Origin: Deltaproteobacteria bacterium GWA2_45_12
GTDB taxonomy: Bacteria > UBA10199
Reading direction: 5' to 3'
Length of the DNA stretch: 64,000 bases
Assembly (NCBI GenBank): GCA_001797365.1
Contig: MGPH01000028.1
Span: 5,687-69,686, forward strand
Shown here piece after piece: positions 1 to 64,000 of the stretch. The notes under the pieces were generated by a model. The model searched no databases and was not told where the DNA came from. It worked only from the letters and a program-made list of their open reading frames with translations. Every line of letters begins with the position of its first letter. Within the stretch, counting starts at the first letter, position 1. The position numbers were made by a program, and so were the translations under genes.

Positions 1-1
1 T

Positions 2-199
2 GACTTAAGAAAATTGCCATCCCATGTTAGCTATGAAATTGTGGCCAAGGGCCAAATCTTGATGTGCCGTGATGAAAAAGAGCGGATTGAATTTTCTTGT
101 CGCGTGCTTCGGGAGTATTTCGACATGGAATACTATCGCCAGCGTTATTATAAAAAGATGATGGATCGCATTGAAGGAGGACGCTTTGGTCATCTCTAA
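2..199 (+). CDS. partial nucleotidyltransferase, MntA-like antitoxin C-terminal part (5' end outside window)
   Basis: Open frame from position 2 with no upstream stop, so it likely continues off the window. It overlaps the downstream HepT gene by about 29 nt, as is typical for MntA/HepT pairs. No in-window ATG; the ORF tool started at TTG 14. Confidence 0.4.
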   Translation, partial: DLRKLPSHVSYEIVAKGQILMCRDEKERIEFSCRVLREYFDMEYYRQRYYKKMMDRIEGGRFGHL

Positions 200-611
200 G
201 ACAGTCATTTTAGAACGGCTCAAAAAATTGGAGCAATGTTTAAAACGCCTGAAAACAATGGCCCAGATTTCAGAGGCTGATTTTCTTGGATCGTGGCGGG
301 ACCAGGACATTGCTGATAGAAACCTGCAATTGGCGGCAGAAGCTGTTTTTGATATTGCCAACCATATTATTTCAGAAAAAGGCTATGAAATGCCGACGAC
401 ATTGGAAGAAACCTTTCCGGTTCTGCAAAAGAACGGCATTCTCTCAGAGAATTTATATCAGAGATTACAGGGGCTGGGACGTTTTCGAAATCTTATTGTG
501 CATGAATATATGACTATCGATTACCACAAGATTTATTCCTATCTTCAGACTCACCTGGTTGATTTTGAAGCATTTGCCGCCGAAATAGGGCAATTCTTGA
601 AAAAATCCTGA
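171..611 (+). CDS. hepT: HepT-like toxin (DUF86, nucleotidyltransferase substrate-binding)
   Basis: The C-terminal R-x4-H-x-Y motif is present (RFRNLIVHEY). Size about 146 aa, overlapping the upstream NTase-like ORF. Confidence 0.7.
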   Translation: MKEDALVISKTVILERLKKLEQCLKRLKTMAQISEADFLGSWRDQDIADRNLQLAAEAVFDIANHIISEKGYEMPTTLEETFPVLQKNGILSENLYQRLQGLGRFRNLIVHEYMTIDYHKIYSYLQTHLVDFEAFAAEIGQFLKKS

Positions 612-632
612 AAATTTATCCTTCGACAAAAA

Positions 633-650
633 CTCGGCCCCTTGGGGCCG
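633..650 (-). terminator. Rho-independent terminator for the enoyl-CoA hydratase gene
   Basis: On the minus strand the hairpin cggcccc-aagg-ggccg is followed by AGTTTTTG. Confidence 0.6.
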
Positions 651-666
651 AAATAAAATGACGGAT

Positions 667-717
667 AACCCTGAGCGAATCCCGCATTGCGGGATGAGTC
701 GAAGGGTGGCTCAGGAT
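667..717. repeat. Family-2 palindromic repeat (cctgagcga...gtcgaaggg...gctcagg)
   Basis: Sequence aaccctgagcgaatcccgcattgcgggatgagtcgaagggtggctcaggat. Related copies at 5462, 6126, 18815, 24903, 28990 and 58748. Confidence 0.8.
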
Positions 718-745
718 GAAACTCGGGGGCTTGCCCCCGAGTTCT

Positions 746-1531
746 TCATTTCCCCACAAAATTCGGAGTGCGTTTTTGACGGATGGCGGCAATGCCTTCT
801 TTAATGTCTTGAGTGGCAAAGCAGGTGGCTTGGGCGGCGGAATCATAAATGAACATTTGCTCCAGGGTTTTGTGCATGGCCATTTGAATGCCTTTTTTGA
901 TAAGCCTTACCGGCACGGGGCCGTTTTGGGCTATTTTGGTGGCGATACTTTTCACATAGTCCATCAAGCTTTCAGCGGCCACTGCATCGTTAAGCAGGCC
1001 ATAGTCAAGGGCCTGTTCCGCTTCAAAAACATTCCCTGTCAAAAGAATTTCAGAAGCCATGGTGGGCCCCACCAGGCGGGTGATGAGATAAGTGCCCCCC
1101 ATGCCGGGGGCCAGGCCAAGGCGGGCAAAATTAGCCCCCAATTTGGCCGTGGTGGCGGCATAGCGAAGGTCGCAGGCCAACGCCAGGCAAAAGCCGGCTC
1201 CCACTGCGGGGCCGTTAATGGCGGCAATCACGGGGATGGGTAGTTTGCGAATTTCAAGAAATGTTTTATAAAAATTCTGTAATTCTTTCTGGTTGGTGGC
1301 TTTTTTCTTCTTGATTTTGGATTCCAGCATTTCAAGATTGCCACCGCTTGAAAAAGCGCGTCCGGCGCCTGTAATAATGACCACGCGAATTTGGGGATCT
1401 GATTTGATCTGTTTTAAAATGGCCCCAAAAGCCTTGCCCATGGTTTCATCCATGGCATTCAAAGTTTCAGGGCGGTTGAAGGTGAGGGTGGCGATATTTT
1501 TTTCAACTTGAAATAAAATGGGTTCGTTCAT
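746..1531 (-). CDS. enoyl-CoA hydratase/isomerase (crotonase family)
   Basis: Crotonase fold motifs (ITGAGRAFSSGGNL, AAINGPAVGAGFCLALACDLRYA). Probable start is the ATG at 1529-1531 (MNEPILFQVEK...); the ORF tool extends to 1600. Confidence 0.85.
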   Translation of the reverse strand: MNEPILFQVEKNIATLTFNRPETLNAMDETMGKAFGAILKQIKSDPQIRVVIITGAGRAFSSGGNLEMLESKIKKKKATNQKELQNFYKTFLEIRKLPIPVIAAINGPAVGAGFCLALACDLRYAATTAKLGANFARLGLAPGMGGTYLITRLVGPTMASEILLTGNVFEAEQALDYGLLNDAVAAESLMDYVKSIATKIAQNGPVPVRLIKKGIQMAMHKTLEQMFIYDSAAQATCFATQDIKEGIAAIRQKRTPNFVGK

Positions 1532-1575
1532 AGAAGTTGAATCCTCTGAAAGAGTCTCAAATTTTTCCAATTCAT

Positions 1576-1625
1576 GGTTCGACAGGCTCACCATGTCCAA
1601 TGTATAGCTTATCGAAGGGTTTAAC
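1576..1625. repeat. partial copy of the MITE terminal module (ggttcgacaggctcaccatgtcc) plus cgaaggg tail
   Basis: Matches the reverse complement of the 5' TIR of the elements at 38188 and 62119. Confidence 0.6.
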
Positions 1626-1626
1626 T

Positions 1627-2277
1627 ATGTCATCTTTTCAATCCCAATTCTTGGGACGAATTTCTTATGCCGAAGCTCTTGGGTTAATGCAAGAATTTAA
1701 AGCGAAGCGGCAGAATAACGAAATAGGGGACCAGATTCTCTTTTTGGAACACCAAGCTGTCGTCACCATGGGAAGAAAACCTTCCGAAAAAGATTTATAT
1801 CTTAAGAAAGAAGAGCTTCTTAAAAAAAATATCGATTTTGTCAAAACAGATCGGGGTGGCAAGCTTACTTACCATGGGCCTGGGCAGTTGGTGATTTATT
1901 TTGTTTTTGATATTCAAAAACGGGGATATTCCATTGAAGAGTGGGTTTGGAATGTGGAGGAAGGGGTCAGAAAGTTTTTGAGCGAGAAGGGAGTTGAGTG
2001 TGAGCGGGATGAGGATAATCCGGGGTTGTGGGTGAGGGCGGCTCACGAACCGCCCCTACAAAAAATTTGCTCCGTAGGATTTCATGTTTCTAAAGGGGTG
2101 ACAACCCATGGTGTGGCCCTGAATCTTGATTGTGATCTAACCCCTTTTGGTTATTTTTTACCGTGTGGTGTTGAAGGCAGAGGAATAACCAGTGTTTTAA
2201 AAGAGACAGGGAAAAAATTGTTCTTGGAAGAAGCCGCAAAAGAAATTGAAGGTATTTATCGGGGGTTGTTTACGTAG
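1627..2277 (+). CDS. lipB: lipoyl(octanoyl) transferase LipB
   Basis: RGGKLTYHGPGQLVIY motif and the KICSVG catalytic region are present. Contains the in-frame 25 nt palindromic element at 2036-2060. The stop TAG 2275-2277 lies inside a GTAGGGG repeat. Confidence 0.9.
   Translation: MSSFQSQFLGRISYAEALGLMQEFKAKRQNNEIGDQILFLEHQAVVTMGRKPSEKDLYLKKEELLKKNIDFVKTDRGGKLTYHGPGQLVIYFVFDIQKRGYSIEEWVWNVEEGVRKFLSEKGVECERDEDNPGLWVRAAHEPPLQKICSVGFHVSKGVTTHGVALNLDCDLTPFGYFLPCGVEGRGITSVLKETGKKLFLEEAAKEIEGIYRGLFT
2036..2060. repeat. Family-1 palindromic element gggcggctcacgaaccgcccctaca inside the lipB coding frame
   Basis: Near-identical copy at 45352-45377 (gggcggttcacgaaccgcccctaca). Encodes RAAHEPPLQ between the conserved LWV and KICSVG blocks of LipB. 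Confidence 0.8.
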
Positions 2278-2300
2278 GGGCGCCGCTTGCCGCGCCCCCC
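2274..2300. repeat. Family-1 half-site gtaggggcgccgcttgccgcgcccccc
   Basis: Same arm as at 13103-13126. Overlaps the lipB stop codon. Confidence 0.8.
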
Positions 2301-2308
2301 ATGCACCC

Positions 2309-3508
2309 TCACCCCAACCAGATCGATTCCCGTTTTTTAAGGCGTTTGTTGATCATGCTTTGAATGGTCTGTCTTACTTCTTCTGAAAGACGGTTGATAA
2401 GCAAGTCGTCATTTAAACCCTGTTCCCCATATTTTTCGTAGGAAATAGCGGGGGCGTATTGGATGTCCCATTTGGCAGGAAGCGGGATAAGCCCAAAAAG
2501 CCCAAGCCAGGGGAAGGTGGGGGTAAAGGGGATGAAGGGGACCCCAATGGCCTTTGCCAGGGAATTGGATTTGAAAATGACGGGATGAATTTCTTCAGCC
2601 CCGATGACGGCCGTGGGAACGATGGGGCTTTTGGTTTTCATGGCCAGCTTTATGAAGCCACCCCGACCAAAACGCTGAAGTTTATAACGGTTTTTAAAAC
2701 TTTTACCGATTCCCTTGACGCCCTCAGGAAACACAATGACCGCGTGCCCGGCTTTAAGAAGCAATTCGGCATTTTCCGGGCAGGCACGCACCCCACCCAG
2801 CCGATGCATGGCTGTTCCCAGAAAGGGCATGTGATAGGCAAAATCTTCGACCAAAAATCGGGCATCCTCGCGCACGGGGTGGTCATTCATAATGGCTACT
2901 TTAAGCATGGAGCCATCCCAGGGAATGGTTCCTGAATGATTGGCGACAATAAGGGCGGGGCCCTCATCGGGAACATGATGCATATCCCAGGTATTGACCC
3001 GCCAATAGGTTTGATACATGAAATCAAAAAAAGGTTTTACTTTTTCAATCAACCGCCGGTCCATGCCGAAGAGATCCACTTCTTCTTCATATTCCTGGTT
3101 GCCTAAACTCTGGATGACGTTTCGATAAAAATCAAAAGTGAACACCTTCACCAGTTGCGAGGTGAGGTTTTTGACCAATTCAAGACGGTCTTTTTCTTCT
3201 TGTTCCAGTTTTTCTTGAATGGATAGAAAATTGAAGGTTTTCTGAACACGGGCCTCCAATTGTTCGGCAAATTGTTCCAGCTCGCATCGCAATTGCAGTT
3301 CGCCTAGCTTGTGGGAAATTTTTTTGTTGATAAGGGTGCTTAAATCATTGTCTGCCATTTCTATGGATTGGGCTAAACTTTGGGGAAGCGTGTTTAAGCT
3401 TTCATCAAGATTCTTGGCGAGGTTTTCAAAAATGGGTGGAGATTCTTTTCTGTTTTTACCACGATAGAAAGAAAGCACTTTGGGATTTTGTTTTAACGGT
3501 TGTTCCAT
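2309..3508 (-). CDS. lysophospholipid (1-acyl-sn-glycerol-3-phosphate) acyltransferase family protein with N-terminal coiled-coil extension
   Basis: NHSGTIPWD (H-x4-D-like) and VIVFPEG acyltransferase motifs in the C-terminal half. About 190 aa of charged helical N-terminal extension. Confidence 0.7.
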   Translation of the reverse strand: MEQPLKQNPKVLSFYRGKNRKESPPIFENLAKNLDESLNTLPQSLAQSIEMADNDLSTLINKKISHKLGELQLRCELEQFAEQLEARVQKTFNFLSIQEKLEQEEKDRLELVKNLTSQLVKVFTFDFYRNVIQSLGNQEYEEEVDLFGMDRRLIEKVKPFFDFMYQTYWRVNTWDMHHVPDEGPALIVANHSGTIPWDGSMLKVAIMNDHPVREDARFLVEDFAYHMPFLGTAMHRLGGVRACPENAELLLKAGHAVIVFPEGVKGIGKSFKNRYKLQRFGRGGFIKLAMKTKSPIVPTAVIGAEEIHPVIFKSNSLAKAIGVPFIPFTPTFPWLGLFGLIPLPAKWDIQYAPAISYEKYGEQGLNDDLLINRLSEEVRQTIQSMINKRLKKRESIWLG

Positions 3509-3565
3509 ATAATATCCCCCTTTATCCCGCTACGCGGTGATAAAGGGGGATGATACGGGGGAAAC

Positions 3566-4585
3566 CTACGCCTCAATCAACTGAATTTCCCGCAATTTTT
3601 CCGCCCCCACAAAACTGATCAGGGCTTCCTTGGAGGAAAAACCTGGGTTGAATTCCAGAATTTTTTTTGCCTTGGAACCGTCAGCCACATACGTATACCG
3701 CAAAAAATCGACATGCGAGCCGGGGGCCGGGGATAAATCGGCGAGCCAGGCCAATTGCACCAGTGTTTTAAAGCCGAATTGGGGCAGTTGAAAATTGACC
3801 CTTCCGCAAATTTTGATGACCCGCGACAAGGGAAGCACCCCATCCCCCACAATATTAAAAATGCCGGGGCAATTTTTTTGAAGAGCCAGCTTGAAAGCCT
3901 TCATCAGGTCTTCTTCATGTAAAAACTGGACAAGGGGGTCAAACCCCAAAATGGTGGTGACAAACAAATTTCTTAAAAAACGGGTTTTATAACTATTAAC
4001 CGTGGGCCCCAAAATGGTGCATGGGCGCAGAATGGTGGCGGTGCATGAGGGATGTTTTTTTGAAAAATTCAAAACTTGTTTTTCTGCATCGATTTTATCG
4101 GTCAAGAAAGGTCCTTGCTGGAATCCTTTTGGCTCATGAACGTCTTCCTGCAAAAAATTCGGGTTTTTGATGGAAGCCCCATAAACATCAGTCGTAGACG
4201 CTAAAATAATTTTTCTAATGCGAGCTTCGGCGCATGCATTAAGGACATACATCGTTCCCACAGAAACAAGTTCATGGGCATACGAAGGATTTTTTGGGGG
4301 CGTTACCGGTAGGGCGCAGTGTAGCAAGGTATCGCATTGTTCCCTTTTAAGGATGTCCGCCAATCGCGCATCGGCTAAAGTTTCGGTGAGATCAAGGTGA
4401 TAGTATTTCGTTTTTTTGGATTCGTAAGCCGCTTCTTTGGTGTCAAGGGCGATCAATTGTTCCACGGAGGGATCTTTTTCCAGCGTATCAAGCAGGCAAG
4501 ATCCGATAAACCCCGCTGATCCCGTAATGGCCACGCGGGAGGAGGTGGTCTTTATTGCTGACGGGTTTTTCTTTTTATCGGCCAT
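3566..4585 (-). CDS. NAD-dependent epimerase/dehydratase (SDR family)
   Basis: N-terminal ITGSAGFIGSCLL Rossmann motif. Lies upstream of and co-oriented with the acyltransferase. Confidence 0.8.
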   Translation of the reverse strand: MADKKKNPSAIKTTSSRVAITGSAGFIGSCLLDTLEKDPSVEQLIALDTKEAAYESKKTKYYHLDLTETLADARLADILKREQCDTLLHCALPVTPPKNPSYAHELVSVGTMYVLNACAEARIRKIILASTTDVYGASIKNPNFLQEDVHEPKGFQQGPFLTDKIDAEKQVLNFSKKHPSCTATILRPCTILGPTVNSYKTRFLRNLFVTTILGFDPLVQFLHEEDLMKAFKLALQKNCPGIFNIVGDGVLPLSRVIKICGRVNFQLPQFGFKTLVQLAWLADLSPAPGSHVDFLRYTYVADGSKAKKILEFNPGFSSKEALISFVGAEKLREIQLIEA

Positions 4586-4711
4586 GAGGACTAAAACCCT
4601 CTACCCCCTGTTGTCCCCTCCTTCGACAGGCTCAGGACGGCGCTTACAAAGGGGGACAGAAGAATGAGTGAATCCCCTACAAAGAGGGACAGTTTTTAGT
4701 CTCCCCTCCTT

Positions 4712-4770
4712 TATAAGGAGGGGATTACCCATCATTCTCCCCTCCTTGTTAAGGAGGGGATTAAGGGGAG
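4712..4770. repeat. two tandem perfect palindromes TCCCCTCCTT-n3/4-AAGGAGGGGA
   Basis: Copies at 4712-4734 and 4748-4770. The arms resemble the anti-SD and SD sequences. They lie in the 5' leader of the epimerase gene and at the 3' end of the 4787 gene. Confidence 0.75.
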
Positions 4771-4786
4771 GTAGAATTCAAATTTC

Positions 4787-5215
4787 CTAAGTTTCCCATT
4801 TTACTTTTTTATAAAAATAAAAAGTGATCAAAAACATGCTGCCGTCTGAAATAACACCGACAAGATAAGCCAGGGAATAACCCTGCTTGAAGTAAAAAAC
4901 AAAAAAGAAGAAGGTTGAGACGAATTTGGAAATTAAAAAGGGGATGACAAAATCAATATTGCGGCGAATATCTTTTTGGGCCCAATAACAAAGAAAAATA
5001 AGAACCACCATGAGCGACAAGGTTAACGTCAGCCAGAAAAACTCGCTCGGTTCGTTAATCAGGGGAAGTTTGGGAAAAAAACGCGTGGACACTTTATTGA
5101 TGCTTATGAGCAATTGATTCCCAAAGAAAAGAAAAAAGACCCCGGCTGACCCAAGAATAAGCATCCATGTTTGAAGAAGATTTTTAAGGTTTTTTTCGGC
5201 GGGGGTTAATTCCAT
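4787..5215 (-). CDS. hypothetical small integral membrane protein
   Basis: Four hydrophobic helices. No recognisable family. Confidence 0.5.
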   Translation of the reverse strand: MELTPAEKNLKNLLQTWMLILGSAGVFFLFFGNQLLISINKVSTRFFPKLPLINEPSEFFWLTLTLSLMVVLIFLCYWAQKDIRRNIDFVIPFLISKFVSTFFFFVFYFKQGYSLAYLVGVISDGSMFLITFYFYKKVKWET

Positions 5216-5265
5216 TGGAAATACTTATCTCATAAATAACAGAAGGGGGCAATGCTGGAATTATG

Positions 5266-6120
5266 TTAGCCGACAATCTTCCCCATCCCCACAATCCCAT
5301 GGCATTTGGAATGTGTGGCAACAATAAATTTCGTAGGGGCGAGGTTTCCTCGCCCAAAACTCTTTTTCAATTTTCTCCATTCCTCCGCAATATTTTTTAA
5401 GGGGATGTAAGCCACGCCGTAAACCAATGCGGTGCAAAAAAAGGTGTGGATAGTTGTAGTTGGACCCTGAGCGGAGTGGGCCCTGAGCGGAGTCGAAGGG
5501 TTGAAGGGTCGCAGAACTTTCTTAAAATGTTCCCGAAAATCCCAAGTGCGTGGGGCTTGGGTGTGGGGGCAAATAGTGGGCTCGTCACAATCTAAGGGAC
5601 AGATCCAAGTTGCAAAACTTGTCGCTACAATTCCGGAATCGAAATTTTTTTGGTAGGGGGTGTTAAGGGATTGATTGTAAGGAATGATTTCTGTTTTAAA
5701 TCCTTCTTTCTCCAAGAGCTCTAAAAAAACCTTAAAAAAAACATGGGGGGCAGTGTGGTCGGGAATGAGGATGTCATTCTCATCAACGGTATAAACCCAA
5801 GGGCAAGCCTTGGAAGATTCTCCGCCTAAGGTGGAGGGTTTTGACCCGGCAAGGCGCGTCCCCGAAGCCAACGAGCGTAGGGGATCAAAACCCTGATTAA
5901 GAATATCGACGATAAATTGGGAATAAGATTTTTTAATGATTTGATTCGGATGTTTTTTTTCTGCCAGGGAATTTGGTTTGTCATCAACAAAGAACAGGGA
6001 TTTGAAATCGATAAGCCCTTCTTTTTTGGCCCTGATTAATTTTTGCCCGTAATCGAGCGAGAGTTTGTGGGTGCCGAGGATGTAAATAGAGTGAAGGGAG
6101 AACATTAGCCATTTCCTCAA
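5266..6120 (-). CDS. hypothetical Cys-containing protein; C-terminal portion is made of repeat-element sequence
   Basis: ORF of 284 aa. Two repeat elements (5333-5355, 5462-5510) fall in-frame in its C-terminal third. Confidence 0.45.
   Translation of the reverse strand: MRKWLMFSLHSIYILGTHKLSLDYGQKLIRAKKEGLIDFKSLFFVDDKPNSLAEKKHPNQIIKKSYSQFIVDILNQGFDPLRSLASGTRLAGSKPSTLGGESSKACPWVYTVDENDILIPDHTAPHVFFKVFLELLEKEGFKTEIIPYNQSLNTPYQKNFDSGIVATSFATWICPLDCDEPTICPHTQAPRTWDFREHFKKVLRPFNPSTPLRAHSAQGPTTTIHTFFCTALVYGVAYIPLKNIAEEWRKLKKSFGRGNLAPTKFIVATHSKCHGIVGMGKIVG
5333..5355. repeat. Family-1 element gtaggggcgaggtttcctcgccc
   Basis: gtaggggcg core with an internal hairpin. Confidence 0.7.
5462..5510. repeat. 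Family-2 tandem unit (ccctgagcggagtgggccctgagcggagtcgaaggg)
   Basis: Direct duplication of the cctgagcgg motif. Confidence 0.75.
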
Positions 6121-6125
6121 ATGAC

Positions 6126-6195
6126 GGGCCTTCGACTTCGCTCAGGCATCGGTCTCTAAGCAGAGTGGTCCCCGAGCGGAGTCGAGGGGGCGAAG
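6126..6195. repeat. Family-2 repeat pair downstream of gltD
   Basis: Sequence gggccttcgacttcgctcagg ... ggtccccgagcggagtcgagggggcgaag. Confidence 0.75.
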
Positions 6196-6200
6196 TGACA

Positions 6201-7646
6201 TCAACACCCCATCAATAATTCCGTCTCCCCCATTAAATATTTGTCAATCGACTTCGCACATTCCCGCCCTTCGGCGATGGCCCAGACGATGAGGGACTGG
6301 CCGCGCCGGGCGTCTCCTGCGGCAAAGATGCCGGGGACGGAAGACATTTTTGTTTCATCGGTTTTAATGTTGCCACGCGCATCAAGAACTAGGCCTGCTT
6401 CTTCGATGGCGCCTTTTTTTTCAGGCCCGACAAACCCCAAAGCCAAAAGGACAAGATCGGCCTCAAGCGAGAATTCACTTCCGGGGATTTCTTTAAACGA
6501 TGGGCGTTCAGAAGGGGAGGACGGCTTTATCCATTCAAGATGGACGCAATTAATTTTTTTAATGACACCATTTTCTCCTGAAAAGCTTTTGGTCAAAATG
6601 GAATATTCACGAGCCCCCCCTTCGTCGTGGGCCGGTGAAGTTCTGTAAACAAGGGGCCATTGGGGCCAGGGGTTGTCAAAATCACGTTCTTTGGGAGGTT
6701 GGGGCAAAAGTTCAATTTGATGAATCTGTTTGGCCCCTTGACGGTGGGCGGTTCCCAGACAATCAGCTCCTGTATCACCACCCCCAAGGATGATGACGTT
6801 TTTTCCATGGGCGGTAATTTGATTTTCAATTTTTTCTCCGGCATTCACCCGGTTTTGCTGGGTAAGATATTCCATGGCCGGATGAATGCCTTTAAGTTCG
6901 CGTCCGGGAAGGGGCAGATCACGCGCCTGGGTAGAACCCATGCACAGAGCAATGGCATGATAATCTTTTTGAAGAGCTTTAAACGGCATGGTCTTGCCAA
7001 TGGAAACACTTGTTTTGAAAACAACCCCTTCGGCCTCCATTTGCTTGATGCGTTGGTCAATACGCCATTTTTCCATTTTAAAATCGGGGATTCCATAACG
7101 GAGTAAACCCCCAATGCGGTCATCGCGTTCAAAGACAGTCACTTCATGACCCACGCGGGCCAATTGTTGCGCACAGGCAAGGCCGGCCGGGCCTGAGCCC
7201 ACAACAGCTACCTTTTTACTGGTTAATTTTTTTGCAGGCTGGGGTTTGACCCATCCACTTTTAAAAGCATGATCGATAATATTAAACTCGATATATTTAA
7301 TAGTGACGGGCGGTGCGTTAATTCCAAGTACACACGCCCCTTCGCATGGGGCCGGGCACAAGCGGCCGGTGAATTCAGGAAAATTATTGGTGGCATGCAA
7401 ACGGTCGATGGCGTCTTTCCAGCGGTTACGATAAACAAGATCATTCCAATCGGGGATCAAATTACCCAAAGGGCAGCCTTGATGACAAAAGGGGACGCCG
7501 CAGTCCATGCAACGGGCTCCCTGGCGCTTGATGGAGTCTTCCGGGAATTCCTTGTAGATTTCCTTGTAGTCGTGAACCCTTTCCTGAATGGAACGTTCAG
7601 GGGTGCCTTCACGAGGGTATTCCATAAAACCGGTAGGCTTACCCAT
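6201..7646 (-). CDS. gltD: glutamate synthase (NADPH) small subunit GltD
   Basis: N-terminal 4Fe-4S Cys clusters ([16 protein letters not shown]; [11 protein letters not shown]) and FAD/NAD(P) Rossmann motifs ([12 protein letters not shown]). Overlaps gltB by 8 nt. Confidence 0.9.
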
Positions 7647-10600
7647 ACATGGCCTCCCTTTCGGAAATTCCCAATTCCTTCATTTTTTTCCTGATTTCAA
7701 TGAGGGCCGTTTTGTAATCTCTTGGCATTACTTTTACAAATGAAGCCACTTCTTTATTGAAGTTGGCCAAAATTTTCTGAGCAGAAGTACTTTGCGTATA
7801 ATCAAAATGATTTTGAATAAGGTTTTTGAGGGTTAAAATATCATCCTCATCAACAACAGGGTCTAAATCCACCATGTCCGGATTGCAGTTTTGTTTGAAT
7901 GTCTTTTTTGGATCGTAAACATAAGCAACGCCTCCGCTCATGCCCGCAGCAAAATTGCGGCCGGTAGGTCCCAAAACAACCACGCGACCGCCGGTCATGT
8001 ATTCACAGGCATGGTCTCCCACGCCTTCAACCACGGTATGAGCCCCACTGTTACGAACACAAAAACGCTCCCCAGCCACCCCATAAAAATAGGCTTCTCC
8101 TTTGGTCGCTCCATAAAGGACTACATTACCTATGAGGATGTTCTTTTCAGGAACAAAAGGGGATTTTTTGGATGGGTAGATGATGATTTTTCCTCCAGAA
8201 AGCCCTTTACCAACATAATCATTGGCATCGCCTTCCAAGGTAAGAGTGATTCCGGAAGGGAGAAAAGCCCCAAAACTTTGACCAGCCGAACCATTAAACT
8301 TAATAGAGATGGTATCTTCCGGTAACCCATTACTTCCATGAAGACCTGTCAACTCACTTCCTAACATAGTGCCCGTGGTACGGTTGGTATTGTTGATGGG
8401 CATTTCAAAAGCCACTTTCTTCTTGTTTGACAGGGCCGCTCGCGATTTTTCAATTAAAACATTGTCCAAGACTTTGTTCATGCCATGATCTTGCCGGGTA
8501 ACACATCGGATAGCAACTTCAGGTCCAATCTTTTGCTTGTAGAAAATTGATGAAAAATCGAGTCCTTTAGCTTTCCAATGCTCAAGGGCACCATCAACAT
8601 CAAGCAGATCGCTTCTGCCAATCATTTCATTTAAGGTTCTAAACCCAAGTCCGGCCATGATTTCGCGCAATTCCTGGGCGACAAAATAGAAAAAATTCAC
8701 CACGTATTCAGGTTTTCCTGTAAATTTTTTGCGAAGCTCGGGGTTTTGGGTGGCCACACCAACGGGGCAGGTATCCAAGTGACAAACACGCATCATAATG
8801 CACCCCACCGTCACCAGCGGAGCTGTTGCAAATCCAAATTCTTCAGCCCCCAGAAGCGCCCCGATGGCCACATCGCGACCGGTTTTTAATTGGCCATCGA
8901 CTTCCACCCGGATGCGATCACGCAAATTGTTGCGAACTAGGGTTTGCTGGGTCTCAGCCAGGCCCAGTTCCCACGGTGTGCCCGCATGTTTAATGCTTGT
9001 TAAAGGAGAAGCCCCCGTTCCTCCGTCATAACCGGCGATAAGAACAAGGTCGGCGTGCGCTTTGGCCACACCGGCAGCCACCGTGCCCACGCCCACTTCG
9101 GAAACCAGTTTGACACTGACACCGGCCCTTGGATTAGAATTTTTTAAATCAAAAATAAGCTGGGCCAAATCCTCAATGGAATAAATATCGTGATGGGGTG
9201 GGGGAGAAATAAGCCCGACTCCAGGAGTTGAATAACGAACTTTTGCAATCCAAGGCCATACTTTTTTACCCGGAAGCTGACCGCCTTCGCCGGGTTTGGC
9301 TCCCTGGGCAATCTTAATCTGCAGCTCATCGGCATTGACTAGATATTCGCTTGTTACTCCAAAACGTCCAGAAGCCACCTGTTTAATGGCACTGCGCCGG
9401 AGATCACCATTGGCATCGGGTTTAAAGCGAGCAGGGTCCTCACCACCTTCCCCGGTATTTGATTTGCCGCCCATGCGGTTCATGGCGATGGCCAATGTTT
9501 CGTGGGCTTCTTTACTGATGGAACCATAGGACATGGCTCCTGTTTTGAAATGTTTGACGATACTTTCAACCGATTCAACTTGGTCTAAGGCAATGGGATT
9601 GGATTTCTTGAATTTAAAAAGCCCGCGTAAAGTACATAATTTTTTGGCCTGGTTATTAACCAGGGCGGCATATTCCTTGTACACGTCATAGCGGTTGGAC
9701 TTGGCGGCATATTGAAGCTTGGCCACGGTATCCGGATTTAACAAATGGGCTTCCCCGTCACGCCGCCATTGATAGCTTCCCCCCGGTTCAAGCATGGGGT
9801 CCTGTGAAAGGCGTTCGGGGAAGGCGCGACGATGGTTTATAAGCACTTCACGGCCTATTTCTTCCAACCCGATTCCTTCAATGCGGGAAGCTGTGTGGGT
9901 AAAATAGTCATCAATGACTTCCTTGTTTAATCCGATGGCTTCAAATATTTGGGCCCCGCGATAACTTTGAATTGTGGAAATGCCCATTTTGGACATCACC
10001 TTGACCAACCCTTTTTTGACCGCTTTTCGGAAATGGGCCACCGCTTTCTCGTGGGGCATTTCCAATGTTTTTTCACGAATAAGATCATCAAATGTTTCAA
10101 ACGCCAAATAGGGGTTGATCGCTCCGGCCCCGTAACCGACCAACAGACAGAAATGATGGGATTCGCGCGGTTCCCCTGTTTCCAGTACAAGGCCTGTTTT
10201 GGTTCGCTCGCCCTTACGCACAAGAAAATGATGCAATCCGGCTGTAGCCAAAAGGGATGGAATGGGAGCCAAGTCGTGACTCACACCACGGTCGGACAAA
10301 ATGATGATGTTGGCCCCTTGATGAATGGCTTGCAGGGCCTGTTTGAAAATATTCTGAAGACTTTTTTCCAGCCCTTTGACTCCTTCAGAGGCCGTAAACA
10401 GCATGGGAATGGTTTTTGACTTGAACCCCTGATGCTCATTGTCTTCAAGTTGTTTGAGGCGTGCCAGTTCGTCGTTGTCGATGATGGGATTGACCAGTTT
10501 TATTTGATGACAGCTTTGCTCGCCCGGATTGAGCAAATTACCCTCGGCCCCAATGCTTGTGTCCACCGAAGTGACCAATTCTTCACGGATGGCATCAAGG

Positions 10601-12213
10601 GGTGGGTTGGTGACCTGGGCAAAAAGTTGCTTAAAATAAGAAAACAGATTTTGGGGACGTTCGGACAAAACGGCCAAGGGAGCGTCATTCCCCATGGAAC
10701 CAATGGCTTCTTCGGCATTTTGCGCCATGGGCAGCATGAGAAGGCGGACATCTTCTTGGGAATATCCAAAAAGAATTTGGCGTTGGGTGATTCCTTTGTG
10801 GTTGGTTTCGGGCATGGTCTTGGCTTTGGGCAGATTTTCAAGAGGAATCAGATTGTTTTGAAGCCATGTTCCATAAGGGTTTTGGGAAACAAGCTTTGTT
10901 TTTAATTCTTCGTCGTCAATGATGCGGCCGGCTTGGATATCCACAAGAAACATGCGCCCTGGTTGTAAGCGACCTTTCAGGACAATATTTTCAGGGGGAA
11001 TATCAAGAACCCCCACTTCGGAAGCCATGATGACCAAATCATCTTTGGTGACATAATAGCGGGAAGGTCGCAGACCGTTACGATCTAAAATAGCCCCAAT
11101 CATTTTTCCGTCTGTAAAGGCAATCGAGGCAGGACCATCCCAGGGTTCCATCAGGCAGGAATGATATTCATAAAAATCTTTTTTGGCCTGACTCATGGTG
11201 GTATGCCCGCTCCAAGCTTCCGGGATCATCATCATGACAGCATGGGGCAGGCTATAGCCCCCCATCACCAACATCTCGAGGGCATTATCAAAACTAGCTG
11301 AGTCGGAACCGCCTTCCCGGATGACCGGCAACACCTTTTCAATTTCATTTCCAAAAAGGGGCGATTTAAAAAGCGCCTCACGGGCACGCATCCAGTTTAT
11401 GTTTCCGCGCAAAGTGTTGATTTCGCCGTTGTGACAGATGTAGCGAAAAGGGTGGGCCAACTCCCAATTGGGAAATGTATTTGTGCTGAAACGCGAATGA
11501 ACAATGGCCAAGGCCGATTTAAAATGAGGATCGGCAAGATCAGGAAAATAAGGGCCCAATTGGTTTGAAATGAGCATCCCCTTGTAAACAAGGGTGTGGT
11601 TTGAAAGGGAAGGAATATAAAAAGCCTTGGAATTTTTCAGCCCTGATTCTTTGATGGCACTTTCAAAAGTCTTGCGAATGATAAACAGGCGTCGTTCGAA
11701 AGCGACACTTTCTTCACCTGGAAGAAGAGGGCCTTTTTTCCCCATGCCCACAAAAACCTGCTTCATGTGGGGCATGGCTTCCAGGGCGGTTTTCCCAAGC
11801 ATGGTGGGATTTACGGGGACATCCCGCCAGCCAAGAATTTCCTGTTTTTGTTCTTTGATGATTTTTTCCAAAAGCTTCATGCCGGCGCTTTGCTGATGGG
11901 AATCTTGGGGCATGAAAACAAAGCCAACACCATAATGGCCTTCCGAGGGCAAAGAGATTTTAAGGTTTTTGGCCTCACGGTTTAAGAATTCGTGGGGGAG
12001 TTGAATGACAATGCCGGCCCCATCGCCTGTGTTTGTTTCGCAACCACAAGCCCCACGATGCTCAAGATTGCTTAAGGCCTGAAGGGCTTTTTGAATGATA
12101 TCGTGGGATTTTTTTCCCTTCATGTGGACGACAAAGCTCACCCCGCAAGCATCATGCTCAAAGGCAGGGGAATACAATCCCTCGGTGATATTGGGTTTTG
12201 AACTTGTCGCCAT
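7639..12213 (-). CDS. gltB: glutamate synthase large subunit GltB
   Basis: 1524 aa. N-terminal class-II amidotransferase domain (HDACGVSF), FMN and GXGXG domains. Confidence 0.95.
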
Positions 12214-12293
12214 AAGCTAAGAATTAATTAAAAATTCCCTTAAGAACCAAACGTGGCAAAGGGAGCCACTTATTTCTTAAAAAGGGAAGGATT

Positions 12294-13100
12294 TCAAGGC
12301 AATTTTTCAGATTTCTCCGTTTTTTTACGGTGCAATACCCAAAAAAGAGGAAGCGCGATCCAGGCAAGATCGGCCAAGGCCAGGAACCATTGGCGAAGGA
12401 AAAGAGTGATCAGCCAATTGAACGCAAAAATTCCGAAATATAAATAAACACCGTAGGGGCGCTGCTTGCTGCGCCCATCATACGGCAAATTGCGGGCGCA
12501 GCAAGCAGCGCCCCTACACAAAAGAATATTTATTCCCACAATCAAGAACGCCGTTAAAAACCAACCGGCAAAATTGAAGAAGGGGATGCCAAAATAAAAA
12601 CCGGGATGGGGGTAGTGGTAAATCTTTCCCAAAAACCATTGTTCTCCCATGTTGGATAAAGGATCGACAATGATATCGAGAATGGTGGTGAAAAGGGCGG
12701 CGAGGAGGGGAAGACGTAGCTCGTGAGTTCGTAAGCTCGTCGCTCGTCGCTCGTCATTCGGGGTCCCCGTATTACGAGCAACGAGCAACGAGCGACGAGC
12801 AACGAACTCCGCCACACTATACCCCGCAAAACAAAGAAAGACATAAGACATCGAATCCCAAACGGGGACACCCCAATTAAGCCATTCCCCTTGAAGGTTT
12901 TCATAAATATAAAAATACCATCCATAGGGAAAACCGGTTCGAATCGAAAGCCCTTCAGAAATCCATGCGATGAAATAACCGACAATCAAAAACTGAAACG
13001 TAAAACGCCACCCGTGACTGCGTATGGCAATGAAAAGATAAGTGAGTAAAAAAAGAGTGACATACCACCGGTGCGAGAATGTGTAGAAAAGAATATCCAT
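12294..13100 (-). CDS. polytopic membrane protein (DUF422/carotenoid-associated-like?) carrying two in-frame palindromic insertions
   Basis: Multiple TM helices on both sides of the insertions. The insertions encode VAEFVARRSLLVARNTGTPNDERRATSLRTHELR and [25 protein letters not shown]. Confidence 0.55.
   Translation of the reverse strand: MDILFYTFSHRWYVTLFLLTYLFIAIRSHGWRFTFQFLIVGYFIAWISEGLSIRTGFPYGWYFYIYENLQGEWLNWGVPVWDSMSYVFLCFAGYSVAEFVARRSLLVARNTGTPNDERRATSLRTHELRLPLLAALFTTILDIIVDPLSNMGEQWFLGKIYHYPHPGFYFGIPFFNFAGWFLTAFLIVGINILLCRGAACCARNLPYDGRSKQRPYGVYLYFGIFAFNWLITLFLRQWFLALADLAWIALPLFWVLHRKKTEKSEKLP
12453..12517. repeat. Family-1 inverted pair gtaggggcgctgcttgctgcgccc ... gggcgcagcaagcagcgcccctac
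   Basis: 24 bp arms around a 17 nt spacer. Lies inside the 12294..13100 coding frame. Confidence 0.85.
12725..12808. repeat. long imperfect palindrome centred on ggggtcccc with gctcgtc/gacgagc heptad arms
   Basis: Sequence gctcgtcgctcgtcgctcgtcattcggggtccccgtattacgagcaacgagcaacgagcgacgagc. Lies in-frame in the membrane protein. Confidence 0.75.
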
Positions 13101-13102
13101 TT

Positions 13103-13168
13103 TGTAGGGGCGCCGCTTGCCGCGCCCATTATTGGAAAAACATTAGGGCGCGGCAAGCAGCGCCCCTA
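13103..13168. repeat. Family-1 inverted pair gtaggggcgccgcttgccgcgccc ... gggcgcggcaagcagcgcccctac
   Basis: Lies between the membrane protein start and the epimerase 3' end. Supplies the last 8 codons and the stop of the epimerase. Confidence 0.85.
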
Positions 13169-14162
13169 CGGTATATTGTTTCACCTGAATTTTTAGGGCC
13201 TCATCAATGGAATGACAGGAAAACCCCAATTCGTTTTTAGCCTTGGTGGTATCCATATAAAAAGGAATCCTGACAGAACGTATTCCTTCAAGAGTTCCCA
13301 AGGGAGTGTTGCCGGTAAATAAAGCCAGTTTTTCCATAAGTCCACTTGTAAGGCAGGCCAACCCATACGGAATTTTAAAACCCAATCTGGCTTGATGGGA
13401 ATTGGCCGCCACTTTCTTGTAAAAGATTTCAAAGCTTAGATTGGGGCCCCCCAAGATATACCGATGGCCCCTTAACCCGTCTTGCATGGCTTGAAGATGA
13501 CCTTTCACCAAGCTGCGCACATCCACCATGTTAAACCCGGTGGGGTAATAAAAACGCCCCATTTTTTTTTGAAGAATCATCCGGATGAGAAATCCCACAG
13601 GGCTTGGCAAAAAATCTCCGGGGCCCACGGGCATGGTGGGGTTTACAATGACGGCATGACGTTTCTGGGCATATTCCAAAACTATTTTTTCTGCGGCAAT
13701 TTTGCTTCGGGTATAAGGGCCGGGAGCATTGCTTTCTTCCAGAAGATGGTTTTCGGAAGCAGTGGGGTTTTGGTTGGTTCTTTTCAGAACTTCAGAAGAG
13801 CTTGTATGAACCAAGCCTTCAACATGATGTTTTAAGCAGGCATCACAGACATGTTGGGTCCCCTTGATGTTGATTTCTTCATGGTCTTTTCTTCGTTTTG
13901 TCCCCAAATGACTCAAGGCTGCCAAATGAAAAACATGGGAGGCTCCGGAAACAGCCTTGGACACATCGTTTTTGTTTCGAATGTCCCCCAAAAAAATTTC
14001 CAGACGATTACTTGCCAAAATAGGGTTTCCATTTTCAGGGTGGCGTAAAGGATCCGAGGGCAACATAAAAGCCCTAATGCGACTTTGGGTTGATTTGAGA
14101 AGATGAAGAATGAGATTGGAGCCGATAAAACCGCTGGCCCCCGTGACAAGGATGAGTTTCAT
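13143..14162 (-). CDS. NAD-dependent epimerase/dehydratase (3-beta-HSD / HpnA-like sugar epimerase family)
   Basis: MKLILVTGASGFIGSNLILHLL Rossmann start and the YxxxK region. Start ATG 14160-14162 overlaps the upstream stop (ATGA coupling). Confidence 0.8.
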   Translation of the reverse strand: MKLILVTGASGFIGSNLILHLLKSTQSRIRAFMLPSDPLRHPENGNPILASNRLEIFLGDIRNKNDVSKAVSGASHVFHLAALSHLGTKRRKDHEEINIKGTQHVCDACLKHHVEGLVHTSSSEVLKRTNQNPTASENHLLEESNAPGPYTRSKIAAEKIVLEYAQKRHAVIVNPTMPVGPGDFLPSPVGFLIRMILQKKMGRFYYPTGFNMVDVRSLVKGHLQAMQDGLRGHRYILGGPNLSFEIFYKKVAANSHQARLGFKIPYGLACLTSGLMEKLALFTGNTPLGTLEGIRSVRIPFYMDTTKAKNELGFSCHSIDEALKIQVKQYTVGALLAAP

Positions 14163-15187
14163 GATTTTTCTTCTTCGTAGCTGGCACGGATCATCTTGAT
14201 GAAAACCTGAAGAAGGGCCGGGTCCCACTGTCCCGAGCTTAATTCTCTTTCAAAGATGGCGGCTGATTGAATGGGAGAAATGCCCTTGCGATAGGGGCGG
14301 TTGGAGGTCATGGCGTCAAAGGCATCGGTAATGGCACAAATGCGGGCGCCCAGAAAAATCTCTTCGCCTTTTTGGCCGTCAGGGTCTCCCTTGCCATCCC
14401 AACGTTCATGGTGGTTGCGAATGATGGGAAGCAGGGTTTTAAATGATTTGAGATTTTTGCAGATTTCGTAGCCGCGGGTGGGGTGTGTGCGGATATGCGC
14501 AATTTCTTCCTGGGTCAGTTTGGTTTCTTTATTCAGGATGGCTTCCTTGACTCCCACTTTTCCGATATCGTGCAATAAGGCACCGCGTTTTAAGTCTTCC
14601 AACTCTTGTTCGGCCAAGCCCAGTTGTTTCCCCAAGAGGACGGAATATTTTGAAACGCGTTCCGAATGGCCGCGCGTATACACATCTTTGGCTTCCAAAG
14701 CGTCTGCCAATGTAAAAACAACCGACTCGCAACTATCCAGTTCATTATAAAGTTGCTTTACACGAATAAGCGACTTAACCCGGCTGATGAGTTCCAGCTT
14801 GTTATAGGGTTTCATCAAAAAATCATCCGAACCAAGTTCAATGGCCTTGATTTTGTCATCAATTTCCTTGAGGGCTGTCACAATAATGATGGGGATAAAT
14901 TGGGTTTCGGGGTTACTTTTCAGAAGCCGGCATACCTCATAGCCGCTCATGCGCGGCATCATTAAATCCAATAGAATTATGTCGGGAGGATCTTTTTTGA
15001 CACATTCCAAGGCATCTTCCCCGCCATAGCACTTGGTGATGGCATAGTTAAAAGGTTTAAGCTGCACGGAGATAAGTTCAACATTGGTGGGATTATCGTC
15101 CACAACCAGCACTTTGGGCCGATTATCTGTTGATTTATTAAGGAGGGGAACATCGATGCTGGCAGGGTTTTGCATAAGTTCAGGCAT
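14159..15187 (-). CDS. response regulator with HD-GYP-type phosphohydrolase domain
   Basis: N-terminal receiver (VLVVDDNPTNVEL.., DLMMP). C-terminal HD domain (HDIGKVGV; HHERWDGKGDPDG). Confidence 0.85.
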   Translation of the reverse strand: MPELMQNPASIDVPLLNKSTDNRPKVLVVDDNPTNVELISVQLKPFNYAITKCYGGEDALECVKKDPPDIILLDLMMPRMSGYEVCRLLKSNPETQFIPIIIVTALKEIDDKIKAIELGSDDFLMKPYNKLELISRVKSLIRVKQLYNELDSCESVVFTLADALEAKDVYTRGHSERVSKYSVLLGKQLGLAEQELEDLKRGALLHDIGKVGVKEAILNKETKLTQEEIAHIRTHPTRGYEICKNLKSFKTLLPIIRNHHERWDGKGDPDGQKGEEIFLGARICAITDAFDAMTSNRPYRKGISPIQSAAIFERELSSGQWDPALLQVFIKMIRASYEEEKS

Positions 15188-15238
15188 TTTAGAAGATTCA
15201 AGCTTGAACTAAAAGGCTTTTTTTTGTAAGAAGGGGGC

Positions 15239-15571
15239 ATGTTTAAGCTTATCAAGTTTGTTTTTTGGGTTTGTGCTGTCATTATCCTTGCTTACTTCAT
15301 GACGGATATTCGTATTGGAGGTAAAACAATCAAGGAAAATGTGGATGAGTTTTTCAAATCTCCCCAGGGGGAAGGTTTGAGTGAAAAAGCCAAAACCTGG
15401 GTGGAGGAGAAAATAGAATTTGTCTTTGGAAACATGACGAAGGGGAAGGTGATGCAAACCATTGAAGAACACCAAGACATTTTGGATGAACCGAAAAAAA
15501 AATCCCCCGAGGAGATCGAACAAGATGACCGAAGCAAGCTTAAAGATATTTTTCGTGAGAATACCAAATGA
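15239..15571 (+). CDS. hypothetical N-terminally membrane-anchored charged protein
   Basis: One N-terminal TM helix followed by a K/E-rich soluble part. Confidence 0.45.
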   Translation: MFKLIKFVFWVCAVIILAYFMTDIRIGGKTIKENVDEFFKSPQGEGLSEKAKTWVEEKIEFVFGNMTKGKVMQTIEEHQDILDEPKKKSPEEIEQDDRSKLKDIFRENTK

Positions 15572-15576
15572 AGCTT

Positions 15577-15687
15577 CCCGCGGCAAGCTGCGGGGTATCA
15601 AAGCGGAATTGCGCCATAGCCAACCCGCCTTCGCTACAGCTTCGGCGCGGTTCGCATCTTTTGGAAACCCTGCAGCAAGCTGCGGGG
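15577..15687 (+). promoter_or_regulatory. structured leader: two related hairpins (cccgcggcaagctgcgggg; ccctgcagcaagctgcgggg) containing direct repeat gcaagctgcggggtat
   Basis: Lies between the stop at 15571 and the RBS aaaggag at 15709. Confidence 0.4.
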
Positions 15688-15721
15688 TATTGGCGGAGGC
15701 GAATAACAAAGGAGATAAAAA

Positions 15722-15976
15722 ATGACTGAAGTTCAATCATGTAAAGTAGACAAATGCAAACGTACCTACCGTGCCAAGGGTTACTGCGATACACATTTTA
15801 AAAAATGGCGCCGCGGTGAATTAGCTAAGGCTCCCTATAAAACCTGCAATCAGGAAAATTGTCGAAAGAAACAGCATTTAAAAGGTTTGTGCCAAGATCA
15901 TTTTAATGCGGCGTACAAAAAAGAGGTCGGTGCCCCTGCGGTGGCTGAAGCGGCCCCAAGCGCCCCTGCTTCTTAA
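15722..15976 (+). CDS. small tandem zinc-ribbon-like protein (2x C-x4-C-x9-GxC-x2-HF)
   Basis: CKVDKCKRTYRAKGYCDTHF and CNQENCRKKQHLKGLCQDHF repeats. Ala/Pro-rich tail. Confidence 0.5.
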   Translation: MTEVQSCKVDKCKRTYRAKGYCDTHFKKWRRGELAKAPYKTCNQENCRKKQHLKGLCQDHFNAAYKKEVGAPAVAEAAPSAPAS

Positions 15977-15990
15977 ATTTTAAGAAGTGG

Positions 15991-16326
15991 ATGTCTTTTA
16001 AAAAACAGAAAATATTTTTTTTAGTTCTTGTTTTTTTGTCTGTCACTTCCGTGGCCGAAGCTTTTTGTCCAAGGAATACCCCTTCCCGTGTCGCCAATAA
16101 ATTTGAAAGACATTACGATACCGACGGAGATGGTTGCCTTAATTTTGCAGAAAGGGGACGTTACAGAACGCACCAGATTTTAGGTTGGGAATTGGCCGAC
16201 ACCAAAAAGAAAAAGAAGCATGATCTTAACAAAGACATGATGCTTAACCCGTACGAATGGCAAAAATATCAGGAAGACTTAAAGAACGATCCCAAAGTAA
16301 ACCTGCTGCCACTGTTGCTACTTTGA
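15991..16326 (+). CDS. small secreted EF-hand calcium-binding protein
   Basis: Signal peptide followed by the canonical 12-residue EF loop DTDGDGCLNFAE. Confidence 0.55.
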   Translation: MSFKKQKIFFLVLVFLSVTSVAEAFCPRNTPSRVANKFERHYDTDGDGCLNFAERGRYRTHQILGWELADTKKKKKHDLNKDMMLNPYEWQKYQEDLKNDPKVNLLPLLLL

Positions 16327-16363
16327 CTATTAATGACAGATCCGGGAACAAATCCCCCTTAAT

Positions 16364-16425
16364 CCCCCTTTTTTAAAGGGGGAGAAAACATGGGGCCCGT
16401 ATCGTCCCCCTTTAAAAAAGGGGGA
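16364..16425. repeat. pair of C5-T/A-G5 hairpins (ccccctttttt aaaggggg; tcccccttt aaaaaaggggga)
   Basis: Mirror arrangement between the EF-hand gene and tRNA-Pro. Confidence 0.5.
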
Positions 16426-16520
16426 TTCCAGGGGGATTTTACCCGAATCCATACCTTTTGCTTGACGAAAGAGAGCCTCATCCGTTATCTGTTTCCCCCC
16501 TTTGTTTTTGATTTTTTTTG

Positions 16521-16595
16521 CGGGGCGTAGCGCAGCCCGGCTAGCGCACTCCCTTGGGGTGGGAGTGGTCGCAGGTTCAAATCCTGTCGCCCCGA
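16521..16595 (+). tRNA. tRNA-Pro(GGG): tRNA-Pro (anticodon GGG)
   Basis: Acceptor stem CGGGGCG/CGCCCCG, anticodon stem CTCCC/GGGAG with loop TTGGGGT, and a TTCAAAT T-loop. No encoded CCA. Confidence 0.85.
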
Positions 16596-16600
16596 CATTT

Positions 16601-16676
16601 GAGTGGTCGTCCGCCGAAGGCGGATCGCCCCGACATTTGAGTGGTCGTCCGCCGAAGGCGGATCGCCCCGACATTT
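16601..16676 (+). repeat. two tandem 38-nt degenerate copies of the tRNA-Pro 3' half
   Basis: Unit gagtggtcgtccgccgaaggcggatcgccccgacattt. It matches tRNA 16563-16600 except that the T-arm (caggttcaaatcctg) is replaced by the hairpin tccgccgaaggcgga. Confidence 0.85.
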
Positions 16677-16705
16677 TGTAGGGACCCCGTAACGCGGGGT
16701 CCCTA
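16677..16705. repeat. palindrome gtagggaccccgtaacgcggggtccctac
   Basis: Variant of the gtagggg...cccctac family. Directly upstream of recG. Confidence 0.7.
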
Positions 16706-16716
16706 CATTCAATCCC

Positions 16717-18807
16717 ATGTCTGACCCCCTCACAACCCATGTTCAATATGTCAAAGGGGTGGGGCCCTATATCGCTTCGCTTTTGGATAAAAAGGGCATC
16801 CATACCGTTGCCGATCTTTTTTATCATTTTCCAGCCTATTACCTTGATCGTCGTAAACTAGACACCATCCGTAGTTTGCAGCCCGGCAAGGAATCTTGTG
16901 TTATTGCCGAAGTTGTGGGCAGTGCCACACGCATGTTGGGGCGAAGTCGTAAACGTATTTTTGAAATTGTCGTGCAAGACGGCACAGGAATCGCCCTTCT
17001 TGTTTTTTTTAATTTCAGCGAAAAATTCTTAAAGAAAAAATATCCCCAAGGGAAACATATTTTTATTTCCGGCGAATGCCAGATGTTTGGGGCCCAAAAA
17101 CAATTCGTGCATCCGGATATCGAAGATTGGGAAGAAGGAGAAGAGACAGGAGGCGGAATATTGCCGGTGTATCCATTAACAGAGGGGCTTTATCAAAAAT
17201 CCCTGCGCAAAATCATTGCCGGGGCTCTTGAGCATTATTTGGAAGGTTTTGAAGAATCCCCTTATTCTGTGCGGGCTGAGGGTGATTCCAAAGTGAGTTT
17301 AAAAGAGGCTCTTCTTAAGGTGCACAGCCCTCCATCCGATGCCAATATTTGCGATCTCAATGAGATGAAGTCGGTTTGGCATCAACGAGTCATTTATGAC
17401 GAATTGTTTTATCTGCAATTGGGTTTGGGCATCAAAAAAGTCAATTTCAAAAAAGAGGAAGGATATCAATTTCAGAAATCCGAAAAATTATTATCCGGCG
17501 CCTTAAGCCTTCTCCCCTTTGAATTAACGGGGGCCCAAAAACGTGTGTTGTCGGAAATAGAAATTGATTTGCTCAAAAATGAGCCCATGAATCGTATGCT
17601 TCAAGGGGATGTGGGGTGCGGTAAAACGATGATTGCTTTTCTTTCTTCCCTGATAGCCATTGAAAACCAAACGCAGGCCGTCCTGATGGCTCCCACCGAG
17701 GTTTTGGCCCAGCAACATTTTATCAATTTAAAACCACTGGCTGAAAAATTGGGGATCCGTATTGCGCTTCTTACACGCACAACCGAAGGAAAAAATGATG
17801 TCTTAGATGAGTTGGCTCAAGGGAAAATAGATCTTGCCATCGGGACTCATGCCCTTATCCAGGATAATGTCTTGTTTAAAAAATTGGGGCTCATCATCAT
17901 TGATGAACAGCACCGCTTTGGAGTGATGCAAAGGGCACGGCTTAAGAAAAAATCATCGGTGTGTCCGCATATTTTGGTGATGACGGCAACGCCCATCCCG
18001 CGCACTTTGGCAATGAGTGTGTATGGCGACTTGGATGTTTCCATTATTGATGAACTTCCCAAGGGGCGCATCCCCATCAAAACATATGTGTTCAACGAAA
18101 AAATGAGGGCAAGGGCCTATGATCTCATCCGGCGTGAGCTGGAAAAGGGAAGGCAGGCTTATTTTGTTTATCCCTTGATTGAAGAAAGTGAAAAGAGTGA
18201 TTTAAAAGATGCCCAATCGATGGCTTTGGAATTAAGCCAGGTGTTTTCATCTTATAAAGTGGGATTGATGCACGGACGCATGAAGAATGATGAAAAGGAT
18301 GGGATCATGCGTTCTTTCAAAAAAAATGAAATCCAGATTCTAGTTTCAACCACGGTCATTGAAGTGGGTGTGGATGTGCCCAACTCAACGGTTATGGTGG
18401 TGGAGCATGCAGAACGTTTTGGGCTTTCGCAATTGCATCAATTAAGGGGAAGGGTGGGAAGAGGGGCGCATGAATCTTATTGCTTGCTCATGGCCCATTA
18501 TGCGCAGTCCGATGAAACCCGGTTTCGATTACGTGTGATGGAAGAAACAACCGATGGTTTTAAAATTGCTGAAGAAGACCTTCAATTGCGCGGCCCGGGA
18601 GATTTTTTGGGGACACGCCAATCGGGGCTGCCCGCTTTTCGCTTGGCCCATTTGGTGCGCGATTCAAAACTTCTGGCTGCGGCGCGTAAGCGCGCCATGG
18701 AAATTATTGAGGATGATCCGGACTTAAATCATCTCCATCACCATCTGATCAAAAAAATTCTAGTTGAAAGATGGGCTGAAAAATTGGAATTGGCAGAGGT
18801 GTCTTAG
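16717..18807 (+). CDS. recG: ATP-dependent DNA helicase RecG
   Basis: Walker A GDVGCGKT, DEQH box, 696 aa. Confidence 0.95.
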   Translation: MSDPLTTHVQYVKGVGPYIASLLDKKGIHTVADLFYHFPAYYLDRRKLDTIRSLQPGKESCVIAEVVGSATRMLGRSRKRIFEIVVQDGTGIALLVFFNFSEKFLKKKYPQGKHIFISGECQMFGAQKQFVHPDIEDWEEGEETGGGILPVYPLTEGLYQKSLRKIIAGALEHYLEGFEESPYSVRAEGDSKVSLKEALLKVHSPPSDANICDLNEMKSVWHQRVIYDELFYLQLGLGIKKVNFKKEEGYQFQKSEKLLSGALSLLPFELTGAQKRVLSEIEIDLLKNEPMNRMLQGDVGCGKTMIAFLSSLIAIENQTQAVLMAPTEVLAQQHFINLKPLAEKLGIRIALLTRTTEGKNDVLDELAQGKIDLAIGTHALIQDNVLFKKLGLIIIDEQHRFGVMQRARLKKKSSVCPHILVMTATPIPRTLAMSVYGDLDVSIIDELPKGRIPIKTYVFNEKMRARAYDLIRRELEKGRQAYFVYPLIEESEKSDLKDAQSMALELSQVFSSYKVGLMHGRMKNDEKDGIMRSFKKNEIQILVSTTVIEVGVDVPNSTVMVVEHAERFGLSQLHQLRGRVGRGAHESYCLLMAHYAQSDETRFRLRVMEETTDGFKIAEEDLQLRGPGDFLGTRQSGLPAFRLAHLVRDSKLLAAARKRAMEIIEDDPDLNHLHHHLIKKILVERWAEKLELAEVS

Positions 18808-18814
18808 ATATTTT

Positions 18815-18862
18815 GGTCCCTGAGCGAAGTCGAAGGGACGGTGTGCTTCGACTCCGCTCAGC
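18815..18862. repeat. Family-2 repeat immediately 5' of lipA
   Basis: Sequence ggtccctgagcgaagtcgaagggacggtgtgcttcgactccgctcagc. Confidence 0.8.
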
Positions 18863-18875
18863 AACCGAAAGCATT

Positions 18876-19739
18876 ATGCAACCCTTACTCAAACCCCCAT
18901 GGCTTAAAAAACGCCTGGACGTTGCCGCCCTGACAGGCATGCAGGCCAGGTTGCGTGGCCTCACCCTGCATTCAGTATGCGAAGAAGCGCGTTGCCCCAA
19001 TATTTCCGAATGCTTTTCCAAGGGTGTGGCCACCGTCATGATCATGGGCGATACCTGCACGCGCGCTTGCAAGTTTTGTGCAGTGGCCACGGGCCGTCCC
19101 AAACCCCTTGATCCAAATGAACCGGAAAATGTCGCCAAATGGGCGGGGGATGCGGGTTTGAAACACATTGTGATTACGTCGGTGGATCGGGACGATCTGC
19201 CCGACTTGGGGGCCACCCATTTTGGAAAAACCGTTCAAACGATGAAAGAAATCCATCCTTTGATGATTGTGGAAGTGCTTACCCCCGATTTTCAGGGGAA
19301 AGGGGAGCTCATCGACAAAGTTTGCCAGGCAGAACCAAAAATTTACAATCACAACCTGGAAACTGTTCGCCGGCTTACGCCCGGGGTTCGTTCTGCGGCC
19401 AGGTATGATCGTTCCCTTCAGGTGATAAAATGGGTCAAAAAAAATTATCCAAATCAATTGACCAAGTCGGGTCTCATGCTGGGCTTGGGCGAAACCGAGG
19501 AAGAAATTCTGGAATCGATGCAGGATCTTTTAAACCATGGCTGCGACATGCTCACCCTGGGTCAATACCTTCAACCCACCTTGAAACATCTTCCCGTTAA
19601 AGAATACATTCCCCTTGAAAAGTTCGAAGGATACCACAAACGCGGTCTTCAAATGGGCTTCAAAGCCGTTTTTGCCGGCCCCTTTGTACGCTCTTCCTAT
19701 CTGGCCGATGAGCTTTATGAACAAACGTTTTCGGTTTGA
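18876..19739 (+). CDS. lipA: lipoyl synthase LipA
   Basis: CEEARCPNISEC and CTRACKFC clusters. Start at ATG 18876; the ORF tool extension MVPERSRRDGV.. is translated repeat. Confidence 0.95.
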   Translation: MQPLLKPPWLKKRLDVAALTGMQARLRGLTLHSVCEEARCPNISECFSKGVATVMIMGDTCTRACKFCAVATGRPKPLDPNEPENVAKWAGDAGLKHIVITSVDRDDLPDLGATHFGKTVQTMKEIHPLMIVEVLTPDFQGKGELIDKVCQAEPKIYNHNLETVRRLTPGVRSAARYDRSLQVIKWVKKNYPNQLTKSGLMLGLGETEEEILESMQDLLNHGCDMLTLGQYLQPTLKHLPVKEYIPLEKFEGYHKRGLQMGFKAVFAGPFVRSSYLADELYEQTFSV

Positions 19740-19836
19740 TGTTTTTCATCACTTTTGACCTTTGGACAGAATTGGCTTGAGCTTTATTTCCAATGGTTTC
19801 CCGTTATTTTAATTACAATAAAAAAATAAAATCGTC

Positions 19837-19942
19837 ATTCCTGCCACGTGACCCCGCAACGCGGGGTTCTGTTGGCAGGAATCCAATACTGGGCCCCCGC
19901 TCTCAGAAATCCTCGGAGTACCGAGGATTAGCGTGGCGGGGG
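19837..19942 (+). ncRNA. candidate structured element: two nested stem-loops
   Basis: Structure attcctgcca[gaccccgc aa cgcggggt]tggcaggaat, then cccccgc[aatcctcgg agta ccgaggatt]gcggggg. Confidence 0.3.
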
Positions 19943-20038
19943 TGACGTTTATAGAGGTGTCCAAAGATTAGCATCACTTTCATTGACACAAAATTCCAAA
20001 AATGATGAAGTGCGCCATTTACTTTCAGGAGCTTTTTT

Positions 20039-21409
20039 ATGCGTTTTTCCCTGCGTTCTTTTTTGATTTTGTTTTTTCTGCTGGGGCTTACTCATTGCGG
20101 GTTTCATAAACCGCACGTCAGGGTTCTTCCCAAGACGGATACCCTGGATAGAAAAATCCTTTTTATCGGTTTGGATGGCATGGGCTATGCCATGATGAAG
20201 GAACTTAAAGACGAGGGCTATTATCGCGGTTTTTCTGAACCGATTCCGCTGATTGTTCCTTTTCCGTCAGCCACGACCATCGGCTTTACAGGCATTTTTC
20301 AAGCGCTTGATGTAGGCACTGTTCCCGGTTACGAGACCCGTTTTTATTCCTTCAAAGATGACAAGATTATCGGGGGGACGCCTTTTGATGTTTATAAAAT
20401 TCCCATTAATTACAAATATTATTTTGATTCCTTCAGGCATACCATGACGGAAAAGGCCATTATGTACGGATTTCCCGGGGTCGCCGGCATGCAAGACCTC
20501 GAACGTGCAAGAAGATTGGTCATGAATAGCCCTAAAAAAGTGGTCTTTTCGTATTTGGGCGGTACCGACGGAGCCCAGCACTTGTTGGGACGCAACCGCA
20601 CCAAGCGTTTCATGAAATTCATGGATTCCTATTTGGAACGAATAAAGAAAGAATATGAAAACAAATTTCATGCGCCATTGGAAATCGTCCTGTTTTCAGA
20701 TCATGGATTCCATTACGACAAGATGCATTTGATGACGGCTGCGGACATTGAAAAAGTCATCAAAGGCCGGGGTTTCAAGCTTGCCAGCCATTTGCGCAAC
20801 AATCCAAAGAATGTGGTTACGGTTCGGTTTGGGCTTTTGAGCGCCGGAGCCCTGTTTACCCACCCATCTTCTGTCACCGAAGTGGCAAGACTTGTCAATG
20901 GAGTGGAGGGCATTGATCTTGTTTTCTGGCCCGAAAAAAACCGGATTTACGTGCTTAATGGAAAAAACGAAGAGGCTTATTTTGAATATGAATCAAAGCG
21001 CCACTACAAATATGTTTCGATAAAAGGCGATCCCTTGCATTATCTTGGTGGCAAAACCATTTTGAAGCTTTCAGATGACCAATGGTTTAAGAAGACATGG
21101 AACGAACAATACCCCGATGCCGGTTACCGTTTGTATGATGCTTTTCATCATTTGGTTGAAAACAAGGCCGGGATTCTTTTTAGCTTGAAACCAAAGTATC
21201 AATTTGGCAGCATGGCTGCCTTAACCGGTACACAGCTTAAATTTGGACACAAGGGAACTCACGGGGCTCTCTTTCAGGATGTAAGCCAGGGTGTGGTGAT
21301 GACCGATAACCCAAAGATCAAACTTCCCCAAGCCCTGCGTTATGATGATTTTTTTAATGTGTTTATCCCTAAAGTGGTGGATGCGGTGAAAAAATGCGGA
21401 GTCCATTAA
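20039..21409 (+). CDS. lipoprotein, alkaline-phosphatase-like (type I phosphodiesterase/nucleotide pyrophosphatase family)
   Basis: Lipobox LTHC; the ILFIGLDGMGY metal-site motif. Confidence 0.65.
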   Translation: MRFSLRSFLILFFLLGLTHCGFHKPHVRVLPKTDTLDRKILFIGLDGMGYAMMKELKDEGYYRGFSEPIPLIVPFPSATTIGFTGIFQALDVGTVPGYETRFYSFKDDKIIGGTPFDVYKIPINYKYYFDSFRHTMTEKAIMYGFPGVAGMQDLERARRLVMNSPKKVVFSYLGGTDGAQHLLGRNRTKRFMKFMDSYLERIKKEYENKFHAPLEIVLFSDHGFHYDKMHLMTAADIEKVIKGRGFKLASHLRNNPKNVVTVRFGLLSAGALFTHPSSVTEVARLVNGVEGIDLVFWPEKNRIYVLNGKNEEAYFEYESKRHYKYVSIKGDPLHYLGGKTILKLSDDQWFKKTWNEQYPDAGYRLYDAFHHLVENKAGILFSLKPKYQFGSMAALTGTQLKFGHKGTHGALFQDVSQGVVMTDNPKIKLPQALRYDDFFNVFIPKVVDAVKKCGVH

Positions 21410-22104
21410 TGAGCAAAAAAAAATGCGTTGTTTTTGATCTGGATGGTACTTTGGTTGATTCCATGAGTGGGCTGGCCGATATAGCCCAAAAGGTCATCCA
21501 GGAAATTTACGACGTTTCTCCTTTGTGGGCTCGCACCCAATACCAACAAACTTCCGGGCTTCCTTTTCCTTTTCAGTTGGACAAAATTTTTCCACAAGAC
21601 TCTCGTAATAGTGGGGCGGTTACGCTTTTTGATGATCTAAAAGAAAAATATTACGTTCATGCCCCTCTTTTTGAGGATGTAAAAGCGGGTCTTCATCTTT
21701 TAAAGAGTGAAGGCTATCATCTGGCGGTTTCCTCCAACAACGATCAGGCTTTGGTGAGCCAAAAAATAGAGCAATTTGATTTACATTTTGACATGGTCAT
21801 GGGGTTTAGACCCAATTTTTTAAAAGGGGCCGATCATTTCCGTTGGCTTTTTCATTGCCTTGGTCTTTTGCCTTCAGACACCTTCATGGTGGGAGATTCC
21901 CTTCATGACGGAAGGTTGGCCCGTCAGTCCGGTGTTTCTTTTGTGGCCCGTTTGGGTACTTTTTCAAAAACGGATTTTGAAAAAGAATTTCCATCACTTT
22001 GTTCCGTTTCTTCCTTTGAAGAACTTCCACTTCTCTTGGCCAAGCAAGATTCTTCAGAAGATTTTGTTTTAAAACGTTCGGCACGACCGTTGATCTCATT
22101 ATAA
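21409..22104 (+). CDS. HAD-superfamily hydrolase (phosphatase)
   Basis: VVFDLDGTLVDS motif I. Coupled to the upstream gene through a TAATG overlap. Confidence 0.8.
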   Translation: MSKKKCVVFDLDGTLVDSMSGLADIAQKVIQEIYDVSPLWARTQYQQTSGLPFPFQLDKIFPQDSRNSGAVTLFDDLKEKYYVHAPLFEDVKAGLHLLKSEGYHLAVSSNNDQALVSQKIEQFDLHFDMVMGFRPNFLKGADHFRWLFHCLGLLPSDTFMVGDSLHDGRLARQSGVSFVARLGTFSKTDFEKEFPSLCSVSSFEELPLLLAKQDSSEDFVLKRSARPLISL

Positions 22105-22823
22105 TGAATATCCTTATTTTAGCTGCAGGGATGGGCGTTCGCCTGGGAAATATTGATCAACCCAAATCCCTTGTTTCCCTCAAGGGCAAATCCCTTTTGG
22201 TTCATCTTTTAGATGGGTTGAGATCTTTTTTTGATGGCACCATTTATGTCGTGGGCGGTTATTGCATTGACCAGCTGGCTCTTGTGACCCAAAAAGATTC
22301 TTCCATCAAACTTCTTAGTAACACCCATTATTCCCGCGGAAGCATCCTTTCTCTTTTGGCAGCCAAGGAATTTTTAAATGATTCGTTTTTTCTCATGAAT
22401 GCGGATCATCTTTATTCACCACGCATTTTAGGGAAAATTTTTTCATTACAAAAAAATCCGGAAAACATCCGCATCCTATGTGACCACGATCGCGCCTTGA
22501 CCCAGGATGACATGAAGGTGAAATTAAATGCCAAGGGAAATGTCCAGGCAATTTCAAAAACACTTTCCGATTTTGATCTTGGGTACATTGGCTGTAGTTT
22601 CATTCCCAAAGATCGTCTTTCTTTATACTGGGAAACGGCCATGGAGGTTTTAAAAACGAAGGGGGACAAAGTGGCTGTTGAAAGTGTTATCCAGGCTCTT
22701 TCAGACAGGGGAGAAGACGTTTGCCCCTTGGATGTGAGTGGTTCTTATTGGATTGAAGTGGATACTCCGGAAGATAGGGCCAAAGCAGAACAAACGCTTT
22801 CCATGGTTCTAAACGATTTTTAG
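22104..22823 (+). CDS. LicC-like sugar/alcohol-phosphate nucleotidyltransferase
   Basis: ILILAAGMGVRLG N-terminal nucleotide-binding motif, 239 aa. Confidence 0.7.
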   Translation: MNILILAAGMGVRLGNIDQPKSLVSLKGKSLLVHLLDGLRSFFDGTIYVVGGYCIDQLALVTQKDSSIKLLSNTHYSRGSILSLLAAKEFLNDSFFLMNADHLYSPRILGKIFSLQKNPENIRILCDHDRALTQDDMKVKLNAKGNVQAISKTLSDFDLGYIGCSFIPKDRLSLYWETAMEVLKTKGDKVAVESVIQALSDRGEDVCPLDVSGSYWIEVDTPEDRAKAEQTLSMVLNDF

Positions 22824-23044
22824 CTTGATCTTTGTTTTCGGATATTTAATATCCCCCTCGTTTTTCTCCCTTGGCTCTCTTTGACGCAAGAATGTTGACT
22901 TGAATGTTTAATTTTAACTCCAAACAAAAGGGTTGGAGAGTTGACAATCAGCCGCACGGCGGCGGTGAGGGGGAGGCTCCAGCGGCTTTGCCGATGGAGG
23001 GGGCGACGCGAGCCCCTATAATCGAATTTTAAAAAGGAAGATTT

Positions 23045-23383
23045 ATGAGCTATGACGATTTAACCGGTGAAGAATTCATTGATGTCATTAAAGATGCCAT
23101 GAAGGAAGATGGGCGTGTGCGTGTTGATTTTGTCGAATTTGAAATGAACAAGGGACGCCCTGTTTTGGCAGGAAGAGTGGCCAGCGATGAAGATTTACTT
23201 ATTGTCGATGAAATCATGACGGATACTCTTGAAATTGACGACTATGACAACAATATCTGGGTTGATGATAGCCTTTCCTTTGAAGCCAGAGATGATGACG
23301 AAGAGGAAACAGAAGACCTCAATTTTGATGAAGCAAGCGATATGGATGAAGAAAGTTTTGATGAAGACGAGGAAGAAAAGTAA
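23045..23383 (+). CDS. hyperacidic small protein
   Basis: 112 aa with a C-terminal D/E run (DDDEEETEDLNFDEASDMDEESFDEDEEEK). Confidence 0.5.
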   Translation: MSYDDLTGEEFIDVIKDAMKEDGRVRVDFVEFEMNKGRPVLAGRVASDEDLLIVDEIMTDTLEIDDYDNNIWVDDSLSFEARDDDEEETEDLNFDEASDMDEESFDEDEEEK

Positions 23384-23456
23384 GCCTTTGGCGCGCCATG
23401 TCCCATCCCCTTGAATTTAAACAATAGTTCAGGATTAAATCCTTGACAAAATGGCT

Positions 23457-23474
23457 TGATTCATGAATGAATCA
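23457..23474. promoter_or_regulatory. putative TetR operator TGATTCA-n4-TGAATCA, overlapping the ttgaca -35 at 23444
   Basis: Perfect 7 bp inverted repeat 27 nt upstream of the TetR start. Confidence 0.5.
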
Positions 23475-23500
23475 CCATTCATTTTTGTGATATTTTCTGT

Positions 23501-24112
23501 ATGGTAAACTCTCCAGCCAAAAAGAGTTCGGTTGATAAACGGCAAAAAATCATGGACGCGGCAGTCCATGTTTTTGCCAAACAAGGCTTTTACAACAGTA
23601 CGGTCGCCGATGTTGCGCGTATGGCGGACGTGGCCGATGGGACCATTTACCTTTATTTCAAGAACAAGGACGATCTGCTCATTTCCATTTTCGAGCATAG
23701 CATCCAGTTTTTTATAGGATCGGCTTACGAAGAGCTTAAAGGAGCCAAAAACGCTGTCGACAAACTTAAAAAGTTTGTTTATCTCCATTTAAAACTGGTT
23801 CAAAACAATCCCCATTTGGCTCATGTTATCCAGGTAGAACTTCGTCAGAGTGCCAAATTTGTAAAGGAATACGCCAACGAGAAATTTTTTGAGTATTTAA
23901 ATATTGTTCGATCCGTCATTGAAGAGGGTCAGCAACAAGGCTTGTTCAAGAAAAGTTTAAATCCCACCTTGGTTAAAAGAGCCATTTTTGGAGCCATTGA
24001 TGAAATGGCCTTGGAATGGGTTTTGATGAACAAGAAGCGATATTCCATTGAAGAAGCCGCCAAGGAATTATGCCTTCTCTTTATTGAAGGAATGATGGAA
24101 AGAAAGGAATAA
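23501..24112 (+). CDS. TetR-family transcriptional regulator (FadR-like, upstream of etfBA)
   Basis: HTH segment VHVFAKQGFYNSTVADVARMADVADGTIYLYF. Confidence 0.85.
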   Translation: MVNSPAKKSSVDKRQKIMDAAVHVFAKQGFYNSTVADVARMADVADGTIYLYFKNKDDLLISIFEHSIQFFIGSAYEELKGAKNAVDKLKKFVYLHLKLVQNNPHLAHVIQVELRQSAKFVKEYANEKFFEYLNIVRSVIEEGQQQGLFKKSLNPTLVKRAIFGAIDEMALEWVLMNKKRYSIEEAAKELCLLFIEGMMERKE

Positions 24113-24118
24113 AAAAAT

Positions 24119-24892
24119 ATGAAAATAGCCGCTCTTTTGAAACAAGTTCCCGACACCGAAACAAAAATTCGTATCAAGGCCGATGCCAGTGGTATCGAAG
24201 AATCGGATATCAAATACATTGTAAATCCTTATTGTGAATTTGCTGTGGAAGAGGCCATTAAAACCAGGGAAAAAAATCCTGGCAGTGAGGCCGTCGCCAT
24301 CTCTTTGGGGCCCGACCGTGCTGTTGAAGCCATTAGAACAGCCCTGGCCATGGGCATGGATAAAGGGATTCATATTCAACATACGGGAGGATGGTTGGAT
24401 AGTTTTAGTGTGGCCACAGTTTTGGCTAAAGTGATTGGGCAAAATAATTTTGATGTCATTTTTTGCGGCAAACAGGCCATCGATGAAGATGCCGGCCAGA
24501 CGGCCCAAATGATTGCCGAAATTTTAAACATTCCCCAAGTCATGGTCATCGAAAAATTTGAGCTAAAGGATGCCAAAACAGCTGTTGTTACTCGCCGTGT
24601 CAGTGGAGGGGCCAAGGAAATTTATGAAACCCCACTCCCCATTCTTGTGGGTTGTGAAAAGGGGCTTAATACCCCTCGTTACGCTTCTTTACCCGGCATC
24701 ATGAAGGCAAAAACCAAGCCCGTTCAAAAACTGCTTTCAACCGATTTGTTGGCGGGAAGTCAGTCGCTGGTTCAATTTGTAAACTACCAACTGCCCCCTG
24801 AACGTAAAGCCGGCAAGAAACTGGATGGAGAGCCAGCCCAACAGGCCAAAGAATTGGCCCGTTTGCTCAGGGAAGAAGCAAAAGTGATATAG
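24119..24892 (+). CDS. etfB: electron transfer flavoprotein beta subunit
   Basis: MKIAALLKQVPDTE.. typical EtfB N-terminus. Confidence 0.9.
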   Translation: MKIAALLKQVPDTETKIRIKADASGIEESDIKYIVNPYCEFAVEEAIKTREKNPGSEAVAISLGPDRAVEAIRTALAMGMDKGIHIQHTGGWLDSFSVATVLAKVIGQNNFDVIFCGKQAIDEDAGQTAQMIAEILNIPQVMVIEKFELKDAKTAVVTRRVSGGAKEIYETPLPILVGCEKGLNTPRYASLPGIMKAKTKPVQKLLSTDLLAGSQSLVQFVNYQLPPERKAGKKLDGEPAQQAKELARLLREEAKVI

Positions 24893-24902
24893 TACTGGGC
24901 AT

Positions 24903-24968
24903 GGTCCCTGAGCGAAGTGGTCCCCGAGCGGAGTCGAGGGGTCGAAGGGACACCTCGACTCCGCTCGG
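24903..24968. repeat. Family-2 repeat between etfB and etfA
   Basis: Sequence ggtccctgagcgaagtggtccccgagcggagtcgaggggtcgaagggacacctcgactccgctcgg. Confidence 0.8.
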
Positions 24969-24994
24969 TGACCACCCCTAAAGAGGAGAAAATC

Positions 24995-25975
24995 ATGACC
25001 GACATTCTTGTATTAGGCGAACATGCAGACGGTAAAGTGAAAAAAACAACCTTTGAACTTGTTTCCAAGGCCAGCCAGTTGGCAGGCGAATCTGGGGGAA
25101 AAGTTTTTTGTTTGTTTATTGGAAATAAGGTGGGTGATTTGCCGGGCCAAGTGGCTTGTTTTGGCGCCAAGGCCGCCATTGTGGTCGAAGATGAAAAACT
25201 GGCCAACTACAATACTATTGCCTTCAAAGAAATTCTGGTTCAGGTGATCAACCAGTTCAAACCAAGCATTGTTTTGGGAACGGCATCTCCCACAGGAAAA
25301 GATGTTTTTCCCCGTTTGGCAGTCAGTGTGAAGGCGGGTCTTGCCACCGATGCCATCGAACTTCGTCTGGATAACGGAAAACTTGTTGCCAAACGTCCTG
25401 TTTTTTCGGGAAAAACCCTGGTTGAAGTTTCGTATAAAACACCCGTTCAGTTGGCGACATGCCGTCCCAATTCTTTCCCAACCAATGAGGCATCCACAGG
25501 AGCTGCCCCCGAGATTATCAAGCTTTCACCCCAAATTTCTGAACTGCGTTGTGTGATGAAGGAAAAGGTGCAAGGAGTTGTTGGCAAGCAAGATTTGACC
25601 GAAGCTGAAATCATTGTCTCCGGAGGGCGTGCGATGGCCAATGCGGATAATTTCAAGATTTTAAACGCCATGGCCGATGTGATAGGGGCCACTGTAGGAG
25701 CTAGCCGTGCCGCCGTTGATTCAGGATATGCCCCCCATGACATGCAAGTGGGGCAAACCGGAAAAGTGGTCAATCCAAAACTTTACATGGCCTGTGGTAT
25801 TTCCGGGGCCATTCAGCATTTGGCGGGGATGCGTACTTCCAAGGTGATTGTCGCCATTAACAAAGACCCCGAAGCTCCCATTTTTTCAAAAGCGGACTAT
25901 GGCATTGTAGGAGATTTATTTACCGTAATCCCTCTTTTGACGGACGAACTTAAAAAAGTGGTTGCTGAAAGTTAA
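24995..25975 (+). CDS. etfA: electron transfer flavoprotein alpha subunit
   Basis: ATG 24995 follows the RBS aagaggag. FAD-binding C-terminal domain. Confidence 0.9.
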   Translation: MTDILVLGEHADGKVKKTTFELVSKASQLAGESGGKVFCLFIGNKVGDLPGQVACFGAKAAIVVEDEKLANYNTIAFKEILVQVINQFKPSIVLGTASPTGKDVFPRLAVSVKAGLATDAIELRLDNGKLVAKRPVFSGKTLVEVSYKTPVQLATCRPNSFPTNEASTGAAPEIIKLSPQISELRCVMKEKVQGVVGKQDLTEAEIIVSGGRAMANADNFKILNAMADVIGATVGASRAAVDSGYAPHDMQVGQTGKVVNPKLYMACGISGAIQHLAGMRTSKVIVAINKDPEAPIFSKADYGIVGDLFTVIPLLTDELKKVVAES

Positions 25976-25983
25976 AGCCAAAC

Positions 25984-26901
25984 ATGAATGATCCAAGTTT
26001 TGAGGTTTTTAGGGAGGCTCTCTTGCACGAAAAGCAAGCTTCCCCCCATACGGTTAAAAACTACCTCCATGATCTCAAAGAGTTTTGGGGATACCTGCAT
26101 CAATTCAGTCCAGAATGTATAAATAATAAAAAACTTGAACTAAATAAAGTTAACCCATTAATACTAAGGGGGTTTTTATCTTTTATATTTCAAGGGAAAA
26201 GTCCTGCTACTGTAGCGCGAAAACTTTCGACTTTGCGAACTTTCTTTCATTTTTGGGTTAAAAGAGGTGTTTTAAGCCAGAACCCGGCCAAGGCGATTTC
26301 ATCCCCAAAAATTCCCAAAAAATTGCCCCGTTTTTTAAATGTGGATGAAATTTTTGCCCTTTTAGATATTGCGGTAACCGACGATTTTCAGGGAAGACGG
26401 GATTGTGCCATCTTGGAATTACTTTATTCATCGGGCTTACGCGTTAGTGAACTGGTGGGGCTGGATGAAACCTGTGTTGATTTGGAAAACAGGTTGGTTA
26501 AAGTCTTGGGAAAGGGACGCAAAGAGCGTATTGTGCCCGTGGGGAAAAAAGCCATTGAAAAACTGAAAATCTACTTGGAAAAACGGGATAAAGTATTGGC
26601 CCAATTAAAAACGACAAACAAAACATCGTCTGTTTTTTTAAATCGTAGGGGCGAGCGTCTGAATGTAAGGAGTGTTCAACGTTTGGTGAGGCAGGCTTTA
26701 GTCAGATCGGGGTTGGGTAAAGAAATATCGCCCCATGGCTTACGGCACACTTTTGCCACCCATTTATTGAATGCCGGGGCCGATTTGCGGTCCATTCAAG
26801 AACTCTTGGGGCATGCAAATTTGTCAACCACCCAAAAATATACCCATGTCAATGTGGAACAATTGATGAAGGTGTATGATTCGGCGCATCCAAAGGCATG
26901 A
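25984..26901 (+). CDS. xerC: tyrosine recombinase XerC
   Basis: HGLRHTFATHLL..LGHANLSTTQKYTHV catalytic box. Classical xerC-hslV-hslU synteny. Confidence 0.9.
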   Translation: MNDPSFEVFREALLHEKQASPHTVKNYLHDLKEFWGYLHQFSPECINNKKLELNKVNPLILRGFLSFIFQGKSPATVARKLSTLRTFFHFWVKRGVLSQNPAKAISSPKIPKKLPRFLNVDEIFALLDIAVTDDFQGRRDCAILELLYSSGLRVSELVGLDETCVDLENRLVKVLGKGRKERIVPVGKKAIEKLKIYLEKRDKVLAQLKTTNKTSSVFLNRRGERLNVRSVQRLVRQALVRSGLGKEISPHGLRHTFATHLLNAGADLRSIQELLGHANLSTTQKYTHVNVEQLMKVYDSAHPKA

Positions 26902-26925
26902 GGGATATAACGAATTGACAAAAAC

Positions 26926-27000
26926 GTAGGGGCGAACCTTGCCTGCCCGCCTCAGGAGGGTATTCGCCCTGAAATGGGCGATCACAAGGATCGCCCCTAC
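26926..27000. repeat. Family-1 MITE-like element with 10 bp TIR (gtaggggcga / tcgcccctac)
   Basis: Lies between xerC and hslV. Confidence 0.75.
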
Positions 27001-27013
27001 ATAGGAGAATTAA

Positions 27014-27553
27014 ATGCAAGAAAAAATAAAAAGCACAACAATCCTGGCCGTTTTGCGTGACGGCAACCTGGCCCTGGCGGGTGATGGGCAGGTGACCTTC
27101 AATCAAACGGTCCTTAAATCAAATACAAAAAAAATCCGGACCCTTCATGATGGAAAAGTATTGGCCGGCTTTGCCGGATCAACAGCAGATGCTTTTACTT
27201 TATTTGAGAAGTTTGAGGTAAAGCTTAACGAATATAATGGCCAGCTTGTGCGCGCGGCTGTTGAAATGGCCAAGGAATGGCGCATGGATAAAATGCTGCG
27301 TCGCCTGGAAGCCATGCTTTTGGTGGCGGACAAATCAAATATTCTGGTTTTATCAGGTAATGGGGACGTCATTGATAATGAAGATGGCATTGCAGCCATT
27401 GGGTCCGGTGGCCCCTTTGCACTGGCCGCGGCACGTTCTTTGGCCAGGCACACAAAACTTCCGGCCAAGGATATTGTCATGGAGGCCATGAAGGTGGCTT
27501 CTGAAATCTGTATTTACACCAATAACCAAATTGTTTTAGAAGAGATTTCTTAA
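27014..27553 (+). CDS. hslV: ATP-dependent protease subunit HslV
   Basis: [11 protein letters not shown]-terminal Thr protease motif. Confidence 0.95.
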
Positions 27554-27555
27554 TT

Positions 27556-28983
27556 ATGTCCAACGACTTAAAAAACTTTATCCCGCGCGAAATTGTGTCC
27601 GAGCTTGATCGGTTCATCATCGGCCAGCACGAAGCCAAAAGGGCCGTGGCCATTGCCATGCGCAATCGTTGGCGAAGGCAACAAGTGAGTGCCGACCTTA
27701 AGGATGAAATCACCCCCAAGAACATCATTATGATTGGCCCCACCGGTGTGGGAAAAACGGAGATTGCCCGGCGCCTTTCAAAACTGGCCAATGCCCCCTT
27801 CATCAAGGTGGAAGCCTCCAAATTTACGGAAGTGGGTTATGTGGGGAAGGATGTCGAATCGATGATTCGTGAGCTTTTGGACACGGCCATCAATATGGTT
27901 CGCTCCGAAGAAGAAGAAAAAGTCAAAGTAAAGGCCGAGGAGTTGGCGGAAGAACGATTGCTTGATTTGCTTCTTCCCAAAAAATCGCAACGCCCAAAGC
28001 AGGCGGCCCCTCTTTCACAGGAGGGAGGAATGGTTTTTGATGTACCGATCCAGGAACCACCGCCTTCTTTGGTAGAAGAAGAAAAAGACGATACTCGTGA
28101 AAAAATGAAGCTGATGCTCCGAACGGGGAAACTAGATAACCGCAGTGTTGAATTGCAGCCCGATGCCGGTCCACGTTCCGGTGGAATGCCCATGATCGAA
28201 GTGGTGACAGCCGGTGGCAGCCTGGAAGATATCGGAAAAAATTTGCGAGAAATGTTTTCAGGCATGATGCCCGCGGGGCGTAAACGAAAAAAGGTGAAAG
28301 TGCCAGAGGCGCTTAAAATTCTTACAACCGAGGAAGCCGCCAAATTAATAGAAATGGATGAGGTAGTTAAAAAAGCCATTGTTCGTGTCGAGCAAAATGG
28401 AATCGTGTTTATCGATGAAATTGACAAAATCGCTTCGCGTGAAGGCTCTGGCCGCGGGCCCGATGTTTCACGCGAGGGGGTGCAACGCGATATTTTACCC
28501 ATTGTTGAAGGGAGCACTGTCAGTACGCGTTATGGAATGGTAAAGACCGATCATATCTTGTTTGTGGCGGCGGGGGCGTTTCATGTTTCAAAGCCCTCCG
28601 ATCTTATTCCTGAATTACAGGGGCGTTTTCCCATTCGTGTGGAATTGCAATCGCTTAAAGAAGAAGATTTTATCCGTATTTTAACAGAACCCCAAAACTC
28701 ACTGTCAAAACAGTACAAGGCGCTTTTGGCCACCGAAGGGGTTGAACTTGATCTTACTGAAGAGGGTTTAAGGGAAGTAGCGAAGTTGGCCGCATTGGCC
28801 AATGAACAAATGGAAAATATCGGAGCTCGCAGGCTTTACACCATTATGGAACGTGTTTTGGATGAAATATCCTTTGATGCCAGCGAAAAATCGGGACAAA
28901 AGTTTGTTGTAGATGCCAAGTATGTAAGACAATGCTTGGCCACGGTGATGAAAAACCAGGATTTGAGTCGTTATATTTTGTAA
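27556..28983 (+). CDS. hslU: ATP-dependent protease ATPase subunit HslU
   Basis: [16 protein letters not shown] Walker A, 475 aa. Confidence 0.95.
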
Positions 28984-28989
28984 ATGTTT

Positions 28990-29050
28990 GGTCCCCAAGC
29001 GAAGTGGTCCCCGAGCGGAGTCGAGGGGTCGAAGGGCCATCTCGACTCCG
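28990..29050. repeat. Family-2 repeat immediately 5' of argB
   Basis: Near-identical to 24903-24968. Confidence 0.8.
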
Positions 29051-29089
29051 TTTGGTACCCGTTCATCGATTAGATTTACGGAGAAAATA

Positions 29090-29971
29090 ATGGAAGAACT
29101 GATCGAAAAAGCAAAAATCTTGATGGAAGCCCTTCCCTATATTCAAAGATTCAAGGGAAAGCGCCTGGTTGTTAAATATGGCGGACATGCCATGGAAGAT
29201 GAAGGGCTCAAGAAAAGTTTTGCGCGGGATGTCATCATGATGAAGCTGATCGGGCTACATCCGGTGATTGTGCACGGGGGCGGGCCACAAATAGAAAAAG
29301 TGTTGAAGCAAATGGGTATTGAACCCAAGTTTCATAACGGAGTTCGTATTACCGATTCGGACACCATGGATGTGGTTGAAATGGTGTTGGTTGGGAAAGT
29401 GAACAAGGAAATAGTCGGGCTCATCAATTTAAACGGTGGTTCTGCCCTTGGTTTTTCCGGCAAAGATGGCCAGCTTATCCAGGCCTCCAGAATGGATCCG
29501 CAGAAAGTAAAAAAGACAAAAAAAACCTCCGAGCTCATCGATATGGGCTTGGTGGGGGTTGTTGATAAAATCAATACGGATGTGATCACAAAGATGGAAG
29601 ACTCGCTTTTTATTCCCGTCATTGCCCCTGTGGGGGTTTCCGAGACGGGCGAGTCGCTTAATATTAATGCCGATTTCGTGGCGGCCAATGTGGCAGGGGC
29701 TTTAAAGGCCGAAAAATTATTGCTGATGACGGATATTAACGGAGTTAAAAACAAGGAAGAAAGTCTTATCCCCACACTCACCCTGGCTGAAAGCAAAAAA
29801 TTGATTGATACAGGTGTGGCGACAGGGGGGATGATTCCAAAACTTAAATGTGCGATGGAGGCTTTGGAAAAAGGGGTACAGTCGGTCCATATTATTGATG
29901 GCCGGGTTCAACATGCCCTTCTTCTTGAAATTTTCACTGATAAAGGGGTTGGAACCCTTATCACCCATTAA
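29090..29971 (+). CDS. argB: acetylglutamate kinase
   Basis: VVKYGGHAM .. HGGGPQI motifs. ATG 29090 follows gagaaaataa. Confidence 0.9.
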
Positions 29972-29986
29972 TATTTTTCAACGATC

Positions 29987-31207
29987 ATGTCTCCCAAAAA
30001 ACCCCCAATTTTGCCGACCCATGATTTATTCCAAAAATATGTTTTGCCCACCTATGCCCGCATTCCTCTTTCTTTTGTCAAGGGGAGGGGAGCCACTCTT
30101 TGGGATGAATCAGGAAAAAAATATCTCGATTTTGTCGCGGGTGTGGCTGTAAACAATTTGGGTTATGCTCATCCGGCCATGGTCAAGGCCATTAAAGCCC
30201 AGGCAGTGCGGCTTATTCACTTGTCTAATTTGTATGAAATAAGGGAGCAGGGGTTGCTGGCTTCCGAATTAATAAAATATTCCGGCCTGGATAAGGCTTT
30301 TTTTTGCAATTCAGGAGCTGAAGCTGTTGAAGCCTGTATCAAACTGGCCAGGTATTACAGCATCAAGAATTATTCTTCAGACAGGTATGAAATTATTGTT
30401 TGTGAAAACTCGTTTCATGGAAGAACCTTGGGCGCTTTATCGGCCACGGCACAAAAGAAATACCGGGAAGGTTTTGGCCCTCTGGTGGAAGGATTTAAAA
30501 TTGTCCCTTATGACGATATTGAAAAAATTTCCGGGGCCATTACAGAAAAAACGTGCGCTGTGTTGGTAGAGCCCGTTCAGGGCGAAGGCGGAGTCAATAT
30601 CCCTGATGCTTCCTATTTGTCCCGTTTAAGAGAACTGTGTTCCCAAAAAAATATTTTGCTTATCTTAGACGAGGTGCAGGTGGGGATGGGGAGGCTTGGT
30701 TCTTTGTTTGCTTATCAGCAAACCGGCATTACTCCCGACATGGTGGCCTTGGCTAAGGGCTTGGGCTGTGGCTTTCCTGTGGGCGCTGTTTTGGCTTCCG
30801 ATAAAATCGCATCGGTGGCCAGACCCGGCATTCATGCTTCCACCTTTGGAGGAAATCCCCTGGCGTGTGCTGTAGGGTTGGCTATTTTATCGGTTATTTC
30901 AAAAAAATCTTTTTTGGAAAAGATTCTGGAAAAAGGATCGTATTTCCTGCAAATTCTCCATAAGCTTAAAGAAAAACATCCTGTGATTGAAAACGTACGT
31001 GGACGTGGTTTGATGCTGGCCTGTGATTTAAAAGACGATTTGGCATCACAGGTTGTAGCCAAAGCCAGGGACAAAGGAATGCTCTTTAATTGTATCCAAA
31101 ATAAAACTCTGCGTTTCGTTCCCCCTTTGGTTGTTACAAAGGCAGAAATTAAAAAAGCGGCCCTTATCCTCGACCAAATCCTGGGCGAGCTAAATATGAC
31201 ATCTTAA
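29987..31207 (+). CDS. argD: acetylornithine aminotransferase
   Basis: Class-III PLP aminotransferase motifs (LILDEVQVGMGRLG). Confidence 0.9.
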   Translation: MSPKKPPILPTHDLFQKYVLPTYARIPLSFVKGRGATLWDESGKKYLDFVAGVAVNNLGYAHPAMVKAIKAQAVRLIHLSNLYEIREQGLLASELIKYSGLDKAFFCNSGAEAVEACIKLARYYSIKNYSSDRYEIIVCENSFHGRTLGALSATAQKKYREGFGPLVEGFKIVPYDDIEKISGAITEKTCAVLVEPVQGEGGVNIPDASYLSRLRELCSQKNILLILDEVQVGMGRLGSLFAYQQTGITPDMVALAKGLGCGFPVGAVLASDKIASVARPGIHASTFGGNPLACAVGLAILSVISKKSFLEKILEKGSYFLQILHKLKEKHPVIENVRGRGLMLACDLKDDLASQVVAKARDKGMLFNCIQNKTLRFVPPLVVTKAEIKKAALILDQILGELNMTS

Positions 31208-31228
31208 ATGATTGTGTATGTTCTCATA

Positions 31229-31308
31229 TCGTCATTCCCGAGTGCTTTTATCGGGAATCTACATTGCTCAAATAGTGGATCCCCGACAAAATCATTCGGG
31301 GATGACAG
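31229..31308. repeat. two inverted copies of a ~28 nt hairpin element (gtcattcccgagtgcttttatcgggaat / atccccgacaaaatcattcggggatgac)
   Basis: Convergent hairpins in the argD-argF spacer. Confidence 0.6.
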
Positions 31309-31344
31309 AAATGCGCAGTTATTTATGACGCTAAAATATAATAA

Positions 31345-32235
31345 ATGAAACATTGTCTTACATTAAAAAATTTGGGGGCCGAAACCATTTTATCCATTTT
31401 GGATAGAGCCCTTTATTTCAAAAAAAATCGTCAGCCACTGACTCTTTTAAATGGGAAGGTGTTGGGACTTATCTTTGAAAAAGAATCAACGCGTACGCGT
31501 ATTTCATTTGAGGTAGCCATGGGAAGGCTGGGGGGCACCAGTATTTATCTCAGCCAGTCTTCAAGCCAGATTTCCCGTGGGGAAACCTATGCGGATACCG
31601 CCCGGGTTTTATCGCGTTATCTGGATGCCCTTGTTTTGCGTGCTTATTCCCAGGCCGATCTGGAAGAATTGGCAAGCCATGCTTCCATTCCTGTGATTAA
31701 TGGATTAACCGATGACGCCCATCCTTGTCAGGTGCTTGCCGATCTTATGACCATCCTGGAGAAAAAAGGGAAATGGGATGATTTGAAAATCGCCTACATT
31801 GGTGATGGCAACAATATGACAAACACCTGGATTGAAGCGGCCCTGTTATTGAATTTTAATCTTCACGTGGCCTGTCCCAAGGGATATGGGCCTTCCAAAG
31901 AACTTGTTTCTAGTGTTAAAGGAATTGAGTCCATTGGATTAACATCTAAACCGCTTGAGGCGGTGGCTCATGCCGATGTAATCAATACGGACACTTGGTT
32001 TTCAATGGGGCAAAAGGTTTCCCAGGCAAAAAGAAAAAAATTCAAGGGGTTTCAGATCAACCGGGCCCTGCTTCAAAAAGCGAGTCCCGATGTCATTGTG
32101 CTTCACTGCCTGCCGGCCCATCGCGGAGAAGAAATAACTGATGAGGTTTTAGATGGCCCCCATTCTGTGGTTTTTGATGAGGCGGAAAACAGGCTGTATG
32201 TGCAAATGGCTTTGTTGGAATATTTGTTAACGTAG
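31345..32235 (+). CDS. argF: ornithine carbamoyltransferase
   Basis: STRTRISFE and HCLP motifs. The stop TAG is again inside a gTAGggg repeat. Confidence 0.9.
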
Positions 32236-32255
32236 GGGCGCTGCTTGCTGCGCCC
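32233..32255. repeat. Family-1 half-site gtaggggcgctgcttgctgcgccc
   Basis: Identical to the arm at 12453-12476. Confidence 0.8.
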
Positions 32256-32275
32256 ATGATAGGGAGAGCGATTTC

Positions 32276-33481
32276 ATGACAAAAAAAATCAAAAAAGTAG
32301 TTCTCGCTTACTCTGGTGGTTTGGATACTTCCGTCATTTTAAGATGGCTTATCGAGACATATCAGTGCGAGGTTGTCTGTTTTGCGGCTGATTTGGGGCA
32401 GGGAGAAGAGTTGGACCATCTGGATGAAAAAGCCAAAAAGACGGGTGCTTCCAAAATTTATATTGATGATCTTCGGGAAGAGTTTGTGCGGGACTTTGTT
32501 TTTCCTATGTTGCGTGCGAATACGGTTTATGAAGGCAGTTATTTGTTGGGAACTTCCATTGCCCGTCCTTTAATTGCCAAACGTCAGATTGAAATTGCCC
32601 TAAAAGAAGGTTGTGATGCCGTTTCCCACGGGGCCACAGGCAAGGGCAATGATCAGGTGCGTTTTGAACTTACTTACTACGCCTTAAAGCCGGACATTCA
32701 TGTGATTGCCCCCTGGCGCGAGTGGTCCCTTGATTCACGTCAGTCCCTCCTTGATTATGCGGCCAAGCACGGCATCCCTGTGCCCGTCACACCCAAAAAA
32801 CCTTACAGCTCTGACCGTAATTTGTTGCACATCAGTTTTGAAGGAGGAATTTTGGAAGACCCCTGGAAGGCGCCCCCTGATGATATGTTCCTCCTTTCGG
32901 TTTCTCCTGAAGACGCCCCTGACAAGCCCGAGATTATTGAAATCGACTATGAAAAAGGAAACCCTGTTGCGGTCAATGGTGAAAAATTGAGCCCGGCTAT
33001 GTTGCTTGCCAAATTAAACATGCTTGGTGGCAAACATGGAATAGGCCGTGTGGATCTTGTTGAAAACCGTTTTGTGGGCATGAAAAGCCGTGGCGTTTAT
33101 GAAACTCCGGGCGGTTCCATTTTACATGTGGCTCACCGCGCTGTTGAGTCGCTGACCATGGACCGCGAAGTCTTGCATTTAAGGGATGGTCTCATCCCTA
33201 AATATTCCGAGCTTGTTTATTACGGCTTTTGGTATGCCCCCGAACGCGAACTTCTCCAAAACCTGATTGATGACTCACAATCAAACGTCACAGGCACGGC
33301 GCGTTTGAAACTTTATAAGGGTAATATCACTGTGTTGGGCCGAAAGGCAAAGGCCAGTCTTTTTAACCAGGAAATTGCCACTTTTGAAAAAGACACCGTC
33401 TACAACCAAAAAGATGCCGAGGGCTTCATCAAATTGAATGCCCTTCGCTTGCGTATTCGTAAAATGGTTGGGATTTCATAA
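32276..33481 (+). CDS. argG: argininosuccinate synthase
   Basis: [13 protein letters not shown]-loop. Confidence 0.95.
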
Positions 33482-33491
33482 AAAATGTTAT

Positions 33492-33552
33492 GGTTCGACG
33501 GAGCTCACCATGTCCGATATAAGGACACCCTGAGCTTGTCGAAGGGTTGATC
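33492..33552. repeat. short MITE derivative (both terminal modules back to back)
   Basis: Sequence ggttcgacggagctcaccatgtcc ... ggacaccctgagcttgtcgaaggg. Confidence 0.6.
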
Positions 33553-33586
33553 TGAAGACTTCTTTTAAAAAAAAATTATTTTTGAC

Positions 33587-34933
33587 ATGAAAAGCTCAGT
33601 TAGAAAATTTACTTTTCTTTTTGTTATTCTTTTTCCAGCTCTGGCCAGCGCTCAAGGGAGTGGTGTCCTACGACTCAACTTTAATCAATGTGTCACCATG
33701 GCCCTTCGTGAAAATGGCCAGATTTTAGCCTCTGTTCAGGATATTGAGGTTTCCAAGGCCAAACGGATTGAAGCTCATCCCAACTTCATTCCTGTCATAA
33801 AATATCAGCATCGCATAGCCCCCGTGCCCGAAGACACAGACAATGCTTCCGGCAGTTTTTTTGACGGGGATATCAGTGTATTTAACAATTTCAAGGTGGA
33901 AGTGGGAAGTGCCGTGAGCACTTTTGGAAAAATCAAGACGGCCCAAGAATTGGCAGAGCTGGGGATTGATGCGGCCGAACTTAAAAGTCAAAGATCAGCC
34001 GATGAAACTATCCTGAAAATTTATCAGGTCTATCAGGGAATTTTGTTGGCACGTGACCTGAAGGCTTTAGGCAAACAGGCCCATGATGCCCTTCAGGGAA
34101 AAATTAACGAGCTTGAAAAAGATTCAGTCCACGACCAGCTTCAAATCTTGCGGCTTAAGGTGGCTATCTATGAAGTTGAACGCAAACTGGAAGAAGCCAA
34201 CAAAAAAGAAGAGCTTGCTCTCAGTGGTTTAAAATTGCTTATTGGTGTTGACCATGATGCCCCTGTTGATTTGATGGATGTGGATTTAAAGCAGGTTTCC
34301 TATAAAGTTTTGTCCTTGAATGCTTATGTTGATAAGGCCCATCAGTATTTGCCCGAATATAAACTTTTAGCCACGGGCATAGAGGCTCTTGAGAAAAAAC
34401 TGAAACTGGAAAAACTTAATTATGCGCCCAACCTGGGGATGGGTGGTTTTTTTGATATCGGACGGGCCCCCAACATAAGGGGAAGCAGCAGTGATGAGGA
34501 TAGTTTTAATAATCCTTTTAACTTTACCAAGGCAGGGATTGGTTTTGAGCTGAAAGGGGAGCTCGATTTTGTCAAAACGCGCGCCAAGGTAAAACAAGCC
34601 CAGGCGGAGCTCAATAAAAGTTTGCTTGAAAAGAAAACAGCTTTTCAGGCTTTGGATCTGGATATTGAAAAATCCTATCTTGACCTTAGAGAAGCGGAAA
34701 CTCTTTTGACCCAGGCCATCGAAGCAAAAAAAGCGGCCCGCCAAATGGTTTTTTTAACCAAGAGTAATATGGATATTGGCATTGGTGAAAAAAAGGATTA
34801 TTTGGAGGCCATTCAGTCCTATCTTATTTTTCAGGGTAGGGAATTGGAGGCTATTTTTAACTACAATCTGGCGGTTTATTCGTTAAAGAGAAAAATCGGT
34901 GAGCTTATCCCAAAAAATACGATGAAATCTTAA
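33587..34933 (+). CDS. TolC-like outer membrane efflux protein
   Basis: Signal peptide. Two-repeat OEP helical architecture. Confidence 0.75.
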   Translation: MKSSVRKFTFLFVILFPALASAQGSGVLRLNFNQCVTMALRENGQILASVQDIEVSKAKRIEAHPNFIPVIKYQHRIAPVPEDTDNASGSFFDGDISVFNNFKVEVGSAVSTFGKIKTAQELAELGIDAAELKSQRSADETILKIYQVYQGILLARDLKALGKQAHDALQGKINELEKDSVHDQLQILRLKVAIYEVERKLEEANKKEELALSGLKLLIGVDHDAPVDLMDVDLKQVSYKVLSLNAYVDKAHQYLPEYKLLATGIEALEKKLKLEKLNYAPNLGMGGFFDIGRAPNIRGSSSDEDSFNNPFNFTKAGIGFELKGELDFVKTRAKVKQAQAELNKSLLEKKTAFQALDLDIEKSYLDLREAETLLTQAIEAKKAARQMVFLTKSNMDIGIGEKKDYLEAIQSYLIFQGRELEAIFNYNLAVYSLKRKIGELIPKNTMKS

Positions 34934-34942
34934 GGAGATGAC

Positions 34943-35656
34943 ATGAAACTTTATTCTCTGGTTCTTGGTTTATTTTTATTGGCTCTTTTATCCGGGTGTG
35001 GAAAGGGGTGTAGCTCCCAGCAATCACAGGAAGCCATTATTCCTTCATCGGATCCACTGGCTCAACAGGAAGAAACCTTGACTCCCTTGCCCCCGGACAA
35101 GTTTCCCACACCCACCCAGGCCATTCAGGATTTGGACAAGAAAGTTGAATCTTACAAAACAGGTCCTGGTTTAACTTCTGAAGACGTGCAGGACAATCTG
35201 AAGCTTAAAGCAAAAATTATCCGTGGCACCTTTGATTTGTATGAATTGTGCCGCTTGGCTCTGGATAAACACTGGGAGCCTTTATCCGAAAAAGACCGGC
35301 ATTATTTTAGCGATTTGATGACCCGCCTTTTGGAACGAAAAGCCATTTTTTCAAAGGAACAAGTCAAAGACCAATCAAAACCGTACAAGATCCAATACAA
35401 GAGTGAAAGCTATCTTGATGCCGAAAAAACCATGGCCAAGGTTTCAAGTATTCTTTTTGTGCCCTCCGAAAAGATTGATTTAAACATCCATTATCTTCTG
35501 AAAAAAACACCGTATGGATGGAGAATATACGATGTCATCGTCGATGACGCTTCCCTGGTTGAAAACTATAAATTTCAATTCAACACCATTATTACAAAAA
35601 ATGGTTATCCCAATCTTATTGAACGCATGGAAAACAAACTGAAGGAAATGCAATGA
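34943..35656 (+). CDS. mlaC: MlaC/Ttg2D-family phospholipid-binding lipoprotein
   Basis: Lipobox LLSGC. The WRIYDVIVDDASLVENYKFQFNTII block is typical of MlaC. Confidence 0.75.
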   Translation: MKLYSLVLGLFLLALLSGCGKGCSSQQSQEAIIPSSDPLAQQEETLTPLPPDKFPTPTQAIQDLDKKVESYKTGPGLTSEDVQDNLKLKAKIIRGTFDLYELCRLALDKHWEPLSEKDRHYFSDLMTRLLERKAIFSKEQVKDQSKPYKIQYKSESYLDAEKTMAKVSSILFVPSEKIDLNIHYLLKKTPYGWRIYDVIVDDASLVENYKFQFNTIITKNGYPNLIERMENKLKEMQ

Positions 35657-37032
35657 AACGTTGCATTCTTTTTTTGGCCGATGGAGCCAGGCCCGATGTT
35701 TTGCAAGATGAGTTAAAGAAGGGGCATCTTCCAAACCTGGCCCGTTATTTTGCCGAAAAGGGCGTTTCTACTTCCATGGTCACGGCTTTTCCTTCCACTA
35801 CGGGGCCGGCCTATCTTCCTTATTTAACGGGTCTTCATCCGGGGCCTTGCAATGTGCCGGGCATTCGCTGGTTTGATAAAGACCATTATGCCAAGCACGG
35901 TTGGGGTTTTAAAAGTTTCCGCAGTTATGTCGGGCTTGAAACCATGTTATTGCCTTCCGATTTGGATCCGAAGGTACGGACTATCTTTGAACTTTCAAAA
36001 AATCCGGTGAGCATCCTCAATAATATTCGACGCAAGTTCGGAAAGGGGGTTGATAAAACGAGCGGGATGAGAATCTGGTATGTTTATTACGCCCATTTGA
36101 CCGACCATTGGTCATTTGTGGATACGGCCATGACCAACAAGGCACTAGCCGCCATCGATGACGATTTTGACTTCATGTTTGTGGTATTCCCGGGCATCGA
36201 TGAATATTCCCATCGCTCCAGCCCGTTTCATTCCAGGGCAAGACAGGCCTATAAAGAGTTGGACGCTAATGTAGGAAAGATCATTGAAAAACTTCAATCA
36301 AAAAACATGTATGAAGATACTCTCTTGGCCATTGTCGCTGACCATGGGCTTTCGGAAACACATACGCATTTTGACATTGGTCCCTTTCTGGATTCAAAAG
36401 GAATCAAAACCTTTTACTACACCAATATTTTTAAATTCAATTTTGAAGCGGCTTCCATGGTTTCAGGCAATGGGATGACCCACCTTTATTTCAAGGGAAA
36501 AAAAGGTTGGGAAGGGCGCCTCTTTTTTGAAGACTTGCAAGAGCAGGGGCTACTCTTAGATGAGTTGCGATTAAGGCCCGAGGTGGATATCTTGGCCTGT
36601 CAAGGGCAGGATGGCAGTATTCATTTGCTTACCGAGCGGGGACATGGGGCGTATAAGGTGAATGAAGGAAACCTGGTTTATCGATGGACGCATGGAGAGC
36701 CCTTGGGCATTTGGGCGAATAGCCAGAAGGAAGTAGCTCTTGACCTGGATGCTTCCATCGATGCCACTTTTGATTCCCATTATCCTGATATCTTCATGCA
36801 ATTATATCTTTTGTTTCAGTCCCCCCGATGTGGGGATGTGATTGTTTCAGCCAAGCCCGGCTTTGATTTGCGTGAAAAGTACGAACACCCCGAACACAAA
36901 GCATCGCATGGTTCGCTTTGCCCTGAGCATATGTTGGTTCCTTTGCTTTTAAATAAGAAACTTTCCTTCCCCCCAAATAGAAAACACATCCGTTCGATGG
37001 ATGTGTTTTCGATGATAAGAGATTTTATATGA
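35653..37032 (+). CDS. alkaline-phosphatase-like (type I phosphodiesterase/nucleotide pyrophosphatase family) protein
   Basis: ILFLADGARPDVL metal-site motif, 459 aa. Confidence 0.7.
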   Translation: MKRCILFLADGARPDVLQDELKKGHLPNLARYFAEKGVSTSMVTAFPSTTGPAYLPYLTGLHPGPCNVPGIRWFDKDHYAKHGWGFKSFRSYVGLETMLLPSDLDPKVRTIFELSKNPVSILNNIRRKFGKGVDKTSGMRIWYVYYAHLTDHWSFVDTAMTNKALAAIDDDFDFMFVVFPGIDEYSHRSSPFHSRARQAYKELDANVGKIIEKLQSKNMYEDTLLAIVADHGLSETHTHFDIGPFLDSKGIKTFYYTNIFKFNFEAASMVSGNGMTHLYFKGKKGWEGRLFFEDLQEQGLLLDELRLRPEVDILACQGQDGSIHLLTERGHGAYKVNEGNLVYRWTHGEPLGIWANSQKEVALDLDASIDATFDSHYPDIFMQLYLLFQSPRCGDVIVSAKPGFDLREKYEHPEHKASHGSLCPEHMLVPLLLNKKLSFPPNRKHIRSMDVFSMIRDFI

Positions 37033-37044
37033 ATTCTATTGGTT

Positions 37045-38004
37045 TTACTGACGTCGCAAGTTCTGCAATCTTCGTATGTTTTCCACGATACCCTGTGGAT
37101 TGAAGTCCCCTTGGCATACTTTGTTTGCACCTCTTTGCATGGTCTTACATATTTGGCCATTTTGGCAATCATTATTGGTTTGACAAGAGAGAAAAGAATA
37201 TCCGGGAATTGAGATCACCTTCCGTCTATTGCAAATATAGTTTACTTCGTAAGGTTTGCTTTCATGATTTTGGTTTTTCCCGTATTTTAAAGTGAGGCTT
37301 AAAGTGGTTGTGCCTGACTTACCGCAGCTGGCCTGGGGCATGCGTAAAAGAGGAACTGTGACGTGTTCTTTATCAAAAGTTTTTTCGGCCTTGGTTTTTT
37401 CTTTTTTTGTTTTCTTTGTTATTTTTGCAAAATCACATTTATCAATATCTTTTGCTGACCGGACGGCATCCTCATCAATTTTGGAACAAATGTTTTCATT
37501 ACATTCATCAACGCATGCGTCATAATCTTCATCGATAGAAGCATCTTCACATGCATCCATGCACCAGCCGTCACAATTCTCCCAATCACATTTTACCAAA
37601 TCATCATCTTCGTCATTGGCACCCACCAGCATGGCCGAATCGTATTTGAGGGCTTTGGCAAACACAGTTTTTTTGGACTTTTTGAGATCTTTACCTGCTT
37701 TGACATCTTTTACTTCATCAAGACTTAAATCCACACTTTCATCTATTTCAGCTTCATCACCATCAATATGAACGGTGCATCCATCTTCTATTTTACAATC
37801 ATCAGTGGTGACAACCGTTAAGCTGTCTCCTTCACGGACTTCCTCAACCATGCCTCCATTGCCATCCATGAGGCCTAAAATTTCAGGGCCACCACCGCCG
37901 TCGCCATGATTGTCATCGCTACAGGCCCCTAAGAAAACAAACGAGGTTATAATGATAAAACTTAAAAATGATTTTTTCATAGTCTTGACTCCTTTTTTAT
38001 CCAC
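37045..38004 (-). CDS. acidic Cys/Asp-rich lipoprotein
   Basis: Lipobox LGAC. Cys clusters DDC..CDWENCDGWCMDACED..CVDEC and a C-terminal CQTNNDCQNGQIC. Confidence 0.5.
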   Translation of the reverse strand: MDKKGVKTMKKSFLSFIIITSFVFLGACSDDNHGDGGGGPEILGLMDGNGGMVEEVREGDSLTVVTTDDCKIEDGCTVHIDGDEAEIDESVDLSLDEVKDVKAGKDLKKSKKTVFAKALKYDSAMLVGANDEDDDLVKCDWENCDGWCMDACEDASIDEDYDACVDECNENICSKIDEDAVRSAKDIDKCDFAKITKKTKKEKTKAEKTFDKEHVTVPLLRMPQASCGKSGTTTLSLTLKYGKNQNHESKPYEVNYICNRRKVISIPGYSFLSCQTNNDCQNGQICKTMQRGANKVCQGDFNPQGIVENIRRLQNLRRQ

Positions 38005-38187
38005 CGAGAATTAGTATAAGCAAAAAGGTTGCCAAGAAAGAATTTATTTAACCAATTGAAATTATTTAATATTATTGGTTCTAACGGAATAAGTATGCGG
38101 GAAACCTTCCCTCAAAGACTTGTTTTTAAAATGAGAATGGGGAGGGGAGACCTCGTAGGATTGCATAAATGACTGGATATAATTCCG

Positions 38188-38288
38188 GGACATGGTGAGC
38201 CCCGTCGAACCATGATTCGGCCCCACGCGGGTGATGGTTCGACCACCGCGTAGCGGGGTCCCGTGTGCGGGACAAGCTCACCATGTCC
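38188..38288. mobile_element. 101 bp MITE-like element with perfect 13 bp terminal inverted repeats (ggacatggtgagc / gctcaccatgtcc)
   Basis: Second copy at 62119-62237. Located downstream of dnaK. Confidence 0.7.
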
Positions 38289-38316
38289 TTTTTCTTTTCT
38301 CATACGAGGCAAGACA

Positions 38317-40230
38317 TTATTTACTTTCTTCAAACTCGGCATCGACGACATTGTCGTCTTTTTTGGGTTCTTCTTTTTTAGGCTCACCGGACCCTTCAGC
38401 ACCGGGAGCGGCTCCTTGGGCATTGGTTGTTTTGTACATGGCTTCCCCAATTTTAAAGGAGGCCTGTTGCAGTTCTTCCATGCTGCTCTTGATTTTGTCC
38501 GTATCGTTATCGCTGATGGCTTTTTTTACTTTTTCCAAAGCGTCTTCAATGGTTTTGACATCGGCGGCTGCCAGCTTGTCCTTGTGTTCTTTCAAGTTTT
38601 TTTCAACTTCAAACACAAGCCCGTCGGCACGGTTTTTGGTTTCAATTTCTTCACGTTTCTTTTTGTCGTCCGCTTCGTGTTCCTTGCCTTCCTTGACCAT
38701 CTTGTCAATTTCCTGTTCCGACAAACCGGAAGAAGCCGTGATGGTGATTTTTTGTTCCTTACCCGTGGCTTTGTCCTTTGCGGAAACATGGGCAATGCCG
38801 TTGGCATCAATATCAAAAGTGACTTCTACCTGGGGCATGCCACGAGGGGCCGGAAGAATACCATCCAAATGAAAGCGCCCAAGAGTACGATTATCGCGGG
38901 CCATTTCACGCTCCCCTTGCAACACATGAATCTCGACACTGGTTTGATTGTCTGCCGCTGTTGAAAATGTTTGTGACTTGCGTGTGGGAATGGTCGTATT
39001 CCGTTCGATGAGTTTTGTCATGACGCCTCCCAGTGTTTCAATACCCAGCGAGAGGGGGGTGACATCCAAAAGAAGCAGATCTTTCACTTCACCGGTAAGC
39101 ACACCTCCTTGAACGGCGGCCCCGGCAGCGACCACTTCATCGGGGTTAACCCCCATGTGAGGTTCCTTGCCGAAGAATTTTTTCACTTCGTCGCGAATGC
39201 GCGGCATGCGTGTTTGCCCGCCCACCATGACAATTTCAACAATATCCGAAGCTTTTTTGTTGGAATCGGCCAGACATTTTTTTACAGGTTCGAATGATTT
39301 TAAGATGAGCTCTTCGCACAGCGATTCAAGTTTGGCGCGGGTAAGCTTGATGTTTAAATGTTTAGGCCCACTGGCATCGGCAGTAAGAAAGGGCAGATTG
39401 ATTTCAGTTTCCAAGGCACTTGAAAGCTCAATTTTTGCTTTTTCAGCCGCCTCTTTCAAACGTTGAAGCACCATTTTGTCTTTGGAAACGTCCAGGCCCT
39501 GGTCCTTCTTGAATTCAGCAATAAGATAATCAATGATTTTTTGGTCGATATTATCCCCGCCCAAATGAGTGTCCCCATTGGTAGCGACCACTTCAACGAC
39601 GTTTTCCCCTACTTCAAGAATGGAAATATCAAAGGTACCGCCTCCAAAGTCATAGACAGCGATCAGTTCGTCTTTTTTCTTGTCCAACCCATAAGCAAGG
39701 GAAGCCGCGGTTGGTTCGTTGACAATGCGCAAAACATTCAGGCCGGCGATTTTTCCTGCATCTTTGGTGGCCTGGCGTTGGGCATCGTTAAAATAAGCGG
39801 GCACTGTAATGACGGCGTCATTGACCTTTTCGCCCAGATAATCTTCGGCGGCACTTTTCAGTTTTTGTAGAATTTTTGCGGAAATTTCAGGAGGAGAATA
39901 GCTTTTGCCACTAATATCGACCGAGACATCTCCATTGTCACGTTTGAGTACTTTGTAAGGAACAAGGGTAATTTCTCCGGGGACTTCCTCAAATTTTCGT
40001 CCCATAAATCGTTTGATGGAATAAACAGTATTTTCAGGATTTGTAATCGCTTGGCGTTTGGCTACCTGACCCACCAAAACTTCCCCATCTTTGGTAAAGG
40101 CCACAACAGAGGGTGTTGTACGGGCCCCTTCCTGATTGGGAATGATTTTTGGCTCACTGCCTTCCATCACTGCGACGCATGAGTTAGTGGTTCCAAGGTC
40201 AATTCCGATTACTTTTGCTTTCTTAGCCAT
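38317..40230 (-). CDS. dnaK: chaperone DnaK (Hsp70)
   Basis: [14 protein letters not shown] and DLGGGTFD signatures. Confidence 0.97.
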
Positions 40231-40422
40231 TGTTTTCTCCTGTTTGATGTTAAATTTGTGAATAATTCACAATATTTGATAAAGCTTCCATGCCCTCACA
40301 AACAAGCCCCATAGATAGGTAAAAACTTTCATCTGTCAACCCTTGGGATTAAAAAAACTTCAAGTTTTCAGGGAATTTACCTTGCATCCCGATTTTAGTC
40401 GTCCTAAGTAAGCCAACTCTTT

Positions 40423-42252
40423 ATGAAACAGATAAACGACAAAATTAGAAACATCGCCATTATTGCCCACGTTGACCATGGGAAAACGACTCTGGTGGAT
40501 CATCTTTTCCGTCAGGGAGGGCTTTATCGTGACAACCAAGCCGTTTCGGACCGTGTGATGGATAACCTTGATTTGGAACGCGAGCGGGGTATTACGATTG
40601 CCGCTAAAAATTGTTCGGTCAGTTACAATGGAATCAAGATAAATATTGTGGATACCCCGGGGCATGCTGACTTTGGAGGTGAGGTTGAACGCGCCCTGAT
40701 GATGGTCGATGGAGTCATTTTACTTGTCGATTCTGCCGAAGGTCCGCTTCCCCAAACCCGTTTTGTTCTTCAAAAAGCATTGAAGCTTAAATTAAAAACC
40801 ATGGTTGTGGTCAATAAAATTGACCGCAAGGATTCACGCCCCAAGGAAGTTTTGGATGAAATTTATCAACTCTATATTGATTTGGGTGCCACCGATGAAC
40901 AAATCGATTTTCCTTTTTTCTATGCCATTGGTCGCGACGGCATTGCCAAAAAAGCATTGGATGGAACCGAGACCGATCTGAAAGTTTTATTTGAAGCCAT
41001 TATCAATAAATTACCCCCTCCCAGTTATGACGATACAGAACCGTTTCAAATGTTGGTGTGTAATCTGGGATATTCAGACTATCTGGGGCGTTTGGCCATT
41101 GGCAAGGTTTTCCACGGCAAGGCCAAAAAGAACGACGCCCTTTTGTGTGTGGATGCAAACAATAAAATCAAACCACTTAAAGTTTCAAAACTTCAGCTTT
41201 ACCAGGGAATTCAATTTCAGGAAGTTGATAGGGTGGAAGCCGGCGACATTGTTATTTTGTCGGGTATTGATGAAGTGAAAATCGGGGACACCATTTGTAC
41301 CGTAGAGGCTCCCAAGGCATTGCCCCGTATTTTGGTGGATGAGCCCACCGTGGCCATGCGTTTTATGCCGAACACTTCACCCTTTTCCGGAAAAGAGGGC
41401 AAGTATGTCCAGTCGGCGCGTATTTGGGACCGCTTGAAAAAAGAAATTCTCTACAATGTGGCCATTCAGATTGAAATGGATGCAAACGGCGAAACCATGA
41501 TCGTCAAGGGTCGGGGCGAACTTCAATTGGCCGTGATTATTGAAACCATGCGCCGTGAAGGTTTTGAATTGTGCGTGGGGAAACCCCAGATCTTGTTCAA
41601 GGAAATCAATGGACAAAAATGCGAACCTATTGAAAATCTGGTCATCGATTGCGGCGATAGTTTTACGGGCATTGTCATTGAAAAGCTTGCTTTGCGCAAA
41701 GGGGTCATGAAAAATATGCAGCCTTTTGGGGAAGGGCGTGTGCGTCTTGAATTTTCAATCCCGTCGCGAGGGCTTATAGGCTATCGCGGCGAATTTTTAA
41801 CGGACACCAAAGGCACCGGCCTCATGAATGCTTATCTGGAAGGATATGAACCCCATCGTGGAGACATTGTTCACCGTATCAGTGGTTCGCTTATTTCAGA
41901 CAGGATGGGGGAAGCCATTCCCTATGGGCTTTTTCATTTGGAAGATCGCGGACGTTTTTTTATTACACCGGGGACGGCCGTTTATGAAGGCATGATTGTG
42001 GGTGAACATAATCGCGATAATGACCTGGAAATTAACGTCACTCGCACCAAAAAACTGACCAACATGCGTGCCGCCGGTAAGGACGAAAACGTTATTTTAA
42101 CCCCCGTTCTTCCGCCCACGCTGGAACAGGCCATCGAGTTTATCAAGGATGATGAGTGGGTTGAGGTAACTCCCCTTAATGTACGTTTGCGTAAAGCCAT
42201 TCTTAATAGTTCGGAACGAAAGATTGCTTCAAAGAAGATTGATTCATTGTAG
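40423..42252 (+). CDS. typA: translational GTPase TypA/BipA
   Basis: [13 protein letters not shown] and DTPGHADF G-domain motifs. Confidence 0.95.
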
Positions 42253-42333
42253 GAGGCGTGAAGTATCCTTACGATACAAAAATCACTCAAACAATTGACA
42301 AAGATTCATAGAGCATTATTCTAGAAAAATTTT

Positions 42334-43446
42334 ATGAAACGCGATTACTACGAAGTCTTGCAGGTAAGTAAAACGACCACCGAAGCCGACATCAAAAAGG
42401 CCTACCGTAAACTGGCTTTTCAATATCATCCCGACAAAAATTCTGGCGACAAAAAAGCTGAAGAACTTTTCAAGGAAGCCTCCGAAGCTTATGAAGTGCT
42501 TTCCGATGCGAACAAAAGGAAGCTCTACGACCAGTTTGGGCACCGTGGGCTCCAAGGAAGCGGTTTTCATGGCTTCTCGGGTGTTGATGAGGTTTTTGAT
42601 TCCTTTGGTGATATTTTTGAGGATTTTTTTGGTTTTTCAGGAGGGCGCGGTCGTTCGCGCACCCGGGCCAGGCAAGGTTCAGATTTAAGTTATGAGCTCG
42701 AAATCGATTTCATGGAAGCCTGTAAAGGGGTTAAAAAAATCATTCAAGTTCATAAAAGTATCCCTTGTCCCGAATGTGAAGGATCAGGGGCTAAAAAGGG
42801 GAGTCAGCCCCATATCTGCCCCCAATGCCAGGGGCATGGTCAGGTCCGGCATAATCAGGGCTTTTTCACTATTAGTACAACATGCCCGGCTTGTCATGGG
42901 GTTGGTCACAAAATAAAGGAATTTTGTGATGAATGCCGGGGGCAGGGGGCCGTACGTACTTCCAAAAAAATTGATGTTTCCATTCCTGCAGGTGTTGAAA
43001 ACGGGATTCGTTTGATGATTCATGGCGAGGGGGAAGCCGGCCTGCATGGGGGCCCGGCGGGGGATTTGTATGTTCATCTTTTAGTGAAAGAACATGAGAA
43101 TTTTAAAAGGGAAGGGGAACATATTGTTACAGAGCTGGCCGTGAATATGGCTTTGGCGGCTTTAGGGGGAAAAATAAAGGTTCCTACCATCGATGGAGAA
43201 GAGGAAATTTCCATTCCCGAAGGAATTCAAAATGGGGAAACCATTGTTCTTAAAGGCAGGGGTGTCCCGCATCTTCGTTCCAAACATCACGGAGACCAAA
43301 TTATTGTTGTACACGTTGAAACTCCAAGAAATTTAAGCAAGGATCAAAAAGAATTACTTCAACGCTTGGAAGAAAGTTTTGATAAAAATGCCCCTATTCA
43401 TCACAACAATAAAAGAAGTTCCAAAAAGAAGAGTTTTTTTGGATAA
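42334..43446 (+). CDS. dnaJ: chaperone DnaJ
   Basis: J domain (HPD), G/F region, four CxxCxGxG repeats. Confidence 0.95.
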
Positions 43447-43470
43447 TGCAGCTCTTCAAAGGGAGGTTGC

Positions 43471-44451
43471 ATGAATTTAGATGAATTGTCGGTAGAAGTT
43501 AGGTCTTTCCATTCGCTTGTTTCCCAAGCTTTTAACGAAATCGAAAAAACCATTGTCGGCCAAAAAGATCTGGTGAGTAAACTTCTTTTGGGTTTATTGA
43601 CCGATGGGCATATTCTGGTTGAGGGGGTGCCGGGACTAGCCAAGACAACCACGGTCAAAACAATGGCCCGGGTTATTTCCGCTTCCTTTCAGCGCATTCA
43701 ATTTACTCCCGATCTATTGCCCGCCGATATTCTAGGAACCCAAATTTACAATCCAAAAACCCAGGAGTTTTATGTAAAGCGCGGCCCCTTGTTTCACAAT
43801 ATTATTCTTGCTGATGAAATCAATCGCGCCCCGGCCAAGGTGCAAAGCGCTCTTTTGGAGGCCATGCAAGAAAAACAGATCACCATTGGGGAGCAAACTT
43901 TTAAGTTGGAAGAGCCCTTTATTGTGCTGGCCACACAAAATCCCATTGAACAGGAAGGCACCTATCCCTTGCCTGAAGCCCAGGTGGACCGCTTCATGCT
44001 GAAGTTGAATGTAAGTTACCCTTCAAAAGCGGAAGAGTTTCAAATCATGGAACGTGTGGCCAATAAAATGAGTGCTGAACCCAGGGCTGTTTTAAGTACG
44101 CAAAAAATTCTGGAGATGCGCGAGGTCATTCGCAAAATTTATATCGATCCCAAGCTTAACGATTACATCATCCGCCTTGTTTTTGCCACGCGCCAACCCG
44201 AAGAGTACGGACTAAAGCTTGGCCCCTACATCCGTTATGGGGCTTCCCCGCGAGCCTCCATTAATCTGCACATGGCGGCCAAGGGTTTGGCTTTCCTTAA
44301 AGGGAGGGCTTACGTCATTCCCGAAGATGTAAAGACAATCGCCCACGATGTGATGCGCCATCGTATTTTACTCACCTTTGAGGCTGAAGCCGAAGGCCTT
44401 ACCAGTGACTCTTTATTGCAACAGATTTTGGACGGCGTTGAGGTGCCTTGA
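43471..44451 (+). CDS. MoxR-family AAA+ ATPase
   Basis: Walker A GVPGLAKT; Walker B ILADEINRA. Confidence 0.9.
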   Translation: MNLDELSVEVRSFHSLVSQAFNEIEKTIVGQKDLVSKLLLGLLTDGHILVEGVPGLAKTTTVKTMARVISASFQRIQFTPDLLPADILGTQIYNPKTQEFYVKRGPLFHNIILADEINRAPAKVQSALLEAMQEKQITIGEQTFKLEEPFIVLATQNPIEQEGTYPLPEAQVDRFMLKLNVSYPSKAEEFQIMERVANKMSAEPRAVLSTQKILEMREVIRKIYIDPKLNDYIIRLVFATRQPEEYGLKLGPYIRYGASPRASINLHMAAKGLAFLKGRAYVIPEDVKTIAHDVMRHRILLTFEAEAEGLTSDSLLQQILDGVEVP

Positions 44452-45329
44452 TGCTCTCACCAGAACTTCTCAAAAAAATCGAGAACATTGTGATTAAAAG
44501 CCGTTATTTGGCCAACGAAATGTTTTCGGGCGAATATAAAACGGCTTTCCGCGGCCGGGGCATGGAATTCGAAGAGGTCAGGGAATACATTCCCGGAGAT
44601 GATGTGCGCTTGATTGACTGGAATGTTTCAGCCCGCATGGATAAGCCCTTTATTAAAGTCCATCGGGAAGAAAGAGAGCAGGCTGTCATGTTGGTAGTTG
44701 ATTTATCACAAAGCCTTTATTTCGGATCAAAAAAAAGATTGAAAAGAGAAGCGGTTGCCGAATTAGCGGCTGTTCTTGCCCGTGCCGCCACCAACAGCAA
44801 TGACAAAGTGGGCCTCATTTTATTTTCCGACCGGGTTGAATATTATCTGCCCCCCCGCAAAGGAAAAAGCCATGTCTGGCAAGTAGTCAAGAGCATTCTG
44901 ACCCATAAACCCATCGGGCAAAAAACAAATCTTGAAGGCGCACTTCATTTTTTAAGCAGGGTGGTCCATCGGCGCTGTGTTTGTTTTGTTATTTCTGATT
45001 TTTTGACGGAAGGCTTTGAAAGCGTGCTTAAAGCGGTTTCGCGCAGATACGATGTTGTTAATTTCATCATGCGTGACCCTTTGGAATTAAATTGGCCCGG
45101 GAAATCATTTGTGAACCTGAAAAGTGCCGAAGAAGAGGGGGTTTCCTTGGGCCAAAACATGGGAGGCAAAAACATAAGGAAATTTAATGAGTATCAAAAA
45201 TTGAGTATCCAAAATCTTACAGCACAATTCCAGGGCATGAATATGGATGCCCTTTTTCTAAAAACAAATGAAGATTACATCGATACCCTGATACGATTTT
45301 TTCGTTTTAGAGATAAAAGGAGAAATTAA
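44448..45329 (+). CDS. DUF58 (vWA-like) protein, MoxR partner
   Basis: 4 nt overlap with MoxR; DUF58 architecture. Confidence 0.8.
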   Translation: MMLSPELLKKIENIVIKSRYLANEMFSGEYKTAFRGRGMEFEEVREYIPGDDVRLIDWNVSARMDKPFIKVHREEREQAVMLVVDLSQSLYFGSKKRLKREAVAELAAVLARAATNSNDKVGLILFSDRVEYYLPPRKGKSHVWQVVKSILTHKPIGQKTNLEGALHFLSRVVHRRCVCFVISDFLTEGFESVLKAVSRRYDVVNFIMRDPLELNWPGKSFVNLKSAEEEGVSLGQNMGGKNIRKFNEYQKLSIQNLTAQFQGMNMDALFLKTNEDYIDTLIRFFRFRDKRRN

Positions 45330-45351
45330 GCATACCTCGTGTACCCGTGTA

Positions 45352-45377
45352 AGGGCGGTTCACGAACCGCCCCTACA
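45352..45377. repeat. Family-1 element gggcggttcacgaaccgcccctaca
   Basis: Same element as inside lipB. Its 3' end abuts the ATG at 45377. Confidence 0.8.
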
Positions 45378-45991
45378 TGGGGCACTCGCCATTTATTATG
45401 GAAGACATCCCCCAATCATCTGAGAGCATGAAAGATATTCTGGATATCGAGAATATTGTCCTGTTTTTATGGCCAAAAGTGCTGCTCTTTGTATTTGGAA
45501 TTCTGGCTCTGCTTCTTTCTATTTTTTTAATCATAAAGATTTTTCAATTTTTAAAAAACCGCAAAAAAAAAATCCTCTCCCTTTCACCCTTGGAACAATC
45601 TTTAAAAAGACTTTCCAAAATTGGCATTAATTTGCTGATTAACTCCCCCCAACCCCCTCTTAAGCTAAGAGGGGGCAAGGGGGAGTTATGTCACTCTGTA
45701 TATTTTGAGCTGTCTGAAATTTTACGAGAATACCTTGATCGGGCTTATTCATTTCCTGCCATGGAAAAATCAACGAGCGAAATCAAAGAATTGTTTATAA
45801 CAAACAAGCCCATCGCGCTATCAAATGAAATCATTGGTGAGCTCGTTTCATTTTTCGAAAAGGCAGACCAAATAAAATTTGCAGGCCAACCCAGTGACAA
45901 TGAAGGTATTAAGGTGGATATGGAAAAAATTAAAAATATAATCATTTGTCTGGATGGCTTATTAAAAAAAGACATTTCCAAACATTCATGA
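45377..45991 (+). CDS. DUF4381-like membrane protein of the Bat operon (true start possibly 45398)
   Basis: N-terminal TM helix. Occupies the position between DUF58 and BatA. Contains an in-frame repeat at 45650-45683. Confidence 0.5.
   Translation: MGHSPFIMEDIPQSSESMKDILDIENIVLFLWPKVLLFVFGILALLLSIFLIIKIFQFLKNRKKKILSLSPLEQSLKRLSKIGINLLINSPQPPLKLRGGKGELCHSVYFELSEILREYLDRAYSFPAMEKSTSEIKELFITNKPIALSNEIIGELVSFFEKADQIKFAGQPSDNEGIKVDMEKIKNIIICLDGLLKKDISKHS
45650..45683. repeat. hairpin element aaccccctcttaagctaagagggggcaaggggg (inside coding frame)
   Basis: Intergenic copy at 54724-54757. Confidence 0.75.
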
Positions 45992-46992
45992 CCACATCTT
46001 TTTTTCAATTTGGCAGTCCCTATTTTTTATTCCTTCTTCTTTTATTGCCCCTTGTGTGGTGGTGGCAGGGTAAAAAAAAAGGTGTTTCCATTCGTTATTC
46101 CTCATTGAAACTTTTTTCTCCTATTACAGGCAAAGATTCGATTCGATTTCATTTTCCACGTTTTTTTTTCATGGTCGGGTTAGCCCTTTTGATTATTGCT
46201 TTGTCGCGACCCCAAGCCGGGTTTAAATCGACGGAAATAACAGCCGAAGGTATTGATATCATGCTCACCCTGGACACTTCCGGAAGCATGAAGGCCCTCG
46301 ATTTTGAAATAGAGGGCCAAAGAACAAACCGGATGGAGGTGATTAAGAAAGTCGTTGATGATTTCATTGCCCACCGAGTCAGCGATCGCATCGGGCTTGT
46401 CATTTTTGGGGATACTGCTTTTACACAATGCCCACTCACCCTTGATTATGACATCCTCCGTTCTTTTCTAAAATTTGTGCGTATAGGAATGGCAGGCGAG
46501 TCAACGGCCATTGGCAATGCCCTGGCCACAAGTGTTAAACGTTTAAAAGACAAACCGACAAAATCAAAAATCATTATTCTTCTTACTGATGGAAGCAGTA
46601 ATGCCGGAGAAGTGGCTCCCATCACAGCGGCCCAGATTGCCAAAGATTATGGAATCAAGGTTTACACAATTGGGGTGGGAAGTAATCTTGAAGTTCCCTT
46701 TCCCCAGGAAACGCCTTTTGGCACACGAATTATCCGTGCGCGCCTGGATATGGATGAGGCCAGCCTTAAAGAAATAGCAAACATTACCGGAGGGCGTTAT
46801 TTTAAGGCGACCGACACGTCCGAACTTCAAAAAATTTATGCCACAATCGACCAGTTGGAAAAGACGGAAGTAAATATGAAACAATTCAAAGAGGTCAACG
46901 AACTCTATTTCTGGTTTGTGGGCGCTGCTTTGTTATTGATGATGAGTGGTTTGCTTTTGGAAAACACCTTATTGATGAGGTTGCCCCTATGA
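45946..46992 (+). CDS. BatA-like vWA-domain membrane protein
   Basis: Two N-terminal TM helices. MIDAS motif LTLDTSGSM. Confidence 0.8.
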   Translation: MSGWLIKKRHFQTFMTTSFFQFGSPYFLFLLLLLPLVWWWQGKKKGVSIRYSSLKLFSPITGKDSIRFHFPRFFFMVGLALLIIALSRPQAGFKSTEITAEGIDIMLTLDTSGSMKALDFEIEGQRTNRMEVIKKVVDDFIAHRVSDRIGLVIFGDTAFTQCPLTLDYDILRSFLKFVRIGMAGESTAIGNALATSVKRLKDKPTKSKIIILLTDGSSNAGEVAPITAAQIAKDYGIKVYTIGVGSNLEVPFPQETPFGTRIIRARLDMDEASLKEIANITGGRYFKATDTSELQKIYATIDQLEKTEVNMKQFKEVNELYFWFVGAALLLMMSGLLLENTLLMRLPL

Positions 46993-48851
46993 TGTGGGCC
47001 CATTTTAAATGGTGGCCGATTTTGTTTTTGGTGCCCGGGCTCGCCCTTTTTTTAAGAAGCACTTACCAGTGGAGAAAAAAACGTCTTCAAAGCTTGATAG
47101 ATGCTCCCTTATGGCCTGAAGTTTTGCCAGGATGGGAACATCATCGTCTTCTTCCCAAGGGAATTCTTTGGGTTCTTGCTTTTACTTTTGTTTTGGTCGC
47201 CCTTTTACGCCCACAATGGGGATATGAGCTTAAAGAGGTACACCGAAAAGGGGTGGATATTTTTGTTTTGGTGGATGTTTCAAATTCAATGTTGGTTGAA
47301 GACATCAAACCAAACAGACTGGAACGTGCCAAGCGCGAACTTAAGGACCTTCTTGATTATCTTCATGGGGATCGCATTGGGCTTATTCCTTTTGCTGGCA
47401 AGGCCTATGTTGCTTGCCCCCTGACCAGTGATCATGAAGTTTTTTCCTTGTTCACAGATGAGCTTGATACAGAGCTTATTCCCACTCAAGGGACTAATAT
47501 GGAAGAAGCCTTCCAAAAAGCTCTGGAGGGTTTTGGGTCCAGCCCTTCGGGTTCAAGAACCATTATTTTGATGACCGATGGCGAATCGACAAGTGGAGCT
47601 TGGAATCAGGTGGTGGAGCGAGTTCAAAAAGAAGAGGTGAAGGTTTTTGTCATGGGTTTTGGCACGGAGGCCGGCGGCCCCATTCCCGAATCGAGTGGGG
47701 GAGGTTTTAAGAAGGATGAAAATGGGGGACTCGTCATTTCCAGACTGGATGAGGATTTTCTTGAAAATTTGGCCAAACAAACAGGGGGAACCTATGTTCA
47801 ATCGACAACCGATGATCGTGACATCGACTTGATTTATAAACAGGGGATAAAAAAAGTAACAGAAGAACAAGAATTCAAATCCGATCAAAAGCGCATTCCC
47901 CTCGAGCGTTTTCAGATTCCCCTGGGTCTTGGGTTTATTTTATTTTTAATCATTTTTCTTTTGCCCGATGTTTCAAGAATGGGAAAAATGTTTTTGGCTG
48001 TTTTTATTCTGGGGTCCTTGTTTTCAACTTCAAGCCATGCCTTTGCCCCCTGGGAAGCCCAAAAGGGAAACCGGTATTATCTGCAAAACAAATACGACAA
48101 GGCGGAAGAAGAATATTTAAAGGCCCTTTCAACAAACCAATCCCCCCGGTTTTATTATAATTTGGGAAACAGCTATTATCGTGAGGGCAAGTTTTTAGAG
48201 GCCGAAGGGGCTTACCTTAAATCGCTTGATTCGCCGGATGCCTCCTTGCGTGAAAAGGCCCTCTATAATCTGGGAAACACGCATTATAGGCAGGAGCATT
48301 TGAAGGAGGCCCTCGATTTTTATGAAAAAGCCCTTAAAAGCAATCCGAAGAACACGCAAGCCAAACTTAACCATGATTTTGTAAAAAAATTGTTGGAAGA
48401 GCAGAAAAATCAGGAAAATAAAGAAGAGGAAAAAAACGACCAGGAACAAAAAGACAATAAGGATTCATCATCAAATAATCAGGAAGAAAAAGAAGACCAA
48501 AAAAAATCAGGTGATTCTTCACAACCGGAAAATAAAAACTCTTCGGAGAACCAGAAAAAAGAAGAAGCTGAGCAGAAAAAGGAGAATGAGACAAAGCAGA
48601 ATGAAGGTGAAGAAAAAAAGGATGAACAAAAGCAAAACATGGATCATAATCCCCCCTCACAAACAGAGGGAGGGCAGGGGGAACAAAATGATGGCGCCAT
48701 GGGCAAATCCGGAAGCGGTTCGCAAGGAGTGAGTCAAAAAGAAGCCCAGCGACGGCTTGATTCGTTGGAAGATACGCCAGGAAAATCATTGCGTGAAATG
48801 ATCCAAAAAGATTTGGGAAGGCATCCTCGCCAACCCGAAAAGGATTGGTAG
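46989..48851 (+). CDS. BatB-like vWA + TPR protein with K/E/Q-rich C-terminal tail
   Basis: VLVDVSNSM MIDAS motif. TPR repeats (YYNLGNSYYREGKF..). Low-complexity tail. Confidence 0.8.
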   Translation: MMWAHFKWWPILFLVPGLALFLRSTYQWRKKRLQSLIDAPLWPEVLPGWEHHRLLPKGILWVLAFTFVLVALLRPQWGYELKEVHRKGVDIFVLVDVSNSMLVEDIKPNRLERAKRELKDLLDYLHGDRIGLIPFAGKAYVACPLTSDHEVFSLFTDELDTELIPTQGTNMEEAFQKALEGFGSSPSGSRTIILMTDGESTSGAWNQVVERVQKEEVKVFVMGFGTEAGGPIPESSGGGFKKDENGGLVISRLDEDFLENLAKQTGGTYVQSTTDDRDIDLIYKQGIKKVTEEQEFKSDQKRIPLERFQIPLGLGFILFLIIFLLPDVSRMGKMFLAVFILGSLFSTSSHAFAPWEAQKGNRYYLQNKYDKAEEEYLKALSTNQSPRFYYNLGNSYYREGKFLEAEGAYLKSLDSPDASLREKALYNLGNTHYRQEHLKEALDFYEKALKSNPKNTQAKLNHDFVKKLLEEQKNQENKEEEKNDQEQKDNKDSSSNNQEEKEDQKKSGDSSQPENKNSSENQKKEEAEQKKENETKQNEGEEKKDEQKQNMDHNPPSQTEGGQGEQNDGAMGKSGSGSQGVSQKEAQRRLDSLEDTPGKSLREMIQKDLGRHPRQPEKDW

Positions 48852-50674
48852 TTTTTGTTATGAAAAAATATTTTTTATTTTTTATTTTTATTTCCCAGAT
48901 ATTTTTTCATGCGCCTGAAAGCCGGGCTGATGTTTCTGTTCAAGCTGCGATCGATCCATCCCGGGCGAGCCTTGAAGATGAGCTCACTCTTACCGTGACG
49001 GTTTCAGGGAGTATGCAGGCCACTGAACCCAGCCTTCCTTCCATGGCCGCTTTCAAGGTTATTCCATCGGGGACTTCCACCAGCTTTCAAATCATCAATG
49101 GGCAAGTGGGTAGCCAGAAAGCCTATAGTTACATCCTTATTCCCACACAGGAAGGTCATTTTAATATGGGAGGAGTTAGTGTCTTTCTTAACGGAAAAGA
49201 ATACACTTCCAATCCTCTTGAAGTGACCATTAGTAAATCCCCCCATGTTCCCTCTGGAAAACCCGCACAACAACCGGATCAAGTGCCTACTGATGAAGAT
49301 GCCCAAACCTATCTTGATCGCACACAAAGAAATATGGCTGATTTGAAGCCCTATTGGATCGAAGCTGGGCTCACCAATAAAAATCCCTTTGTCAATGAGC
49401 AGATCCTTTACACTTTCAAGTTTTATACTTTGGTAAATGTGGGGCAGGCCCAATTAAGTTTGCCCGAGTTCAAGGATTTTTGGTCGGAAGAGGTTGTCCC
49501 CGAAAAAAAATATTACACCACCCTCTCCGGGCAAAAATATGTTGTGAGCGAAAAAATAATCGCTCTTTTACCCTTGCGTTCAGGGGATCTTTCCATTCCT
49601 GAGACAAGTCTAAGGGTAGAGGTGCCTGACCAAAGGGCGGATTCATTTTTTAATGACCCTTTTTTCCGTATGGGCAGGCTCAATATGCGCCCCAAAAATT
49701 TGGTGGCTCCCGCCCTTGATCTTAAAATAAAACCATGGCCTGAACCCCAACCCCCTGATTTTTCAAATCTCGTAGGTGAATTCTCCTTAAAAACCTCCCT
49801 TTCATCCGAAAATATTTCAATGGATGATTCGGCGACCCTCACCCTTGAAGTGACGGGCAAGGGAAATATTAAGGACGCCAAGCTTGTTTTGCCCGAAACT
49901 CTGGATGATTTTAAAATATATGATGACAAACCAGCCCTGGATGTCACTCATGCCGAGGATGGCTTGCAGGGTAAAAAAGTATTCAAGGTAGCCCTTGTTC
50001 CCCAAAGAGAGGGAGTCTTTCAAATTCCTCCTTTTTCATTAAGTGTGCTCGATCCTAAAACAGGAAATTATGTCCCCTTAACCGGTTCTCCCTTCACTCT
50101 TCATGTCAAAGGAGGATCGGCCTCTTCTGTTTTGCCCATCCAGAGACCGGGTTCAGACCGGTCCATCCTTGTTTCCAATGAAGATTTAGCTCCCATTCAT
50201 GATGAATGGGGAAGAGCCAAGGCAAAAGAATTGAGTCGGCAATTTTTGCTGTTTTTATTTTTCATTCCCGCTTTTCTTGTTTTATTTGTTTATGTTTTTC
50301 AGAAAAGAAAAAAGTATCTGGAGGCCCATGAAAATGAATATAGGACAAGAAAAGCACTGGCGGTTTTTAAAAAATCAATGCGCAAGGCGGCTTCCTTAAG
50401 TGATCTTAGGGAAAGACAGGCTTGTCATCTGGAGGCTGTTCGCACTTATGTGCGCAATCGCATGGGGCTTGAACAAATAGGGTTGACACTTCAGGAAATG
50501 ATGCGTTTTCTGGAAACCAAAAGTATCAGGCAGGATAAAAAGGCAGAATTTGAAAAAATACTGCTTGGTTTTGAGAAAACTTGCTATGGCGGGCATGTTC
50601 CCCAAAAGACAGAATTGGATCAATGGGCCCCACGTTTAACCAAACTTATAGAACAGATTGACAAGAAACTATAA
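48845..50674 (+). CDS. BatD-like (oxygen tolerance) protein
   Basis: Signal peptide, large extracytoplasmic region, and a C-terminal TM helix. Confidence 0.7.
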   Translation: MVVFVMKKYFLFFIFISQIFFHAPESRADVSVQAAIDPSRASLEDELTLTVTVSGSMQATEPSLPSMAAFKVIPSGTSTSFQIINGQVGSQKAYSYILIPTQEGHFNMGGVSVFLNGKEYTSNPLEVTISKSPHVPSGKPAQQPDQVPTDEDAQTYLDRTQRNMADLKPYWIEAGLTNKNPFVNEQILYTFKFYTLVNVGQAQLSLPEFKDFWSEEVVPEKKYYTTLSGQKYVVSEKIIALLPLRSGDLSIPETSLRVEVPDQRADSFFNDPFFRMGRLNMRPKNLVAPALDLKIKPWPEPQPPDFSNLVGEFSLKTSLSSENISMDDSATLTLEVTGKGNIKDAKLVLPETLDDFKIYDDKPALDVTHAEDGLQGKKVFKVALVPQREGVFQIPPFSLSVLDPKTGNYVPLTGSPFTLHVKGGSASSVLPIQRPGSDRSILVSNEDLAPIHDEWGRAKAKELSRQFLLFLFFIPAFLVLFVYVFQKRKKYLEAHENEYRTRKALAVFKKSMRKAASLSDLRERQACHLEAVRTYVRNRMGLEQIGLTLQEMMRFLETKSIRQDKKAEFEKILLGFEKTCYGGHVPQKTELDQWAPRLTKLIEQIDKKL

Positions 50675-51439
50675 ATGAAACCCTATTATTTGATATTTTT
50701 ATTGATTCTTTTTTCAGGCTCCCTTTTTGCCGATACGCCCGATCCTCTGTTTATCCAAGCCAACAAGGCCTATATCTCCAAAAATTATGAGGAGGCTTTC
50801 CAGGCTTATGAAACTTTGATCAAGAAAGGGGAGGCGGGGGCCTTTGTCTACGGGAATGCAGCCAATTCGGCCTATTATCTTGACCGCATGGGTCTGGCCC
50901 TGCTTTATTCCAAAAAAGCCCTCATGCGTGCTCCCAGAGATGCCGATTTAAGGGCCAATCATTATTTCATTCTGCAGCATACACATGCGACAAACAATAC
51001 GTCTTTGAATATAGAATCCGTGATCGAAAAAACTTTTTTCTGGAGCAGTTACTTGACTGGTCATGAACTTTGGCTGGTCACTTTAAGTGCTTATTTTCTT
51101 CTGTGTTTGTTTGTTATTCTATTTTTGGTTTTTAGAAAGAACATCCTTAAAAAAGGATTTTTTTTCTCATTTATCTTGTTTCTCTTGTGCCTTTCTGGAT
51201 TATTGACGAATTTGCTTTTTTTATATAACCCCCAGGATCACTACATTGTAGAAAAACAAGTTCCTGTTTATCCCTCTTTTGTATCTTCTGAACCATCCGA
51301 TGTTTTAGCTGACGGGACCAAGGTAAGGGTGAAGGTTAAACATGGTATGGGAGAAGGGGACCAGTGGCTTTTTATTCATTATGGAAATGGTAAAAAGGGA
51401 TGGCTTAGATCCGTGCAGGCACTTCCGATAAATTTATGA
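50675..51439 (+). CDS. BatE-like TPR / SH3b membrane protein
   Basis: TPR N-terminus, TM segments, and a C-terminal SH3-like GWLRSVQ region. Confidence 0.6.
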   Translation: MKPYYLIFLLILFSGSLFADTPDPLFIQANKAYISKNYEEAFQAYETLIKKGEAGAFVYGNAANSAYYLDRMGLALLYSKKALMRAPRDADLRANHYFILQHTHATNNTSLNIESVIEKTFFWSSYLTGHELWLVTLSAYFLLCLFVILFLVFRKNILKKGFFFSFILFLLCLSGLLTNLLFLYNPQDHYIVEKQVPVYPSFVSSEPSDVLADGTKVRVKVKHGMGEGDQWLFIHYGNGKKGWLRSVQALPINL

Positions 51440-52269
51440 GCAAACCCACCCAGTCCTATTTTAAATCACACGATCATCATCGCTTATACTATGAAACCTG
51501 GGGCCACGATAAACCCAGGGGGACGCTTATCTTTGTTCATGGCCTTAACGAACATTCAGGGCGATATGCCCATGTGGCCGATTATTTTCAGAAAAGAGAT
51601 TACAATGTCTATCTCTTTGATCACCGCGGACACGGAAAATCCGATGGTTTGCGCAGTTTTGCGGATGATTTTTCCCATTACCTCAAAGATGTGGATGAAT
51701 TTGTTCATTTGGTCTTTAAAACGGAACGGGATCACAAGGTTTTTCTTGTGGGTCACAGTATGGGAGGGCAGATCGTTTTAAATTACCTGGCCAAATATCG
51801 TTCACGTCTGTCCGGTTTTGTCACGTTTTCCCCCAATATACTTACTGTTCTCAAAATTCCTTTTCTTAAAAAGTGGATCGGATTGAAACTGGCTTGTTTC
51901 ATGCCCAAATTTTCGGTCGTCAACGAAATTGATTGCCGCTTCATTTCTCACGATCCCAAAGTGGTTGAAGCTTATGAAAATGACCCGCTTGTTTCAAAAA
52001 AAATAACCCTGGGCCTGGCCAAAGAGCTTTATGAAAACCAGAAGGATATCTTGAAGCTGGCCTATCGCATTCACATTCCGGCCCTCATGATGCATGGAAG
52101 CGGGGATCAAATCTGCCATGTGGATGGCAGCAAGAAATTTTTTAGAAGACTTGCTTCGGAAGATAAAACGCTCAAGATTTTTGAGGGCTTTTATCATGAA
52201 TTGTTTAATGAGCCCGAGAAAAATCAGGTGTTAAAATTCATGGAAGATTGGCTTGCCAAAAGAACTTAG
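51436..52269 (+). CDS. alpha/beta hydrolase (lysophospholipase / monoacylglycerol lipase-like)
   Basis: HGLNEHSGRY ... GHSMGG nucleophile elbow. Confidence 0.8.
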   Translation: MSKPTQSYFKSHDHHRLYYETWGHDKPRGTLIFVHGLNEHSGRYAHVADYFQKRDYNVYLFDHRGHGKSDGLRSFADDFSHYLKDVDEFVHLVFKTERDHKVFLVGHSMGGQIVLNYLAKYRSRLSGFVTFSPNILTVLKIPFLKKWIGLKLACFMPKFSVVNEIDCRFISHDPKVVEAYENDPLVSKKITLGLAKELYENQKDILKLAYRIHIPALMMHGSGDQICHVDGSKKFFRRLASEDKTLKIFEGFYHELFNEPEKNQVLKFMEDWLAKRT

Positions 52270-52478
52270 TCCTTTGACAAATTGATATAGATCCAATCTT
52301 CAAAAGCGTCAAAAAAATATCAGAACGGCAGTTTTTTCATGTCCATTCTTTGGTCTTAAATAGACATCCCTCTGTAAGTTCTTCATTTCTCCCACATTTT
52401 ATTTTTCATTTTATGGCAAATATTTTGCTTCACTGGGAAGCTGTGTCATGGGGGGGGAATCCTTTATAAGGGGGCATC

Positions 52479-54707
52479 ATGAAAAATTTTTTTTCTTTTT
52501 TCCAAAATAAATTTTGGGTTATTCCACTCATCATGATCATGGCCACGGCCAATTGCAGTAGCAGCAGTGATGGCAGTAGCAGCGGCTCCAGCGATGGTTT
52601 ATCAGTTGAAGCCAGCGTCTCGCAACCTTCGACCAATGTTTCTGCGCTCAAATTACCTTCGGGAGTGAGGGGCCTCATGATGCAGGCGGCCGTGACAGAA
52701 GCCTCTGCTGAAGGAATTGTAGTCCATGCCGAAGACACGGCGGGAACCGAGATAGGAACTCCTTGTACAACGGATTCCACTGGAACATGCGATGTCACAG
52801 GGCTCACCAGCGCCCAACTTGAGGCGGGCATCGTTTTAGTGGCGGAAGACGCCGAGGGCGTCCCCATCCATGCCTACCAGGAATATGAAGCCGCGGATGT
52901 CACCGCCGCTGAAGCCAGCGGTGACGCCCTAGCCGCCCCTGTCAATACCGAAACCGACGCGGCTTACGGGGTGCTTGAATATTTTTGCAACGATGATTTG
53001 GCCAATTGCACGGGCTCGGAGGATAGCTTGACGGTGAACCGCGATTGCATTGTGCAGGCCACATCCGCCCTCATGGGGGATGATGACCCTTCGACGGATG
53101 ATCTGGGTGGTTATGCCGAAGCTCTGTATGAAGCGCATGCCAATGCCATCGCCGGTGCTACGGCCGGTGCCAACCCGGCCGATCTCATGAGGGAGGCCTT
53201 GGGTGGGGATCCGACGGGATTCACAGGCACAGCCGGCACAACCGTGGGGGATGATGACATTCCCGTGGAGGATTCCATTGAGAACTTTGTGATCATGATG
53301 GATACAATCCGGGATAGTTTTTGCGCCGCAGCCGCAGGTGCGGAAACGACTTATGAAACGACCCACACAGAAGCCGGCACTGAGTTTGACCCTGCCGCCA
53401 TGGTGGGCATGTTCCGATATTTCACACCGGATGAAATCGGGGAATATGAAGTGGAGGATTTCCGTGGTTTTGCCGGGGCCCTTCCCGCGTTGGATGGGGG
53501 CTTTAGGATCTTTGATCACCCCGAAGCCAGGAGGACCGCAGTCAACATGTTTAGAAACGGCGGCTTTGCGGATCCCACCAAAGCCGGGGCAGCCCTTGGC
53601 TTTATGGGCGCCACCTTTCCACCGCCGGCAATCGCAGGGGATTGGGAAAACATCCCCTGGGGCGGCACCTTTGATTACGAGGCCAGCGCCCGGGCAGCCG
53701 CTCTGGGTTGGCTAGAGATGGGCGATGATGCAGCCACGTTTGACCCTTCCACCATCCGGGATAAGTTTAACACCACATTCTCGGATGCCGGCCATAGGCA
53801 GGCCATTCTTGTGGGCGGTTCTTCGGCCATCGGAGACTTTATCGGCGGCTTCGTCAACGACCCGAATAATTTCGTGCCGGCCAACCACTTGGGGGAAATC
53901 AAAGCCCCTCCGGGAGGAGCTTGCGAGGACGATGATGATTGCCTCCCCTGTGATAATTGCTCCAATGATGTGTGCACCTCCCTTTCAACCACCATGGGTT
54001 CCTCCTGCACCGATGATGATAATTGCGACAGTGTCACCACCTGCGTCGGGGGTTTTATTAGCTCCTTTGGTGGGCATTGCATGTGCACCGCGGGCGTCCC
54101 GACAGGCGCTCCCGTGGGTGGAGGCGCAGGGTTCTTCGGTGTTACGGATGGCTTTGGACCACCCGCTGACGGCGGAGAGGGTGCTCCTTGCGGCACGGAT
54201 TTGCCGGCCTGCAATGGCGGGCGGCAGTGCAGTGGGCAAGACCATGGCGTTTGCATCGGGGGCACCTTCAAAAAAGGACCCTTTGCCCCGTGCACAGCGG
54301 ATGCCGAATGTTTCTCCGATGATTGTAGCGACTCAGGCATTTGTACAGCCGATGGGGACATCGCTGGGACAAAAGCCGTGGGCCAAGGTTGCTCCGGGCC
54401 AGCGGAATGCTCCACTTTCTTTTGCCAAGCTGGCCTCTGTGCCATTCCTGATCATATCAATGATGATCATGCCCTAGGCACCAATGACAAAAAGGCTGAT
54501 GGCGAGAGCTGCATCACACCCTTTGAATGCGCTTCCTTCGTCTGCGCAGGTAGCCCTTTAACCTGTCAACCGGGTGGCGGCGGTCAGGGCCAACCTCCGG
54601 TGCCTCCTTCAAACTTGCCCACGGGAGCCTTCTGCATCGATGATGATGAATGCTTGTCGGGCAATTGTGGGTTTAACCCGAATACACATCAGAATAGTTG
54701 CGAATAA
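52479..54707 (+). CDS. large secreted/lipoprotein acidic Gly/Ala/Thr-rich protein with C-terminal Cys-rich repeats; compositionally GC-rich
   Basis: Signal peptide plus CSSSS linker. About 16 repeats of C-x3-5-[DE]C-x-S-x2-3-C-x1-3-G-x-C. GC is about 58-65% against about 43% background. Confidence 0.6.
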   Translation: MKNFFSFFQNKFWVIPLIMIMATANCSSSSDGSSSGSSDGLSVEASVSQPSTNVSALKLPSGVRGLMMQAAVTEASAEGIVVHAEDTAGTEIGTPCTTDSTGTCDVTGLTSAQLEAGIVLVAEDAEGVPIHAYQEYEAADVTAAEASGDALAAPVNTETDAAYGVLEYFCNDDLANCTGSEDSLTVNRDCIVQATSALMGDDDPSTDDLGGYAEALYEAHANAIAGATAGANPADLMREALGGDPTGFTGTAGTTVGDDDIPVEDSIENFVIMMDTIRDSFCAAAAGAETTYETTHTEAGTEFDPAAMVGMFRYFTPDEIGEYEVEDFRGFAGALPALDGGFRIFDHPEARRTAVNMFRNGGFADPTKAGAALGFMGATFPPPAIAGDWENIPWGGTFDYEASARAAALGWLEMGDDAATFDPSTIRDKFNTTFSDAGHRQAILVGGSSAIGDFIGGFVNDPNNFVPANHLGEIKAPPGGACEDDDDCLPCDNCSNDVCTSLSTTMGSSCTDDDNCDSVTTCVGGFISSFGGHCMCTAGVPTGAPVGGGAGFFGVTDGFGPPADGGEGAPCGTDLPACNGGRQCSGQDHGVCIGGTFKKGPFAPCTADAECFSDDCSDSGICTADGDIAGTKAVGQGCSGPAECSTFFCQAGLCAIPDHINDDHALGTNDKKADGESCITPFECASFVCAGSPLTCQPGGGGQGQPPVPPSNLPTGAFCIDDDECLSGNCGFNPNTHQNSCE

Positions 54708-54723
54708 ATAGAATAAGTCCCCC

Positions 54724-54757
54724 TAACCCCCTCTTACAGCTAAGAGGGGGCGACGGG
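54724..54757. repeat. hairpin element taaccccctcttacagctaagagggggcgacggg (terminator-like, no T-run)
   Basis: Copy of the 45650-45683 element. Located 3' of the 52479 gene. Confidence 0.7.
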
Positions 54758-54879
54758 TTCATCTCTAACCCGCATTTCTCACCGTAACGATTTTTCTGAA
54801 AAACTGGTTTGAAAATCAGCGGTGATGACTCATATTCCCTCTCCAAACCACCGTAATATTAACCCTGAAAAAAACTCAG

Positions 54880-56118
54880 TCATTTCACCAATTCCAGTTC
54901 ACGGGCACTGGCCAAGGCGGCCAGGCGGCACAAAAAGCGGGACACGTTGACGACATGTTCCTTTTCCTGACAATCCAAAAAATACGATTCATGGGGTTCG
55001 TCGAGTTTGTGGAGGCAGAGGCATGAAAAACTCATACCGGGAGCGTTCAAGCTTTCAAATTCATTTTTGGATTCATGGACCCTGAAAAAACCACCCACAT
55101 CATGGGCCCCCACAGCATAAATGACGGGCTCCACCGGGAATCCACTGTATTTGTCAATGGTGGGGATCCCTTCCTGTAATAAATAATTGGAAGCCGTCAT
55201 CCCCCCTTTGGCAGACATGAGTTTGTTTTTCTTTTTTCGATTAAACAAAAGAATGTCTTCTCCTGAAAAAACGGCAGCCAATCCCATGCCATAAGTTCCC
55301 GTGTTGTTTTTAATGTAAACATAGGGAACTTCTTTTATTTGATATTGATTATATTTGTCACCGATCTTGCTGATAAGAGCATCTACCTGAGTGGCCAGCT
55401 TGTTTATCGAGTTGGCATCATTAAAATCAAGTGGGGCACTTACATCAAAGAAGGCATTGATCATCCATGGATCCAAGTTAAATTCCTTGCAAAAGGAGTC
55501 TGTGATTTCTTTTAGCAAAGAAAAGTGTCTGCTTTTTCTTCTTTGATGCCACCCTAAGGCGGGGTGGGGAATGATGGATTGGTCTAGCCCTTTGAGGATT
55601 TCCGGGATTCCTGTGGAGAAATCGTTGTTCGAAAGAATGAGATCGGGAACAAAATTTCCCGCCCGTACTAGATTCTTCTCACGAGACAATTTAAAGAGGG
55701 TCAGTTTTCCTTCATCCACTGAAACTTCAAGGGTGTTGTTTCCAATGTCGTTGCCTATGATGGCAAATTCAATTTCATGGATATCGCTAGAGAGAAGTTT
55801 TTTTAAGTGGAGAAGGTTTAAAAGATAAAACTTGTTTCGTGTGTGATCCTCGGCCAGTAAAACTATTTTTTTTACGTGGGGAAAATAATCTTCCAGATAA
55901 CACTTGAAGGCAAGGGCCGTCTGCCTGGAAAAGGCCGTGCATAAATTGTTGAACCCGGCCGGGAAGAGATTGGAGTCAACCACCCCTATTTTAAAACCGG
56001 AATGACGAATATCGCATGAAAGATAAATATTGGGCCTTAAGTTTTTCCATTGAGCTTCAAACCAGTTGGCCACATCCTTTTGTTTTATCCCCAGTATGTT
56101 TTGAATGATATCCAGCAT
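54880..56118 (-). CDS. hypothetical protein, possible carboxylate-amine ligase (GshA-like?)
   Basis: 412 aa with no motif I can name with confidence. Co-oriented with and 2 nt downstream of glnE. Confidence 0.4.
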   Translation of the reverse strand: MLDIIQNILGIKQKDVANWFEAQWKNLRPNIYLSCDIRHSGFKIGVVDSNLFPAGFNNLCTAFSRQTALAFKCYLEDYFPHVKKIVLLAEDHTRNKFYLLNLLHLKKLLSSDIHEIEFAIIGNDIGNNTLEVSVDEGKLTLFKLSREKNLVRAGNFVPDLILSNNDFSTGIPEILKGLDQSIIPHPALGWHQRRKSRHFSLLKEITDSFCKEFNLDPWMINAFFDVSAPLDFNDANSINKLATQVDALISKIGDKYNQYQIKEVPYVYIKNNTGTYGMGLAAVFSGEDILLFNRKKKNKLMSAKGGMTASNYLLQEGIPTIDKYSGFPVEPVIYAVGAHDVGGFFRVHESKNEFESLNAPGMSFSCLCLHKLDEPHESYFLDCQEKEHVVNVSRFLCRLAALASARELELVK

Positions 56119-56119
56119 T

Positions 56120-58675
56120 TTACGTCAAGATTTTGTTGTAGGTAGATCTAACCTGATCCCTGTAGAGTTGCAAGGCCTGCCAGCAGTCATGGGCGTTTTT
56201 AAATCCCATGTTAAGGGCAATCTCTTCCATGTCCGGATCGTTGATTTTTAAACGATGAACAGACAATTCTTTTTTTAGAAAGACCTTGGCTTCAAAACTT
56301 CTGTAAAAAGTGTAGGCCTCTTTAAGGAGAAGGGCCTCGGTCTGGTTTTTGAGCAGGTTGAGTTCAAGGAGCCTGTCTAATCCTTCAAAAGTATTCTGGG
56401 TTCTTAGCGCGGCATATTCATGCCCGCAGATGAGTTGAAGGTATTGAAGCAGGAATTCAATATCCATGATGCCACCGCATCCCAATTTGAAGTCGATTTC
56501 ATTTTTGGATTCATGGGCCAGTTCTTTTTCAACACGCATGCGAAGACGGTTCATTTCATCTTTGATGCTTTCGGGGTATTTTTGATTGAACAAAAGAACC
56601 TTGATATTTTCCATGACAAAACGGTTGAAAGCGGCAGGGCCTATCATGGGATGGGCTCGCAGAAGGGCTTGTCGCTCCCAGATTTGGGAGGCGTTTTTCT
56701 GGTATTCCATGAACTGATGAAACGAAGTGACAAGCAGGCCCTGTTTTCCTGAAGGCCGCAATTCGGTGTCAACTTTATAGGCAAAGCCTTGGCGGGTCGT
56801 GACTGAAAGGACAAAAATAAATTTTTGGGCAAGCCGTGCAAAAAACTCCTGGTTGGAGATTATTTTTGGCCCTGTGGTTTCCCCTTCTTCGGAATAGATA
56901 AAGATAAGATCGAGGTCGGATCCATACCCCAATTCAAAGCCCCCAAATTTCCCCATGCCCATGGCGACTAATTCGGAAGGTTTGGGCGAGACATTGTTCT
57001 GTAAATATTGGGGAACCCCATAAATGGGTTTTAGCAGCTCAAATGAAAGTTCAAGACCTTTTTGGGCGATGGCTTCTGCCAGAAGCGAAAGCTTGAATGC
57101 CATTGTTTTTCTGGAAATACCCTTGAATCTTTCCAGTTTTATTATTTCAGCGATATGGTTTTTCTTGAATATTCTTAAAGCATCGAGATTTTCTTCCAAA
57201 TTCTTGGGAGCAAAAGAGAGCTCATTCATGGAATCGCGATAATGGTACAAGGGAATATCGATGGGGCGTTTTGTAAAGCGGGCTGGGACGGTTGTTGGGG
57301 CGTCATCTGCAAAGAGGCGGTTATAAATTTCATGATTTCTTTGAGTGGCTTTTTGGAGGTCTTGTTGAAAGTGAAAACTGGCTTCTTCCAACGAGTCATG
57401 CATATAGCCCATGCTTCGTGCGGCCTCACCAAGGCTTTGAGGTGAAAGATGGAGATCATGGGTTTGTGCCTCGTCCACCATTTGCAGGCGATGCTCCAGT
57501 TTTCTTAAGAAGAGATACGATTCCCTTAAATGTTTGGCATCCTCATTTCCGAGGAGTTTACTTTCTACAAGGGAAGCCAGAGCCTTTAAACTGTTACGAT
57601 GTCTTAATGATGGGATTCTTCCTCCATAAATAAGCAAAAAGGCCTGGATGAAAAACTCGATTTCACGAATGCCCCCCAGGCCTAGTTTCACATTATAAAT
57701 CTTTCCGGTTGATTTGGTGGCGGTGTTTATTTTTTGCTTGATGGATTGCACTTCTTGAATGCTGACCCAGTCCAAATGTTTGCGGTAAACGAAAGCGGTC
57801 ATGGTTTCCAAAAAATCTTCCCCCAGTTTTTGGTCCCCCAGACAAGGGGCTGCTTTAATATAAGCCTGTCTTTCCCAATTGGCTCCCACTGTCTCATAAT
57901 AGGTTTCCATGGAAAGTTTTGTCTGAATAAGGGCTCCGTCCCGTCCTTGGGGCCGCAAGTCCCAATCAACCCGATAAAAAAATCCGTTTTCGGTTCGGGT
58001 TTGAAGGGTATGTGTCAAATTTTGAAAATGACGACTAAAGAATTCCTTGGTGGAATATTTCCCCCCATAATCGAATTCGTTTTCGATGAAAGCAATAAGG
58101 TCAACGTCAGAACTATAATTGATTTCCATTCCTCCTAACTTCCCCATGGCCAGGGCATGGTAAGCACATTCATGGCCGTACTCATTGGTGGGCTTTCCCC
58201 ATTTTGCAACCGATTCTTCATAGGTTAGATGATTTATGGTTTGAAGAAGTAGATAACAAAGTGCTGATAATTCAGATAAAATCTCTTCCTGCGAAGTTCC
58301 ATTTAAATCTTTGAGAGTGAGGCGTAAGTATTCACGATATTTGTAGGTGCATAAAGCTTCCAAGCTGGAAGGAGATTTCTGGAGGAGGTTTTTGATTTCT
58401 TTTTTGATAACGGAAGCATCTTTAGGTTTACTTAAATAAGGGGAAGAAAAAAAAGTGTCAGCTTCGGCAGGGTTTTTTATGAGCCAAGCACTTAAAAAAT
58501 GGGAAGTCCCAAATATTTGTAACAGTTTGATATTATTTGATTTATTAGAATTGAAAGATTTTTTAACGTCACTTTTATAGCATTCTTGGAATTTCTCCCA
58601 ATCAAGAAAGGCCTCATGGGGGCGGGGGGATTTCTTAAAAACACTGTCGATATCATGATCTAAAACTTTTTTCAT
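56120..58675 (-). CDS. glnE: bifunctional glutamine synthetase adenylyltransferase / adenylyl-removing enzyme GlnE
   Basis: Two nucleotidyltransferase cores (GKLGGMEINYSSDVDLIAF; GKFGGFELGYGSDLDLIF). Start ATG 58673-58675; the ORF tool extension covers a repeat. Confidence 0.9.
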   Translation of the reverse strand: MKKVLDHDIDSVFKKSPRPHEAFLDWEKFQECYKSDVKKSFNSNKSNNIKLLQIFGTSHFLSAWLIKNPAEADTFFSSPYLSKPKDASVIKKEIKNLLQKSPSSLEALCTYKYREYLRLTLKDLNGTSQEEILSELSALCYLLLQTINHLTYEESVAKWGKPTNEYGHECAYHALAMGKLGGMEINYSSDVDLIAFIENEFDYGGKYSTKEFFSRHFQNLTHTLQTRTENGFFYRVDWDLRPQGRDGALIQTKLSMETYYETVGANWERQAYIKAAPCLGDQKLGEDFLETMTAFVYRKHLDWVSIQEVQSIKQKINTATKSTGKIYNVKLGLGGIREIEFFIQAFLLIYGGRIPSLRHRNSLKALASLVESKLLGNEDAKHLRESYLFLRKLEHRLQMVDEAQTHDLHLSPQSLGEAARSMGYMHDSLEEASFHFQQDLQKATQRNHEIYNRLFADDAPTTVPARFTKRPIDIPLYHYRDSMNELSFAPKNLEENLDALRIFKKNHIAEIIKLERFKGISRKTMAFKLSLLAEAIAQKGLELSFELLKPIYGVPQYLQNNVSPKPSELVAMGMGKFGGFELGYGSDLDLIFIYSEEGETTGPKIISNQEFFARLAQKFIFVLSVTTRQGFAYKVDTELRPSGKQGLLVTSFHQFMEYQKNASQIWERQALLRAHPMIGPAAFNRFVMENIKVLLFNQKYPESIKDEMNRLRMRVEKELAHESKNEIDFKLGCGGIMDIEFLLQYLQLICGHEYAALRTQNTFEGLDRLLELNLLKNQTEALLLKEAYTFYRSFEAKVFLKKELSVHRLKINDPDMEEIALNMGFKNAHDCWQALQLYRDQVRSTYNKILT

Positions 58676-58747
58676 TTTAATCAACAAGAACAAAAACTTG
58701 ATCCGTTTTTTATTTTTGCCCCTGGGGGCAGAAATAAAAAACGGATC

Positions 58748-58792
58748 AACCCTGAGCGATCCGCTGCGGAGAGTCGAAGGGTCGCTCAGGAT
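58748..58792. repeat. Family-2 repeat aaccctgagcgatccgctgcggagagtcgaagggtcgctcaggat
   Basis: Lies upstream of the glnE start. Confidence 0.8.
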
Positions 58793-58956
58793 TAAAAAAT
58801 ATTTTGTGAATATGTCACAATAAGTCAAAAAAGAGTCTATCACAACTATCTGACATAGTTCGAGAATTTTATACTTTAATGCACTGCGATAGAAGAGAAT
58901 AGAATTGTTGATAATTTGTCAGTGACAATAAATCGTCAAAAATTGTACACTTAGCC

Positions 58957-60237
58957 TTGTTGTGGGGGGAGGGGGAGAGGTTAGTGAATAAGGGGGAATT
59001 CCATTCTATTGTTGAAGGGGTTGGTGTTTTTGGTGAGCCCGAGTTTGCGGCTTACTTTCAACGACTCTTTGAAAACGAACCCATTTCATTTGATTCTTTT
59101 ACTAGTCTTCCTGATTTTTTTTCATTTATTACAAACCAGCATCCCCGGTTGATTATCATCAATGGGTCTCATTTTTCCCAGTTAGAAAATTTTGAAAACT
59201 TTTCGCAATTAAAAGCTTATCTAGATCAGATGAAGATTGTAAGTCTTGTGATCACAAAAACAGTGAAAGAAATTAATCAATGGCGTAGTTTGAATTGGCC
59301 AAATATCCGTTTTTATAACGGTTCGATTATTTCCCAAAATTTGAAACAAAAAGTAAAAAATATGATGCAGGAAAGACTATTTTTGGAAAAGCCTTCTTTG
59401 GCCATCATCAGCAAACAGGCCTATTTGAGCACCCAAGTGGAACTTATTTTAAAGAACTATGGTTTCAGGATTCATTCAACCATGCCCCCTTCCTCCAAAG
59501 AGAAAATAATGGCCATGACCAGTGAGGGATTGGATGGCATTTTATGGGATGTTCAGGCCTGGAACGAGAATAGCCAGGGGATTGTTTCACAAATGAATGA
59601 ACAAATGCCCCATCAAAAGATTCCCATTATTTTTGTTTCGGAGGCTCCCGTTTTTAACAAGGACAAACTGAAAAATGATGCGGTTTGCATTCGTCATGAA
59701 AAAGAACTGATAAGTCGTATTTATCAAGATTTAACCGTTTCAGAAACCCCGGAAGTCGTTAGGTTGCGCGATGAACAAACAGGTCTCTACTTGCCTGCCA
59801 TTTTCTTTGGACTGGCAGAGCGTGAAATGAGGATGGCGGCCAAGCATCGTGAAGAAATGGCGATCATTAAATTGACCATTGATAATTTAGGAGCCTTGGC
59901 CGATGAGTACGGGCCCATTTTTACGGCAAGTCTTGTCAATAACTTGGGGTTGTTTATCAAGAACAGGGTTCGTCATACCGACTTGGTGGCCAAAGGAGAA
60001 ACAGGGCATGCCCTCCTTATGCTTAATCGTGTGACACCTGATCTGGCCAATTTGGTTGCCGAAAAATTGCGTAATCAATTTAAAAGCATTGCCTCCTTTG
60101 ATGGGAAGGTCAGTTTTTGTCCGGAACTTCGTTACGAAGTGATTTGTTTCCCACGTGATTTTGCGTCCATTGAAGAAGCCAAACAACTTTTCCAAACAGC
60201 TTTTCCCGGTATTTTATGCCAGCCAGCCCTGGCTTGA
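58957..60237 (+). CDS. degenerate GGDEF-domain protein with two N-terminal receiver-like domains (start uncertain, GTG 58984 possible)
   Basis: GGDEF fold (TGLYLPAIFF.. IDNLGAL..) with the active-site GG[DE]EF replaced by GETGH. Confidence 0.6.
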   Translation: MLWGEGERLVNKGEFHSIVEGVGVFGEPEFAAYFQRLFENEPISFDSFTSLPDFFSFITNQHPRLIIINGSHFSQLENFENFSQLKAYLDQMKIVSLVITKTVKEINQWRSLNWPNIRFYNGSIISQNLKQKVKNMMQERLFLEKPSLAIISKQAYLSTQVELILKNYGFRIHSTMPPSSKEKIMAMTSEGLDGILWDVQAWNENSQGIVSQMNEQMPHQKIPIIFVSEAPVFNKDKLKNDAVCIRHEKELISRIYQDLTVSETPEVVRLRDEQTGLYLPAIFFGLAEREMRMAAKHREEMAIIKLTIDNLGALADEYGPIFTASLVNNLGLFIKNRVRHTDLVAKGETGHALLMLNRVTPDLANLVAEKLRNQFKSIASFDGKVSFCPELRYEVICFPRDFASIEEAKQLFQTAFPGILCQPALA

Positions 60238-60333
60238 CAGCCGTTGTTCTTCCTGACTATAAAGCTCTTCGTGAGATTACCCTTTTTAAAAGATTTTATT
60301 GGTCGTTTTCAAAAGACGGATCATCATTTAACC

Positions 60334-61002
60334 ATGGAAACAAACAGTCAAACCGAAGATGTGTGTGTATTTCCGCTCCCCAATGTTGTTTTATTACCGG
60401 GGGTCGTGTTGCCGTTGCATATTTTTGAGGACCGCTACAAGCAAATGACTGATGAGGCGATTACCACGAGCACTCCAGTAGCGCTTAGCTTAAGCCGGGC
60501 TCTCCCTAACGGAGAAAAACAGAACAGCACCATATGTGGCGCCGGGAAAATAAATATCATTCAATACTATCCCGATGGCCGCAAAGATGTCTGTGTGGAA
60601 GGGGTGAAGCGGTTAAAAATTGTGGAGTACATCCAAAAAGAACCTTATTTAAAGGCCAAGGCCTGCCAGCTTACCGATATTCCTTTTGCCAACCAGATCC
60701 TTGAAAATCAGTATAAAAGAGAGCTTTCCCTTTTGGCTAAACGCTGGGTCTTTTTAAATCCCGATTTGCAAGATCATCTTATGGACTATGTAAACATCTT
60801 TAAAACGCCGCATCATTTGGCTGATTTTATCGCTTTTTATTTTTTACCTTCGCCCAAAGAAAAACAAAATCTGCTCGAAATGCTGGATTGTACCCGGCGT
60901 GTTGAAAAAATGATGGGGTTTCTTGAAGGCCAGATCAGGAAATTTGAGCAGCAGGATCACACCAACATCAATCATGGGGCCCCGGTTAAAATTTTGCACT
61001 AG
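60334..61002 (+). CDS. stand-alone Lon N-terminal (LON substrate-binding) domain protein
   Basis: FPLPNVVLLPGVVLPLHIFEDRY Lon-N signature. No AAA or protease domain. Confidence 0.7.
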   Translation: METNSQTEDVCVFPLPNVVLLPGVVLPLHIFEDRYKQMTDEAITTSTPVALSLSRALPNGEKQNSTICGAGKINIIQYYPDGRKDVCVEGVKRLKIVEYIQKEPYLKAKACQLTDIPFANQILENQYKRELSLLAKRWVFLNPDLQDHLMDYVNIFKTPHHLADFIAFYFLPSPKEKQNLLEMLDCTRRVEKMMGFLEGQIRKFEQQDHTNINHGAPVKILH

Positions 61003-61007
61003 TCCTC

Positions 61008-62084
61008 ATGAGTTCAATTATTTCACAAGTTAAAAAAAATATTCTGGAAGGGAAGCGCCTTACCGAAGCAGAAGCCCTATCCCTTTATTCTGTTGATAAT
61101 ATCTTTGAACTGGGCAGGTTAGCCAACGTGGTTCGGGAAAATATTCATCAAGACAAGACTTATTACATTGTGAATCGCCATATTGATTATTCCAATGTGT
61201 GCGCGATTAAGTGTAAATTTTGTGCTTTTGCCAAGAAAAAGGGTGAGGAAGGCAGCTTTGAATTTTCCATTGATGAAATTGTTCGCCGTGCCAAGGAAGG
61301 CTTGGTACGCGGCATTACCGAGGTTCATATTGTGGGTGGTTTTCATCCAACCCATCCCTGGGAATTTTATACGGGTCTGATGCGGGCTTTAAAAAAAGAG
61401 ACACCCTCCATTCATGTAAAGGCTTTTACAGCAGCAGAGATTCGTTATTTTTCCAAAAAATTTCGAAAAACGGAACGGCAGGTTTTTGAAGAATTGTTGC
61501 GGGCGGGGCTTGATTCCATGCCTGGTGGGGGGGCTGAAATTTTTGACGAGGAAGTGCGTAAGGAAATTTGCGGCCCAAAAGGGTCTGCCGAACACTGGAT
61601 TACAACCCACAAATTAGCCCATAGCCTGGGCTTAAAAACCAATGCGACCATGCTTTATGGACATGTAGAACAATTAAAGCACCGCATTGACCATATGAGA
61701 CGCATTCGCCAGCTTCAGGATGAAACAGAAGGTTTTTTGTCCTTTATTCCTTTGGCGTTTAACCCCAAAGATACCGAATACGAAGCCAAGGGCTATACAA
61801 GCGCCATTGACGACTTAAAAACCCTGGCCATTGCCCGTTTGTATATGGATAATGTTCGCCATATCAAAGCGTATTGGGTGATGTCGGGGGTGGACACAGC
61901 CCAAATGGCGCAGTCTTTTGGTGCCGATGATTTTCATGGCACCGTCATTGATGAAAACATCACACACATGGCGGGAGCCACCAGTCCGGAAGATTTACCC
62001 GAAGCAAATATTATCAAACTCATCCGCGAAGCAGGCCGCAGACCGGTTCAGCGCGATTCTTTATATCGCGAAATTATAATCTGA
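61008..62084 (+). CDS. radical SAM enzyme of the MqnC/MqnE/CofH family (futalosine-pathway menaquinone biosynthesis)
   Basis: CAIKCKFCAF (CxxxCxxC followed by AF) cluster; 358 aa. Confidence 0.8.
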   Translation: MSSIISQVKKNILEGKRLTEAEALSLYSVDNIFELGRLANVVRENIHQDKTYYIVNRHIDYSNVCAIKCKFCAFAKKKGEEGSFEFSIDEIVRRAKEGLVRGITEVHIVGGFHPTHPWEFYTGLMRALKKETPSIHVKAFTAAEIRYFSKKFRKTERQVFEELLRAGLDSMPGGGAEIFDEEVRKEICGPKGSAEHWITTHKLAHSLGLKTNATMLYGHVEQLKHRIDHMRRIRQLQDETEGFLSFIPLAFNPKDTEYEAKGYTSAIDDLKTLAIARLYMDNVRHIKAYWVMSGVDTAQMAQSFGADDFHGTVIDENITHMAGATSPEDLPEANIIKLIREAGRRPVQRDSLYREIII

Positions 62085-62118
62085 TTCAGCGCGATTCTTT
62101 CTCGCATTGTAACTGGTT

Positions 62119-62237
62119 GGACATGGTGAGCCCCGTCGAACCATGATTCTTGATATAAATGAGCCAATATTATCCCAGAATGACCCTTCGATCACCGCGT
62201 AGCGGGACCCCGTATGCGGGGCAAGCTCAGGGTGTCC
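62119..62237. mobile_element. second copy of the MITE-like element (variant internal segment)
   Basis: 5' 29 nt identical to the 38188 copy. 3' end is gctcagggtgtcc. Confidence 0.7.
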
Positions 62238-62269
62238 TTGTTAGAAAGTGCTGACTGGTTATCTCGCAT

Positions 62270-62322
62270 TATATTATGTAAACTTAGGCCTGTCTTAAAA
62301 CAGCCTAAGTTTACATAATATA
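62270..62322 (+). promoter_or_regulatory. perfect 20 bp stem hairpin (attatattatgtaaacttaggc ... gcctaagtttacataatat) upstream of shc
   Basis: Lies between the radical SAM gene and the shc start at 62355. Confidence 0.5.
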
Positions 62323-62354
62323 TATTATACGACATAACATTTGTCGGAATTTAT

Positions 62355-64000
62355 ATGAGCCATTTTCAAAGCCCGCTCACTCTTTACAAAGCTTCTCCGG
62401 AAATATTTCAAAATTTAAATGAAGCGATTGATAAAGCTTCTTCTTTGATGCTTTCCCACCAAAGTGCCGATGGTTATTGGTGGTATACCCTTGAAGCCAA
62501 TGAATCGATTAACGCGGCCAGTATTTTTCTGATGCATTATTTAAATGCGGTTGATTTGGGGTTTCAAGACCAGCTGGCAAATCGTATAAAAGCTTCCCAG
62601 ACCTTAGATGGTTCCTGGCCCACCTATTTTGAAGGCCCGGGCGATCTAAGTAATACGATGGAATGCTATTTTGCCCTCAAATTATCAGGCCTATCGCCCC
62701 AAGACCCGGTTATGGTGAAAGCCCAGGAGTTTGTCCGAAATCATGGAGGGCTTTCACAGTGCCGTATTTTTACCCGTATTACATTGGCCCAGTTTGGAAT
62801 TATTCCCTGGAATGCATGCCCAGCCATGCCCGTATGGTTTATCATGGCGCCCAATAAATTTTCGGTTAATATCTATGAATTTTCCAGTTGGGCCAGGGCC
62901 ACCATTGTTCCTTTGCTGATCATTCTGGATCAAAAACGGATTCACAAATTACCGGATGGATTTCTTGATGAACTTGTTTGTGAAGAGCAAATTTCGTGGG
63001 CTTTTAAAGGTTCTTCAAGCCCTTCCTTACTTGAAAAGGCACTCTTATTTAACGACAAAATACTTAAGTATTTCAATAATTTAAATATAATTCCTTTAAG
63101 AAAAAGATCATTGTTGAGGTGTGAAACTTGGATCCGTAAGCATGTTGACCGAACTGAAGACATTTTTCCGGCTTTAGCCAATGCAGCCATGGCTCTTTTT
63201 AGTTTGGGATACCCCCTTTCAGACCCAGGCATTCAAAAATGTCTCCATGCCTTAAAAAAATTTCGCATAGCCCTTCCTCATGCCGCCCTCATTGGTGAAC
63301 TTCCCGAAAAAATCAACATCCCCCAACATGGGAGCTATCAGCAATGCTGTGTTTCCCCTGTTTGGGACACTCCTTGGATGGGAATGGCGCTTTTAGAGGC
63401 AGGTTTGGGGGAGAAAAATCCCTCTTTAATAAAAGCAGCTCGCTGGCTTATTTCAAAACAAATTCTCAATGTGTATGGGGACTGGGCTGTTAAAAATAAA
63501 AACGCATTGGCAGGAGGATGGTCTTTTGAATTTGAAAACGATTATTTTCCTGATGTGGATGACACCATTGAAGTACTTCTTTTTTTGCAAAAGATGGGAC
63601 TTAACCCCGATGAATTAAAAACTCCTCTTAGCCGGGGTTTAAGTTGGGTCCTTTCCATGCAATCCAAAAACGGAGGTTGGGCCGCTTTTGATAAGGACAA
63701 TACCAAAGAAATTTTAAACCAAATCCCCTTTTCTGATTACAAAGCCTGTCTGGATCAACCTTCTGCCGATATCACCGCACGCATGCTTGAACTTTTATCG
63801 CAAAATGGTTTTACAAAAAATTCTTCCGTGGTCTCCAAGGCCATTGCCTTTTTGGAAAAGGAGCAGCATTCCAGTGGTGCTTGGTTGGGTCGTTGGGGAG
63901 TCAATTATATTTATGGTACCTGGTGTGTGTTGCAGGGTTTAAGGGCCATTGGCTATGATATGCAATCTGAAAGGATTCAAAAAGCCGTTTTATGGCTTAA
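62355..64000 (+). CDS. shc: squalene-hopene cyclase, 5' part (continues beyond window)
   Basis: QW motifs (QSADGYWW, QTLDGSW). NIYEFSSWARATIVPL, ISPVWDT, GDWAVK, DVDDT catalytic motif, MQSKNGGWAAFD, GRWGVNYIYGT. Frame is open to the window end. Confidence 0.9.
   Translation, partial: MSHFQSPLTLYKASPEIFQNLNEAIDKASSLMLSHQSADGYWWYTLEANESINAASIFLMHYLNAVDLGFQDQLANRIKASQTLDGSWPTYFEGPGDLSNTMECYFALKLSGLSPQDPVMVKAQEFVRNHGGLSQCRIFTRITLAQFGIIPWNACPAMPVWFIMAPNKFSVNIYEFSSWARATIVPLLIILDQKRIHKLPDGFLDELVCEEQISWAFKGSSSPSLLEKALLFNDKILKYFNNLNIIPLRKRSLLRCETWIRKHVDRTEDIFPALANAAMALFSLGYPLSDPGIQKCLHALKKFRIALPHAALIGELPEKINIPQHGSYQQCCVSPVWDTPWMGMALLEAGLGEKNPSLIKAARWLISKQILNVYGDWAVKNKNALAGGWSFEFENDYFPDVDDTIEVLLFLQKMGLNPDELKTPLSRGLSWVLSMQSKNGGWAAFDKDNTKEILNQIPFSDYKACLDQPSADITARMLELLSQNGFTKNSSVVSKAIAFLEKEQHSSGAWLGRWGVNYIYGTWCVLQGLRAIGYDMQSERIQKAVLWL

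Follow-up and report, generated by a model that had tools for sequence, protein, structure and literature searches.

The analyses presented here show that the atypical base composition of a 742-aa open reading frame in the window (the whole 64 kb stretch of DNA that was analysed) is mainly caused by the amino-acid bias of its product, and they lead us to favour, with some reservation, the insertion of this gene, encoding a probable accessory surface lipoprotein, between convergent hydrolase and gshA genes. The composition is a cautionary case, in that a 12-point GC jump resembling a foreign island is three-quarters due to protein make-up, and the smaller insertion signal is revealed only by synonymous-site and synteny analysis. 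By analogy with its domains, the product is probably a non-enzymatic, adhesin-like binding protein of the cell envelope or surface. Its family of predicted lipoproteins, rare and unnamed, comes from groundwater bacteria that are poorly known, and combines an adhesin-type stalk, an orphan helical domain and a string of putatively disulfide-locked modules of a kind familiar elsewhere mainly from toxins and signalling proteins of animals.

The reading frame (52479..54707, + strand, complete), reported with the same limits by the initial annotation, is that of a genuine gene, which has a ribosome-binding site of its own and a hairpin downstream. It comes from the metagenome scaffold of a groundwater MAG, Deltaproteobacteria bacterium GWA2_45_12, and the product is identical to OGP09434.1 / HBF13365.1 of that genome, deposited as ‘hypothetical protein’. 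Upstream lies an AT-rich intergenic region of 209 bp (52270..52478, + strand, GC 0.37), in which a Shine–Dalgarno-like AAGGGGG (52468–52474) stands 4 nt before the ATG; the homologous genes are likewise preceded by G-rich Shine–Dalgarno sequences (GGGGG), and a promoter consensus scan of the + strand upstream of the gene found no sigma-70 consensus. An inverted repeat (54720..54757, + strand; 17-nt arms, 82% complementary, core CCCCCTCTTA-cagc-TAAGAGGGGG) begins 13 nt past the stop codon, within the 172-bp spacer shared with the convergent gshA, and is a possible terminator hairpin; since no T-run follows it, the consensus scan called no canonical terminator after the gene. The left neighbour is an alpha/beta hydrolase gene (Hydrolase_4; 51436..52269, + strand), the last of a Bat-operon block, and the right neighbour encodes the glutamate–cysteine ligase GshA (54880..56118, − strand), followed by GlnE.

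The GC content that had first drawn attention to the gene is indeed anomalous (0.567, against 0.447 for all coding sequence of the window and 0.40–0.43 in the flanking genes). Of its 60-nt windows, described as 55–67% GC, only 57% fall within those limits, the range being 23–70% and the mean 56.8%. Third codon positions are GC-shifted, as had been stated (GC3 0.581 against ~0.45, no other of 44 window ORFs exceeding 0.542), yet second positions deviate most (GC2 0.539 against ~0.35). Ala, Gly, Thr, Cys, Pro and Asp are abundant in the protein, whereas Lys, Leu, Ile and Tyr are scarce, and recoding it with host synonymous preferences yields a GC of 0.539, which accounts for 76% of the excess and leaves a synonymous share of 24%. 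Three-quarters of the GC excess is therefore a matter of amino-acid composition, a property common to every homologue: in all seven homologue loci examined, in hosts of very different GC, GC2 lies 0.09 to 0.24 above that of the flanking genes, and in six of the seven GC3 tracks the host.

The synonymous remainder is nevertheless distinct. With amino-acid composition corrected for and the 64 kb window as background, synonymous GC3 is 0.569 where 0.479 is expected (z = 5.1), the highest value of 45 window ORFs, the others lying between −3.2 and +2.3; the shift is concentrated in codons 107–636. The initial annotation had allowed that its claim would fall if synonymous usage matched the genome, and against this background a shift remains. 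High expression was considered as the cause and rejected, given that the genes for DnaK, TypA and GltB in the same window have no such shift. In its tetranucleotide signature, the other check that had been proposed, the gene departs further from the norm than any other of 115 pieces of equal size (r 0.795 against 0.872 ± 0.025), a deviation barely outside the native range (minimum 0.800) and confounded by amino-acid content. The codon table of a relative of about 50% GC (L001) fits the gene better than the host table does (−1.110 against −1.120), whereas five native controls all fit the host table best; the gain in log-likelihood from the foreign table is tiny, and host-like preferences (GCC, GAT, GAA, AAA, TTT, CAT and TAT) persist.

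Gene order provides the second line of evidence. In L007, the nearest available relative, 11 genes orthologous to those on both sides of the locus occur in the same order (30–57% identity), the hydrolase and GshA being 55 and 56% identical to their counterparts, and there the hydrolase gene and gshA are 40 bp apart without the 742-aa gene, which is the only extra gene in the 11-gene syntenic block. Its absence from the orthologous locus was thus observed in one syntenic relative, a distant one (~50% protein identity). A tblastn search of the fetched parts of the L007, L008, L012 and L013 contigs found no homologue, and scans of GTDB genome contigs, first with the family alignment and afterwards with GshA, confirmed no instance of the locus. 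The contexts of seven homologues are all unlike that in GWA2_45_12, none lying beside the hydrolase, Bat genes or gshA. The contigs of the homologues are short and have no marker genes in common. Regarding orthologues in relatives, whose general presence with the same composition had been named as evidence against the earlier interpretation, homologues of the same composition do exist, but neither at this locus nor in all relatives.

Considering that the gene is absent from the syntenic locus of L007, that the family occupies variable positions and that a synonymous shift persists, we suggest that it is an accessory insertion. The source was probably a GC-richer relative, with partial amelioration since; a gene from such a member of the same broad lineage would have entered the hydrolase–gshA junction and thereafter drifted part of the way towards host composition, direction and source of the transfer being judged from these compositional and positional data. 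The principal alternative, which we consider possible but rather unlikely, is that the gene is native and vertically inherited, that its GC anomaly is entirely due to amino-acid composition together with gene-specific selection or context effects on its codons, and that the lineage of L007 lost or relocated it. Such a history agrees with the dominant contribution of amino-acid content and the largely host-typical codon preferences, and also with the flanks, in which no mobile-element signature (direct repeats, integrase or transposase, tRNA target) was found: the best repeat, 22 nt at 73%, is at chance level, and the sole tRNA of the window is at 16521–16595. Moreover, the identity of the best homologues (48–49%) is about that of orthologous enzymes in the nearest relative (48–57%), and family members and the closest GshA relatives come from the same sample series. 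What vertical inheritance accommodates poorly is a synonymous GC3 at the top of the window when six of seven homologues have no such shift relative to their hosts, and a gene that is the sole break in an otherwise conserved order and has no homologue adjoining the same neighbours. The choice posed by the initial annotation, between horizontal acquisition and native amino-acid and codon bias, is therefore not exclusive: both contribute, the larger share of the composition being due to amino acids, and the synonymous share together with the locus evidence pointing to insertion.

The family to which the protein belongs comprises ~30 full-length clusters among 1.84 billion representatives (a profile search gave 87 matches, ~30 of them full length), hosted by uncultured MAGs labelled ‘Deltaproteobacteria’ and by unlabelled metagenome contigs. 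All members share a signal peptide with a lipobox Cys, a Gly/Ser tether, a beta-sandwich, a helical domain, and a 10-Cys head with five 4-Cys modules, and five homologues at 36–49% identity share ~36 invariant Cys. Pfam and NCBIfam searches with the whole protein, its two halves and two homologues gave nothing above threshold (for the full protein, nothing at E ≤ 0.01), and a literature search on Dickkopf and bacterial lipoproteins found nothing relevant. A homology search repeated with the 29-sequence alignment gave, among the candidates scored, the six proteins already found. The protein carries a net charge of −84, with a pI of ~4 in every domain; the family is generally acidic, a few members being nearly neutral (net −1 to −11).

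At the N-terminus, residues 1–25 (52479..52556 including Cys26, + strand) form a signal peptide with Lys2 and Lys11 ahead of the hydrophobic core. In the sequence MKNFFSFFQNKFWVIPLIMIMATAN|C the n-region is positively charged and the h-region hydrophobic; all 29 family members have an equivalent signal, and Cys26 is conserved in 29 of 29. The lipobox, A-T-A-N-C, is atypical: the residue at −1 is Gly in 22 of 29 members and Asn solely in this protein. With its Asn at −1 the protein fails a strict PROSITE-style pattern (lipobox [LVI][ASTVI][GAS]-C), which 16 of 29 members pass. Asn at this position is tolerated in some spirochaete lipoproteins, and we presume from the invariance of Cys26 that it is the lipidation site. 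The signal or lipoprotein-like start and the CSSSSDGSSSGSSDG linker of the initial annotation are both present; its call for lipobox prediction thus yields a signal and an invariant Cys without the strict pattern. The linker belongs to a flexible Ser/Gly/Asp-rich tether, SSSSDGSSSGSSDG (52557..52598, + strand; pLDDT < 50), and a Gly/Ser-rich equivalent follows the Cys in every family member.

The tether leads to a CnaB/transthyretin-like beta-sandwich of adhesin-stalk type (residues 77–135; 52707..52883, + strand) with a Cys96/Cys104 pair, modelled at pLDDT ~90. This segment combines a prealbumin-like fold with similarity at the profile level: its best PDB matches in Foldseek are the CnaB2 domain 8bdw (E 7.6e-3, TMt 0.55) and transthyretins, and the family profile matches both 6xi3 (E 4.5e-7), an extender repeat from a large biofilm adhesin, and 10ps, the SdrD B domain (E 0.0097). 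As in the stalks of Gram-positive and RTX/Lap adhesins from which these CnaB and extender domains derive, the beta-sandwich is membrane-proximal and stalk-like; in contrast to them, it occurs once instead of in a long tandem array, carries the Cys pair, and is held by a putative lipid anchor instead of an LPXTG signal or a type I secretion retention module. The domain is also very poor in Lys.

Beyond it, an all-helical acidic domain of ~330 aa (residues 138–472; 52890..53894, + strand) contains 56 Asp and Glu against 14 Lys and Arg, and is modelled at pLDDT 72–91 through residue 390 and at 50–82 for residues 391–470. Outside the family we found no relative of it, either as a Pfam or NCBIfam match, as a PDB sequence match or as a PDB fold match at E ≤ 0.001, and its conserved positions include no catalytic-type constellation of His, Ser, Lys or Glu. 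A metallopeptidase reading was rejected: the hints, a Reprolysin_5 match (2.3e-4) in one distant member and a Peptidase_M64 match (9.5e-4) in one module-only relative, were set aside because neither an HExxH motif nor conserved catalytic residues are present and each hint occurs in a single member.

In the C-terminal third there are 30 Cys. The five Cys modules quoted in the initial annotation can all be located, but its count of about 16 has to be replaced by one 10-Cys head (residues 479–536; 53913..54086, + strand), whose ten Cys are invariant in 29 sequences, followed by five 4-Cys mini-modules (residues 568–592, 602–622, 635–654, 675–696 and 716–741; 54180..54701, + strand) joined by Gly/Pro-rich linkers. 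The mini-modules conform to the consensus G-x2-C-x5-C-x4-C-x4-9-C, its four Cys being invariant in an alignment of 27 modules. In the full-length model the Cys-rich tail is poor (pLDDT < 50), and structure matches in BFVD to Cys-rich pithovirus proteins (TM ~0.07), which stem from this low-confidence tail, were disregarded. A single module was modelled by AF2 at pLDDT 88, and each of its 20 PDB neighbours is a peptide of knottin or colipase type (TM at most 0.82; E-values non-significant); we therefore predict from the models that the 4-Cys modules fold like such peptides. Excluding the lipobox Cys, the protein has an even number of Cys (36).

Homology and structure searches of this region, as had been recommended, returned only sub-threshold or non-significant likenesses, so that the earlier statement of resemblance without a match to eukaryote-type disulfide repeats is borne out for DUF7107, Dickkopf, Draxin and EGF alike. 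The best Pfam match of the C-terminal 273 aa is DUF7107 (E 0.028; 15.2 bits, below the cut-off of 24.6), the 10-Cys head matches the Draxin Cys-rich domain weakly at profile level (E 0.004), the family profile matches DKK1/2 at E 0.5–0.8, and EB or Dickkopf_N matches at E ≤ 0.001 are confined to a few distant members of the family. Module-only relatives match EB (five members, best 1.1e-10), Dickkopf_N (two members, best 6e-8) and also DUF7107. Like the target, Dickkopf_N (PF04706), EB (PF01683), DUF7107 (PF23416) and Draxin have short Gly-x2-Cys...Cys-x-Ser-x2-Cys...Cys repeats in extracellular proteins, and colipase is among the structural neighbours of the 4-Cys module; however, EB and Dickkopf domains have 8–10 Cys against four in these units, and the present protein is bacterial and presumably lipid-anchored.

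The module model superposes on nemertide alpha-1 (TM 0.82, rmsd 0.9 Å over 30 residues; E non-significant), and also on conotoxins, spider toxins, squash inhibitors and the 4-Cys peptide LEAP2. Unlike knottins, each module is predicted to have two disulfides only, so that no knot is possible, and Cys2 and Cys3 are spaced by four residues; with four invariant Cys per repeat, the modules are not inhibitor cystine knots, which have six Cys and a threaded third disulfide, and they resemble these in fold alone. The two-disulfide ‘disulfide-directed beta-hairpin’ is the proposed precursor of inhibitor cystine knot (knottin) peptides. The 4-Cys module is also found in extracellular proteins of myxobacterial type, namely myxosortase-dependent M36 peptidases, CglB-like, MtsC-like and PKD/VWA proteins: one module-only relative matches NF033757 (CglB, 2.7e-8) and another NF047638 (MtsC, 1.4e-16). 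CglB, the lipoprotein adhesin of Myxococcus gliding motility, and MtsC, a MYXO-CTERM protein, are likewise Cys-rich lipoproteins or surface proteins, but the protein studied here has no VWA domain or sorting tag and matches neither of those models.

With respect to function, we suggest that the signal peptide is cleaved at the invariant Cys26, that lipidated Cys26 may anchor the protein in the membrane, and that the Ser/Gly tether, the stalk-type beta-sandwich, the family-specific helical domain and the disulfide modules would follow outward in that order. The far end would then be a string of disulfide-locked modules, the 10-Cys head and the five 4-Cys units on Gly/Pro linkers, which could provide a rigid, protease-resistant binding end. 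A different role for the same gene, with the same origin, would be the binding of cations, metals or minerals, whereby Ca, Fe, Mn or Cu would be sequestered, or aquifer mineral surfaces contacted, through the extreme negative charge and perhaps through free thiols. The strong acidity throughout the domains is in keeping with this, as are two homologues beside alternative-complex-III or cytochrome clusters, two beside thioredoxin-fold genes and a MopE-type metal-binding motif in one module-only relative. Since the even Cys count, the fixed 4-Cys spacing and the confident knottin-like models indicate disulfides rather than metal ligands, and given that Pfam searches found no known metal-binding motif in the 742-aa protein and acidity is not universal in the family, we regard metal binding as improbable.

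Still less probable, in our judgement, is a role of the knottin-like modules against prey, grazers or competitors, as toxins or as inhibitors of proteases or ion channels, with the lipoprotein as a scaffold for their display or release. Such a role is suggested by the module's resemblance in structure to animal toxins, squash trypsin inhibitors, LEAP2 and colipase, and by weak Pfam matches to conotoxin and PhTx families among module-only relatives; all matches, however, are non-significant, the modules have four Cys where ICK toxins have a 6-Cys knot, large surface proteins of structural or enzymatic type widely contain the module as an accessory repeat, and neither processing sites nor a toxin-type genomic context were seen. 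Returning to the adhesin-like binding protein that we prefer, we raise as a speculation of low probability that it represents an undescribed class of bacterial surface protein, encoded by a genome-mobile accessory gene, in which a distal two-disulfide knottin-like array is mounted on a new helical fold, as a prokaryotic counterpart, possibly a relative, of the Dickkopf/colipase/EB/ICK unit. Within the same speculation, a unique G8 run at 52450–52457, in the upstream intergenic region, might switch the gene on and off in this genome. Should the modules be shown to bind stably, they would merit attention as bacterial miniprotein scaffolds and would bear on the origin of eukaryotic cystine-rich modules.

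Finally, the three long antisense or alternate-frame ORFs that the initial annotation had deemed spurious (52929–53519, − strand; 53675–54445, − strand; 53725–54477, + strand) all exist, and were rejected as real genes, their frame and length differing among homologues. Considering that open alternate frames of 92–340 aa, varying in frame and length, occur in every homologue and that native genes of similar size have no such long ones, they look like by-products of composition. That the assembly is chimeric here, or that the ORF arose by chance in a GC-rich stretch that does not code, as the metagenomic source and the abrupt change of composition against both flanks might suggest, is hardly credible given homologues with invariant Cys columns in other samples and the recovery of the identical protein, with its neighbours, in NCBI (two MAG records), JGI and ENA on contigs of 88.9, 82.6 and 66.6 kb.

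The 742-aa Cys-rich protein (ORF 52479–54707, + strand) has an architecture that defines an unnamed family; no relative of its helical domain could be detected, and the sequence has already been deposited, as a hypothetical protein. By exact-sequence look-up it is OGP09434.1 / HBF13365.1 (742 aa, ‘hypothetical protein’), and its recorded presence on three contigs from different sources (88.9, 82.6 and 66.6 kb) speaks against an assembly artefact. Exact look-up likewise assigns the window's DnaK, TypA, GltB, RecG, GshA and GlnE to the MAG Deltaproteobacteria bacterium GWA2_45_12. The initial annotation placed the ORF correctly: its claimed N-terminus, CSSSSDGSSSGSSDG linker, acidic Ala/Gly/Thr-rich centre and five quoted Cys modules are all found, and the three alternate-frame ORFs claimed within it are listed as stated in the ORF table. 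Its count of ‘about 16’ Cys modules was too high, the C-terminal third comprising 30 Cys in one 10-Cys head (residues 479–536) and five 4-Cys modules (residues 568–741). ENA and JGI gene calls begin at Met19 (52533), giving 724 aa and losing most of the signal peptide, whereas NCBI has the 742-aa start (52479). An AAGGGGG motif lies at proper spacing before the 52479 ATG, and a proper signal peptide results, as in the homologues; both this Shine–Dalgarno placement and the alignment of the family favour the 742-aa form. A G8 homopolymer at 52450–52457, 22–29 nt 5' of the start codon and the sole G or C run of at least 8 within the 64-kb window, could be a slipped-strand phase-variation tract of a surface lipoprotein. 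The homologue on contig L006 also has an upstream G8, but at the Shine–Dalgarno position, and G-rich Shine–Dalgarno sequences are typical of the family.

Searching 5.8 billion proteins by word index returned only five homologues (36–49% identity, all from metagenome assemblies), which align with the window protein end to end and share about 36 invariant Cys. An exhaustive search of 1.84 billion cluster representatives with the family profile gave 87 matches, about 30 of them full-length and the remainder confined to the Cys modules; the few named members are all ‘hypothetical protein’, one coming from another Deltaproteobacteria MAG. Neither Pfam nor NCBIfam has a model that covers the protein, which passes none of the curated domain thresholds, and a scan of GTDB species representatives with the family, and also with the window's GshA, yielded no confirmed locus for either.

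Three of its parts are of known kinds, namely the lipoprotein signal, a CnaB/extender-type β-sandwich and Cys modules of the Dickkopf, EB and knottin kind. In all 29 aligned family members an N-terminal signal peptide runs up to an invariant Cys, beyond which comes a Gly/Ser-rich tether. The residue at lipobox position −1 is Gly in 22 of the 29 and Asn in the window protein, so that the strict lipobox pattern fails; judged from the alignment, its family context is nevertheless plainly that of a putative lipoprotein. In a full-length AlphaFold2 model built from six sequences (pTM 0.56), residues 77–135 form a β-sandwich (pLDDT about 90), residues 138–470 are all-helical with fair confidence (pLDDT 72–91 to residue 390 and 50–82 for 391–470), and the Cys-rich tail is poorly modelled. 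The sandwich is similar in fold to CnaB2 and transthyretin, and with the 29-sequence profile it matches an extender repeat from a large biofilm adhesin (6xi3, E 4.5e-7) as well as the SdrD B region. For the helical domain, neither a PDB fold match at E <= 0.001 nor a PDB sequence match was found; a search for catalytic-type conserved residues was likewise negative, only D160, a few Gly/Pro and Cys 170, 177 and 282 being well conserved.

Stacking the five 4-Cys modules of six close homologues gave a clean consensus, G-x2-C-x5-C-x4-C-x4-9-C. One module modelled alone reached pLDDT 88, and its PDB neighbours were small disulfide-rich peptides in 20 of 20 cases, with non-significant E-values for this very short query; nemertide alpha-1 superposed on it with TM 0.82 and rmsd 0.9 Å, and conotoxins, spider toxins, LEAP2, squash inhibitors and colipase were among the further neighbours. 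Profile-to-sequence matches were weak (Dickkopf, Draxin, EGF and a Brugia protein). The module-only relatives reach the EB, Dickkopf_N and DUF7107 models, and in them the Cys module adjoins M36 peptidase, PKD, VWA, CglB-like and MtsC-like regions, a set of partners that is characteristic of extracellular proteins of the myxobacterial type.

Judging by its order of domains, the protein would be a tethered binder without enzymatic function, located in the cell envelope or at the surface; in it, a lipid anchor and flexible tether would be followed by an adhesin-type stalk domain, the family-specific helical domain, and disulfide-locked mini-modules on Gly/Pro linkers. The even number of non-lipobox Cys (36) and their fixed spacing point to disulfides and thereby argue for an oxidising, extracytoplasmic location. 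The protein has 109 D+E against 25 K+R and a pI of about 4 in each domain, and net charge is −28 to −87 in most family members, three exceptions being nearly neutral; given this strong negative charge, the protein may have a role in binding cations or minerals. A toxin or inhibitor role of the Cys modules is less likely, because they lack the third disulfide and are widespread as accessory repeats. Two of the more divergent family members, on contigs L001 (5496–12355) and L010 (509–12313), lie 1–3 kb from NrfD/ActD/multihaem cytochrome clusters of alternative-complex-III type, and thioredoxin-fold (AhpC-TSA/Redoxin) genes occur near the family member on L010 and on L011; such neighbours may be a remnant of the ancestral context or may reflect a functional tie to envelope redox state.

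The jump in base composition is largely ordinary. By 1-kb steps, GC is 0.58 and 0.54 at 53–55 kb and 0.37–0.50 in the rest of the window, and among 45 non-overlapping window ORFs of at least 150 aa this gene tops GC (0.567), GC2 by far (0.539, others 0.26–0.43) and, as the initial annotation had proposed for third positions, GC3 (0.581, others 0.36–0.54). The 55–67% GC given there for 60-nt windows applies to 57% of them, the actual range being 23–70%. If the protein were encoded with the synonymous preferences of the window, its gene would have a GC of 0.539, so that 76% of the excess over the coding background of 0.447 comes from amino-acid composition and 24% from synonymous choice. Compared with other window proteins it has more Ala, Gly, Thr, Cys, Asp and Pro and less Lys (1.5 vs 8.1%), Leu, Ile, Tyr and Arg. 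Position-2 enrichment is a trait of the family: at seven homologue loci, whose hosts range in GC3 from 0.51 to 0.79, GC2 exceeds that of flanking genes by 0.09–0.24, and at six of these loci GC3 differs from the flanks by no more than 0.06 in either direction.

The synonymous shift persists after amino-acid correction (GC3s 0.569, expected 0.479; z = 5.1) and is the largest in the window, the other 44 ORFs lying between −3.2 and +2.3. It falls mostly in codons 107–636; host preferences are largely kept (GCC, GAT, GAA, AAA, TTT), with TGC, GGC, ATC, GTG/GTC and AGG/CGG over-used. L001, a relative of ~50% GC, has a codon table that gives the gene a marginally better synonymous log-likelihood than the host table does; for 5/5 native control genes the host table is best. 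By a composition-normalised tetranucleotide profile, a measure confounded by amino-acid content, the gene resembles the host least (z = −3.1) among 115 equal-sized pieces, though it is barely past the native minimum. Among the other family members, P0005, the homologue on L006 (144–2312), alone has a GC3 far above that of its flanks; the difference, +0.138, rests on two flanking genes, one an AAA_14/DUF4143 ATPase, and P0005 could be another copy that moved recently.

Even the closest homologue of the window's GshA shares only 58% identity with it, indicating a sparsely sampled lineage. Contig L007, whose GshA is among the closest (56%), and the window are collinear across 11 genes at 30–57% identity, the common order being DUF58, small ORF, BatA, BatB(/C), BatD, TPR membrane protein, hydrolase, GshA, GlnE and GGDEF-like protein. 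Between the convergent hydrolase and gshA genes L007 has 40 bp, and the window has 209 bp, the Cys-rich gene and 172 bp. Homologues exist elsewhere, but none at this syntenic locus; tblastn of the gshA surroundings (stretches of up to 21 kb) on L007, L008, L012 and L013 found no family member. Three further GshA relatives, likewise without the Cys-rich gene, either keep GlnE–GshA or have different downstream genes. Neighbours differ in each of the seven homologue loci, and neither repeats nor an integrase or tRNA were found flanking the gene as signs of an insertion. The evidence is suggestive of gain in the window's lineage from a GC-richer family carrier, followed by partial amelioration, as the most economical reading; the space between the convergent genes would have been a harmless insertion site. 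Loss in the L007 lineage instead is still conceivable, given that the syntenic comparison is with one relative, itself distant.

Genes common to window 43471–58843 and L007 6110–18971 have GC3 of about 0.40–0.51 and 0.59–0.73, respectively; the two lineages keep the gene order yet have diverged widely in base composition. The window's BatB-like ORF (46989–48851, 620 aa) joins VWA and TPR regions in one protein, opposite which L007 (14706–16588) has two separate genes (337 and 289 aa), suggesting either a BatB–BatC fusion in the window or a split in L007. Very large ORFs run past the ends of the contigs bearing the closest GshA homologues (L012 11109–17266, L013 2158–9366 and L007 1–3062); their products, of 3835, 3585 and at least 1718 aa, are mostly without a Pfam match, one having 2H-SAK. 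Window ORFs 20039–21409 (456 aa) and 58957–60237 (426 aa) have no Pfam match at E <= 1e-5, the product of the latter being 34% identical to an L007 protein with a GGDEF domain. The sole Rfam match in the window is a tRNA gene at 16521–16595, directly upstream of recG.
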